A stretch of 62,689 nucleotides of DNA, counting the filler, from Sphacelaria rigidula (Eukaryota), in assembly GCA_964200075.2 (NCBI GenBank). It is 11 parts of 11 records of this genome, joined end to end, with 100 filler letters (N's around TTAATTAATTAA, not from the genome) between each part and the next. Parts side by side here need not be neighbours in the genome. Positions count along the whole stretch, not along the records: positions 22,834 to 28,441 come from CAXNAA020025903.1; positions 28,542 to 34,149 come from CAXNAA020025904.1; 9 more parts are not named here. One strand, given 5' to 3'. The notes below the pieces were generated by a model. It saw only the letters and a program-made list of their open reading frames with translations. It did no database searches and was not told the origin of the DNA. Positions 1-62,689 of the stretch are shown here, one piece after another (the stretch's first letter is position 1; each line of letters opens with the position of its first letter). The position numbers and the translations under genes were made by a program.

Positions 1-353
1 GCGGCGTGTGGGAGTGGGGGGGGTATCCGCGTAATCTATGGTGTACACTATTTCGAATAGTCACGCATTGGTGCGCCCGGGATTTTTTCCAATAAGAATT
101 TAGACGCTTCGGCGAGAAACGTGGATTATGACGAACATCACGCTTCATGAGCCAAGGTTTGCGTACACGGTGCATATATCAGTGGACGACACGGCATCGC
201 CTAGACAACTCGAGCGAAGGCGAGGAGGTTGAGGTGTGTTTTGTACGTAGGTTACGCAACAGTGCTCCAAGTTTGGCTGAAAGTGTCAACGTGCGTGACG
301 AGATGGGAAGAGATTTGTCCGCACACGAGTTGCTCATCAATTCCCGTCTCAAC

Positions 354-840
354 GATGAACGCAGCGAAAATTGTGAAACTGCTATTTCGGGTGAGGGACC
401 TGGACCTGCCAGAAAGAAGAAATAGATATACCAGTCGTCGAAAGGAGGAGGAAGTACATGCACATGATGTGCCCCTGTGGTGGAGCAATAGAGAGCAGAC
501 GTCATATAGTTGCAGAATGTGAACTATACAAGGAGGAACGGGACGTGCTAGAGGGGGAAATGCGAGACGTGAAGGAAGGCCGCATGAAATCGTTTGATGC
601 ATTAGACAGTAGCGAGAAAACGATGGCTATACTAGGAGATAAAAGGTGGCCACAGACAGCTAACCAGGACGGAGATAAGATACGTGAACGGTTTTTATGT
701 AATGTATGGAAAAGACATCATGAGCGCCGGAATGTTGGAGGTGTCTCGGGTAGGAGTAGGAACGCTGATCCGTCTCGAAAGGGACGCGTGGTCAATGGTC
801 ACACGACTATGGCAAGCAACAAATGAGTACCCCCCCCCCC
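354..840 (+). mobile_element. 5'-truncated LINE, ORF2 C-terminus with CCHC knuckle, poly(C) tail
   Basis: ORF 458-826 contains CPCGGAIESRRHIVAEC and ends ASNK*, followed by GTA and C11. Degenerate TSD CCCGTCTCAAC (343-353) vs CCCTGTCTCAAAC (838-850). Homologous to about 9480-10300 and 22260-22485. Confidence 0.9.
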
Positions 841-2400
841 TGTCTCAAACCGCCTTGTGCTTCTGTGAGGGTATATTGCATCCGCGCTAAGACATGGTCC
901 GACGCATATATAGTGGGTTTCCGAGCTGTAGGAATGCTATGATCTCCACTGCGAAATGATTTAGGGGGATTTCATGGAGCTAGCCACTGAAACGTCTTGC
1001 TTGAAGTCGGAAAACGTTGAAATTTGGGCGATTTGCGCTTGAAACACGGTACATGAATGTTTTGATACTGTTCATTTCAGTACCGTGCTGCCCGTCCTGC
1101 GCATGTTATCTGTTCATGGCGGTCAGTGTGAAGCTCTCTGATACTCTGAACTGCACTGCACTATGCTGTATCGCGCTGTACCGTGCTGTTCCCCTGTAGT
1201 GAACGGCAGCTTGTATACCACTTCGTTCCTTCCACTAAGTTCGCAACATGCAGATCCTGAGGATAAGCAGAAGACGGTAATGATACAAAATGCTGCTGCC
1301 TACTACGGATAACGCGCGGCGTGCGCGAATCTTGCTCAACGAACGATGGGAACATCGTGCTCAAGGCGCGTAAGATTCACGGCGCGTCATACCGCCGGCG
1401 GCGCACAGGATACCAAGTTGATATCGCGTCCGCCACCTGGGTTGGGTGAACGTTTGAAAGAAAACATTGAAGATAGCGCCACCGTCGGGGTTGTCGGCTT
1501 GATCCGCGGCAACGTGCGATCCAATAAGTTGAAGAAAAAAAAAACTTTCAGGGTTGGTTGGTTGGTGAACGCTTCATGGAAAAAAATATGTTCCGAGATG
1601 ACCGAAACACAACAAGCACACCTGATCTTTGGGGTATCCGGCGCCACCCACGCCCTTCCCGGCTTCCCTTGCTTCGGGGTAATACCCCGGCTTCTCTTGG
1701 TAGTTATCTCTGTCGTATGACGTCATGTTTCCAATGGCCTGTGATGACATCGTTTCGAGGAGGGCATATCGGAAGATGCGCATAAACGGAGAAGATGGCG
1801 CAGTATGGGTTTTGAGCATGAACTCAGAGGCGATTGCAGTCCTGGTATCGTCGTGCGATTTGGCCGCTGTGGAGCACGACACCGTGTGATTATACCGCGA
1901 GATTCACCGCTGGGTAGTTGTTAACAGAGCGGTTTGTCATGTCCTTGTAAAAAATAGAGAATACGGGGGAAAAGGGGGAAAGGGGGAAAGGGGAAAAAAA
2001 AACTGTTTTCCCGCCTGATAAAACGAGGATTATCTGCTCCCTTCGGAACAGCCCTGAAAAGATTATTCAAGCACATCGCCACAACACTCTCCTACAAAGT
2101 TGGGTAGAGCAATATATTTTGTAAATGGAGTACTCAGAGATATCCCCCGTTATTATATGCTGGCCGCCGTGTTGTTATACGCTCTCGGCTGCAGCGATCG
2201 AAACAAGGGCACGCGTTTGCATGTGCAGCTGGGGTGTGACTCTCTGAGTGTGATGTTGCGAGGCTTTCCGCAGGGCAGTCGAGAGGTGTTTTGCCGAGGC
2301 TCTGGTGCTGCCAACGCAGCTTGTCACAAGCCCGGCCGACCGTCACAAGCAGTATTACTATACTCTAGTTTATTCATATGACCCAACTAATCACAGGAGA

Positions 2401-2495
2401 GGGGGGGGGGCGTACTCATTCGTTGCTTGCCTTAGTCGTTTGATCATTGACCACCCATCCCTTCCGAGATGGAGCACCATTCCTAGTCCCGATAG
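2401..2495 (-). mobile_element. Short 3'-end copy of the poly(C)-tailed LINE
   Basis: Reverse complement reads ...GGTCAATGATCAAACGACTAAGGCAAGCAACGAATGAGTACG(C)10, matching the 3' end at about 750-840. Confidence 0.9.
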
Positions 2496-4994
2496 GGTAG
2501 GGGGAAACACAAACATGACAACAGACGCACCAACGCATCCTGCGGTGCGGTCATAGGCACGGCATTAATTTCATAGAGCGAATAATAGTTTCGAGTAATT
2601 CTACTGCGTTATATACTACATTTTTATTGTACAAACTCAATGAGTAACGACTCCATTCATTCAGTGCCACGCACCGACGAACCCGGGAGGTATTTCTATC
2701 CAAAAACTGCTTGAGAGTGCATGTTGCGTAGGTTTAGATTCGACCTAAGGAGTGATGTCAACGTGGGCCGCATCAGCGATGGCCTGACATTGGGACATAC
2801 GAAAATACGCAAGACGAAACATAGTATAAAGTCTCTCTATTTGTTCCGGGCGGAGCCTCATTATGTAGACAACTGGGAGACCTAAGGCACGGAGGTGGAA
2901 GCAATTGATTCAACAAGCTGAGGAGCTGGCGGTTTGAGCCACATCTCGCCTGAAGCAGCCACTTCGAAGCATCCAGACAAGCAGCAAACATGGTTTCAAC
3001 GCTCTGAGTAGCAACATAGCACACTGAAAAAGTTCGGACCGACCACTTCTCTAAGATACTTCTTTAAGGGAAATTCGTTTTGAAACCCCACATTATTAGT
3101 CTATGAAAAACTCCAGGGGTTTGTACACCCGAGGCCATCATCCAGCCTGCACGCAGACGGTGGTAGTGGTCATCATTTGCATTTTGTGCTTGTGGAATAC
3201 GTCATCTTGTCCAGGTACAGAATAAATGGGATGGCAGCACAACACACGCAGTAGCTACTGGTATAATAGGGGTCGAAACGACAGGCGTATCAACCCCTAC
3301 TTCACCCGACCGCCGCTTGGTACAGAAGTAATGTCGCAACAGCTGAGCGTTGCAGTGTGCAGCAGTACGGTTTGTGCCATACCGCACACAAGAAACTCAC
3401 GTGACAGTCAGCAGTGCGGTAGCAACAGTGCCGATACACAGAATGCTACAGAGGTCACAATCGGTGGCGGGCATGAGTATGAGACGATACGAGCAGGTTC
3501 TGTACACACAGTAGTAGCTATGCTGCTGCCACGGTTCTGTACACACAGTAGTAGGTACAACATGCCCAGCTATTTTGCACTGACTGTACTATTAACACAC
3601 ATGTATGCGAGTAGTGTGTGATGGAGCGCCACTTCTCAAAGGGTTTGATCTCACGGAAAACTGATCGCTTTTCTAGGTCAGATTGGCAGAGTGTCGCGGA
3701 CGGAAACAATCTTGCAGTTTTCAGAGAGTTTTTCCGTGAAAAATGGCCCTGTACGACCAACTCTACTGGGAGCCGTTCAGATTTCATTTTCCATCATTTT
3801 GAACGGGTGGTGACAAAAATGACCGTTATGGAACAAAATCGTCAAGATTTACACCCCAAAAAGTCTGAACAAACAAAAAAAATGCTAAATTCTGGTCGAG
3901 CGCTCAGAATTGGGGAACGATTGAAAACGCTTGAGGTGATGTTTAGAATTCATCACAATAAGTAAATTATCACAATAAGTAAAATGGGATATGTCATGCT
4001 TTTTTGTACTACAGCACACACAGACTGGCTCTCTAATGTGCTACACTTGTCACTGCACGATCGTGTATTTTTGACCTTGCTAAAACTGTCTGGTATCTGC
4101 TGAAATTACCTGAGCTGTTGTACTGCTATTGTGTTAGGAACAACTGCTATCGGCAGGCAAGTGCTGCCTCGTCGAAGTTGCAAATGCTCCACCGTATGTG
4201 TTGGAAGTTGTATCTTTCGCAACGAAAAAGGTCCTTGGTGTGCAGAGCCAGCATTCCTGTCTTGTATCTGACAGGTAGTGTGGTGCCCTGCAAAGACGGT
4301 TTGATCTGCGCTGAGGATTGACTGAACCGCAGACTGTTGTTGTGTCCCGGTCAGTATACGAGTCTAGACACTGCCGAAAGCGTCACCATCATGGTGTGTT
4401 GGATGCGCTGTGTCGTTTGTAATACCAACAGTAAAATTTCTGCCCACGTCCGTCATTTCCATGCTGTAGTTGTCAGTGTACTTGCTGTAGTGCGTTTGAA
4501 TCCTACGAAAACGATTTGATCGAAGCTGGAGATTGCCTGAGATGCTGAACCGCCGCTGGTCCGGTCTGTACAGATGGGTGGGAACACAACGCTGTTGACA
4601 CAGAGTTGACAAGGTCACACTATGGCTCTTCAGCCTTCATGCCTTCTCTGGGTGCTGTTGTACAGGTGCACAACTCCTAGGTCACGCCAACTTTAATTTG
4701 CAACTCCAACTTTAACTTTATGCCATAATAGCGTGTGTTTTGGTACCCGTTCAAAAATCGTGGCAGAAGGAAAAGGCGTTCGAAATTTTGAAGCGGCTTC
4801 CATTAGAGTTGGCCTAAGGTTGCCTCCTAAAAAGTTTAAGGAAACTGATCAAAACGACCGTTTTCAGTGACTTTTTCAATCTTCAAGAAGCGGCCGTACA
4901 CCACGTGACGTTGTTTCACCCACACATAAGCCCATAACGAGTACGAGCTGGGCCGGCCTGGACGCGAATTTGTGGTTTGCAGACCCCGCCTCCA

Positions 4995-5221
4995 CTCAAT
5001 TTTGGGAGTTGGACTTTCAAATTTCGAGAAAATAGGGCATGCTGAAAAAAGTGTCGAAGCAGCACATTGAGTTTTATTTTTCCACGGATTAGTGGCAATG
5101 ATCAGTACCTAGTTAACACCGTCAACTCTCGATAATAAAAAAAGCAATGTGTCGCTTGATACTTCTTCAGCATGCCTCATTCTTCTTTACAAAATTTGAA
5201 AGTCCAACTCCCAAAATTGAG
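4995..5221. mobile_element. MITE-like inverted-repeat element
   Basis: 30-bp perfect inverted repeat CTCAATTTTGGGAGTTGGACTTTCAAATTT (4995-5024 vs 5192-5221), extending imperfectly inward. No clear TSD. Confidence 0.55.
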
Positions 5222-5609
5222 GGGAGACAGGACGATTTAGAAACCAGGCTGGGCGAAATTCGGAACAACATATTTCCAGGTCATTTACTGCCAGTTTGAA
5301 TCTTTGTATGGGACCTCATTAGGCCATGATAAGCCAAGAAAATGAAAAAGATTGATATATAGTATATATATAGAATATTTCGAACTCACGAGCGTCAAGC
5401 ATACTTTGTAACGAGGCGTCCACGAGACGCAATGCTGATTTTAGTGTGCAAGTTCCTCCGCACCCGCCCCGGGAGATGACTGTTCGGGCCAATGCCAATG
5501 ATGCTATGGGCCCGGTTAGGAGATTCGTGCTTTACTTTGTGCGGGGGTACAAATGCGTTCGTGACCGTTCGAACGGACGCGCGATCGCGGTGGTCCTGCA
5601 ACGTTTTCG

Positions 5610-5709
5610 NNNNNNNNNNNNNNNNNNNNNNNNNNNNNNNNNNNNNNNNNNNNTTAATTAATTAANNNNNNNNNNNNNNNNNNNNNNNNNNNNNNNNNNN
5701 NNNNNNNNN
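5610..5709. other. Artificial contig linker (Ns around TTAATTAATTAA). Same linker at 11318-11417, 17026-17125, 22734-22833, 28442-28541, 34150-34249, 39858-39957, 45566-45665, 51274-51373, 56982-57081
   Basis: Ten identical 100-bp spacers with stops in all six frames, every 5,708 bp. The contigs between them are 5,608 bp. Confidence 0.99.
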
Positions 5710-6144
5710 GTAGTCGGGCTGCTGTTTTGTCTGGTGTATTTTATTGATCAAAGCTTAGGCCTGTTTCGGTTTGTTTTACAAATGTGTGCTATAACTGAGC
5801 TGTAGATGAAGCTCGGATACAATCAACTGCTGGATAAAAGTGCTATTCTGGTCTGTATTATTTGCTCGTTGTCTCCTTTGTGAAACGACTGGGATCAGTC
5901 TGCGTTGCTGAACTGAGTGACCAAACAACGTACGCAGAGGTCTGAACCTGGAACAATCTCGGAGTGAACACCATTATAACCCCCACAAGGTGCCTTCTCC
6001 CCTTTCACATCACACTTGCTCGAGGATTCTCGGTATTCCTCCGTTAGGGTGATAGTTGGCGCGCGAGGGTGAGGGCTAGGGTATGAACGTCGTGCAAAAT
6101 CATAAATTTTCGAGGAAGTTCTTCAACCCACCAAGTGTTACTAA

Positions 6145-6764
6145 CCCTTAGACAGCGACCCCCCCGCATGTGGACTGATTTGGGCTGTGCCCCATTTATT
6201 TGGGGTTAAGAACAACTAACTGCTCTTTTCTTGCTGTACAAACAAGACGCCTTTTTTTCATCAACATGTGGATATTGGTCATCTATCTGTATGGAAAATA
6301 GTCCCGGAGAACCCCTGACCAGTTTTGACCGTGAAGTCAATTACGTGCAGAGTCGGTGTGTATGTGTGCTGTATGTCTTCACTGGATACACCGGCAAAAT
6401 ATACAGTATAATAAGTGTGCAGTCGCAATTGACTGAACACAAATTTCTGCATGCTGGTGGTGCCTCTGCCTAGTGCTCAACAACACCACTACAGACAGTG
6501 TGAAGGTATGCTGGCAGCACATGAGGGGTGAGGCAGGCGGCGTAGACCACGAGCAGAATACAAAACAAGGTATTTGTACCCATGCAATCTTTGCTTGATT
6601 CCCCATGATCAAAATGAGTCGTGGGGTTAGATAGCGAATTAGTCCAACTTAGTCCACCCGAACCGTAACAAGAGTGCTCATTTTGACGGCCGTGATTGGT
6701 CAGAATGGGCATCCCGCACCTCTCGGACCTCGTGCACGGCTCATAATTTTCCGCGGGTCCCCGC

Positions 6765-6805
<41 letters not shown>

Positions 6806-7528
6806 AACACTGGAAACCCCCGGATGTCTGAGGACTGTCAGCCTGTAAAACTGTTCTGAGGCGACGCTCGCTGTCGAAGTGTTGAACTGACGTCCTGCCA
6901 GGCGGGTACCAGGTAGACACATTCGCGGTCTAATATACCCTCATGACTCATTTTGAGCATGCCGAATCAACCATAGATTATATAATCAAGAAGTAGGTGT
7001 TCGGGCATCTTCGGTACACTGTGGCTGTCTGTTCAGTACTGAGCATCGCACTAGCTCCTCACCTCCATCTGGTATCAAACGTCATGGCGCAACACGCGAG
7101 CGGTGGCCACGAGTACCCGACGCACGTAGATGTAGACAAGTACTTCGACGGTGAGGCGACCGCCATCGCCGAGCAATCAACCGCTCCACGGTAGTCAGGC
7201 GTGTTCGCTGCGGTAGTCATGGTGCGATATCCAAACGCATGCGTACACTCGGTACGTCCAACACTGTAAGATCCAGTACGCTGCTGACCGCACGTGCAGC
7301 CGCGACACGATACACTACAGACTGCACAGCAAAAATATGAGGCGTAATAATCAGGTGGTCGACAACCAAACCACCATCTGTGTTATGACGCAACTACGTG
7401 CCTCTTATGCACTCCCGGTCCCTTCCGCCGTAGAGTAGGCGTCTTGAGTTGTGACAAAGGAATGATTCTGAACCCAAAAGGTGTAGTGTCTACCTCAGTC
7501 TACCAGCGGGGGGGTCGCTGTCTAAGGG
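6145..7528. mobile_element. Non-autonomous piggyBac-like DNA transposon
   Basis: 23-bp TIRs CCCTTAGACAGCGACCCCCCCGC / GCGGGGGGGTCGCTGTCTAAGGG flanked by CTAA and TTAA. CCC termini with a TTAA target are piggyBac hallmarks. No transposase ORF. Confidence 0.8.
6595..6970. mobile_element. Possible MITE nested in the piggyBac-like element, with an internal poly(C) run
   Basis: Imperfect inverted ends TTGATTCCCCATGATCAAAATGAGTCGTGGGG / CCCTCATGACTCATTTTGAGCATGCCGAATCAA. Confidence 0.45.
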
Positions 7529-8084
7529 TTAAGGATGATGATAACCCAGAAATTTATGTCTTCGTACCCACACCAATACCTTCCAGAAAATATGGCTACT
7601 GTACGTTCCTTTACCTACTGGTAGATATGACTGCTTACACGTACATTTTTTTATCCCGAAAACCGCAATTTTGGGGTTCTGGGTGAAAAAACAGTTCTGG
7701 GGGTTTTAGGCCGTCAAAAAAATGGATTCTGATAGCCAAAGTTTTGGGGTCCTACGGGGAAAACATTTCTGGGGATTTTCCGAGATACAAAATTTGGATT
7801 TTGCTAATCGAAGTTTCGGGGTCTCATATTACAACAATTCTGTGAGTTTAGGTGATCCGACCCAAAATTTGGTTACAGTATCGGAATCCAGATTTGTAAG
7901 GCGTGTAATTGTTGTCAATAGTTACCAGTAGATGAACGAATGCATCCATGTATATTTCGAAGGAATGGCGATGTGGATATAAACATTTTAACACTTCGGA
8001 TCATCATCCTCAGTGAAAAGCTCCATCCTCAACTAGTTTTGAAAATCGGTTGTCCATGGCTGGATACGCTATTAGACCTATTTA

Positions 8085-10301
8085 GAGAGTGGTAACGATG
8101 CTAGAGGGAGGAAAAATCAGCGAGGGGCAAGCAGGCATCAGACCAAACCGAGGTAGACCATGTGTACACATAGGTACGTAAGACTATTCAAGGTAGAAAA
8201 AACGCCGGGCTGACAACGGAGTGACACAGCATGGAGAAATGGGCAGTGGAAAAAGTTGTGGGAAACTAGGATCAGAGGAGGGGAAGTGATATATATGGAC
8301 AACAGTGCAGAAGATGACAGGATGTGCGGAAAGTGCGATGATGCAAGACGAGGTAAAAACAATATCGAAATGTTTTTTATATTTTGCAAGGAGTTTCACA
8401 AGAATATGAGTTGGTATCACCCGCTCATTCAAAGTATTTATCGACAATGATCTGATAGTAATGGAAGCAGCAAAGCAAGGAGTCGAGGTAGGAGGAGAAG
8501 ATACGGCATCGGGATTGATGTTTGAGGACGATTTGGTGGGGGTATCTGAAACCCCAGAAGGATTGCAAAACCAAATAGATAAGACGCTAGAATGCACGAG
8601 GAAATGAAGAGTGATGGCGAACGTGAACAAATGCGCGATACTTATACGTGACGAAGATAGGAAGGACCCGGCGGATACCAAATGGAAGTGGAGAGAAGAG
8701 GAAATGCCGAATCGTAGACCAGTAGGTATACATAGCTTTGGCGTAGAGATTTAGAAAAACTGTTCTTAGGATGCACACATATATAGAGTAATACTACAGT
8801 AGAAAAGGGTAAGGCACAGATAGGCAGGATGGACGTGATTGTAAGAGGTTCGCGCCTAGATACTAGGATCAAGATATATATTCATGTCGATGTGATTGTA
8901 CCATAGCTGGAATTTCGCGCGAATAGTATGGGAGGGAAACGCGAAGTTGGTGAAAAGGCTGGAAACAGTACAGATGACAGCAGCGAATATAATATCTGGA
9001 TGCTCAAAAACGATGAGCAATACAGCATTGAAAGCGGATTTTGGGTTGCACCCACTTACTGTAACACAAATGGAGACGCGAGAAAACTGAAATGACATTA
9101 CAGAGTAAGGATCATTCAGAGAAAGAGATTGCCAGCCATCGTTGATCGGGCCGTATATATTGTACCCACTTTAAACAGACAGAGACATGAGAATACTGAA
9201 ATTTCAAACAGCATATAGAACAAGAACATGATGGAGAGAACGGAGTTGTCAGCCATAGGTGATACGACCGTATGGAAGACAGTGACGAAAGGGCAGGCTG
9301 GAATCAGGTGGGATGGCGTAGTCGAGAAAGTATGGACGGACATGTCAGAGAACAAAGACGAGATAATGTCCATAGATAGGTGAATGTGGCGGGTACAAGA
9401 CCAAAGTAGTGAGAGAGATAGCATCTGATGATATACGGGGGTTGATCGAGGGGATGGAGATGAAAACATATCTGCATGGTGGCCCAATGGACGCGGCGGA
9501 AAATTGAAACTGCTATTTCGAGTGGGAGACCTGGCCCTGCCAGAAAGAAGGAAGCGATATACCAGTAGTCGAGAGGAGGAGGAGGGAGTAGATGCACAGA
9601 ATTCCCTGTGGCGAAGCAATAGAGAATTGAACTCATATTGTGGCAGAATGTGAACTACATGAGGAGGAGCGGGACGTGTTGGAGGGGGGAATGTGGAAAG
9701 AAAACGGAGGCGGTATGAAATATTTGGCACATTTATTTGACAGTAGCGAGAAAACGATCGCTATACGAGGATATAGATGGCGGCCACAGACGGAAAATGA
9801 GGATGGGGATGAGGTATGTAAAAGTTCTTCGTGTATTTTTTGTTTTCTTGTCCCACTTTGAACCCCTCCTCTTCCTCGGGATGAGTCCGTGGGCTGAAGG
9901 GATCATTCCATCTCTCCCCCGGTGCACGCCTTGCATTCTGGTCTCGCGGGTTGGGTCAGCACTCCCGCACCGCGTCAACTCACGTCGAACAAACTCAGTC
10001 GACTACTTTGTTTATACTCACGTTCTCACGCTTTCCACCGTGGAAATCAGATGTCACGAAAAAAATAACCAAGGCATCGGGAATCAAACCCTCGTTCTCT
10101 CAATCCTAATGACGACAGTCGGACCATTGCACCACCGGGACGCGGCGGCATATATGTGGAAGAAATGTACTGAGCGCCGAAATGTTGGTGGTGTCTCTGT
10201 CAGGAGTAGAAATGGTGCTCCGTCTCGCAAGGGATACGTGGTCGATAATCAAACGATTAAAGCAAGTAACAAATGAGTGCCCCCCCCCCCCCCACCCCCC
10301 C
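8085..10301 (+). mobile_element. Degenerate LINE: RT domain, C-terminal CCHC region and poly(C) tail, interrupted by a SINE
   Basis: Frameshifted RT motifs ISEGQAGIRPNRG, ILQGVSQ and SGLMFEDDLVGVSETPEGLQ (F[A]DD-type catalytic motif, about 8510-8570). Ends ASNK* at 10276, then GTG and a C-run. Confidence 0.9.
9836..10148 (-). mobile_element. tRNA-derived SINE, family A, inserted in the LINE
   Basis: Minus-strand head TCCCGGTGGTGCAATGG (A box) ... GGTTTGATTCCC (B box) and A-rich tail. The body matches 37410-37778 and 28893-28970. LINE homology resumes on both sides. Confidence 0.8.
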
Positions 10302-11244
10302 TATCGTAAGATCACTCACTGCGTTATTTCGAAAAAGCATGAAGTCGGAATTGATATTTCGCCTGAACTGATCGAGAAATCTGCTCTGACATTTTTTGGA
10401 GAAATCAGTAACTGCTCGGAAACGTGGGAGATTTTTCGGAGAGGAGGGAAATAGACCAGTTAACAATACCCCTGTAGAGCGGTCTAGTGTTCCTAGTCAA
10501 GTAAAAACGTGTTTTTGCTGTCGAAAATAGGCACGCTGGACACACAAATGTGTACCGAAACGAGTGTGGGAGCCAGTCTAGTTTAGTAGTTTTGTGCGGA
10601 GTGAACACTTGTATGACATATCAACCGAGTCTACAAAGAGATGGCGGTAAACGCCTTTCAACTCCATGGCACTAGCCCAACCAGGCGAGCCTCCATTTCA
10701 GTTGCGATGAGTACCCTCGAGAAGAAACGAAGACTGAGGCTTTTCTGTACTCGTGGAGCCATGAGCGGCTAGCAAGGCACATTCGAAAGATTGATTAGGC
10801 AACGTCCGACCCTCCCACACCTCCATCGGAGGAAGCAAAATGATCAAGAAGCACAAGACGGCTTCGAAGCGCAGGGGCACGAACGACTTCTGCGCGTTGT
10901 CGAACGCTCGAACGAAGACGGGCAAACTACGAAGCACAAGCCGCTTTGACGCGCAAGCAAAATGACGGTACAACAGGGTGCACAGCTTCCACTTGGAGAA
11001 TACCTGACAAAATCAACGAAAGCTCTTCACATGCCACCAAGGCTCGTTGGGCAAAGTCGAAGACAGTAGGGGAACTAGCAAATAGGAGACTCGACAGAGT
11101 CCAGCGCCAGCCACATGAGCCAGAAGGTGGGGCAACAAAAGCTCCGCAGTCGCACGTGAAGGGGCTCTAGATAGGGTTCGCTCTGGTCCGCTGCAGGTGA
11201 TTGTGTAATGGATGTAGTCAAAGATTATCCTGAGCGATGAAGTC

Positions 11245-11317
11245 GGGGGGGACGGGAAGGGGGCGTACTCATTTGTTGCTTGCCTTAGTCGTGTGACCAG
11301 TGACCACGCATCCCTTT
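11245..11317 (-). mobile_element. 3' end of the poly(C)-tailed LINE at a contig end
   Basis: GGGGGCGTACTCATTTGTTGCTTGCCTTAGTCG...ACCACGCATCCCTT on the + strand. Confidence 0.9.
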
Positions 11318-11417
11318 NNNNNNNNNNNNNNNNNNNNNNNNNNNNNNNNNNNNNNNNNNNNTTAATTAATTAANNNNNNNNNNNNNNNNNNNNNNNNNNN
11401 NNNNNNNNNNNNNNNNN

Positions 11418-11500
11418 AGAAAGAAGAAAGAGATACAGCAGTCGTCGTGTGGAGGAGGAAGTAGATAGACAGAACTGTCTTTGTGGCGAAGGAGTACTAT
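11418..11500 (+). mobile_element. Internal fragment of the same LINE family
   Basis: AGAAAGAAGAAAGAGATACAGCAGTCGTCGTGTGGAGGAGGAAGTAGAT matches about 411-460 and 9542-9600. Confidence 0.75.
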
Positions 11501-13857
11501 TGTATGCGTTAGGTGATGTTCAAGGTCATCCCTAACGTCGGTAACGGAGATTGCGGACCGAGCTTGCTTTGCCAACATGTTAGGGAGAGCCCCCAGCCAG
11601 CAGGAAATGTTGGGGTTGCGCCAGGTCATTGTCGACGAGGTGAGCGCCGCCTTCAACACCTTTCGGGGTCGTCGATTGTGGTACGGTAGTGGCGCCGGGT
11701 GTCGTCGAGGTAGCGGTTGCATGATGCCACGGTGCTTGTCCCCTACGCCAATGGGATATATACCCTGTGGAATGGTAATGGTCGTGAGGGATCGGACTGT
11801 ATGTGGTGGTCGTGGGACTTGGAAAACCGTATCCATACGCTTGCCCCAGTGCTGGACATAGTTGTGGTGGCCCCAGTGTCGTGGTTGGTGATCCCACCTG
11901 CCCTACGAGCCTTTCCACATCATGCCTCACCTCGGGAGCCACCGTGTGCATGCGATGTATTGCCGTGATGGCTTGGACATGCACAAGGAATTGAAGGTTG
12001 GTCGCAAAGGAGGACTTGCAGTGCGTTGTTGGTCGACTCGCTACGCTTTGTGGTGCCATGTTGCGCAACATGCGTCGTTCCGAGTACACATGAAAGCTTG
12101 ATCGCCTACAGCTGTTTCCGTCCGTGTTTCGTCGTCGGCAACACTGGTGTCCACCATGAGAAAACTGAACACCCATTGCACGTCGCCCCTCTATTTCTTG
12201 CCTCCGCCTTCCCACGATGGTCTGTGTTCCGTGGTGCTGGTCTGCGTGCGGCGCCTTCCCTCACTGTACATGGGTGCAGGCACACAGCTTCGGACGGTTC
12301 CTCGGCTTTTTTTGCGGAGTGGACGACTTCGACGTCGCCATGATGAGAATGGGGGCACGTTGGCTGAGGACATGCTCCGCCCGGGGATTCTGGGGAATCA
12401 TTTTTCCATGGGCCCGTTTTGCGTTGCCTACAACGTACGTATGCACTTGTGTTGCTTTTTTTTATTGCACATATCCCCGACGAGTTCGTTCTATGCAGAA
12501 TGCACAGGCAAACATATGTACATCGATTGGTAGCATGCAGTCGACGCCTGGTGATGTTGAGTTCACCATAATACAAGTGGACACCAAGAACGTACTCGGA
12601 TTGGCCGCATCTGCACCCTACCCTGTGGCAACAATGAAAAATGCAGTCCCTCCACACAAGATAGTCATCGAAACGATCTCATTAATTTACTCGGCCGATT
12701 CACGAGCAATAATCCATACTAACGTGGTGGGACTGCCGCATTTCAGGAGAGGGTCAGACAGTAAGAACAGCAGCCATTTCAACAGAGTCCAAACAAGACC
12801 CTTCGCCTACCAGCATAGCACTGGGTCCCACTTTCAGGTGGGCAAGCCTGAACCTCGCGCGTATGCTCCAAAGTCAGGACCCAGGGGAGATGTGTACGAT
12901 GTGGTCAAGACCTTTCAACCGCTCGCCTCTGGCTCCCCGCGGGGAGGCGCGCTATCGACTGCGAATGTTTCCAGTGTGGTAGCAAGGGTGAGATTGAAGA
13001 AAAAAACTCCTATCCGATGAGCACTCGAGCTTATCACTCCCAACGTCTACGACCGAGTTGCAAATCTCCGCTTTTGATAAACCTCATTTCTTCTCCCCGT
13101 ATCGTTCCCAGATGCGCGTTCGATGCGTCGTTCACGAGGACAGTGCCCTCTACAATGAAGAGGGCAAGGCGGAAGAGTGGGGAGAAGATCGCCTAGTCAT
13201 GGATATCCTGCACTCCGGGGGTGCTTACCGGGATAAAATCCATTTCGAGGCGCTGACCAGGGTGATGGCTGACCAGGCTGCGGTGAGTTGTGCTTGCATG
13301 TGAGGGCCTGGACTGACCCGCACGGCAAGGCAAATTCACCGCGTGGAACCGTTACTCGCGCGGTCTTTCATCTCTGTGCCGCGATAGGGTTTTTGTGTGG
13401 CTTGACATATCGGGGGTGTCACCGCCGAGGAGGGAAGAGGGCAAATATTGGTTCGAGTCCCGGGTCTCATGGTGGCGTACTGTACCACGACCGAGAAACG
13501 AATGCCCTTCGTCATGATCGTACAATTACAGGTAGCTGGCATAAGTAGTACATGGAGGTCCAAATGAAGCGAGCCTCTGAGGATGACACATGTCTTCTGC
13601 CCCGTGATCCAACGCGAGACGCTACTACCAACAAGTCGCCCCACTTCGAGATCTTAAATCCTGTAGTTACTTCCTTGGAACCGTCGTCGTGAGCAGCAAG
13701 TGTTAACCTAGTAGATAATCAAGTCACATCATGCCCCAAGCGCCACAACAAAGATAGCAAACCCTGTTCTCGTGCCCAGCGCCAATTGCTACGCACCCCC
13801 GACCCCGTTGCGGTCGGTCATTCTTCCTGACATTCTCCCCGATCACCTACCCCATCT

Positions 13858-15582
13858 AACGAACACACACATACACGAAGTAACCGTGTCTCCCCGTCTC
13901 TTTCCCTCTGCCTTTGCCTTTGCCTCCGCCGCGCTACTTCATCGTCTCTGCTGTATTCTCTCTCATACACACACTCTCTTCTTTCTTTCTCTCCCGCACA
14001 CTGACGTGTAATACTCTCACCGACTCCATGGGCTTTGCGAGGAATAATCCATTACAACTGACATAGTACACATTCATGGTGTTTCGAAGTGAAGACCTCA
14101 GCGTCGTCGAGAGCCAAAGGTGACCTTGATTGCGCAGCCCGCTAGCCCCACAGCGACCGCCACCCCTCCGATCTTCGCGACTCGACGCCACTTATCCCCT
14201 CCATTTCCCCTAGACAACGTCTCTCCCGCTGAGACGCGGTTGACACCGTCATCGGGACGGCTATCCTCGTTCGCGGTCTCGTCGTCAATTGTAACGCCCT
14301 CTTCGGCGCTACGTGGTGCACCCCTACTGCGCTCTCGCTCTCGAGACACAGCAGGGGTGCACCACGCAGTGCCGAAGAGAGGGGCACGAGTGACAACATA
14401 TCCGCGAATGAGAATCACCGTCCCGATGACGGTGTGGATCATGTTCCAGCTGGGGAGACTGAATCTAGTAGAGATGGTGGGAACAAGTGGCGTCGAGTCG
14501 CAATGATGGGCGGGGTGGCGGTCGCCATGGGGCTAGCGGGCTGCGGGCTGGGCGATCAAGGTCGCCTTTGGCTCTCGACGACGCTGATGTTTTCGCACAC
14601 CACGCAGCTGGGGTGCACAAAACAGCGCCGAAGAGGCGGTTACGACTCACAACTCCACCACAAGTGAGGATAATCGTTCCAATGACGGTGTGGACCATGT
14701 TCCGCGGGAGGGAACTAGTGGCGTCGGGCTGCCAAGATCGGCGGGGTAGCGGTCGCTCTGGGGCTAGCGGGCTGGGCGATCAAGGCCGCCTTTGGCTCTC
14801 GACGATGCTGAGGCGTCGACGGCACTTGTCCCTACCATCTCCACCAGACTCTGTCTCCTCCCCTGGAACATGATCCGCATCGACAGTTGATCCTCACTTG
14901 TGGTAGCGCTATCAATCTTAACCCCCCTCTTCGGCGGTGCGTGGTGCACTCCTGCTGCGTGGCTCACTCTCGCTTTCGAGAGAAGGCCACGGCTCCGGCG
15001 GCGGCTTCGGCTTTCCGCAAGCGTGCGGAGCACATCCCTTGGAAAATATATCTGGTTTTGTAAGGGATGTGCTCTGCACGCTCGCGTAAAGCCGAAGCCG
15101 CCGCCGGAGCCGTGGCCTTCTCTCGAAAGTGAGAGTGAGCCACGCAGCAGGAATGCGCCACGCAGCGCCGAAGAGGGGGGTTAAGATTGATAGCGCTACC
15201 ACAAGTGAGGATCAACTGTCGATGCGGATCATGTTCCTGGGGAGGAGATGGAGTCTGGTGGAGATGGTAGGGACAAGTGGCGTCGAGTTGCCCAGGTCGG
15301 CGGGGTGGCGGTCACTGTTGAGCTGGCGGGCTGGGCGATCAAGGTCGCCTTTTGCTCTCGACGACGCTGAGGTTTTCGCTTCGAAACGTCGTCTTTGTGT
15401 ACTGTGTTAGTTGTAATGGATTATACCCTCGCAGAGCCCAGGAAGTCGGGAAGAGTAACACGTCAGTGTGCGGCAGATAAAGAAGTAAGAGAGTATGTGT
15501 ATGAGGGAGAGTGCAATCGTGATGAAGTAGCGCGGCGGAGACAAAGGCAAAGGCAGACACGGTTACCACGTGTGTGTTCGTT
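13858..15582. repeat. Foldback-like nested palindrome complex
   Basis: Outer inverted arms at about 13858-14210 and 15240-15582. Inner near-perfect palindrome 14823-15040 / 15062-15279 with a 21-nt loop. Second, more diverged palindrome at about 14101-14330 / 14350-14585, plus extra partial unit copies. Confidence 0.85.
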
Positions 15583-17839
15583 CAACGTGGTAATGTAGCT
15601 TACGCTGGGCTTCCGTGTAGATTCTGCGAGTACGAGTGTGTGGAAAAGCAGAAATTAAGAGGACTTGTGGTGTGTGAAGCGAACCTTGGTACCCCGTCTA
15701 CAGACTCAAGCCAATCACTGCCTACAGTACGACAATGACGGCGGTGCGCAAGAATGGGTGAAGAAGAGATTTGGTACCTGACACACATATACTGGGTTTT
15801 TCAGGTGGACGACCAAGAACTAGGCGTGTGTTTGCCGAGTCGTGATCTTCGTCTGTTGCTTTATCCTTTGTACTGATTTACAAAGATGTACAATTTTGTG
15901 TTTCGATAAGATGTTTGTGGGACGGAAAAGCACTTCATGTTGAGGGACAAAGGGGCGCTGGCTGACGTTGATGCACCTGACGCATCGAGTTCAACTGAAT
16001 GGACCTCGTGCAGTAGCTGCAACGAAAAAGCTCTATGCTTACAACTCTGTGCCGATAGTTTTGCTGACCCGATCCATCGACATGCAGGACTGTCGAGTCA
16101 TCTGCTCGCATTTTTCTCCTGAATGGGTCGATTATGCTTGAAGGCGCTGCCGTTTTGAATTCGTCCACGCGCATGCAATGACGTTTGATGAGTGCATCAG
16201 ACACCATCACACAGGGTTCAGATGTGATCCTGTCGTGAAGGGCTTTTGCTGGAGCGATCGTCGGTGGAAGTGGTGGAGTGTTTCGGGAAATGGCCGTTTC
16301 GCATCTCATTCCGAAAGCATGTTGGCACCCCAGGTCACACACGTATCTTGCCGATTGTGAAGACAATGACAGAAATTCAGGTGTGCAGTGTGTCGGATCC
16401 AGTGTCGTTACCGTGTGTGTGTTGATCAGATTTGTAACCGTATGGGAATGTACGAGAAATCGTTTGATTATTGTGCCTAAACCTTGCAGCCCTCCTTGGA
16501 ATAGTATGTGGACGCTGTGGGCATGTGTGTGTTGACGTTTGGTCATTCATCATGCACATACGCAAAGAAAAGGTTTGAAGGAAGGGCGGGGGGTACCAAT
16601 TGTGCGTGGTGATTCGATGAGGTCGTGCTGTGACGAGGATATCTGGGTTGTTTTCATAGTATTATGGTGAAATGCCGAAATGGGCACAAGTATGTCCTTC
16701 CTCTTTTGGTGTTTGTCGAGTCAGAAAAATCGCGAGTGGAGCCGGTGGGTTCGCCGGTATCCACACGTTTTCGAGTGTTGCCCGTTGTTGTTGTGTGCTA
16801 AGCATGTGGCTCACGTCGCATTATGTCACATGATTGCCAGGAACACGGGACTTTTACAAATCGGGGATGGATCCTTTATTGGGGATGAAAACCCGGACAA
16901 ATAAACTCTTCGTATCCACACCAAATCTTCGAATCATGCTTCCATTTCTTCACTTACTGGAGTGATGCTGCGATAGGGTCTGCGCTTTTGCGGCCTGAGA
17001 GGAAATCGGGATTTAGGCATGTCGANNNNNNNNNNNNNNNNNNNNNNNNNNNNNNNNNNNNNNNNNNNNTTAATTAATTAANNNNNNNNNNNNNNNNNNN
17101 NNNNNNNNNNNNNNNNNNNNNNNNNCGTGTGTCAAAGGTGTTGAACTTGGCTTCAGGCTACGAGCCCGTGTTGGAGTCATTATTTCGTGTCGGTGAGCCA
17201 GCAAAAGAACTGAAAGAAACCAGACCCCCAACGAGTTCTAGGATTGGGATATGACAGTACGTTGAAGATATTCAACGAATACAAATAAAATGAACAATCT
17301 GGAGATTCTCACGGAAGACATCGAGAGGGAGAGAGACAGTAAGGAAGGGCGCGTGGAGGAGTCAAGAGTGGTCTGGGAAGGTACTAGTAGTGCTGGTGGT
17401 CGGAGTTCGTAGCGACCTGACGAGAGTAGTGTTTAAAAAAAATGCGATGAAGTTGGATTATACCGTTTGGCAATAGGAAAAGTTGAAAGGGAGGAAGAAC
17501 ACTTCCGAGCCACACTAAAGAAGAGAGCGAGCAAGTAGTGGGAAAGGATAGAAACGAGTAAGGTATCGGCATGCCTTAGAAGGGTAGGATGGAGAGTATG
17601 CATTGCTAACGGGATAACAAACCTAAGACGTAGTGCACGGGCAAACGGAGGGAAAGAGAGGCAGGAGCAGGTGAATGCCCGGAAGGGTAGGGAGAAGGGA
17701 CACAGCACCCCGAAACAAATGGACGAAGTCCAATCCGGCAAGGGGCAGAACAATCAAGCAAGGGAAAGTAGATGTAGGAGACACGGGAAAAGGATAGGAG
17801 ACAACAAGAGAACAGATACTGATTCGGAAGGGATGTTGA

Positions 17840-18501
17840 GAATGAATCGTGGAACGGGTGTGAATTCGGCACAGACGAGCGCAAAAGAAGAGACATAGCG
17901 TAACAAATGAGAAACACGATCTAGATATAGTAGGGATCCAAGAGTCATGGGAGAAAGAGGGGGTGAAATTAGGAAGCAGCACATGGATAAGGAAACAGCG
18001 GAAGGGACAGAAGGACAAGGGAAGGTGAGCTGGGGGAATAGGGTTTTTAGTCAAGGAATACCAGTGTGACATTGTAGAAGTGATCGATGACACAAAATTG
18101 GACGAGAGCATATAGATAAGGGTACCAGGAGAGCGGGGAACGAAGGGCTTCTTCGTAGAGAACATCTATATGCCCCCAGAATCGAAGAGTACGGTGGGCG
18201 GTATTCAGCGTGGGTTTGGAGAGATAGCAGCAGATGTACATAAGTATGAAAGGCAAGGAGATGTAATGTTAGTGCTAGATTTTTATGCAAGGGTAGGAAG
18301 AGCAGGTGAACCCGATGATATTGCTGGGCAATACGGGGAGGATAAGACGAACACGAATGGGGTAGAAGTGCTCAAGTTCCTTGAGCATCACGAGATGAAA
18401 ATGCTGAACGATAGGGTACCAAAGCCAAAGGCGCAATGGACATCGACGAGGCAATGCAAAGGAAAAACAGAACGCTCCGTTCTTGACTATCTAGTGGTAG
18501 A
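17840..18501 (+). mobile_element. LINE ORF2 APE endonuclease domain (degenerate)
   Basis: Motifs SWN, DLDIVGIQESW, GGIGFLVK, IYMPP, DFYARVG (for GDFNARVG), NTNGVEVLKF and RSVLDYLVV, in APE order. Confidence 0.9.
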
Positions 18502-21500
18502 TGTAGACTCTAGCCACCATTGCTACCCGAGGTCAGGGACATTTCAGGTAGAGTTGCGGGCCTGATTGCCGGACTCTGTGATGGTGACCTCCATGGCGAG
18601 TAGAGCCGGTTTTGCCACTCTGGTGGAGAGAGGCTATGGTCCTGTTCTCCTGTATTATGCTGAAGGTTAATACATAAATAACTAAACCTGCTGAAGCCCA
18701 TATGCCCGTGATGGGAGGAGTCTACTTGGCAATCTGATCTTGAGTGACAGGAGTCTACAATGAACCTTCATTAAGACCACTGAGGCGGTAGGTCCGCTAA
18801 AAAGCAGCTGACACGTCAAGATAGTAAAGTCTGCAAGCCTGATCAGTTTGCAGCAAACAAGACCAGCTCAAGGCGTGTTAACGTCGCGAGGAGTTGGGGG
18901 AGTAGAGCCGAGGAGGTTCTGAGGCAGTGCTAGGTTTCGCTGTGGTATCGCTCGTGCGAGACGTGCGGGGGGTTGACCGACAGCTGGCGAGCCCGTGCAC
19001 GTTCCAGAAAAGCGGCGAAATTGTTGCCTGGTGGGGCCAGCGAGAGTTGCTCGTTCCACGCTTGGCCAGGTACGGTCAAGAAGAGGAATCTAAGGACTTC
19101 AAACCCGTGGTGAGACTTGCGTGAGGAAGAGGCGCTGTGGCCATTGTCGTTTGGTGGCCTAGCGCGTCTTGGTGTAAGGAGAGAGCTGTTGTTCCTGTGA
19201 GTGGGAGGCGACTAGGTTTTTCAAAAAAGAGTGTGGAATGCTGTACTGCTGACCGAAATGTACGAGGTGCAGGAGTATGTCGCGGTGGATGGCCATGTTG
19301 TTCGTGCGCCGCAACGATATGTTGTTATCGATGGTCGCGCTGTCCTTGTACGATTTCTGGATATGCCCTACTACGATCGCAAGTTCTCAAGTGAAAAATC
19401 TGTTTAGTTTCTGCGGAAGTATGAGGACTACCTTCGTAAGGTGCACGCAATGAACGAGCGTCAAGCACGCTGGCACGTTGTTGAGGAGCCAGCGGTCTCT
19501 GACCTCATGCCCGCACATATCGAATACTGTCTATGTGACACATTTCTGGGTGGTGCGAATGATGTTGGGCAAAAGAAATTGTTATTTGCGCTGCGTAAGC
19601 ATGCATCTTATGGATCGCCGAGTGTGGGGCAAGGTAGCGTAAAGGTCGGCGGCGGTGAAAACTGGCACGACATTTTGACGGGCAAGAGGCCTGTCCGAGT
19701 GCGCAGGCACGAGACTGCTAGAGGCGCTACCGCTATTGCCGTCAAGGAGCAAGCCGGACAGAAGGTGGCGGCTGTAGCGAGTATGGGTGATACTGCTGCT
19801 GCTGCTGCTGGCGATGTTGAGAGAGCGAGGCCTACATGGGCCAATGAGCAAGTTCTGGTGGGCGGAGGTCCCAGTTGCTTGTTGCCGCCGGACCAGCGCG
19901 TAGCTGGAGATACTCCTTGCATGCTCGAAGCTGCGGGGGGGTGTTACTCGCGTATCGCGAGCGAGCAGGGTGAGCCAGGATCTTGCCGTGCTCATGGTGA
20001 ATCTATCTGCGCCGGTGACATGGCGGGAGATCGTTCAGATGATTCGCAGGGATGTCTGCTTGAAGGACAGGTGGATGCCGGGTTGGCGGAATTGCCGCCG
20101 GAGCAGCTCGTAGCTGTGGACGCGCCTTGCATGCTCGAAGCTGCAGGGGGGTGTTACCTGCGTGAAGCGGGTACGTAGAGCGAGCTACAAGCTCATGATG
20201 CTATTAGCGATCACTATTCTGACGGCGACGACGAGCGTCGTTGGGGTGGTCGTGTGCACTGCTGTATGCATGGACAGGTTTGGCGTATTTGGCGGTGTTG
20301 ATCGCGGTGTCTTTGCCGCTGTACGGTCAGATGCTGGAAGAGGATGGCGTGATGCCATCGGGAGGTGTTGCTGTGCGGGACTGTGTAGCTGTTCCCGTTT
20401 CGCCTCTTGTTCCCTCTGATAAAGTTGATTTGAGCGCTTGTTGAGAAGGAGGAAACACATCATGACTGGTATTCACAAATCGATTTGAGAATGATTGCAG
20501 CTTGTTATTGTGTGGTTTGTGGTCATGTTTGCGCATGAGACATGGTTGTTGAGCGAGTATGATCGTGTCGCGTGTGCAGGGTAAAACTCGGGCGTACACG
20601 TGGGTATTTGGCATGTGTGTGTTACGCTGATCTGGTTAGCACGGACGATGCATGGTGTTTGCTGCGAGGAAGGTGGCATTGCATGTGCTGAGTGAGATAT
20701 TGGCATGCATGTGAGGATCTTCACATGCTGAGTGTAAATTTGGCAGGCATGTGCGATTTTTTGCTCGAATGGTACTGGTATGAATGGTATCTGGTGACGA
20801 CCTAGTGTGGGGCAGTTTTCAATATACTGCTATATCCTGAATGAAGTGAAGCTCGTATAATCTTGTTCGCGCAGGAACACAGTCGAGCCATATTTGTGCG
20901 GTTTGCACGTACTGACTGCAGGATATATGGATTGCTGCTGTTACCGTGAAAACGAGCTAAAATATACGAAATGCATAGGCCCGTCGCCGTTGTTGGATTG
21001 GAATACATGGCTTGCAAAGCGGTTTGAGCCATGGCTTTCCTTTGATTTTCTTTATGAAATGAAGGCAAGTTGAAGCATTGAAGCTTTGACGGCGGGGAGG
21101 CATGCGCTGCATACGTTTCTACGGTGTTGTAGAAGCAAGAGGCCAGGTGATTTTCAGATGTGTTGGTTGCTTATTTCCATTTAGCGTGAGGATGATGTAT
21201 CATTTGGCTGTTGCACTTCGTTGCGCAGGTGTTGAAGGTACAAAGAGTGCATTTTGTATGTTGAGAAGTACCTTGTCTCGGATGAGAGGGACGATGAGTC
21301 ACGAATGCTCTGGAATTTAACGCTTGCTGACATTTCCGGTTTCGTGCCGATGAATAGTCAAGAGACTTGTTTCGGGCGAAGATTTGAGAAAATCACGCTA
21401 GCTATCGCTTGGTAACTCGAAGTGGTGCAAGTAGCGTGATTGCATGTTCATGATGGACGATGTTTTCTTGGGATCTCGTGCGAGTTGTTCCGACGTAGGG

Positions 21501-21862
21501 CAAGCTTGCATGAAGCTCTTGTCGAAAGCAGCGGAAGAGATTGTAATTCTTTGCTGAAAACGACGGTACTATCATGCACGAATGATGTCTGAGTTTGTCA
21601 AGCTCCGATGTAACTACTTGTTGGTAGTAGAGAGCTTTTGGGGTGCTGTAGACTCTAGCCACCATTGTTACCTAAGGTTAGGGACATCGTAGGTAGAGTT
21701 GCGGGTCTGCTTGCCGGACTCTGTGATAATGACCTCCATGGCGAGTAGAGCCGGTTTTGCTACTCTGGTGGAGAGAGGCTATGGTCCTGTTTTCCTGTAC
21801 TCTGCTGAGGGTTAATATCTAAATAACTAAAGCTGCTGAAGTCCATGTGCCCGTGATGGGAG
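18502..21862. mobile_element. LTR element inserted in the LINE, with a degenerate interior and a truncated right LTR
   Basis: Direct repeats of about 217 bp (18502-18718 and 21647-21862), both starting TGTAGACTC. The inverse GAGTCTACA lies at 18751-18759. The internal ORF 19441-20178 has a duplicated MLEAAGGCY segment. No RT or integrase recognised. Confidence 0.75.
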
Positions 21863-22485
21863 AATATTTGGATGCTCGAAACGACGAGTAATACAGTTTT
21901 GAGAGCAGAGTTGTGAACGTACTTACTTAAAACAAACAGAGACAGGAGGAAGTCCCGATGGCAATATAGCTTGAAGAACATGCAGAGAAAGAGATTGCCA
22001 GCCATGGTTGATAAGGCCGTATGGAAGAAAGGTACGAAAGAGCATGCTATAAGGTGGGATAGAGAAGTCGACAAAGTATGGACAGAGATGGGAGAGAATC
22101 AAGACGAAGTTCTGTTCACAGATGAAGGCGCGGGGAAAAAAATGAGAGATGTGATAGGAAATGAGGGGGAAAAAAGCTCTCTGGCGCAAAGTAGACGAGG
22201 AAGAAGATCTGGAGATATACGGGGGTTTGTGAGAGAGGGCATCGGGATGTGAGCATATTTGCATGGCCCAGTGGGCGCGGCGAAAAATATGAAACTGTGA
22301 TTTCGGGTGGGGGACCTGGACCTGCCAGAAAGAAGAAAGAGATGTACGAGTCGTCGCAAGGAGTCACAAAGTAGATGTGCAGAAATTGCCCCTGTGGCAA
22401 AACAATAAAGGGCAGAAGTCATATAGGGGCAGAATGTGAACTATACAAGGAGGAACGGAACGTGCTTAAGGGGGAAACGCGGGAC
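21863..22485 (+). mobile_element. LINE ORF2 post-RT / CCHC region
   Basis: NTVLRAEL, KRLPAMVDKAVWKK, FRVGDLDLPERRKR and CPCG...HI.AECELYKEER. Homologous to about 9000-9690. Confidence 0.9.
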
Positions 22486-22486
22486 T

Positions 22487-22733
22487 GTAGACTCCGGGCA
22501 ACATGGTTACCGTGGTTAGGTACATGACTGCAGTCGAGAAATTGCGCAGCAGGCGTTTAAGGCTGGTTGATGAATAACGGGTCTGAGAGTATAATCGGTG
22601 GACTCCGTGATGTATGATGTTTGCACACGAGGTGCGCCGGTCACTTCTGGTTTCAACGAAGACATAACAGCAAATTGTGCGAATTGAGGTTTAACTCTGA
22701 GATGAGGCTCAAGTGGGCAACCCGATTTGCGAA
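22487..22733. mobile_element. Start of a second, related LTR truncating the LINE
   Basis: LINE homology stops abruptly at TGTAGACTCCGGGCAACATGGTTACC, which resembles the LTR start TGTAGACTCTAGCCACCATTGTTACC. Confidence 0.6.
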
Positions 22734-23079
22734 NNNNNNNNNNNNNNNNNNNNNNNNNNNNNNNNNNNNNNNNNNNNTTAATTAATTAANNNNNNNNNNN
22801 NNNNNNNNNNNNNNNNNNNNNNNNNNNNNNNNNTCTCCAAAACTATGCTGTCCTTCTTTCAAACCTGGCGGGTGGACGGCGAAGCCGCAATCCCTCGGGT
22901 TAGGAGAGTCATATCAAAGTACAGTATAAACCGCGATCATAATTTGTCACGGTTTTGGTCGAACTTACTGCTTCGGGGTGTTGTTGGTAGACCCTGGCTT
23001 ACGGGGCCTTCAGGACCGATATGTATACAATTGAGACGTATACAGTATATACCGATCATACATCATGACCAGCTGAAGA

Positions 23080-25987
23080 TTTCAAGTGCAGGTCGAGTAG
23101 TGTGTACTCGATACTCAATACTCGGTATTTTGCGAAGTCATACTTCTAGTATCCAAAAATTGAGGAGAGTATTTGACATTGTACTCAATCTATCCAATAC
23201 TTGAGTGAAGAAGTATTTGAGGTCATACTCATTCTACTCAAACTTTGAGTAAGAGTATCGAGGCCATACCCGAGTGATACTCTATACTCAAGTATTACTG
23301 CGAGTACTCCTCCAATATTTGAGTAGAGTATTTGAGATCGTACTCAATCTACTGAGAATTTGAGTAGAGTATTTCAGGCGGTCATACCCAATCTACTAAA
23401 AAATGGAGTAAAGGATTTGAGGTCGTACTCAATCTACCCAAGCAATTTGAGCAGAGTACTATTGAGGTCATACCGAAGTGATACTCTATACTCAAGTTTT
23501 ACTGAGAGTCCTTACCCAATATTTGAGTAGAGTATTTAACAGCGGATCGTGAAAAGTGGGGTCGATCTAAAAACTGAGGTTCAAGTGGCATATCTTCTTT
23601 GCAGGGATGACGCGAAACAGTAACACAGAGCGAAACCACATTCCCCCCCCAAACTCTGCAACTGTGAATCATCAGTTGTGGCTGAATGCACCGAACGACT
23701 GCTGTGTATACGCGTGTCGATGACGATATTACCGGAGAGAGAAGCAACGACAGAGAGGAAGCTCCCCGCCCGTGTCCTTTGTGTGCCCTCGCTGGGCGGT
23801 TACTCATCGCTCGAGAGAATGGCATCATGCACGTTACCAGCACGCACCGAATTTCTCATGCGCCGGTAGGTATCCTCAAAGAACATCGAGCTGCGGAGAG
23901 ATTTCGTCTCTTCTTGTCTCTGGAGGTCACCAATGCGAAGATCGATTTCTCTCTGCTTCTCTTTCTCAGGGAACAAGAGTCATTTCAATCATGTGGACTT
24001 ACCTTGAAAAACCGAACTGTTTTGTTTCCATAGGTGTTCCGAATTCGGGTTCATAGCAACATGTTGTTACCGTGTGTTACCCGCTCTCGGTAGACGTTTT
24101 GCAGACCGGAGTCAGTAGAGTAGAGCAACGAAAGCCCCAGATTGCAGCTGACGCACCCCTATGCACGACGCTAGCAACAGTTAGGTCACCACCACACTTA
24201 TCTTTTTTCACTCCGCATGTCAAGAAGGTCTCCACAAGCGTTTGATCTCTCTCTCTCTCACACACCCCAACTGGCCTGTGGCAGGCTCTTGTGGTCAGGC
24301 GTCATGATGGTCAGATATGTCAGGGTAAAATCAACGATGAATAACACCCCCCAAGTTCCAATTGGATCATCTTATCTGTTATTTTTGCCGCAACGCACCG
24401 TCCTTGCTGGCATATGTGTGACAGAGATCAGTAGCAGCGGCGACGGGAAGATTGCGCTGTTTTTCAGCGCACAGAGGCGCGTCCTGTCCAAACAGAGAGG
24501 CAGAGAGAAATCGATCTTCGCATTGGTGACCTCCAGAGACAAGAAGAGATGAAATCTCTCCGCAGCTCGATGTTCTTTGAGGATACCTACCGGCGCATGA
24601 GAAATTCGGTACGTGCTGGTAACGTGCATGATGCCAGTCTCTCGAGCAATTGTTAATCGCCCAGCGAGGGCACACCAAGGACACGGGCGGGGAGCTTCCT
24701 CTCTGTCGTTGCTTCTCTCTCTGGTAATATCGTCATCGACACGCGTATACACAGCAGTCGTTCGGTGCATTCAGCCACAACTGATGATTCACAGTTGCAG
24801 AGTTTGGGGGGGAAATGTGGTTTCGCTCTGTGTTACTGTTTCGCGTCATCCCTGCAAAGAAGATATGCCACTTGAACCTCAGTTTTTAGATCGACCCCAC
24901 TTTTCAGGATCCGCTGTTATTTGAGGCCGTATTCAATCTACTTCAAATTTGAGTAGAGTACTGAGGCCGTAGCCGTACCCAGTCTACCCAGAATTTGAGT
25001 AGAGCATATAGTTGGGCATTTTACCCCAGTATTCACAAGTATATACTGTACCCGACTTGCGCTTGCACTGTTTTCACGGCTGGGTCACCCATGGAGGAGT
25101 TACTATGCGGCCCGTAGAGTCGCTCATTTTGAGAATATCTACCCGACTTCCCGTTTTTTACTCGATTACCCAATGATGGTGAGTAGCGCTATATACTGAA
25201 ACGGATATCGAAGAGGCTGCAAAGTATAAAGTATGTACCGCCATAGGCACGATAAGTGTATATCTTAGGCGAATAGTTGAGCGCCCAGCTGATCAACTGT
25301 GCCGCTTCGTAAACAGGTGCATAACGGTCGCTTTTGGATCTTGTATGACGTGGAATCATAAGAGTTGAACGATAGATATGTGCGCATTGGGAGCTCGAAG
25401 TAGCGTAGCTTACAAATTTTTTGAATTATGATTTTGAGTGAAGACATGTCTTTGGGGTCGGATGGCGACTTTCTTCACGAGCCCCCAAGTTCCACTCTCT
25501 CATCGTCGCCTTGGATTTCACCAGTACAGTAGAGGTTAATCAGATACTTCTTGGGCGAATGGACCCTCAGCAACAAGACTACTAAGTAGTTCCTGAGTGT
25601 ACTTTATTCCTTCGATTGACTCTGCTTCTACACTTTTATGAGCATTGGTATATGACACCCGGCCAGTAAACACAACCCACAAGCGTACAGCAAGGGGAGG
25701 CTTGATGCTGGGAAGATATCACTCGTCTGCCTTTGAGCAGCTAGGGTGGCAACCTTTCCCCCTTGACAACTGCGAGTACTTACCCAGATTTTAAGGAGAT
25801 TATTTGAGGTCGAACTCAACCTACCCAAATTTTGAGTAGAGTGTTTCAGGCCGTACCCAATCTACTCGAATTTGAGTAGAGTATTTGAGGCCGTACCCAA
25901 TCTACTCAAAAATTAAGTAAGGTAAACAGTGGGTCATTTCACCTCAAGTATTTTTAGTTACGTACTCTACTCGACCTGCCCTTGAAA
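23080..25987. mobile_element. TIR element with internal ~40-bp quasi-palindromic tandem repeats
   Basis: 21-bp TIRs TTTCAAG(T/G)GCAGGTCGAGTAG (23080-23100, 25967-25987). Arrays of GAGTAGAGTATTTGAGGCCGTACCCAATCTACTCAAATTT-like units at about 23160-23537, 24919-25005 and 25790-25920. No convincing TSD. Confidence 0.65.
23538..24918. mobile_element. Non-autonomous DNA transposon with ~425-bp TIRs and a 4-bp ATTT TSD
   Basis: Arms 23538-23962 and 24494-24918 are highly similar. ATTT is duplicated at 23534-23537 and 24919-24922, and removing the element restores an intact satellite unit. Confidence 0.9.
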
Positions 25988-26857
25988 GCATTATGGCACG
26001 GCCGTGTGGACATGCATGTGCAATCAATGTATGGGATTGGTATACAGCGAGGCTGTTGAAGAATTCTCCGCCGAAATGATATATATATATTTATATACAA
26101 GATTCCCCTGCGGGAGGTTGGTACGGGCCTCCCGAGGGTGACGCAAGTCGAAAGTATAAAATATAGTTCGTATGCCTTCTCAGTGCGCTGCAAAAGAAAG
26201 CGTGGGAAAAAATGCCTTCTTGGCAGAGAAAGCTCGGCAAAAGTGGTGAAAAATGCGAAATGATACATGTACATAATATACATGGGTTGAATAAACAGAG
26301 AATAAGCGCGCGAGTCATCGCTTTGTCCGCGACGATCGAGCAGGTATTTATTGCCTTCCGCGAAAAGTAAAGAAATGTGGACAAATAAACACAACTGATG
26401 AGGGAGCCTCCAATTACATAGAATAATATTTTCGTGAGATTGAGAGTAGAGGATACGATTGGGAGTGAGAAGCGGTCAATGAATAAATAAATTGGTTCAG
26501 TTCCGAAATACCCCTCCGCGAGGCCCGATGTGCTTTCTGTAGTAGCATGCCACTGACGCCCTTGATACTCCTGAGTAGGATGTCGATGTGTAACTGTAAG
26601 CACAAGCTAGTGATAGAGGCAAACAAAAGCACGCACGGAATAAAAAAACGGGCAAATTAGATCGAATGACCAAAGCCACTCTCAATCAGCGCTCTACTCT
26701 CAATCTCACGTTGTTACAGGTCACGTACGACTTTGAATGCACACCTTTGGCCACAATTTACCCATCACATCATATATACCCGCGTTTTTCCAATGTGATG
26801 ATTGGTACTCGATTTCACTTCATCTCAGACTGAAGAACGTTATGAGAACATCCATGA

Positions 26858-27000
26858 TTTGGGGCAGGTGAGCAGTGATGAGCAGTACACCCAGGTCGTC
26901 CAGAACGTGTTTTGGTCCAAAATCGCCTCGGAGGCGTCGATTTGAGCTCTCGAAAGGCGTCGATTTCAGCTCTGGCAACGCACGCTTTAGATAGGGCCTT
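26858..27000. repeat. Dispersed repeat shared with 52592-52696
   Basis: TTTGGGGCAGGTGAGCAGTG...GTCCAGAACGTGTTTTG...GGCGTCGATTTGAG occurs in two separate contigs. Confidence 0.7.
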
Positions 27001-27854
27001 CATTATCGTCAAATGGAAAAAATGGGAGAAGGTCTGAATTTCCAGCAATAGTCTCGGGCTCGTTTTTATCTAAATTTACTGTTGCTCTTAGATATCTCAT
27101 TACAGATGGTGCTGATCTCGTCGTCTGCTTGCCTTCGCCGGCAAAATAAAGGACAAGGTTATGCTACCGGCCGTGTATGGCGTTCATAACTGTGGCGAAG
27201 ATACTTCTCACAACCTCTCTGCGACTCGGGGGCGCAGTCGGACAGGCCAGGGCGTGATCGACTGACTCTTTCGGGCTGCTGCAGGAGTACACATGAGTAA
27301 AAATACCGACTGTAGAAAGGCCCGTGCATAGATTGCAGCATGCTTGCTCTCTGTGAGTTGTTTGCGCAGATACACCAAATAAGACCACCAGCTGAACACT
27401 TTTCAGACGGTGCAGTAGCGTACACTCGAAGCAGCACTGCAGGCAAGTAGGTAGTTACTGGATTGTTTCTGCTTTTCACTTAGAAAGTGCGAATGTCTGC
27501 AAACGACGACCACCGTGCTTGACCCCAACAGCCCCAACACCGCTGCCGGGGCACACACGGTCTAAGAAAATAGACACCGCCAACCCGCTGTGCTTTTTTC
27601 TCTACGGCATAGCCCAGGGTGTCACTAGCAGCTTCGTGATGATTCTCGCATGCTTGCGAGCGCCACGGCGTCCGCCAAGGGCAGCTCTGCGAAGTATTGC
27701 GCTGCGGTTCGAAGTATTTGGCGTTCGCCAAACGTGAAGGCTTGGCGGAAACATCTAGCAGCTTCATTTCTGGAGAAGGCCAAGCGCCAGGTGCGAAAAC
27801 GCCTAAAATCTTGGCGATCTCCTGAAAAGCTGTGTCGATCATAACGGCCCTTAA

Positions 27855-27952
27855 CCCTTAGACCGCGAGGTTAGTCTTCTGTTGAATCGGCATCAATTTC
27901 AAGTGGAAAAAAGTATGCATGATCCAGAAAGACTAATCTCGCGGTCTAAGGG
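27855..27952. mobile_element. 98-bp piggyBac-type MITE
   Basis: TIRs CCCTTAGACCGCGAGGTTAGTCTT / AAGACTAATCTCGCGGTCTAAGGG flanked by TTAA and TTGA. Same CCCTTAGAC terminus as 6145-7528. Confidence 0.8.
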
Positions 27953-28622
27953 TTGAGAAACACTCTGCACCCCCCTTGCCCGAGAGTTGTCGGTATGCCT
28001 TCGTCGATGTTAGGGTTATCGCTAGGGTTCGTGGCATCGTCATAGTACCAACCATTGCTTACGTATATTTCCCCTCTGTGAAGTACTTGTGTAGGGATGC
28101 ATCCTTGTCACAAGGGCATATCTGTCATTCCTGCCCCAAGGGTATCCCTGTGCCTGTCATCGCTGCCACAAGGACAAACCTGTCAACCCTGTCACGAGGG
28201 TATCCCTGCGCCTATGCTTCACAGGTGCATCCTACGGGTTGCATGATCACAGGGATTTCGGCACCCCCATTTTCTGGTCAATACAGGTGGTCCACAGTGC
28301 GGACGTTTGCCCACGCGTGTGCCTTGTTCAGCTTGTCAAAAGCTTACCGCACGGTCTGGTGTTTGCTGCTGACTAAGGCCAAGGCAACGTTCAAATGTTT
28401 TCAACTGCATTGCTCTCATGATCTCGTGACATTGGCGGCATNNNNNNNNNNNNNNNNNNNNNNNNNNNNNNNNNNNNNNNNNNNNTTAATTAATTAANNN
28501 NNNNNNNNNNNNNNNNNNNNNNNNNNNNNNNNNNNNNNNNNCCCTCCCCCCCCCCCCCCCCCCCGCCTGCTTTTTTTTCTTCTTTCCTTTTCCCCCCCCC
28601 CCCCCCCCCCCCTCCGGTCACG

Positions 28623-28672
28623 TGGTCAATGGTCAAATGACTAAGGCAAGCAACAAATGAGTACGCCCCCCC
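28623..28672 (+). mobile_element. Minimal 3'-end insertion of the poly(C) LINE with a perfect 17-bp TSD
   Basis: CCCCCCCTCCGGTCACG at 28606-28622 and 28666-28682 flanks TGGTCAATGGTCAAATGACTAAGGCAAGCAACAAATGAGTACG. Confidence 0.92.
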
Positions 28673-28682
28673 TCCGGTCACG

Positions 28683-28970
28683 CGTTTAATCTCTCCCCTT
28701 TCTCGGGACGCCCGTGGTCTCTAGGGTTAATCCCTCTTTACCCCCAGTACACGCCTTGAACTTTGGTCTCGCGGAGTGTATTCGCACCGCCGGACCGCGT
28801 CGAAGCTGGTCAGACAAACTCGGTCAAACGAACTGTTTTGGGAATAGACAAATAAAGGTATATCATGTGCTCTCTAATATGAGAGAGATATATTGATCCC
28901 TTGAGACTTCAGACTCATCCCGAGGAAGGGGAGTGATTCAAAGTGCGACAAATAAAAAAAATGAAAAAAA
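28683..28970. mobile_element. Two partial family A SINE copies in opposite orientations
   Basis: 28690-28830 resembles 9870-10000. 28893-28970 is the 3' end GATCCCTTGAGAC...CTCATCCCGAGGAAGGGG...AAAAAAAA. Confidence 0.6.
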
Positions 28971-28976
28971 TCTCAG

Positions 28977-30467
28977 GAACAATAGAAGGTAGCGCACTTT
29001 TCGGTTCGGGGTGCGCGGCGCTGCGCGCAGGCTGGGCACCTTGAAAACGCGTTCCAAAGCTTCAGCCCCACGCCCAATGTGCTTTGGCAGCATGCCCAAC
29101 TTCGTTTGTTTTATTCACGGTAACAGGCTTGCACAGGGCGCGGAAAAGGAGACCTTGTTCGAGCACCCTATGTTGTCAACATATCAGCCAGGTATACCCG
29201 ACTCTCAGCGAAAAGTTTCATCTGCCCCTTTTTTGTTCACGTGCGTACCCTTTCATGTTTTTTTTACATACATCTGCAAGCCTGTGTTTGTTCAACGGAC
29301 CCTGCCGGGGAGTCTGGTGTGGACACCCAAATATACTCTTTTTCGCCAGTTCACACCCTTCCGCAACGACCGAAAGACCGAGGAGCCCAACCACCCAGAA
29401 TTCATGGCCTACTGCTGGTTGTCCCGCAGTCCCGAGAGATCCCGCCATGTGTGCAGGGCGCGAGGCTTATCTGCGGAAGTTCGCAAAATTCCGAAGAAGT
29501 GTGAAAAGTACTACCTTCACCCGCGCGTCATGTGGAGAATCAGAGCGTAGCGGGATCTGACATTTGTGGATCGGGACAAATCAATATCAAATGCAGCTGT
29601 CAGATCGGATCGCAGTGAAGTACGAACGGTATTACCCACAATCGGATGTACTGCAGAGCAAATGCTTTACAGAATTTCACCGTTTAGAGAGTAGCAACGC
29701 ACCAAGTGCCACAACGCATTGGGACCATGTCGGTGCCCCTCACTAGCGATGCTATGCAGCAGCGGGGCAGCGCCGCTGCCCTTTACCTGCGCGAATTATG
29801 CACCCCAGTCAACTCCCCCCAACAAAAAGAGGTGAATGGGTGGCCGCTGGTACACGTCATCCGCATTTTAGAGCATATTTACATTACGAACTGGATGGGT
29901 TCAAAGACGTGCGTACAGAATGAACCCGGGTGGTGAAGGTAGTACTTTTCACATTTCTTCGGAATTTTGCGATTTTCCGCAGTTGGGCGTTCGCGCCTTG
30001 CACACATGGTGGGATCTCTTGAGACTGCGGTACAACCAGCAGCAGGCCATGATTTCTGGGTAGCTGAGTTTTTCGGTCTTTTCGGTAGGGTGTGAACTGG
30101 CGAAAAAGAGTATATTTGGGTGTCCACTCCAGACTCCCCAGCAGGGTCCATTGAACAAACACAGGCTTGCGAATGTATGTAAAAAAACATGAAAGGGTGC
30201 GCACTTTAACCAAAGGGGGCAGAAAAAACCTTTTGGCTCAGAGTCGGGTATACCTGGCTGATATGTCGACAACATAGGGTGCTCGAACAAGGTCTCCTTT
30301 TCCGCGCCCTAGACAGGCCTATTGCCGTGTGTCAAAAAAATAGAAGCTGGGCATGCTGCCAAAGCACATTGGGCGTGGGGGTGAGGTGCTGGAACGCGTT
30401 TTGGAAGTACCCAGCCTGCGCGCAGCGCCGCACCCCGAACCGAAAAGTGCGCTACCTTCTATTGTTC
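28977..30467. mobile_element. Non-autonomous DNA transposon / foldback with ~545-bp TIRs
   Basis: Inverted arms 28977-29525 and 29925-30467 start GAACAATAGAAGGTAGCGCACTTTTCGG and enclose a ~400-bp spacer. The mirrored ORFs in the track come from the arms. Confidence 0.85.
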
Positions 30468-30489
30468 TCAAGAGCACAGGGTATACCCT

Positions 30490-30660
30490 TTTTCTTCCCT
30501 CTGTTCCCCATCTACTTTTGTTCGTAACGTCTTCATGCTTTCAACAACGACGCAAATCGGATTCTTTGAAGAAAAACAAAACCAAACGCATCGGGCGGGA
30601 CGAACCCACGTTCTTTCCACCCTGATGGTGTCAGTTGTACCCATTCGACCACCCTGGACA
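30490..30660 (-). mobile_element. Family A SINE, 5' tRNA-like head
   Basis: Reverse complement GTCCAGGGTGGTCGAATGG...GGGTTCGTCCC, similar to 37690-37778. Confidence 0.6.
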
Positions 30661-31135
30661 AGACCGACACAGGACACTTACCGGGCAAGCACAGAGGCAG
30701 TTGCGGGACACCCACGACATGCGCGAAAACGCAGCGAAAGAAGACAAGGCCACGGGCCTCCTACCAGCACAAGAAAAAGAACATGTGCTGCGGCAATTAT
30801 CCGTGTCCGTTTTGTTGCGCATGTAGTGTCCTCAACACTATCAACAAGACACTTCTCGTCTTGTTTAGCTTGGCATGGCTTGTCGATGTTCCCGGTACTA
30901 CACCCGACCCGAGAGGAGAAGCACACACACACATACACACACATTAGCTCTCATCATTTCACCGTGATCTTTCTTGAATCCACCCACCTGCCCTGTGTGG
31001 GGGTCGCGGAACACGGGATTAGAGCAGCTCGGCAGCGTGCACTGCGAATAGCCTCGCATGTCTCTGCGCGGCCACTGTCCTCTCGCCATCGCCATTTGTG
31101 CTTGTATAAGGGACGCACGAACAGTAGCAAACGGG

Positions 31136-31166
<31 letters not shown>

Positions 31167-31300
31167 GCGGAGAGGGATCATCACGCTTTCGCTTGCTGGG
31201 GGCGACGTGGCATGAAATTGCATATGGTTTGAAAGGCAGTTGAGCAAGAGCGAGAGAATTTCAGGAAGGCAAGAAGGAGCGAAAAAAACTCCGGCGAGTG

Positions 31301-31346
<46 letters not shown>

Positions 31347-32343
31347 TACGTACATGGTGTAAGCTGATCGAACGATTGTCGTGACGTGTGCTTGATTTCG
31401 TTTTTTCCGAATGGGGAGGTGGGGGGAGGGGGAGAGAAGGCGGGAAGAATATTAGCTTACTGCAGGACAGCATGGAGCTCCACAAAAAAATCGTTCGGCA
31501 ATACTCGAGTGAAACAGTGGTTGTGAAAAATGTTTGCTTCCTACACGAGAATATGTTGAAAAAAATAGCACTTTGATTATACGGAACCCTGACCAGCGTC
31601 ACCTGTGTCCGTGTTGCTTTCTACTGTTACGGTAGTGCTACTCCACACAGCCACCTACCCACTTTTTGCACCTTGATTCCACCCTTTTTTGAGCGACGGA
31701 GCGGCGGGTGGGAAAGTCGATCGATCTTCTGCGAAGCGCACTAGTTCATACCTACTCATACCTACTTGTGCTGTGTAAACCAGTAGGTCGCTACTACTTA
31801 ATGGCTACCGGTTGCTGGTCACACTATCTGTACTCGGGTGTCTGGCAGCTGCAGCAAGCTAGCTGCGATGGCCAACTTTTCTACTGGCGGCGGTACTGAA
31901 GCTGAGAAACGGAGCAGACGACGTACAGCATAAAATATCACATATATTTTCTCTGCACGTACGTCCCACATGGTCAGAGTTCATACACGCCTCCGCAAAC
32001 ACCGCTTTCACACTAAACGCTACATTTTGCTTCGGCTCAAGAATTCTGGTAGTGTGTGTTGTCCCGTTTTTTACGTACAGCAGCGTCCCACTAGAATCAC
32101 CACAAATTGAAGCATCCGCGACCAAACAAATCGAACTCAATGCGGTGTGCACTCGGTGCCTTTGTCCCCATCAACTCATCAACAACTCCGTACCATCAAT
32201 CAGGGTAACCCGAAAATCAACGCTGACGATTATGTTATTGCTATCTCCTGCGGAGCTATTCACCTCTCCCCCATTAGGCAAGCCTGATTGACCGTCGTGT
32301 ATCTTGTTAACTCCTGTCCTTGAATATCTGGCTACCCTACTCC

Positions 32344-32985
32344 CTATTCCCCTAGCGCGATGGAGACGCCCTCTGCACCCTCCTCCGCCTCGCTGACATT
32401 TACCATAAACGCCCTCGATTTCCACCGCCCTGCTCGTTGGATCTGTAGTTCGGGCATTCCTCCAACCGCTAGTTGTGTGGCCCCATCTATCCTTCTTGAG
32501 TGAAAAGCGTATTGAGACGGATCTCTACTCGCACGATCGACCATGGTTCGTAACGCCGTTACTGCTTCAATCCGAGTAAATGTCTTCCATTCCGTCGGCG
32601 TGGCTCTCGTGGTCAGAGGTTCGTGGCCTGGCAGTTGTGGGTGCACGTCCAACAAATCCAACAGCGCTTCGAACGCGTCCGCCGGTACTCCGCCCGATCG
32701 AACCGAGTCAACCATCCGTGTTCTCGTAATGATGAAACCTGTCCTTTGTTGGTCGGATTTGCAGGCAACGAAACGGACCTTCACTTGGTTCACCAACGCG
32801 CGGTTCGCGAAATCTAACTGCACCTCTCCCCGGCAAAAAAACTGATGCACTTGCGGGTTAAGCAGAATTCTGAGTGGACGGTACCGTCGGGGTACGCCCA
32901 CAACTCGGATGCCCTGCACAGCAAAAAAGACGAGAGCGCGAGACTAAGCCAAAGAACGTGGCCACCGCCTGGGTCCTCGGTTTTT
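32344..32985 (-). pseudogene. Tyrosine recombinase of a DIRS/Ngaro-type retrotransposon, inactivated
   Basis: LLCRASEL (first catalytic R), KSDQ, HSRRIDGAT (HSxR) and GRWKSRAFMVNV, where the expected catalytic Y reads N. Frameshift at the A-run near 32835-32841. Confidence 0.88.
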
Positions 32986-33059
32986 GTCCGTCGCTCTTGT
33001 TTTACAGGCTGGTTCACGGAAAAGAAAAAAAAACTACTCATCGGCAAAACTTCACGCCG

Positions 33060-34149
33060 TTTCAAGGAGTTATATCCTGAAATTTTGCAAAGGTGTTCTA
33101 TTGGTCATTACCCAACTTTGTGAGGACGAACTTTTTTTTTCTTTCTGACTGTTTTCACTGTTTTTCCGGGGTCCCAGTTTTTTCGGGAAAACTTCGATCC
33201 GGTTCAACCCCCGTAGAACGGTAAAAACTAAAAAACTAAAAAACCCCGTCCATACAAAGTTGCGTAATGATCCATAGCACACCTGTGCAAAATTTCAGTG
33301 TCTAACTCCTTAAAACGGCGGGAAGTTTTTCGCGCTTATGCGATGAACCTTGCCGTGCCACGGTGAAGCGGGAAACTACTAGATTATGGTATGAATATGG
33401 TGTTTTGGGGCCTTTTTCGATGTGAACATGAAAATTCAAGCACCAGTTAATAATAGAGTTTGGCCACGAAACTTTGTAGGTTTTTTCCTTGAGTTTTGCG
33501 GCGGCAGAGCGTTCGCGAAAAACTGAAGAAAAAAAAAACTGTAGTGCCGGTTTTCCGGGGTCCCAGAATGTATGACTTCGAAAAACGACTTGGATCCCGT
33601 CGGACCCCCGAAAAACGGTAAAACATTCAATAATTAGAAAAACCTCGCTGATCGAAACTTGCGCAATGATTTATAGCACATTTGTGCAAAGTTTCAGGGT
33701 CTAAATCCTACTAAATGCGTGAAGATTTGCGCGTTTGTGCGAGGATGTGAGCTTAAAACTTGCAAACCCCTAACTACTTGGTTTGAGTATGAAAACATCT
33801 TTTAGGGTGAATTTCACGTCAAGGCAGGAAACGTTTATGAGATTTTCGAGTTTCTCCACCAAACTTTGTACACGTGTTCCTTGGACCATCCTGGGACGCA
33901 TCATGTTATTATTTTTTTCTTTTGAGTCATTCTGTACCGCCATTCGGGGGTCTTTGTACTGCGACCCCCGGAAGGCGGTAGAGAACGGGAAAAAATTGAA
34001 CCCTTGCCAAGAACACAATTTTTCCATTTGGAGCATCAATACCTACGGAACTGCCAAGTTTGAGGGTGATCTGAGCTTTTCTACAACATATATAAAGGAA
34101 ACCGTCACGAGGCTCCCTGAGTCTTTCCTGCGCATCACGTGTGGAAATT
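33060..34149. repeat. Degenerate ~360-400-bp tandem subrepeats, probably a DNA transposon or Helitron remnant
   Basis: CCCCG...ACGGTAAAA...GCACA..TGTGCAAA.TTTCAG.GTCTAA recurs near 33210, 33607 and, more diverged, 33966. Confidence 0.5.
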
Positions 34150-34249
34150 NNNNNNNNNNNNNNNNNNNNNNNNNNNNNNNNNNNNNNNNNNNNTTAATTA
34201 ATTAANNNNNNNNNNNNNNNNNNNNNNNNNNNNNNNNNNNNNNNNNNNN

Positions 34250-34324
34250 CCGTCCCGGCATTGTAGGGATGCGAGGTCAATGGTCATATGACCATGGCAT
34301 GCATGGTCATGAGTACACCCCCCC
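34250..34324 (+). mobile_element. Poly(C) LINE 3' end, subfamily 2
   Basis: GGGATGCGAGGTCAATGGTCATATGACCATGGCATGCATGGTCATGAGTACA(C)7. The same variant occurs at 51174-51273, 57088-57248 and 58620-58661. Confidence 0.8.
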
Positions 34325-34532
34325 ATACACACACCCCTATACACACACACGCATGTACGCACACGAAGAACAAGGGATATGCAGGTGTGAGGGTCCCGAA
34401 GGATAACAGGGTCCAAATCTACCCGCTAGTTGGGGACAGGTTTGATTATCTCGCAATATAGTATGGGTTTACGGTGACGGAACCCGTCGTGCGACTACAC
34501 ATGAATTTGGCATATCCTCCTCCCGCGACAAC

Positions 34533-34603
34533 CGCTCCGTCTCTAAAGGGATGCGTGGTCGATGGTCAAATGACTGAGTCAAGCAACAAGGGAGTACGCC
34601 CCC
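34533..34603 (+). mobile_element. Poly(C) LINE 3' end with TSD
   Basis: TSD CCCGCGACAAC (34522-34532) / CCCACGACAAC (34601-34611). Confidence 0.85.
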
Positions 34604-34771
34604 ACGACAACAGCTTGCGAGTTGGCAGTTTCACTATTCACGGTAAATGGTTTGATATTCGCTCTCCCGCCGAAAAATGTTGCACCGTTTCATGTTCGCT
34701 GCAGCAGGGGTCAAAGTACACCCCCCCTCCCCAGCCTCACCCCACCAATACTAAGGTGTAGATTGTCGCAT

Positions 34772-35170
34772 GATTGATTTTGATTTGATCGATTATCGCA
34801 CGTCTAAGGGGTCCCCAGGAATCCAGTCGTGGTCATTGTCCACACGATGGACGAGACAGGAACAAAAGGCAGATACTCGCTGAAGAAACAGAAATCATAC
34901 AGAAAAGGTAGAACAGAATATATCAGAATAGGCTAAAACAAAAGAGAGAAAGAGAGACAGAAAAAAAAGGGAAAGCCTGATGGCATGCAAAGTCTGTGCA
35001 AGTTGTCGACAGGTGGCGTCGCGCACACATATGAATCATTTGTTTGGGGACGTTTTGAAGGGAGTTTGTCAGCACATTGAATCCCTTCCATTCCGCGGAA
35101 CGAGTTCACAGTCTGAAAGGGTAGGCCAATCTCTCCCCGATAGATGCGTGGTATCTTGGTGTCGCGGATT
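34772..35170 (-). mobile_element. Probable 3' end of a retroposon with an (AATC)n-like tail
   Basis: GATTG-rich end followed by TTGATCGATTATCGC...GTGGTC..TCCAC, shared with 46993-47070. Confidence 0.45.
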
Positions 35171-35490
35171 GGATTATGATTATCAGTATTCCCCCACCGT
35201 ACCGCGTCGACATCGGTGAATGTTTCACACCCTGGATAATGACAAAAATATCACGTTGTAAAAAAGTGTACTGGGTATCGACTATTGCGTCTATTGCAAC
35301 AGAAGAGGAATTCTACGGTGTGAGCAGTACACTCTTTGCCAATGTAATGTATTGTCCAGCTTGTGCACAATTTTCGCTGCTGCTCACTCACGTCCTACAC
35401 GGTTTCAACGGTAAAAATTAGGTGTTTGACAGACAAAAAACAGTACATCTGTCGAGATTTCAAGCCTCGATCTTTCGTTCCAAACCGGAT

Positions 35491-35790
35491 TCGGGTGAAT
35501 CGTTGTAGTTTAGACTGCCGGTTGTTGAACCATTGTAATTTAGACCACCGATTGGTGAACCGTTTTAATCCAGACTACAGGTTGGTGAACCGTTTCAATT
35601 TAGTCTATCGGTTGGTGAACCGTTTCAATTTAGTCTACCGGTTGATGAGCCGTTTTAATTTAGACTACGGGCTGATGCACCATTTCAATTTAGACTACCG
35701 GCTGATGAACTATTTTGATTTAGACTACCGTTTGATGGACCCTTTTGATTCAGATTGCCGTTTGATGAACCCTTTTAATTCAGACTACCG
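35491..35790. repeat. 30-bp minisatellite, 10 units
   Basis: Consensus about GTTGATGAACCGTTTTAATTTAGACTACCG, no indels and no spacers. Confidence 0.95.
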
Positions 35791-36007
35791 GGATGCAGCG
35801 GCGTGTATTAGTTTCCATTAGTTGGTCTTAATGCGGGAGTGCTGATGGTCATGATCCAAGCCGCGAGACCAAAACGGAAGTCATGTAACGGGGAGATATG
35901 GGTGGATCCCTCGACGCCACGGACGTATCCCGCCCGGAAAGTGTGAAGGAATGTTTGCGATTGTTTTTACGTTTTTACTGGCGTGCATGCGATTGGTTCG
36001 TTTGCAG

Positions 36008-36114
36008 CAAGGATACATCAAAAGGACGCCGTTGGGAGCCTTCAAGTCCACGACCTCAAGAGGACTCATTATCGTGACGCTGGCAGAGACGGACACGCTG
36101 CAGTGGGTCAAAAG
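36008..36114 (+). CDS. gyrA: DNA gyrase subunit A C-terminal pinwheel, internal exon (nuclear-encoded, organelle-type)
   Basis: ttgcag|QGYIKRTPLGAFKSTTSRGLIIVTLAETDTLQWVK(R)|gtgtgt. Resembles the GyrA blade motif GYIKKT.L.AF.....GLIAI.L...D.L.WV. Ends in phase 2. Confidence 0.85.
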
Positions 36115-36189
36115 GTGTGTGTGTATGTATGTGTACGTGTTATTTGCTTCTTTCCTTTTTTGGTCGATGGGACTTGGCGGTGTAACATC

Positions 36190-36575
36190 CCTCGCACAGG
36201 ATGATGGTTTGATACAGGACTGGAGTAGTGCGTCAAAGCAGGGTTCAAACCGGAGCCTCGTGGGGAGGGGTTGGTGAAGTGGCAGTAAAGCTTGTGCGAG
36301 AAGATGACGTCTCTGTGTATGAATGTGTAGAAATGCCAAAATATTTGTGCACTTGGAAGAGTCTCTTCCCATGCGTTCGTGTCAAGCAAGTATGTATTAT
36401 TTTTGTTTCTCACGTGTTGGTCTACTATGTCGTTCTGTTCGACTTTTTTTCTGTTCTTCCTTTTCTTGAGCGAGTGTTTCAGATTTGCTTTTGTTGGGTA
36501 CATCTATCATGCGACTACGGCTGGACTCATGGGTGGTCAGTTCAAGTGGGACAATCAATCAATCATCAATCAATT
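36190..36575 (+). mobile_element. Probable RTE-like LINE 3' remnant with an (AATC)n tail
   Basis: Ends ...GGACAATCAATCAATCATCAATCAA. A similar terminus lies at 49700-49770. Confidence 0.4.
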
Positions 36576-36750
36576 TCCGGAGCATGGGTGGCAGCGTTCA
36601 CCCTCCGGTCGGCCGACGATACTGAACTATTCACATGACAGACGAATCCCCCCCTCCCCTCCACTAAAAACGCGGTGTCGTTTCGCCAGCTGTGTTTCGG
36701 CATTTTCCCCAAAATGTGTAGAAAAAGCGTTTGACTGACTTCGTCTGAGT

Positions 36751-36818
36751 GGGGGTGCGTGGTCAATGGTCAAACGACTAAGGCAAGCAACGAATGAGTA
36801 CGCCCCCCCCTTCCCCCC
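36751..36818 (+). mobile_element. Poly(C) LINE 3' end in a gyrA intron
   Basis: GCGTGGTCAATGGTCAAACGACTAAGGCAAGCAACGAATGAGTACG(C)8TT(C)6. Confidence 0.9.
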
Positions 36819-37025
36819 ACCGTGTTCCTCTAAAAGCGCCCGTTGTCCCAAGGAATCACCCCATCCTCTCTACCCCGCTACACGCGGGCTTTGTACTTTA
36901 TGGCTATCGCGTTTTGAACGCGTATTGGACTTCAACCGAATCGTTGTGACTCTTGCTCAAGAAACGGATGAAGGTCCCGCCACTCAGACCCCCGAAATGC
37001 GGTAGATGAGCCCACCATGCCGCAG

Positions 37026-37320
37026 CGCCCCGGTGGTGTGAGTTATAACGGTACATCAATAGCCGGTAACGGCGTAAGGTTGCGGAGTCGACCCCCGACA
37101 GATATGGCGCTTTTTTAAAAAGTAAAATCGGGCTTGAGGTCGCGAGTAAAAACAAATATTGGACAATGGTGGACGTGGCGTTGCAGTGCTGATCTTCTGG
37201 GTGATACCAAACTGTGAGGCAGGTACATTTACCGAGGGAAATACAGGTTGATTCATCGAGGCTACGGACTGTTCCCGAGAACAGAGGGGAGGGGGGATTG
37301 GAGGTATCACAGGGAAAAAA
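37026..37320 (+). mobile_element. Diverged family A-related tRNA SINE
   Basis: Head GCCCCGGTGGTG...GGAGTCGACCCC. The body resembles the reverse complement of 28690-28830. A-rich end. Confidence 0.5.
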
Positions 37321-37409
37321 AGCCCCGATATGATTCAAGTCGCTTTATTGTCATCAAAAAGTCCGACCCGCCTGTCTTTATTATCATCAGAAAATTTGAC
37401 CCGCTTGCG

Positions 37410-37778
37410 TTTTTGTTTTTTTCCTCATCTCTGAGTCTCTCGTGGCCTTCCTCGGAATGAGTCCGTGATCTCAAGGGATCCATCTCTCTCTCTCTCTCTC
37501 TCTCTTCCCCGCTTTACGCCCTTACGTTCTGGTGTCGCCGATTGGATCATGACCATCAACACTCCCGCACCGGGTCGATGGCGCGGCGTCGATTGTTGTC
37601 TAACAAACTCAGACAAACAGACCCTTTTTGACCCTCACGTCGTGACACGCCTTCAACGACAGGCATCAGATACGTTTGAGAAAAATATGCCAAATTAAAC
37701 GCATCTGGCGGAGATTGAACTCACGTTTCGCCCGTCCTAACGGTGTCAGTTGGATCATGACCACTACACCACCGGGGC
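37410..37778 (-). mobile_element. tRNA-derived SINE, family A
   Basis: Head GCCCCGGTGGTGTAGTGGT (A box) ... GAGTTCAATCTCC (B box). Body and tail match 9836-10148. Confidence 0.8.
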
Positions 37779-38096
37779 ATGTGGCAGTATTCCTGCGCCA
37801 TTTCTATCATGGCAATAGGTTCTGCCCAAGCGCGTTTCTCCCTGCTAATGCTACCTCCGTTTTTCCCGTCGCCTACTTGCCCCGCATGTCTGTGTGTATG
37901 TTTCTTCACTTCACTCTGTCTGTTGCAATTCTTGCTGGATCCGAGTGCATGCTTGGAGCGTCATCATCCACAAGCAATGCACACGAGGCCATGAAGGCTA
38001 GCTGGTGTAGTTGACCCCGGCGTTTTCCGTCGCCGACTGAGTATTGGTGGAATGTTTTTCATGTGTATGTCGTCGTTGCCGTCGTACGAACCGCAG

Positions 38097-38208
38097 GTGT
38101 CGCAATGATGACAGCATCATCATCGGAACAGAGCAGGGCTACGCCACTCGATTCCTCGCAAACGCGGCCGATCTGAGGCCTTCGGGCAGGACGTCCAGGG
38201 GCGTGAAG
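38097..38208 (+). CDS. gyrA: DNA gyrase subunit A, next exon
   Basis: ccgcag|(R)CRNDDSIIIGTEQGYATRFLANAADLRPSGRTSRGVK|gtgaag. Phase-compatible with 36008-36114. LRP.GR.[AS]RGV is the GyrA CTD blade signature. Confidence 0.9.
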
Positions 38209-38256
38209 GTGAAGTAAAGGGGGATCTCGATTTACTCACCGATGATGGAGAATCAT

Positions 38257-38603
38257 ATGTGTGTGTGTTGTCGTCCCATCCATTCTGGACGCCGATCTAC
38301 ACCTTTGGGTATATGTGGGCGAATCAGCCGGGGTCACACAGGAGGAAGGTCAACACAGGAGCTTTTTCTTTTTTCTTTGTTTTTAGTACCCCACCTTCCC
38401 TCTGCGGTGCTTGCCTTGATTGTTCATCGCGAGAGGGATTTAGCAGTCCCTTTCCCTCTTCGACCGTTTAGTTGAATGTTGTGTACCCACGACATAGTCG
38501 CTCTCCACTGTTGAGCATGGTGTGAAAAAAAATCCCAGTTCGCTGCGTGAATTGAACCGTCAGAAGACGTGTCGAGGTTACCAACTGAGCCACCCGGGCG
38601 ACC
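38257..38603 (-). mobile_element. tRNA-derived SINE, family B, (CA)n tail
   Basis: Head GGTCGCCCGGGTGGCTCAGTTGGTAACCTCG...CTTCTGACGG. The 3' end GATGGGACGACAACACACACA matches 53203-53520 and 51847-51930. Confidence 0.8.
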
Positions 38604-40495
38604 ATTATATGGGGGAGAAAACACACACATAAAAAAGAAATTCAGATCGTTGGACATGCTGGTAACCGTGTTTAACTCTGGTTGTTTTTGCTTCGAGTTT
38701 TGCACACGAGCTGATGTACAATGACTCAAGTCCTGGTGACAAAACGACAGTTTTTTTGTGTGTGTGGTGTTTTTCGACTTCGTTTACTGTGCGCCATCCT
38801 TGTTGGTTTTATAGTTTATAAGGCGTTTGATGGAGTATGACCCGTGTTTGGATTTGTGTTGCTGTCCATGTATTCTTTGTCGGACGTAGTATTGAATCTG
38901 CTGGTGTTTCGAAGCCGTTGACGGCTCCATCTTTCCAAGGTTCGAAGGGAAAGACACAAAATTGTATTTCCCTCCGCTTTTCTGTTTTTTGTCTTTGAGC
39001 ACGTTAAACCCTTTGACGCCTGGAGCGTTCTCACGACGAAGAGCCCCTGTTCGAAGGTCGATTGTTCGTGCCCTCGCGCAAATATCGTGGGAGATCTACG
39101 AGAGTAAAGCTATTTGTGAACTGGTTTCCTTTTCTTTCCCTCATCGCATAAATTTCTTTGTTCAGACCCACGGTACACAGATGTAAGAAGTTCCTGGGCA
39201 ACGACGCGGATAGACATCGCTCCTCTGAACGGGGTACGTCATTGCGGTATCCAGTTGCAGAGGGTACGACCCTCTCACTCTAGCGCGACAGAAGAAAAGA
39301 CACGTCAAACGATATTTCGGGGGACCGACATCCGATCGGACGATATTCCAGCAAATCAGAATAGTTGTCCTACGCCTGTGACCACGGGTTCGAGAGAGCG
39401 GGCTAGTGTGCAGGAATCATGGGGGTAGTATTACAGCAGTACCGAGGAAGCGGGACACTGTGATACGTACGTGTGAAAAGACACACGCTGAAGCAGCCAA
39501 TGAGGAGAAATAAGAAAATAAAAAAAAGAGTAGGAATTCAAACAAATATAGATGAAGCAGAAAAAAATCCTGCTTCAGGACCCCGGCTACTCGAATCCGG
39601 GCAAATGCGTGTGCTTGAAGAGGTCGTTGACGCACGTATGAGGACTCCACTTGCCGTGGTCGTTGGCGTCCCTCGGGAAAATGACTTGTTTTCAGTGTGC
39701 TGATGCTTCTGCGTGGCTGTCTTCACGCACACGGCTTAGAGGTCACCCGTTCCAAAAACAACCGTCTGGGCACATCCCCCCCCGTGGCCGAAATAATCGA
39801 CTTTCTGAGCTCTAAGGGGCTTCAATTGAGAAACGCACCGACGTCGAAGAACCGCGCNNNNNNNNNNNNNNNNNNNNNNNNNNNNNNNNNNNNNNNNNNN
39901 NTTAATTAATTAANNNNNNNNNNNNNNNNNNNNNNNNNNNNNNNNNNNNNNNNNNNNGACAGCCTACAATGAGTTGCTTTATTTTCTGGTGTCGCCACTG
40001 CCAGAGACGGAGCGGGGGGGGGAGAGATTTTATACATTCGATGTTAGCGCAGCTTCATTAGTCTTGCAGGGTGCACGGTACTGTACCATTGTGAGAGAGA
40101 GCCTGGACTTGTGTTTGGTCTGACAAGGCCGTGTGTACATATGTGTACGTCGGTGTCCGGTTGAGGCGATCACTCTCAACTGCCTGCATTCTGCCATGAC
40201 TTCAGCTGGAGACATATGTGCGTCGAGTGTTCAAGCGTGATAACCAGTAGTACAATTAAAAATCGGACTGCTCACACATGATAAGCCGTAGTGCCACTCA
40301 AGATATCAATGGTGAGACCAAGGGAGACATGGCTCGCCCCAATCCGCAAGGCTACACCTTTGATATTGCTCAGTAGAGCAGATGGCGGGGCTGCAGATGA
40401 ATAGCGATAACATCAGCAGTTTGCACGTGTTTACGGAGAATCACCCAGGTGCCAAACAAACTCAGACTTCGGGATAGCCGACGACGAATCTATAC

Positions 40496-40554
40496 CAAAA
40501 ATTGGAGAGGGCAACTCGAGATATGTGAGGAGCATTCTGCAGCTCTTTGGACAG
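40496..40554 (-). CDS. AAR2: Probable further AAR2 exon
   Basis: ttttcag|LSKELQNAPHISRVALSNF(W)|gtatag, in phase after a 101-nt intron. Weak sequence support. Confidence 0.4.
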
Positions 40555-40655
40555 CTGAAAACGGAACATGGAGCGAGTGTACACTACAGCGTATCCAACC
40601 CCACATATCACGGAGGGGAAAATAAAGGGTGAACGGTTGAATGCTAATGGCGCAC

Positions 40656-40754
40656 CTGGAGCAGTGCAGACAAACATGGCGCCAGAAAGTTGTCCTTGGA
40701 CAGCTCCACATCGAAGAAGTCTTCCGGTACAAGTCGAAGATGTGCATGAAGCAT
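40656..40754 (-). CDS. AAR2: AAR2 (U5 snRNP assembly factor) exon
   Basis: gtcgcag|MLHAHLRLVPEDFFDVELSKDNFLAPCLSALLQ|gtgcgc. P.DFF...S..NFL is the AAR2 C-terminal motif. Confidence 0.88.
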
Positions 40755-41149
40755 CTGCGACAAAAAAACATATATTGGATGTTGACATATATTGAAAGAA
40801 AATGTCGGGACAAATATCGAAGCGTGTAAAACGCGATCAACCAAACAAACACCCCACGGCAGAAACAGCACACTGATAGACGCAGGCAGACATGAAAAGC
40901 ACCCGTGCGGAGAGGTGAGCGCCGTGAAGGATGCCAAGATTTTGATATGTGAAAACAATTTCGCCGTGAGAGCTGCCGAACACAAGTCAAAACACCATCA
41001 AATGGGGTTGGTGAGTTGTTCCCTATTGTACGCGAACTGGGCCCAACAAACAACAAACGAAAAAAGAAAAAAGAAAAGGAAAAAAAAGAAAGGAAAAAAC
41101 ACGAAAAATGGGGCATGGTTGAGCGACTCGTTACCTCTGCCGGACTCAC

Positions 41150-41305
41150 CCTGATGAACGCCGTGAAAAGCGCGGGGTGCGTGGCTAGCGCATCTCCACA
41201 CCGGCACAGAAGAGCGGACAGCTCTTGCCAGTGCCTGAAGCCCCTCAGTGACGAGAGAGAGATAAACAGCACAAAAGCCACCTGCAGCTCTCCCAGCAGC
41301 TCCAT
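41150..41305 (-). CDS. AAR2: AAR2 exon
   Basis: aag|MELLGELQVAFVLFISLSSLRGFRHWQELSALLCRCGDALATHPALFTAFIR|gtgagt. Carries the LLGELQ.AF...W..L..LLC signature. Confidence 0.9.
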
Positions 41306-42899
41306 CTTATTTCGTGAGTCAGTCACCAAAGCCCACGAAAAACGAAAACGGCGGCGCAGTGAACGGGGGCGTAGATCGACGTGCAGCATTTGAGGCACGG
41401 CCGCCATAGTCCGTCTTGCTGGTGTGCGCCATGTGACGGAGCTCAACAGGAGCAGTTTCATTGGTTGTTTGATTATCCCATCTCGTGAGACTCACAACGG
41501 ACGATCCCGGGTTCCAAAGGCTCGTACCTATCACACCGTGGGGGTAGCGCTCCAGCTCGCTCATCGAAGATCAAGTTGGTGCCGATACATTTCTTCCGAG
41601 GACTCTCCTCATCTCGGCATCCAACAACTAACTCCTACAAGTACACGTTTTACGTGCCAAAAGTTGTAAATCCCACTTCCACTGCTCTGATCCCGTACTC
41701 GATACGCGGCCAGACTAAGACTTTGCCTCCCCGGTAATTAGACGTTCCAGCACGGCCAGTCACGACAATCAAGCGTGGGCGTGGTTGTGTAAGTATCGAG
41801 TATCGTATTTTCGACCACGGGAATACGTTCCTTTGGCACAGGATCATCTTCTTCAGGCGTTCTACTTCACCGTTTCCGAAAACAAATAATTAGATGATTC
41901 CCAGCCTACGCCACTCTGTGTACGTTCGAAATCCCAGTCTCTCTTTACCTTTGTATGAAAAATTGCCTCAACCAAGTTTTTTTTTCATTCGCATGAATTC
42001 GTCATTCCCGCAAAAGGTGGCGTTGGACGTATTAACATTCATCATACGTGGGGAAAATTCAAAGGCCCGCGCTAATTCGTCGAGAACGTCGCACCGGTAT
42101 TTCGTCAGCATAACTCCGGGCATCAACGACAGCGTCGAACGTAGTCCATTCTCAGCCATGTGCACGAGGCGTGCCTTCATGTGTATCCATGCCGTGGTTT
42201 ACGAGCGATGACAATCCGCGTCGGCGCGAACGTCACTGTTGCGTGTAAATCCCCGACTGTGGCACAAATCACAAAACTACCTCTACGAGTGACAGCGCTG
42301 TATATGAGCACTACTGCCACGCACGGCAGCGCCGTTTGCCTCCACGCCGCACACGAAAATGTCGCCTGCCGGTATTCCCGCAAGGTTTCTTCCGTAAGCT
42401 TCGAGAAAGAGCATGTTTACCCAGTGGTAGCGAACCCACAACAAACCAGCAGTTCCCTTACAAGCGCCATGGACACGCGGTGCAAGCGTGTGTATTCGAA
42501 TATATACAGTGGGATCCGCCGCCATGGCAGTGATTGGGCTATGACACTTCGGAGTGCTTGTCGAATTTTGGGGGTTTGTGGCTGTGGGACATTTTTTGGC
42601 AATCGAACGGGCTATGTGCTCTCGGTAATATCTGCATGAACTGCTCGCTGCTTGCGAAAACGTTGGTACTCTGTCGCCGTTAATAAGATGGCTCAATGAT
42701 TTGGCGAAAACAAAAAAAAGGTAAATTCAAAAAGTGGTGCTTTTCCTCCTATTTTTGTTGCCGAGAACGATGAAATGCTGTCTAATCTACTGTGCTTAGT
42801 TGGAATGTTTTCTCTGTTTCATTACGGGTATTGTTCGGGAATTTATTGTATGAGACGGTATCGGATGACTCTCCATTAATTTATCCTCATAGTACACTG

Positions 42900-43494
42900 A
42901 ACTTCCGATGTTCTTCCTCTAGCAATTTCAGGTTCTCCCATGCTTCCTCTAGTTTATTGACCACCGTTGCTTCTTCATCTAGCATGCGGTTCAGTCCCGC
43001 CTTTTTTGACTTGAAGTGCCCAGCGCCTTCCCCTATCTTGGTTCTAGCGTTCTCAACTGTCTTAGGGAGCGGAGCCGTCGTCTCTTCAGCCTGGTGTAAG
43101 GTGTGAGGCATCATAACCCCAGGCAGTCCTTCTACCGAAGGTTCCGGACCTTTGCCTTTGGCCTCGGTTCCTTGTCCGTTGTCAGACTTCTTCTCCGCGA
43201 GCTGCTGGTCTTCACCCCGCGACTACCGTCGATCGTAAGGCAAAGGTCCGGAACCTTCGGTAGAAGGACTGCCTGGGGTCATGATGCCTCACACCTTACA
43301 CCAGGCTGAAGAGACGACGGCTCCGGTCTCTAAGATCGGTGAGAACGCTAGAACCAAGATGGGGGAAGGCGCTAGGCACTTCAAGTCAAAAAAGGCGGGA
43401 CTGGACCGCATACTAGATGAAAAAGCAACGGTGGCCAATAAACTAGAGGAAGCAAGGGAGAACCTAAAATTGCTAGAGGAACAACATCAGAAGT
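42900..43494. repeat. Intronic inverted duplication (~260-bp arms, ~80-bp loop)
   Basis: 42900-43157 is the reverse complement of 43237-43494, giving the mirrored ORFs MMPHTLHQAEETTAP. Confidence 0.92.
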
Positions 43495-44315
43495 TAGATG
43501 ACTCTGCGACGAAGGAGGAGGCAGCAGTTAATAAAGCTCGTAAAAAAGGGGGGGCGACGACCTCCAAGTACGTGGTAAACGCCAAAATTCGGCCGAAAAG
43601 GCCGGATCCCCATCGCCTAGAACAGCCCCAGCAAGGGGTCGCGAAAGGCGAGGGTGGAGGGAGCCCGGATGGCCCCGGAGTAGGGCGTCATCCCATCATT
43701 CAGATGGCACCGGTGCAGCCGCATCATCATCCCAATCCCGACACCATTGAGGTTGGAGGGGTCTCCATTAGCATCGAAGATTTCAGGTTCTTACAAGGGA
43801 CCTGTCCCCGCGGTGTCAGCCTTGTGGAGTGGCATCAAATTCAATTATTTCGGCGGGATGTTGAGGCCTTTCAATCCGGCCCTCCTCTCCACTCACCTCA
43901 GGGGGTAGAGGGATATATGTCAAGCTCGGAGTGTGGGAGCTTCAGTTCAAGGTCGGACGGATCGCAGGCGCCAGGCAGGCAAGGACCTCACACGTACTGT
44001 GGAGGAAGGAGCGAGTCCAAGAAACAAAGGTATGTCTCACGTACCAGAAGGGACTCAAGCAGTGTGAGGGGTCAAAGTGTGGTACCTCACTCAAATATAG
44101 TCGGGGTGGTGTCGTCTAGCCAGGTCGCTCCTCAACCTGTTGCCCCGCCCACGGCCCCGGTCACAGTTTCCGCTCAAGAAAATCAATCATCAGTAACAGC
44201 AAAAACTGCGGCTGAAATAGCAAGAGAATATGCGAAGATGGGCACACCCATTTTAATCGAATTACCCAAGTTGCCTTTGAGTCCGGATCACGACGTAGCG
44301 GATTTGGTTGCCTAG
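43281..44315 (+). CDS. 344-aa intronless ORF with an N-terminal coiled coil, antisense inside an AAR2 intron; possibly a retroelement ORF1/gag
   Basis: Long open frame with a heptad-like segment LDRILDEKATVANKLEEARENLKLLEEQHQKLDD. No domain recognised. Confidence 0.4.
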   Translation: MMPHTLHQAEETTAPVSKIGENARTKMGEGARHFKSKKAGLDRILDEKATVANKLEEARENLKLLEEQHQKLDDSATKEEAAVNKARKKGGATTSKYVVNAKIRPKRPDPHRLEQPQQGVAKGEGGGSPDGPGVGRHPIIQMAPVQPHHHPNPDTIEVGGVSISIEDFRFLQGTCPRGVSLVEWHQIQLFRRDVEAFQSGPPLHSPQGVEGYMSSSECGSFSSRSDGSQAPGRQGPHTYCGGRSESKKQRYVSRTRRDSSSVRGQSVVPHSNIVGVVSSSQVAPQPVAPPTAPVTVSAQENQSSVTAKTAAEIAREYAKMGTPILIELPKLPLSPDHDVADLVA

Positions 44316-44780
44316 TGCTGCTTTGCGGGACTCCATCCATGATATGCGGGTGATCGCAGGGGATGCTGAGCCTGTCTACTGACATCGTGGTTGGGAAAAG
44401 TGCTTACAGAAGCACTTACTGCGGGCTATTCGCTTGAGTAAGAATCCACCCTACTCGCAGGCAGCGTCAGCCTTAAGAAGTCAAATCGCAAACATCATCA
44501 GTGAGGCGATCCAGATGCAAGATCTTGGATCAACTGGTGCTGAAACATTTGATCATATGCTACGTAGTGACGTTTTGCTCGAAAGTGGTGCATGAATGAC
44601 ATACGTTAGCCCGTGTTTTCATCGCTCACCGTTGAAAAAGGACAAGCTCAAAAATAACATATCGACCTTCCAAAAAGATGGATCTGCTGTCTTCTTTCCA
44701 ATGGAACACTTGCTGGAGAATCAAAGTTGACCAGATAGTACAACGGTCCAGAGTGGAACTCTTGTGCCCAGGACACGCAC

Positions 44781-44939
44781 CCAATTTCCACCGAACGCCG
44801 AGGCGAGGATCTCGCCCAGCGCGGCGCTCCCGTCCATGTTTCGTTTCGTTATCTCCTGAGGATTGACCCGCACAGGTTCCGCCGCTGTCGCTGCAGATTC
44901 TGCGCTAGATTGCCACGTCCAGCCTGCCGCAGTTCGTTT
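44781..44939 (-). CDS. AAR2: AAR2 exon
   Basis: ctccag|KRTAAG...VNPQEITKRNMDGSAALGEILASAFGGNW|gtgcgt. Carries the P.EIT...MD.S..L motif and joins in phase 0 to MELLGELQ. Confidence 0.85.
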
Positions 44940-45131
44940 CTGGAGCACAGAAAATAAAATACGAGGTGGTGTGCGGCATGCGCGTGACGATATCAACACC
45001 CAACGGGATTGCATTTCTCACATGACCCCTCCACCGATCTTGCGTCTACTCCCATGACGGCTGTGCGTTGGTCCGGTCCATCAGTACAATAAAAATAGAC
45101 ACGGGTTCGCGAAAGCGGACTAATGTGTGGA

Positions 45132-45166
<35 letters not shown>

Positions 45167-45203
45167 TGATAATGATAATGATAATAATAATGATAATAAT
45201 AAT
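45132..45203. repeat. (AAT/GAT)n microsatellite. Others: (TA)n 31136-31161, (TG)n 31298-31342 and 51847-51890, (CAG)n 51699-51733
   Basis: Direct inspection. Confidence 0.95.
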
Positions 45204-47688
45204 GTGTATGTGGGAAGGTAGTTTCATCAATACACCTCTGCACCAGCGATACATCGGCGAAGCGAATGTACGAGGGTGTATTGGTGCCATTGCTGGCGCA
45301 GCCGCCAAGCGAAGACACAGCCCTGAACAAGATGTCTACACGAAGCTGGTGAGCGAAGGCCCCGCCCGCCGGATGCATCAAAAGTACGCGTGTCGGCTTC
45401 ATCCCTTTCTTGAATCGACCTTCTCATTGACCCCCCTTCAACGAGAGCGACTCACTGCGTAAGCTAGGCAACCAGGTTACCGCTTTTTTTGCGCGCTTGC
45501 GTTTTTTTCGCGGTAACTATGATGGTGGTCGAGCTATATCATGTTGTGCGGCGTGGGAGAACCTCNNNNNNNNNNNNNNNNNNNNNNNNNNNNNNNNNNN
45601 NNNNNNNNNTTAATTAATTAANNNNNNNNNNNNNNNNNNNNNNNNNNNNNNNNNNNNNNNNNNNNAAGGGTGAGCTGCATCCTGCCAAGATTGTTCGGTC
45701 CGAAGCCTACTGATGATCGTGCATTTGGATGACAGCCTACAATGAGTCGGTTCAATTTCTGGTATCGCCACTTCCAGAAACAGCCACGGCTTATGCACTG
45801 TCTTATGGATGTCCCACCATATGGGCGGGGGGGCATGAATTTAAAGACAAGTAGTCACATGAAAAAAAAAAAAAAATCACGCAAAGGCTGCGGTATATTC
45901 AGGAGCCAATGCTTCCTGGTGATTTATAATTTCTGGAAGGCTCGCAACGTGGCAGCCCTTCTGGAAAAAAGACACAGAAGCGAGTCTTGGCTGTAAAACT
46001 GCTTAACATCCTTTGAAGCCCGTAGCACCTCTGCAATCGAAGGTCCTGAGACCTTATAGTTTTCACGACACGCATCTGTGCACGCTGCAACCCTCCAAGA
46101 CACAACACGCCGTTCGACCTTCACCGATAAAAATGTCTGCCTCTCACCCCCGCCCTCCCTCTGCTCTGGTGGTGCTCATGTGAATGGAAGCGCTTCTCGA
46201 TTTCGCGTATCGCCCCAAATAACCACGGACTGCCTGATTGCGTGCAGATACTAAGACGCGCAAGCTTGCGTCGTGTACGTGTGCACTTATCGTCTTTGAA
46301 AGGAGTGCCCTGCATTGTTCGATTCACACAGGTTGCGTTTTCGCTTGCCGTATACATTCTTTGTCCCTAACCGAACACAAGAGGCGGGTTAAGCGATAAA
46401 ACTCGACCTCTCAGTACCTGGATGCATCTGGAAAACAGTACAAGACCGAAAAGGCAGCGAGGCGGAAAACTGCGGAAGAAGTACATCCTACACCTCCCGA
46501 TATATTTCAGAGTGAGTCATTCTTGTGGTCAAACTTCCATCGCAAATCGGTTATGTGTACACGTTCAACTAGCAAGGTTGACCTGTTGAGTCTCGAACTT
46601 GCTCATGATTAACCGAGCATCGCTGCTCGGTTAAGTGCGCCTGTCGGGCACGTGGCCTCGCACACTTACAGAATACCAACGGAGTTCGTGTGGGTGCCCA
46701 CAGTTTCTCTGGCAATGGAGGAAGACGAACATAACTATTCTCCGCAAGTTTTCGGGAGGTTTCCGCACAAGTGGCACAGCGTCTTTTTCTACCAGTGCAA
46801 GAGCTGTCGGAAAAACTCATCGTGGTCTCTTGTTGCGGCAGGCGACATATATAAGTCCTGCTCCCCTCAAAATGCGCGTAGGTATTGAATACCGTTTTTC
46901 GTGAAAACGGCTAAGTGGGAAAAAATTCCACCCTGCTCCCACGCTGTACACCACTCAAGGAATGCAGGTGACCAAGCAGTCGATGAGAGCAATTGATGAA
47001 TTGATCGATTATCGCGCATTAGGTGATCCCCTACGAGTCATGATCGAGCCGTGGTCGCTATCCACAAAATAAACCTACCCAAGGTGAACAAAGCGGAAAG
47101 GTTCGCCACCGTCAAAGAAAACTCGAGAATGGGAGAAGACGGCAGCAGAAAGCAGGAGGAGTATCGGGGTTTGAGAGACCGCCGAATGCCTTCATGCTTC
47201 GTACGTGGACTACCGAAACGTTTCATCACTCGCATAGATAACCCTACCGCACGTCACAGCACAACACTAGTAGGCGAAGCCCAAAATTTTATCACACGGG
47301 GGTGTCATTAAAGAGGAAGGTGACACACACGGTACCCCAGCACAGTACCTCACGTCTCGGTTTTGCGCCGAAAATAGCCGAAAACGTGTCCCTTGGGGGG
47401 TGTTATTCAGCGTACGCGTGCCATACTGTGTAACACATCGTACAATGAACAAGCTCGGGAGTAAAGGAGTAAAATTGCATGTTTTTCAAGTTTCGTGCGC
47501 GGACTGGGTAGGCTCCAGCTACTACAGTGTCCACCAAAAGATGTCAGCAATGCAACTGCAACACCATATTGTAGGAACGGGACGGCGATGAAACTCAAAT
47601 TGGCGGCCCGTACTCATTACGCACAAGTGACCGACTTGTGTTTCTGACAAAAGAATCAGACATGAGGAACAAGATCGCATTACAATAC

Positions 47689-48457
47689 CTCGCGCGCCTC
47701 CGCTTCTGCCTTAAGTCTCTTGCCCTCGGCCAAGGCAGACTCCAGCGCCGAGTTCGTCGCCGCTGCCAGTCTGTCCGTCTCGACTCGCGCCTCCTGCTCC
47801 GCCTTCTCCGCAGCACACGCGCGTTGGCGCATCTCCACCGTCTCAGCCTGCAGCCTCCCGAACAGCTCACCTTCCCTCTCCGTCAGCTCCGATTTTTTTA
47901 CCCCAAGAGATGACGAAAGCATCAACGTGGCGTCTATTCCCTCGTCAAAGCCGTCGTCTTCGTCTCCCCGTACGTCTCCATCTTGGACGTCTTTATCTAC
48001 GGCGAAGGTAACCGTTGCAGAGCCCGCGCCGTAATCCTTGGCAGAGTTTTCCCGGCGATGACGACTGCTGTTCACCCTCAAGGCTGACGTCTTTTTCGCT
48101 CCCACTTTACGCTTATCAGTTGCATCATCATATCCGATGGATGCCGTAGCAACAGACGTCGTCGGAGATGATGGGCCACGCGACGATTGTTTGCGCATCA
48201 TCCCACCCCCACCCCTCGCTTGCCGCTGTCGCCGACGGCAAAGCTTCTCCGTGTAACGTTCTCTGTCCCGTTCGACCCGCCGCGCTTCCTCCACGACCCT
48301 CCCCGCCTCTGAACGCCGCTCCAACGCACGCGCGCGCTCTCGTGCCAGTTGTACCCTAAGGGTTCCCACCTTCCCTTCCAAAGTGGCCTTGCTGCAGACG
48401 GCCTCGTCAAAAGCGCGAGTCGCTGCCACCGTGTGTATTTCTCCCGTGTCTCGGCGA

Positions 48458-48496
<39 letters not shown>

Positions 48497-48774
48497 GCGG
48501 TGGCGGTGACGAAACTTGAAGAGGCGACAGAGTCTTCAAAGGCGGCTGGCACGTCCGCGTCCGTGGGTGCACGAAGATCAGAGGCGGTTGTGCGCGCAGC
48601 GTAGAGAATGATCGTGTGAAACGCCCGGGTCAAACCGTCGCGTCGCTTTCTCGCAGCTGCGCGGCAGATGAGGGAGTGTACGAGCGCCCGGCGATGGAGA
48701 AGGGAAGACCAAGCTGAGAAGCAGCGTGCCATGGTGTCTCGATTTCTTCGCCGAGAGGCGACAGCGGCCCAAGC
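47689..48774 (-). CDS. Exon of an Sfi1-like repeat / coiled-coil protein
   Basis: gttcag|AWAAVASRRR...ARCFSAW...coiled coil...EAEARE|gtattg. 362 codons, phase 0. Confidence 0.75.
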
Positions 48775-49218
48775 CTGAACCAATACAAGAGAACCGCGGG
48801 AGGGGCGAAGGAGGATGTGGATATTTTGAAGAACAGTAGTGTAACCAGAAAAGTGGAAACTTCGACACGTGTCAGTTATGTTCTGAACTGTGGTTCTGCT
48901 CGCTCTCGTGGAGAGCAAAGTCAACTCAATCGCTAACTCTCTGCCCAGCATTCGTACTTCCAGGGAACATATAGTTAGCACATGCGGGTGATTGACCTGT
49001 AATACACCCGTCGACCGGAAAAAATATCCACTTATATTCCTCCATCATTCGTCTTCGTCTTCGTCTTCGTCTTCGCCTTCCACTTCGCACTCGCATTCGC
49101 ATCCACAAGCCAAACCACCTTGCAACGCAACGCACTACCATGCATCGTCTCAAGCGTAGTATCTTCAAAATCTTCAAGACTTGAGTACGTAATGTCGAGT
49201 ACGAAATACAAATCTCAC

Positions 49219-49609
49219 CGTGATTCTGCAGTTCCTGAGAGTCACCTCCCGAACCAGCACCATCCCAGCTTGCCAACGGCGGCACGCCATCGTCAGCTCC
49301 GCCATCTCACGGCCCCTAACCAGCAACGCCACACCGCGGCGAAAAACTCGCCTTCGTCGAACCACGCCGGCCCACGCCCGAAAATGTCCACGGACAAACC
49401 GGTCGTACCAGTGCTCCAGTGCGGCCGCAGTCTGGTCCAACTCTAAAGTCGCTGCCGCCGCTTGCGACGCCCATCGCACGCAACTCCTCCGCGTGAGGAT
49501 AGTGGTAAGGACGGATACTAGAGATAGGGCACTTCGTCGGCGGTGTGCCCGCACCGATGCGACCATGGACCAGGCGTGTAGGACCCGTCTACCAAGGGAG
49601 ACGACATAC
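49219..49609 (-). CDS. Exon of the Sfi1-like repeat protein
   Basis: gtgtag|...RRVLHAW...VRGHFRAW...MACRRW...RIT|gtgaga. Phases 2/0 fit both neighbours. Periodic F/L..W motifs in Arg-rich helices resemble centrin-binding repeats. Confidence 0.75.
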
Positions 49610-50545
49610 CTACACGATTGCCCATGGTTGTGCACGAAGCGAACGAAAAAAGCGAGCATGCACGGTTTGACCAAGTTATGGTTACACACAGTTTTTACCG
49701 CTCCTGACCACGGACTGCATTGTTGCAATCAGCTCATGTGAGATAACCAATCGATCAATCAATCAATCAACAGTGTGTGGAATGAGGTTGGTTGGATCGC
49801 GGGGGACACGGCATTACGTGGTTGCGGAATTTGGTGTGTTCAGCTGGAACAAGAGCATGATGCGCTCAATACGCTATTTTGGTAGTTACGTGTGCACGTC
49901 CCTACTCTGCAAGCTAATGTCGGTACAGACTCTCGCAGAACACTACAGCGTGGCTGTGACGACTCACCACAGTGCCCGCCAACATATCAACATACCAGAG
50001 ACAGGAACCATGGCAGCCAAGTGAACGGCACAATGCCAACCGAGAGGGTGAAAACATGCCACGGGGGACGCGAGACTTCCGCTCATACGCGTGTTCCACG
50101 GCAGAAAATAAAATTGGGGGGGGGGGGGGGGGGGGGGGAGTTATTTTTAAAAACAAAAAAGGGGGCCAAAAGAGAAAAAAACACGAACAACCAAAANNNN
50201 NNNNNNCAGCAGCCGGACAGAGAGAGAAAGAAAGATGGGGGGGGGGGGGGGGGCGGGAGGCGATTATTGTTTAAACCATCAAATGGGCCATCAACGGACA
50301 AAAAACGGACAGACCTAGCATCTTTTCGTGGGGGTTGTGGGCGCGGTGTAAGTTCCGAAAGGCCTTGAAAATGACGACACATACACACGGTGAACGTCTC
50401 GATCATGCAGCGCTAGGGGCTGCAAAATAACTTTCGCGAAACATTCTCGGTCGGTCGTTCCAATCGATCAATGTTTACGTGCAGATCATGCATCGGGACG
50501 CGTATACGCCCACAGCCAAAACCAGTCACCGACAGCGTATCGCAC

Positions 50546-50727
50546 CTTCCACGCGTCTGCGCCGCGATTTCGCGCGTCAACCGCACTTCCCTCACCCGGC
50601 GATCCCACACCCGTAGCGCCCGGCGCTGGCGAGCCGTTCTCGCGAGTGCGCAGCACTGCCAGTATCGTTTCCACCACCGGAGGGTGGCAAGGGCTTTGGT
50701 TTCAAAGCGTCGGCGCCGAGCGAGGGC
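50546..50727 (-). CDS. Exon of the Sfi1-like repeat protein
   Basis: ctgcag|ALARRRRFETKALATLRWWKRYW...RRALRVW...RG(R)|gtgcga. Ends in phase 2. Confidence 0.7.
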
Positions 50728-51173
50728 CTGCAGTGGCGAAGGTCGTGGCATGTTGCGTGTCGTACCAAAATCAATATTCTGATCATCACGGCGCAAAACG
50801 CTGTGACTATGCTTATTCATGTTGCGTTTGTTGGTTTTGTAAGCAAGGGGAGAGTGTCTGCTGTCTTTCTCAGGTCAGCGTGTCGATAGTGCCAAATCCA
50901 TCGTTTCTATTGTGTCTCTCTTTCGTTTTTACTGTTACTCGCGTGAATGCGCAGCGAATGGCATTATCATCACACATGACGACACCCTTTGTAACCGGAT
51001 CGTCTCACTCCTCAGCATATCTTCAGTCTTGCGAACCGCCGTGTGAACTTTGATTGGGCGAACAGCATGAAGGTAACCTAATCAATGGATACGGCTCTTT
51101 AGGAGGCAAGCGGAGAACAGAGGGCGAAGCGCGGCAAGTTAAACTGAGTTAGCTGGGCTTTTTAATTGAAAAC

Positions 51174-51273
51174 GGGAGGGGGGGTGTACTCATGATCATG
51201 CATGCTGACCATTGACCTCGCATCCCTACGATGCCGGGACGGAGCACACCGGGTTCTCGCCGGACCAGGCTCG
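51174..51273 (-). mobile_element. Poly(C) LINE 3' end, subfamily 2, at a contig end
   Basis: GGGGGGGTGTACTCATGATCATGCATGCTGACCATTGACCTCGCATCCCTACGATGCCGGGACGG on the + strand. Confidence 0.8.
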
Positions 51274-51483
51274 NNNNNNNNNNNNNNNNNNNNNNNNNNN
51301 NNNNNNNNNNNNNNNNNTTAATTAATTAANNNNNNNNNNNNNNNNNNNNNNNNNNNNNNNNNNNNNNNNNNNNGTACTCCAGAAAAACTCAGAAAAAAGG
51401 ACAACTACGAATTCTGAAAACTTCTGATGCTGACTACTTTACTTACTGGGTGTTGGATATACAGGTCTTCCATGATTCTGTAC

Positions 51484-51616
51484 CTGCCGAAAAAACTCTC
51501 GAATCAGAGTACCCTCATGCCCCTCTGCTAACAGCACCACAATCGCAGCTCCTCTGTCGCGCAGCGCTTGCAGCGCGGACTTGAAGTTCGACCCCGCATT
51601 CGTTGAAATCACCGTG
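51484..51616 (-). CDS. Isolated exon, possibly from a periplasmic-binding / ANF-receptor-like domain
   Basis: ctcacag|TVISTNAGSNFKSALQALRDRGAAIVVLLAEGHEGTLIREFFRQ|gtacag. Good splice sites and a helix-strand-helix pattern. Confidence 0.45.
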
Positions 51617-51697
51617 CTGTGAGAGCGAGTGAACAACAATAACAAAAGCAACAAGAACAACAACAGCCAACAACCGGCAACACACACAAACAGCAAA

Positions 51698-51737
<40 letters not shown>

Positions 51738-51844
51738 AGAATAATTCAAAGATCGCACGCTTCCACACACCTCAAACCAGTGAGCAGTGTCGCGATAGCC
51801 CTGCCTCCTAATCAGCCCCAAAACGGCCAGGAAGAAAATGGCCA

Positions 51845-51892
<48 letters not shown>

Positions 51893-51951
51893 GTCCCATC
51901 TATTCTGGACGCCGATCTACACCTTTCCCGTCGGCGATACATTTCTGAACG

Positions 51952-52326
51952 ATACAACAGACCGGCCACACTAGTGTTTGAATCTTTTTTCAAATGCCCA
52001 AATATCAAAAATCGATCAAGTGCCAGGGACTACTGTACTACTCAGACTGCTGGCGTGTCGCTGACTGGTCAACTGGTCTCGAGTGATACTGTCTGCTTCT
52101 TCGGTGCTCTTGCACCAGTCCAGTCTCACCCGCTTGAACCAACTCTGGGGCGTTTGCGCCTTGGACACGCGATCCCTTATATCTTATTTCAACTTCGGCA
52201 TACGCCAGAGTACATCCCTTATAATTCGTCATCCGCCAACCCAAACCTCGTATTCATACTGAATACACCCAATACAACAGACTGGCCACACTAGTATTTG
52301 AATATTTTTTCAAACGCCCAAATATC
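51952..52326. repeat. ~55-bp direct repeat pair, 320 bp apart
   Basis: ATACAACAGAC(C/T)GGCCACACTAGT(G/A)TTTGAAT.TTTTTTCAAA(T/C)GCCCAAATATC at 51952 and 52272. Confidence 0.8.
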
Positions 52327-53202
52327 CATATTTCGAAAGTCCGTTTTACTGCAACCGGTCCGTTCGCATACACTATAAAAGAACAATACTTTCGCTCTCG
52401 TCTAGCAGCTAGAGTTCATTGCTCACGACAAGAGCATATAACGATAAGCTGTTACTCAGGTCGGAAGCTCAAACTGATCCGCCATCCGTCAACCACACAC
52501 GACGGTAGGCCTGAAATTTTGGGCGTAGATCTATGGTTGACAGCACGACTGCTTGATTTTAGACTTGAGAAAGTTGTGAGGAAAATTACGGTTTGGGGCA
52601 GGTGAGCAGTGGACCCAGCTCGTCCAGAACGTGTTTTGTCGAACTCGTCGCCTGCGGCGTCGATTTGAGGTCTGCCAACGCACACCTTGTCTAGGGAAAC
52701 ATATGCACCCCCCCGTGCCCCAGGGTTTGGTATGCCTTGGGTCGGGGTTACGACTAGGGATGGCGTTACTGTAACTCTTAGTTTGTTCGAAAAAATTAAC
52801 CATAGATCTATGCCCAAAACTTTGCGTTGCCATACACGCGAATCGATAGTCTAACGGACCACCAAGAGAGCCCACATGAGAGTGACCTACTCGGGAAGTC
52901 TCACGTTGCAGGAACATTCTGTCGTCCTGAACACATGTGTGGGGGCATGAAAAATAATAACAATAAAAAAATATGTTCAGCCGTCCTTCGGCACAAACAA
53001 GAGTGTCATGCATGACGTACAGTACTCGTCTGTTGTATGAAATGCATCAGGGTACGCAGGAAATTAATATGACACCTTGGATGATGAGGGTTGCGCATGG
53101 GCTGTAATAGTAGGGGGGAAATGTTCTGCGGCAAGTATCAAGCCTATTACCTGTTGCTAATGGGTGGTGCCTTAATGAACAAAAACGTGCTGTACAGAGA
53201 GT

Positions 53203-53520
53203 GTCGCACACCCGGTTGGCTCAATTTGTAACCTCGAAAACTTTCACTTCTGACGGTTGGGTTGCGGGTTCGAATCTTGGTGCACGATCTGGGATTTTTT
53301 CTCACACCGTACAGTGTCGAACACAGTCAGTAGTGGAGAGCGACCATGTGGTGGGTACACAAAATTCGACTCCATCATGGAGGACGATGGGGTACTACAA
53401 CAAAATAAAACAGGAAAAAATCCTGTGTTAGCCTCCTGTGTGATCCCGGCTGATACGCCCTCACATCCCGAAAGGCGCATACAGGCGTACAGAGTAGATG
53501 GGGATGACAACACACACAGC
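53203..53520 (+). mobile_element. tRNA-derived SINE, family B
   Basis: A box TGGCTCAATTTG, B box GGTTCGAATC, ends GATGGGGATGACAACACACACA. Confidence 0.8.
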
Positions 53521-53644
53521 ACTTTCCTAGTATTTGATACTACACTCAGTAGTTTTCGATCAAGTAACGACCGAACTGCAGAAGTTATCGGCAAAACAGG
53601 ACTGTCCTTCGGACATACACGAGGCTGATTGTTTTCCATCTCAC

Positions 53645-54415
53645 CTCGTCAACCCTCTCCGCCGCGCGCCACTCCAGCGTCAGCTTCCACCTCCGTGCCG
53701 CCTCTACGGGATCACCCTTGCAACCCCGCAGGTATCTGTCAGGCACCTCCGTGCCACACGAATCACGCGCAACTGATCCGCCTCCAACCTCAACAACCTC
53801 AGCGGGACCCTGCTTGTTACGACGAGTGTCACTGTCAGAAACATCAGCGGAAGTAAGTCCATGCTGCTGCTGCTTCTCACGTCCCGGAGATGAACAGGGC
53901 GTCATTTGTCGTTGTCGAGCGCCGCTGCAACAAAAAATTTCATCGATATCGTGATCGTCATCCTCGACCACCACCGTGGCGGGCGTCACCGGCGCACCAT
54001 TGCCAACAGGCTCCGTTGTCAGCAGCTTCCTTTCCATCGCGGTCCTGTTGTCGAAAATCCGGGCTGTGACAGATTCCGACTTGGAACTTCGAGGACGAGA
54101 AACAGGACCAGCAGCAGTAGTAGTACCCGATATTCCGCCTTTGAGAGAGTGGCGATAGCGCCGCCAGATGAAGAAAAACAGGGCCACGGCTACGATCACA
54201 GGAATACAGAACAGGTTCTTTGAAACCTGTGCGCTCCACGCGGACTGCAGCGTCGCCTTGCCCTCACCAGTTGCTGTTCCTGCTGCTGATACTGTTCCGG
54301 AGAAAGATGTCAGCTCATCAAGTACCTCGTTATAGACTTCACAAGTCATAGCGCGGAGTGACTCAACAATTGTCTCGCTGCCATCACCGCCGCCGACATC
54401 GTCAACGACGCCCAT
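53645..54415 (-). CDS. First exon of a membrane-anchored CRAL-TRIO/Sec14-family protein
   Basis: ATG at 54415, TM segment LFCIPVIVAVALFFFIW followed by RR, and CRAL-TRIO N-terminal motif VPDRYLRGCKGDPVEAARRWKLTLEWR, then donor gtgaga. Confidence 0.75.
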
Positions 54416-55720
54416 TAGGTTGTTGGTGCCCGCAGCTAGACTACACCTACACCTACGCCTAGAAAGACTTGAACAGAGAAAGAAACTCTGCGTGCGGGTT
54501 CTTGGTTGTGTATGTGACCAGCAGGTGATGAGCAAAAAATGGATTCTCAAAAACATTCTGTGTTTTGTATTGTAATATTCGTATATTCTCATACCCGTAA
54601 TGCTGAATATCTCGAATCGTTCTACACCCGTGTCCGGTTGGCGGTGGAGGAGACCAGCGGGGGAGACCGTTACCACTTCGGCACCAGTGTCAGCTTTTCC
54701 TTATGGATCCTTAGCTTAAGGAGGGTGCTGAATGGTGGGTCTGCCTGGCTTACTGGAACGTGGAGATCGTATCTTCACTAATATCGGATATAAACAACAA
54801 CTGAACAAGTAACGCAAACTTCCGGTGCCGTTCCCGAAGACTACATCGGGCGAGATCGCCACGGTGAGAGAAAACGTCAATTACAGCACAGCACAACTGC
54901 GTACAGTACCGCCAGGGTTCTTATCACCATTCGCCTCACTCGCAAGCAGCAGCGAGAGGGAAAACAAATGCCTCACCACACTACTGCCAGACTTGTTACC
55001 AATCCTTGTGTCGACGTGAAATCAGTAAATATAAGATGGGTACAGGGTACAAAATGCCAGTCAATCAAGTTATTTTGTTTTTTTCAATTTGTACTGATAC
55101 AACGATACTCTGATTAAACGGTGGATAACACCCCCAGAAAATTTTGCTCCTCATCCGTAACTTGTGGCTTTGGTCAGTTTCCCGCCAAATGAAGGACAGA
55201 TTACCCACCTCAATATTGGCCAGGCGCCCATCGGCCTTGCATGTCATGTTTCTCACATCAGATTAATGTTTTTGCCTCGTTGGGAATGTAGTACAGTAAC
55301 CGAATGTTTGATGTGCTGAGAGTTGGAAGATGGCGTGGACACGCTGTCATATCAACACATGGGCAAATCGGAGGTTCAACTCATTGTGTGCAGCACCCCC
55401 CCAAGATATGCAGCCCTCCTCAAGGCGTTTGGCGGCGCGGGCAATGTGAGAGGGGGGGGGCGTGAGCAAAGACCGCTCGTTTCGCCATTGACGCCGCTTT
55501 GCGCTAAAACTGAGCCGTGGCGGCACGAGTAAAAAATCGCTCCACCTCGGCTCTCTCAAATCCGCATCTGTCGTGTCGTTTCGCCTACTGCCTCTTCTGT
55601 ATGCCCCGCGTGCGATGTTCATCTGTGTGCGATCTTTGGTTCACCCCGACCGCTTGTACTGTGTCTACGCGTGCGATGTTAGGGATGCATAATATGGGTA
55701 CTGATCACAATGATGAGATC

Positions 55721-55972
55721 ATGGCGTCGTTTTTGAGGGGGCAGGGGGGGTGCCGGCGCCGACGCGGGCCAGCGGCAATGACACGACGCGCAGGCGGGGG
55801 CACGATATGCGTTTCGGTACTATTGATGCTGGGGTGGGCGGTAGTTGGGTCTCGGGCGATACTGGAGCTCGAGGCGCATCCGGACAGTATCACCAACGAG
55901 CGCACGGCTACATTTACATACGTCTGCACCCAGCTCGATGTTTCCGACGAAACTGCAACCTGCGGCGTCGAG
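55721..55972 (+). CDS. First exon of a putative secreted or cell-surface protein
   Basis: Basic N-region, hydrophobic ICVSVLLMLGWAVVGSRA, then a beta-rich segment HPDSITNERTATFTYVC, then donor gag|gtgtgt. 84 codons. Confidence 0.6.
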
Positions 55973-57084
55973 GTGTGTGCCATAGAGGAGGCGGGAGGAA
56001 GAATGACAGTACTGTTTGTAGCAGCAGATGCACGTACGCGGTTGTGATTGTGGGGAGGAATGTTGTGGGACACTTTATGTGGGAATGGCGTTTTTGTACA
56101 AATAAGTCCAACAGCATCTGGCACTTCGACAGCAGCAACTGGGTAAGTGCAGCGGAGGACTATGCCTGGGCGGATCGCTTCGTGGTCATGGTCCCTCTGT
56201 TTTGTGTGTTGGCGTTTCCCCCGTCTGTGCCGACTGGTTGGAATTGTTCCGAAAATTTCAAGTCTATCACCTTCCTCTTTTCCTTCACTCGCAAATTTCC
56301 GTATAAGGTGAGTACGACACTCAAAAGCCGAAATCGCCGAATATTTTGCGAAGGACGTAGTCTGTGGTAAAACCCCACCAACCCTTTGGCCGCCTGGGGA
56401 GGGTTACCTGGGTCTTACAGGTACCCTCATCTTTTCATGTAAATCAGTGAAACAGTGCCTATCCTACCCGTGGTATTTGTGGTCGGGGGATTGAACAGAG
56501 GTTGTGACAAGCCAGCAACACTCGTCGTGTATCCCTACTCCCGGATTGTTGGGCGGATGCCGTCATTCTGCGAGTCCACTTCGCAGCCTACGAGAGTTAC
56601 TTCTGTAACGTCATCTACACAACGTGTCACAGCAGTAGATGGACGTGAAACCTCACGAAAGACATGTCAAACCTGCCCAAACCACGTAGTTTTTTTGCAA
56701 AAGAACTCGAAACTACGGAGGAATTCCCACACGTTGAGCAAAAACGAATAATCGTTTAGAGCAATACAACAACACTTGCTGTTGGCAGCCTGGGATATGA
56801 ATGAACCAGAGAGACTTGTCACGCGCTCTCGGAAGGGCACGGGGGCTATAAAGCTCAACATATTCTTCCACCAAGCAATTGATGGGTGACGATGGGGTAC
56901 GTGTGAGGTGACTTTACCACTTGGTAGTTGACAGATATTTCTCGGAAATTTATGGTTTGTGCAGGTGCTGATGCATTTCGANNNNNNNNNNNNNNNNNNN
57001 NNNNNNNNNNNNNNNNNNNNNNNNNTTAATTAATTAANNNNNNNNNNNNNNNNNNNNNNNNNNNNNNNNNNNNNNNNNNNNTGA

Positions 57085-57087
<3 letters not shown>

Positions 57088-57129
<42 letters not shown>

Positions 57130-57248
57130 CGGGGGGGGGGGGGGGGGAGGGGGGGGGGGGGTGTACACATGGTTTTGCATGCCATAGTCATAGGACCATT
57201 GACCTCGCATCCCTGCAAAGGCGTGACAGAGCACGCCAGGTTTCGCCT
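57088..57248 (-). mobile_element. Poly(C) LINE 3' end, subfamily 2, with a ~75-nt C-rich tail
   Basis: Long G-run, then TGTACACATGG...GACCATTGACCTCGCATCCC on the + strand, and another G11 run at the other junction. Confidence 0.8.
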
Positions 57249-58619
57249 TGGGGGGGGGGGGTTAGAGGCTGAAGTTACTCGAGGTTCATGAATGGCTACG
57301 CATTATTCTTTCGGAGCGCCTTCCAAAACTTTGCGCCGTGAATGAAGACCGAGGCAAAATCTAAATCTTAGCCCTCCTATATCCATGTACACCCAAGAGT
57401 AGGCCCGCGACAACATGACAGCAGTATACTACGATCATAATCCGAAAAAGAGACGAACAAAATCGACACCCGACACAACGATGGGCGAAAATGAGCTGAT
57501 CCGTGGAGCAAAAAAACTAAGAGCGCTGTGGAAAGCAGAACAATAAAGTACACCAAAGACCACTAACTGACTACTATATTAGAGAAAGAACCGCCGGGAA
57601 AAGGTCTGGGGGAAATCAACTGCAAAATCATATTCAAAATATTTATGGATTGGCTGAACGAAAAGAAAAAAAGGTGAGGAAACAAGAGGAAACAAAGAGA
57701 GAGGACGGACAAAACAAAGTCACCTGTGCCGGGGCGATGACGGAGTGCTGCAAGAAAAATAATGCCACAGACGACATGAAAGATCCAACGGCTATCTTCA
57801 CGTTGCGCATCTTCTCTCGACGGTTAGCCTAAAGAAACACAAGATACCGACGCGCGTGCCCCGGAGGGTGCGGGGGAGGAGGAAGAAAGGGTACGGCATA
57901 GTGGGGAGCATCAAGTAGAATGCTCAAGAGCGTCGCCGTCAAGACGTGAAATGCGGTTTGTCAAACTTTGTGCAGATCAAGTTGAGAAGCACTCACACAC
58001 ACACACACACACACACTAAGAACTGCGCGATGCGACGGGATGCCAACGCAAACATCCTCCGCTGGTGTCGTCGTCAGCCATGCGTGCGAATATCGAGGTG
58101 ACCAATTGTTCATTTTGCCTTGGTGTCAAGCGAGACTCGTTCTCCTTGCCGTTCCTTCACCCTATTTTTCCTCGCCTCGCCTCGTGTTGCCCTTCCTTTC
58201 TGGTATGTTGATTCTTCCCTTCTCAGTTTGCTCCGTCTCGGCTCTCCTCCCAACCCCTTTTTCTTCCCGATTTCTCTCACATTCCTCGACTTTCGTAAGA
58301 GTACATATGGCGACTGTTCCGTTTTCCCGTGCCCTTTACCTTAGGGTACGCTACGCCTATCGGGTGACCACCGCTGAATCTCTTGGGGATCAGTCGTCGT
58401 GCAACAATCGATCCACCAACAAAAAAATCATGGGGTATATGCACCCCGTTGCAAAAATCATACTCATACTGTCACTTCATCAACCCCGCCTTCCCCCCCC
58501 CCCCCCCACCCCAAGCAAACACACACACGCACACGAGGCAGACAACGAGTTGGCACATGGCGCTCGTTACTGATCTCATTTTTGTAGCTACCTACGCCTC
58601 ACTTTGTGAAAGGGTGGGC

Positions 58620-58661
58620 GGGGTGCACATGCCGTCCGTAGCCACAAGATCATTGACCTCG
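58620..58661 (-). mobile_element. Old minimal poly(C) LINE 3' end with a degenerate TSD
   Basis: TGTGAA-AGGGTGGGCGGGG (58605) and TGTGAAGAGGGCGGACGTGG (58662) flank TGCACATG...ATCATTGACCTCG. Confidence 0.6.
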
Positions 58662-59285
58662 TGTGAAGAGGGCGGACGTGGCGGGACCCAATTAGAAAAA
58701 ACAAAAAAAAGGGTAAAATGAGGACTTTCGAGCAGCCTCTGCTGTTCAAATCCCACACACTGTACTGCTGTCAGCGTATGAGATTCGAACGGGAGAGATT
58801 GTTCAAAAACTGTCGCCTTGCCCCCCAATTCATATCAATCGGGCAAAACGATGTTCTTCCAACAGCCTCTGCTGTACAAATCCCATACACTGGCTGTTAG
58901 TATATGTCCACACGGCCACGCTACGAAGCTTCAGCTGGTGATGGTCGATAAACTGCGTGTACCCTCCACTTCTCCAAACATAATTTTGAAAAAATCGTAG
59001 TCCCCGGCATACCATCGCATTGTATTTGCATAAAAGGGCAAGTTGGATCGAGCAAAAGAAGGCCGCATCGAGTAATCTTGGTCGCGGTTTGTACTTCGGA
59101 AGGGATACGAGTCAGTACAAGCACGCACCGGTACGGTGCTGTACTGGACCGTACCATTCCGTGAAGGAGCGTGGATTACCGTGCTGCAGAGTACGCGGTA
59201 TGTGTTACGTTTCGCTACAATTTGCATGCGTGCAAACACGGGGGGTGTTATGTGCCGTCAGCTTCCATGTACGGTGTAAATAGTG

Positions 59286-59455
59286 CACACCTTGGACAAT
59301 ACATGGTCAATGGTTGCAATAGACAAGAAACGTACTGCATAAAGTATAGGTCTATTGCAACTATTGTCGGCCGGCAATAGTTGCAATAGGCCTATACTTT
59401 ATGCAGTACACTTTCCGTCTGTTGCATCTTTTGACCATATAGCGTCCAAGGTGTG
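59286..59455. other. 170-nt hairpin / spacerless palindrome (candidate pre-miRNA or MITE)
   Basis: The core 59332-59409 is fully paired on the + strand, with two G:U pairs, around the centre CGGCCG. The imperfect outer stem is closed by CACACCTTGGAC/GTCCAAGGTGTG. Confidence 0.85.
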
Positions 59456-60327
59456 AAAAAGTGCGAGCCACACTGTGCGTGTGTTCATCTACTTTCGTAC
59501 TGCAGGATGTGAAAGAAACGAGGGCAAATGCAGTACAGACAGCGCAGGAGTGAAAGGGACTTGAACAACGTGAATCTTCGTACTGCCTGCACCGTCCATG
59601 CGTGTATACGCAAGTCGGTCGTCCGCCGCGCCGTTCCACGCAGCTCCGTCGCCTCGATCCCCATCATGAAAGAAGATGCTCAAGTTTTCACCAAGAAGAA
59701 ATTCATCATACCCAACTACTGCAGTGTGTATCTATCCCTGTGCCCAACTCGTGCTCTATCCTGCAGGGTTGCGGTGGCAATTGGGGATTAGTTGTGTAGG
59801 GTTTGCATGGTTCGATCTGTGAACGGCGGGTGATATCTGGAGAGTTGACCGCAAGAGGGCTGGAGTCGCAAAAGTGCGCCCTGAAGGCAGTTAGGATCCA
59901 AGTGTCTGCCAGAGGCTTGATGTAGCGCGAATTCCAGAGGTGAATTTACACACTGGAGACAGTTATTTTTCCAAGTTTCTCCCGAGGCACCCTCAGCAAA
60001 GTCACGTGCTCAAGGGGATCATGTGCCCTCTAACGCTTCGTGTACTGTTCATTCCAGAGGCATTATGACCTACCAGAGGGTATTCCATCCTCCAGAGGGC
60101 CACTTCGTCTTCTAGAGGGAAAAAAACGCGAAAGTGGGATTCCAAGGAGGAGCCGACTGGCCGCGTGTGATCCGCGAGCATATATGTTTCCCTGGCAATT
60201 ATATGGGGGTCGAAACTGGTCAAACGGTCTGACGCGCGAACTTTTTGATACTGCAGCAGTGCTCGCCGAGAACAGCACGGAATTCAAAGTGATCGGCTGT
60301 GTGCGCAAACGTCTCCTCCGTTATACC

Positions 60328-61563
60328 TAGGGCTGTCAACTGGCAGCTCTGGTAAGTAAAAGTTTAAAATGGCAGCGCTAGCCAGTACATCGATGTTTCC
60401 CAGTTAATTGGCTTAAAAACATCAGCGGTGAGCGGCGCCCCCACGCCCCCCCCCGGCTGGTGAGGGGGCCTCGCGGGAGCGTCGCTGGAGGTAAGGAAAA
60501 TTGCGGTATTTGGCTTGTTCTCCCTTCAGAAATGTGGATAGTTGTAAAAATGTGACCCTGAACATTGCGGAGGTGAAGAGGCTGAAATGACATTAAAATC
60601 TCAAAGGGTGAGCAATTCGAAAAGCATTCATCTGTAGGATGCAAGCAGCAGCGACTCAGGAGCGGAGGGTGGGAACAAGGAAGCCAAGGCTGCAGCACGC
60701 GGGGATAAGAGCGCAAAATTATTCACGCCCGGCCCGACCAACATGCATGTAGTTGGATAGAAAGCCATGATGTATTTTGTACCTTGTGGTCGCAGGTTAC
60801 CGTTGTTCGTTATATTTGTTTTCAGATGTCGTGCAATGAAACGATAAACCTTGGTATATATTCGCTATATCAAATCGAGATGAAGTAAGCACGTCGTGCT
60901 GCATCATGTTTAAAACGCTGTTCATCATGCAGTTGGCAATTGGCAGCTGGGGTTCGGCGTTGGGCAGTTCCGGATCAAGCGTCTCGCTGCATTTAGGTTA
61001 CAAGTCCTGTTCTTTTCATTTTTCCTCATTCGACAGACCAGCCGTCGACCTACACGCTACGTCCGAAAAAACGGGAAACTGCAGAACTACGAGGTACCAG
61101 CGAAGCAGACGGGACAAAAAAACAGCAGAAAACACCTGAAGTAGTCAGCTAGTGACTGGCCCAGGGCAAAGCTGTTCTTCATGTGCCATGTATGGTACTA
61201 CGACGGAACGCCAGACCTGTGCTGTACAATTCGACCGAAACACGGAAGACGAAACATGAAGCTGTACACCGCTACTTCATGCGTCATTGACGCAAACAAT
61301 TTCCGTCGACGCCTTCGAAGCGCCCTCCGTCTCAACTGATATGCCATATTCCTCTGCGACCGTGAACTGTACGCCTCAGTTGTACATTCAAATTGTAAGT
61401 AAAGCACTTTTGTTATAGACTCACCATACCGAAAATGGTATAAAAATAGCCGGCAACGGCAAACCTCAAATAAACTCGATAAATTGGCGCTCTCGTCGCC
61501 AGTTTAAGTTCAACTCCAGTACCAGTTAATCGACAGCATTAACTGGCTCAGTTAACAGCCCTG
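60328..61563. mobile_element. Non-autonomous hAT-like DNA transposon
   Basis: TIRs TAGGGCTGTCAACTG / CAGTTAACAGCCCTG. 8-bp TSD GTTATACC / GTTACGCC (6 of 8 match). Confidence 0.75.
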
Positions 61564-62296
61564 GTTACGCCGCAACAGCTATACCAGATGTGATCCAGGC
61601 GGGTGACGACAGTAGGGTGTCTTAGAGGCAAATGCTATGTACCTCCACGGTTTTTACAGCAAAAAGCGATTCACTTCGAGTTGAGCACATCCAAAAGTCG
61701 CCCCCTGCCGTGCAACGTCGAATATCTGTGCGGAGGTGCTCGTACACCTTGCACCGTCAGTAAGTTCCCATCTCTTGGGGATTGCTACAGTACCAACAAG
61801 TCTCGGAAAGTTAAAAAAAAAAAAAGTTTCCGCGGTGGTCGCTAGGACATGGCTTCGGGTACCAACCAGCGACAGTTGTCACAACAAACAGCAACGTACA
61901 ACAGTACGTGGTACAGTAGTCAGCGTCAGAAGTACGTAGAATTCGTAATTTCTTACTTTCTCAAATATTTTCCAAATTTGTTTCGCTCGCCACCGCTCAT
62001 CACAGTGACTGTTGGATGCCAAAAAATGGACATCTGGAGGTATTTTTATTCTCTTGATGAATATTGGAAGAAAAAATATCGGCGATCAATTTTGAGTGAC
62101 TTACGGGCTTGACCGATCTCCGGGGATCCTGCAAAAGTGCAACCCCAGGTTCTAGCTTTCGGTATTTTTGGTGGACCTACTCGATCCCGATCATATGAGT
62201 GAAGACTCAAAAATAACTTCTTCTTCTTTAATTTCCATATATTCACTGCGCTAAAGTCGGAAAACTATGGTTCTTGGACCATTCACGGTTAATAAG

Positions 62297-62681
62297 ACCC
62301 TCCTGATAAGCAGGGTCTTTACTCCGTATCGCCCCCACAACACCAACTTGGGCATTGTGATTTGAGCACGGTCTACTTATTTTGCTCAAACTGTCGACGC
62401 TAGCACTTTTGAGTGCTCATGGAAAATGTCATGCGAAAACCCCCCGAAAAGAGGCCATCCGCAGAAAATGCTTGACTGAGGTCTAGGCAGTATATTAGGG
62501 AAACACGATCTCGATCGCGATTGTAAAGAATTGTATAAGCATTGATTTATCTGAATATTTACCGTTTCGTTGCGGAAGAGCCGGAAAACTCTTTTTATTG
62601 GACCAAAAACGGTCCATAGCACCCTCCTGATAAACGGGGTATCTAGTCCGTATCGCCCCAAAAACACCAACTTGGGCAGTG
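62297..62681. repeat. ~60-bp direct repeat pair, about 324 bp apart
   Basis: ACCCTCCTGATAA..GGGT....A.TCCGTATCGCCCC..AACACCAACTTGGGCA.TG occurs twice. Confidence 0.75.
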
Positions 62682-62689
62682 CACTGTGA

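Follow-up and report, generated by a model that had tools for sequence, protein, structure and literature searches.

The closest known relatives of the element described here come from the brown alga Ectocarpus, whose transposable elements were curated in 'Characterization of the transposable element landscape shaping the Ectocarpus genome' (Genome Biol 2025, PMC12477816). The curated TE family table of that study (Supplementary Material 3) lists RTEX-1_Ec32 (LINE/RTE-X) with 'single EN-RT ORF; (C)n 3'', a length of 5867 bp and a 'C-rich' TSD, and RTEX-2_Ec32 with '(C)n termini/TSD', 5582 bp and again 'C-rich'. Two non-autonomous families, RTEX-N1 (607 bp, the last 60 bp 83% identical to RTEX-1/2) and RTEX-N2 (188 bp), are also entered as 'C-rich' and share a 3' end of 60-100 nt with the RTEX LINEs (PMC12477816). 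The same source gives RTE-X elements and RTEX-N1 as the most abundant families in Ectocarpus, and RTEX-4_NV or RTEX-1_BF as the best blastp matches of Ectocarpus RTE-X. RTEX-1 was also reconstructed in Saccharina, where it is called recently active; the passages covering the reconstruction do not mention the tails of the Saccharina element. Neither 'C-rich' nor 'homopolymer' occurs in the main text of PMC12477816, and we found no discussion of a mechanism there.

Other LINEs end in short tandem repeats, namely (TAA)n in the I element and (TGTAA)n in UnaL2 according to PMC3747384, and (CAA)n in RTE-1 and RTE-2 and (CA)n in CRE-1 of Ectocarpus according to PMC12477816. Searches combining poly(C) or C-rich tails with non-LTR retrotransposon, LINE or TPRT returned no paper on the subject. 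Two 'poly-C' papers, PMC5381506 and PMC9942856, are irrelevant here, their poly-C content concerning tracts of the L1 3' UTR and the TIR of a DNA transposon, respectively, and a search of the brown-alga microsatellite literature gave organelle papers only.

Here we analyse a window of 62,689 nucleotides from Sphacelaria rigidula, made of 11 pieces of ~5.6 kb each that are joined by N...TTAATTAATTAA...N spacers.

Copies of a C-tailed LINE in the window

Self-BLAST of the 11 pieces revealed a short repeat common to many sites. With a profile built from the tails, we identified 10 solid copies of a ~65-nt LINE 3' end (E ≤ 4e-11), whose tail ends lie near 840+, 2401-, 10301+, 11245-, 28672+, 34324+, 34603+, 36818+, 51174- and 57151-. 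An 11th match of the same search (58636-58663, minus strand) is weak, with an E value of 0.013, and seven extra matches with E ≥ 0.49 were judged to be noise. The initial annotation had counted 11 ends that pass into a C-run and never into poly(A). This description holds for the 10 solid copies; the end that it placed near 58620 is the weak match, which lies on the minus strand and not on the plus strand.

In a common orientation, all 10 solid copies finish with ...GGTCAATGGTCA...ATGAGTAC(G/A/C) and then a C-run of 5 to >70 C, sometimes interrupted by a T, A or G. Most runs measure C5 to C14, and that of T10 reads C13 T C17 G C43. No poly(A) or A-run was found within 60 nt 3' of the tail in any of the 10. 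Two subtypes can be distinguished, an A-type (T1-T5, T7, T8) and a B-type (T6, T9, T10). The 5' starts of the window copies fall between positions 3363 and 5108 of a 5152-nt reference, which marks them as 5'-truncated. The copies and related fragments are listed below, where L010 denotes an intact copy on a contig outside the window.

T1: 355..840, + strand, last 486 nt, encoding ORF residues 1205-1360, TGA stop codon at 826-828, C11 tail
T2: 2401..2495, - strand, 85-nt 3' end, then C10
T3: 8086..10301, + strand, longest and oldest window copy, from RT to the end, ~70% identity to L010, tail C14 A C7
Interruption of T3: ~9835-10153, unrelated tRNA-like repeat
T4: 11245..11317, - strand, 3' end cut by a piece boundary, tail C5TTCCCGTC7
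Short internal fragment of the family: 11418..11491, + strand, reference positions 4733-4806
5' part of a LINE copy: 17126..18501, + strand, 5' UTR of at least 210 nt followed by the N-terminal domain and APE (aa 1-409)
C-terminal fragment: 21870..22482, + strand, aa 1073-1274, without tail, behind a 216-nt direct repeat
T5: 28623..28672, + strand, 5'-truncated, last ~45-52 nt of the element, then C7
T6: 34250..34324, + strand, B-type 3' end cut by the piece start, then C7
T7: 34534..34603, + strand, 65-nt 3' end, then C5
T8: 36739..36818, + strand, 64-nt 3' end, then C8TTC6ACC
T9: 51174..51273, - strand, B-type 3' end cut by the piece end, then C7TCCC
T10: 57087..57247, - strand, B-type copy of ~97 nt, tail as given above
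T11: 58605..58663, - strand, weak and diverged tail-like fragment that ends in CCCGCCCACCC

T5 is a profile match at E 9e-18, with 45 nt at 100% identity to L010; the CG at 28621-28622 can be assigned either to the element or to its TSD. The 5' flank of T10 is a C12 run (57250-57261, which reads G on the + strand). Altogether, the window copies are decayed, mostly 5'-truncated remnants of an APE-type LINE that has a single ORF and comes from brown algae.

The repeat that interrupts T3 (9835-10153, antisense) has an A-rich 3' end and, when its reverse complement is inspected by eye, tRNA-like A and B boxes. Related stretches occur at 28677-28825, 28883-28961, 35852-35932 and 37410-37576. Probably, this repeat represents a tRNA-derived SINE that is partnered by another LINE; the C-run into which T5 apparently inserted borders a further copy of it. 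ARAGORN detected no tRNA in the window.

Among the remaining sequences, an ORF fragment at 40493-41491 (-) contains the AAR2 C-terminal repeat region (E 2e-16); AAR2 being a nuclear spliceosome-assembly gene, the pieces are therefore eukaryotic nuclear DNA. A borderline Pfam match to the DNA gyrase A C-terminal beta-propeller at 35855-36274 (+) (27.4 bits for a cut-off of 27) coincides in part with a repeat copy and is possibly a false positive. Two inverted repeats (23537-23962 versus 24494-24919, 97% over 426 nt; 28977-29521 versus 29932-30467, 87% over 548 nt) and a cluster of ~70-77% identical repeats in piece 3 (13907-15557) are other, unclassified repeat families.

Protein architecture and family assignment

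In the window, RT, the CCHC-like motif and APE survive only as degraded fragments. None of the 145 ORFs of at least 104 aa and none of nine read-through frames gave a Pfam RT or APE match, because the copies are too broken, and their mapping needed an intact relative, P0003. This protein (1360 aa) and P0006 (1328 aa) were among seven proteins retrieved with the 143-aa ORF that finishes at the T1 tail, with 59% and 58% identity to the query, respectively. Both carry Exo_endo_phos, RVT_1 (E 1e-30 in P0003, 2e-32 in P0006), a CxCx8Hx4C motif and the tail-coding end ...VVNGQMTKASNK, and their C-terminal end ...SRKGCVVNGQMTKASNK is the translated tail. APE (Exo_endo_phos at aa 170-392 of P0003) is N-terminal to RT in the same ORF, an arrangement that is intact in L010, which has an open frame of 1382 aa with 88% identity to P0003. 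The L010 contig was binned into a bacterial MAG, evidently as algal contamination.

APE, RT, CCHC-like motif and tail-coding C-terminus thus belong to one ~1360-aa ORF in P0003, P0006 and L010, in the order N-terminal domain, APE, RT, CCHC-like motif and conserved ...VVNGxxT(K/M)A... end; an end of the form ...VNGxxxMA... is retained in relatives of only 35-43% identity. The stop codon of L010 is the TGA within ATGAGTACG, 5 nt ahead of a C13 run. Since this TGA lies inside the terminal ATGAGTAC motif, the 3' UTR amounts to ~5 nt plus the (C)n tail. No second ORF of at least 80 aa was found upstream on the same strand in L010. At ~4190 of L010 (- strand), a GTG aligns to the start Met of P0003 and the first ATG gives 1333 aa, not 1382; this otherwise intact copy may have lost its start codon.

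The tblastn matches of P0003 in the window are the following, with further C-terminal pieces at T1, T2 and T7.

8086-9834: aa 766-1319 (RT to C-terminus), E 3e-72
10154-10273: aa 1321-1360
17339-18541: aa 1-409 (start and APE)
21881-22482: aa 1073-1274

The APE region is represented by 17882-18541, 59% identical to P0003 aa 181-409, and the whole 5' part at 17126..18501 shows 51-62% identity by tblastn and corresponds to L010 positions 862-2239 by blastn. The initial annotation had connected tail, CCHC, RT and APE, relying for APE on piece 4. There, a 3.3-kb stretch of foreign sequence intervenes between the APE part and the C-terminal part, so that piece 4 by itself is weak evidence and no proof of the APE-tail link; the connection itself is proven by the intact relatives P0003, P0006 and L010.

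In the same piece, a 216-nt direct repeat (90% identity, 18502-18717 and 21647-21862) bounds 2.9 kb of unrelated DNA, including a 256-aa ORF (19408-20175) with no Pfam match. This block lies between the LINE 5' part, which ends at reference position 2239, and the 3' part, which starts at 4272; since these LINE coordinates are non-contiguous, a simple insertion does not account for it.

That the family is an APE-type LINE, as initially annotated, is borne out: RT and an N-terminal APE share one ORF with the CCHC-like motif and the tail in the intact relatives, and the copies are 5'-truncated with TSDs of variable length. The features used for RTE-X in the Ectocarpus curation, a single EN-RT ORF and a (C)n 3' end with a C-rich TSD, are also present. 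RTEX-1 and RTEX-2, as listed in PMC12477816, share with the window family the single EN-RT ORF, the (C)n 3' end, C-rich TSDs and, probably, short non-autonomous partners, and their length of ~5.5-5.9 kb can be counted as a further likeness; across these listed features the match appears to be complete. One Ectocarpus protein, P0007, has the same tail-coding C-terminus as the window family. The Ectocarpus proteins do differ, with 48-58% identity to the query (the 143-aa window ORF for P0007, P0003 residues 160-1000 for P0008). On the features of the published table, the window LINE most likely belongs to the RTE-X group, and it probably represents an RTE-X sister family from a different brown alga. 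A Jockey/CR1-like affinity, considered for its C-terminal Cys motif and an Exo_endo_phos_2 match, was dropped, as the curated library points to RTE-X.

The combination of a (C)n tail with C-rich TSDs is therefore not new, being already catalogued for the closest known family (PMC12477816). The initial annotation knew of no such description for an APE-type LINE, while allowing for existing library entries; the Ectocarpus RTE-X entries largely amount to an existing annotation of this behaviour. Its comparison with L1 is likewise to be kept as an analogy only, as the only curated LINEs with a (C)n end in the Ectocarpus library are RTE-X (PMC12477816).

The analogy has some substance. L1 and the window family have in common APE and RT, TPRT, a homopolymer tail, TSDs that open with the tail's own letter and the logic of primer-tail pairing, and the best solved-structure match of the P0003 RT is human ORF2p (E 7e-21). 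In contrast to L1, the window family has poly(C) instead of poly(A), one ORF instead of ORF1 plus ORF2, a 3' UTR of ~5 nt, and a conserved 3' end that recurs in a putative non-coding partner, in keeping with a template choice of the stringent and not the relaxed kind. The features of the L1 clade are absent in that there is no poly(A) in 10/10 window and 5/5 external copies, the TSDs are C-led and L010 has no separate upstream ORF. The short-repeat-tail LINEs (I element, UnaL2, Ectocarpus RTE-1, RTE-2 and CRE-1), as described in the two sources above, resemble the window family in their non-poly(A) tail right after a conserved 3' end, in a tail length thought to vary by slippage and, probably, in SINE-like partners that share the LINE 3' end. 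They differ in that the tail unit of the window family is a single C and that, in its autonomous element, the conserved 3' end codes for protein. Stringent LINEs of the L2/UnaL2 type also have a stable hairpin before the repeat tail, whereas none is predicted in six copies of the window family.

Further searches had the following outcomes: the window APE fragment had no PDB match at E ≤ 1, the ESM Atlas returned generic EN-RT clusters only and no clade, and a scan of a viral contig collection gave no match. No 3' ends were found in the other LINE-like loci, L012-L018 of G001 and G002.

The C-tail outside the window

Two large collections were scanned with a probe consisting of 20 nt of the tail without any C-run. 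The probe found nine loci, of which five are real copies (L002, L003, L004, L008 and L009) and four are chance matches. All five real copies continue with G/C and then a C-run, none of the chance matches does so, and a poly(A) tail is present in 0/5. Two diverged tail relatives, L021 1501-1600 and L022 1501-1580 (76-81% over ~50 nt), have C-rich ends too, and the L021 fragment is flanked by a possible CCCCCGCC pair.

Contigs from four public runs of two studies were also aligned to 28542-34149. Those whose match stops at 28670-28675, inside the C-run, number 861 in X1, 1027 in X17, 679 in X19 and 152 in X20, and they continue with a plurality of C for 15-20 more positions and with mixed bases afterwards, although the plurality overstates the typical tail length and short-read contigs render homopolymers unreliably. 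This shows that hundreds of copies per genome have C-tails, and none has a poly(A) consensus. The tail followed by a C-run and never by poly(A), as initially described, is thus found again in 10/10 window copies, in 5/5 external copies and at hundreds of contig ends in each of the four runs.

Target-site duplications

Duplications were counted over the eight copies with a definable 5' end. Three have clear TSDs of 11-17 nt (T5, T7 and T1) and two have weak ones (T2 and T10).

T5: CCCCCCCTCCGGTCACG at 28606-28622 and 28666-28682, perfect 17/17
T7: CCCGCGACAAC at 34522-34532 and CCCACGACAAC at 34601-34611, 10/11 matching
T1: CCCGTCTCAAC at 343-353 and CCCTGTCTCAAAC at 838-850, 9/10 with one indel
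T2: 2491-2504 and 2392-2405, weak, 10/14, beginning with CCCCC
T10: weak, C12 upstream and a very long C-tract downstream

The positions first proposed are exact for 28606/28666, 34522/34601 and 343/838; the pair 58605/58662, which belongs to the weak T11, is not confirmed as a TSD. The accompanying claim that readable TSDs start in C-runs agrees with the clear cases T5, T7 and T1 and with the weak cases T2 and T10. In all five copies with a TSD, the upstream copy opens with 3 to 21 C, with a T or A before it. CCC precedes 1.7% of window positions, which gives P(≥3 of 8) = 3e-4, a value to be read with TSD boundaries that were set after looking. In T5, the upstream duplicate begins within a C21 run (28592-28612), of which it takes up the 3' end, and the first 7 C of the downstream duplicate are indistinguishable from the tail.

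The other three assessable copies (T3, T8 and L011) have no C-led TSD. T8 shows a possible AAAAGCG pair (36723 and 36832, 29 nt into/beyond the start of the C-rich tail), which could be a counter-example, that is, a target without a C-run, or a chance match. For the intact copy L010, a search of the 1067 nt upstream revealed no TSD. No joint that removes T5 was found among 15 of 265 joints listed for public-run contigs on 28542-34149, none of the contigs listed bridges the T5 site, and no empty site came to light; contigs begin inside the repeat at 28648/28649.

Three conclusions follow from these duplications. As the upstream TSD copy opens with at least 3 C, a C-run pre-existed at the target in these five copies. 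As the downstream C-run exceeds the upstream one in T1 (11 versus 3), T2 (10 versus 5) and T7 (5 versus 3), the element would supply C of its own, a comparison subject to the fast change of homopolymer lengths through slippage and to the exception of T5 (7 downstream versus 21 upstream). Finally, TPRT geometry implies that the opening bases of a TSD are complementary to the 3' terminus of the nicked strand, and the primer would therefore have ended in G.

Possible recognition of the 3' end

The B-type copies are 72-75% identical to the A-type across the last 55-64 nt. T6 and T9 have an in-frame stop upstream, and their frame differs at the very end; T6, T9 and T10 are non-coding over the shared 3' end, all three being short or cut. 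The B-type is probably, as judged from these copies, a non-autonomous family that shares just the last ~65 nt with the LINE. Because the terminal ~65 nt are kept despite the stop and the frame change, selection on the nucleotide sequence is indicated. By analogy with stringent LINEs and their SINE partners, as presented in PMC3747384, this suggests that the RT may recognise the RNA 3' end. No stable shared 3' stem-loop was predicted in six folded copies (z-scores +1.06 to -2.37), and the sole predicted structure shared by these tails is a 5-bp GGUCA/UGACU hairpin.

Proposed mode of integration

We propose that an RTE-X-like APE LINE with a C-tail of its own is primed by oligo(G) at C-run targets. 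This is the best explanation of the data, with a probability of roughly 0.6. The endonuclease would nick the strand that bears the G-run, in or beside the run, and the liberated 3' oligo(G) would anneal to the C-run located at the RNA 3' end or close to it, priming reverse transcription and following the same pairing logic as the T-rich primer of L1 on poly(A). The RT would locate its template through the conserved terminal ~65 nt, homopolymer slippage would make tail length variable, and old tails and other C-runs could become later targets. From the sequences at hand, oligo(G) priming on a C-ended RNA appears to be the best and most economical reading; the nick site, the base-paired priming and the source of the RNA C-run are the parts that we infer.

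The C-tail could also be foreign to the element, which would then be site-specific for existing (C)n/(G)n tracts, all C past GAGTACG being TSD. T5 fits such a model well, since it adjoins C21 and its downstream C7 falls wholly within the perfect 17-nt duplication, as do the C-runs on both sides of T10 and the wording '(C)n termini/TSD' in the RTEX-2 entry of the published table (PMC12477816). Free tracts do exist, as 11 of the 20 C/G runs of at least 8 nt in the window adjoin no recognised tail and nine touch a copy. However, the longer downstream runs of T1, T2 and T7 are not expected on this model, and the C plurality over 15-20 positions in hundreds of contigs would need very many long prior tracts, making it unlikely. 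The unattached runs comprise 6766-6801 (C36), 28546-28564 (C19), 50116-50138 (G23), 50237-50253 (G17), 58493-58507 (C15) and six shorter ones, and could represent free tracts, very short copies or the tails of relatives that escaped recognition.

Slightly less likely still is that the C-run is made at integration, the RT or a terminal transferase adding untemplated G before copying an RNA that ends in GAGUACG, with C-runs at the target being incidental. Some retroelement RTs add untemplated nucleotides, and the wide range of tail lengths (5 to >70), with single T, A or G interruptions, would suit such an activity; it leaves unexplained, however, why the upstream TSD opens with at least 3 C in 5/8 copies when such a triplet precedes 1.7% of positions. 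Poly(C) added to the RNA post-transcriptionally by a nucleotidyl transferase, as poly(A) is on L1 RNA, is a formal analogue of polyadenylation only, and we consider it very improbable: we know of no RNA poly(C)-adding activity of such kind, and L010 already carries a genomic C13 right after the conserved end, so that read-through transcripts would be enough to template the run. Sequencing or assembly artefacts, such as the poly-G calls of two-colour chemistry, can practically be set aside, for although some runs sit at piece ends (57087-57161, 28546-28564) and homopolymer lengths are unreliable in short-read contigs, the runs are internal, flanked by unique sequence and TSDs, and recur in the independent assemblies L002, L003, L004, L008 and L009, in four runs of two studies and as (C)n in a library curated from another genome (PMC12477816).

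Oligo(G) priming at C-runs may be extended into a more speculative scheme, which we put forward tentatively and with the odds against it. In this scheme, an RTE-X endonuclease would have evolved a preference for G-tracts, the RT would recopy a short terminal C template in a telomerase-like manner, and the resulting tails of >70 nt would become landing pads. We found no test of this scheme and no discussion of it in PMC12477816, as far as its main text is concerned. If it were true, this LINE would be a main maker of the poly(C)/poly(G) tracts in brown-algal genomes and would offer a natural TPRT system in which primer and tail pair through G:C and not T:A.

Significance

With the descriptive facts on record for Ectocarpus, the remaining value of the family is mechanistic and comparative, and a moderate interest is left in the biochemistry of G-primed reverse transcription and in the origin of the RNA C-run. 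The family looks recently active, because relatives have intact ORFs and the 45-nt copy at T5 is 100% identical to an intact element, and experiments are therefore feasible. A homopolymer-C tail is rare among described LINEs, and a poly(C) LINE provides a natural contrast to L1 for separating the contributions of endonuclease specificity and primer-tail pairing to target choice. For brown algae themselves, this LINE may account for part of the long C/G tracts of their genomes, tracts that hamper assembly.
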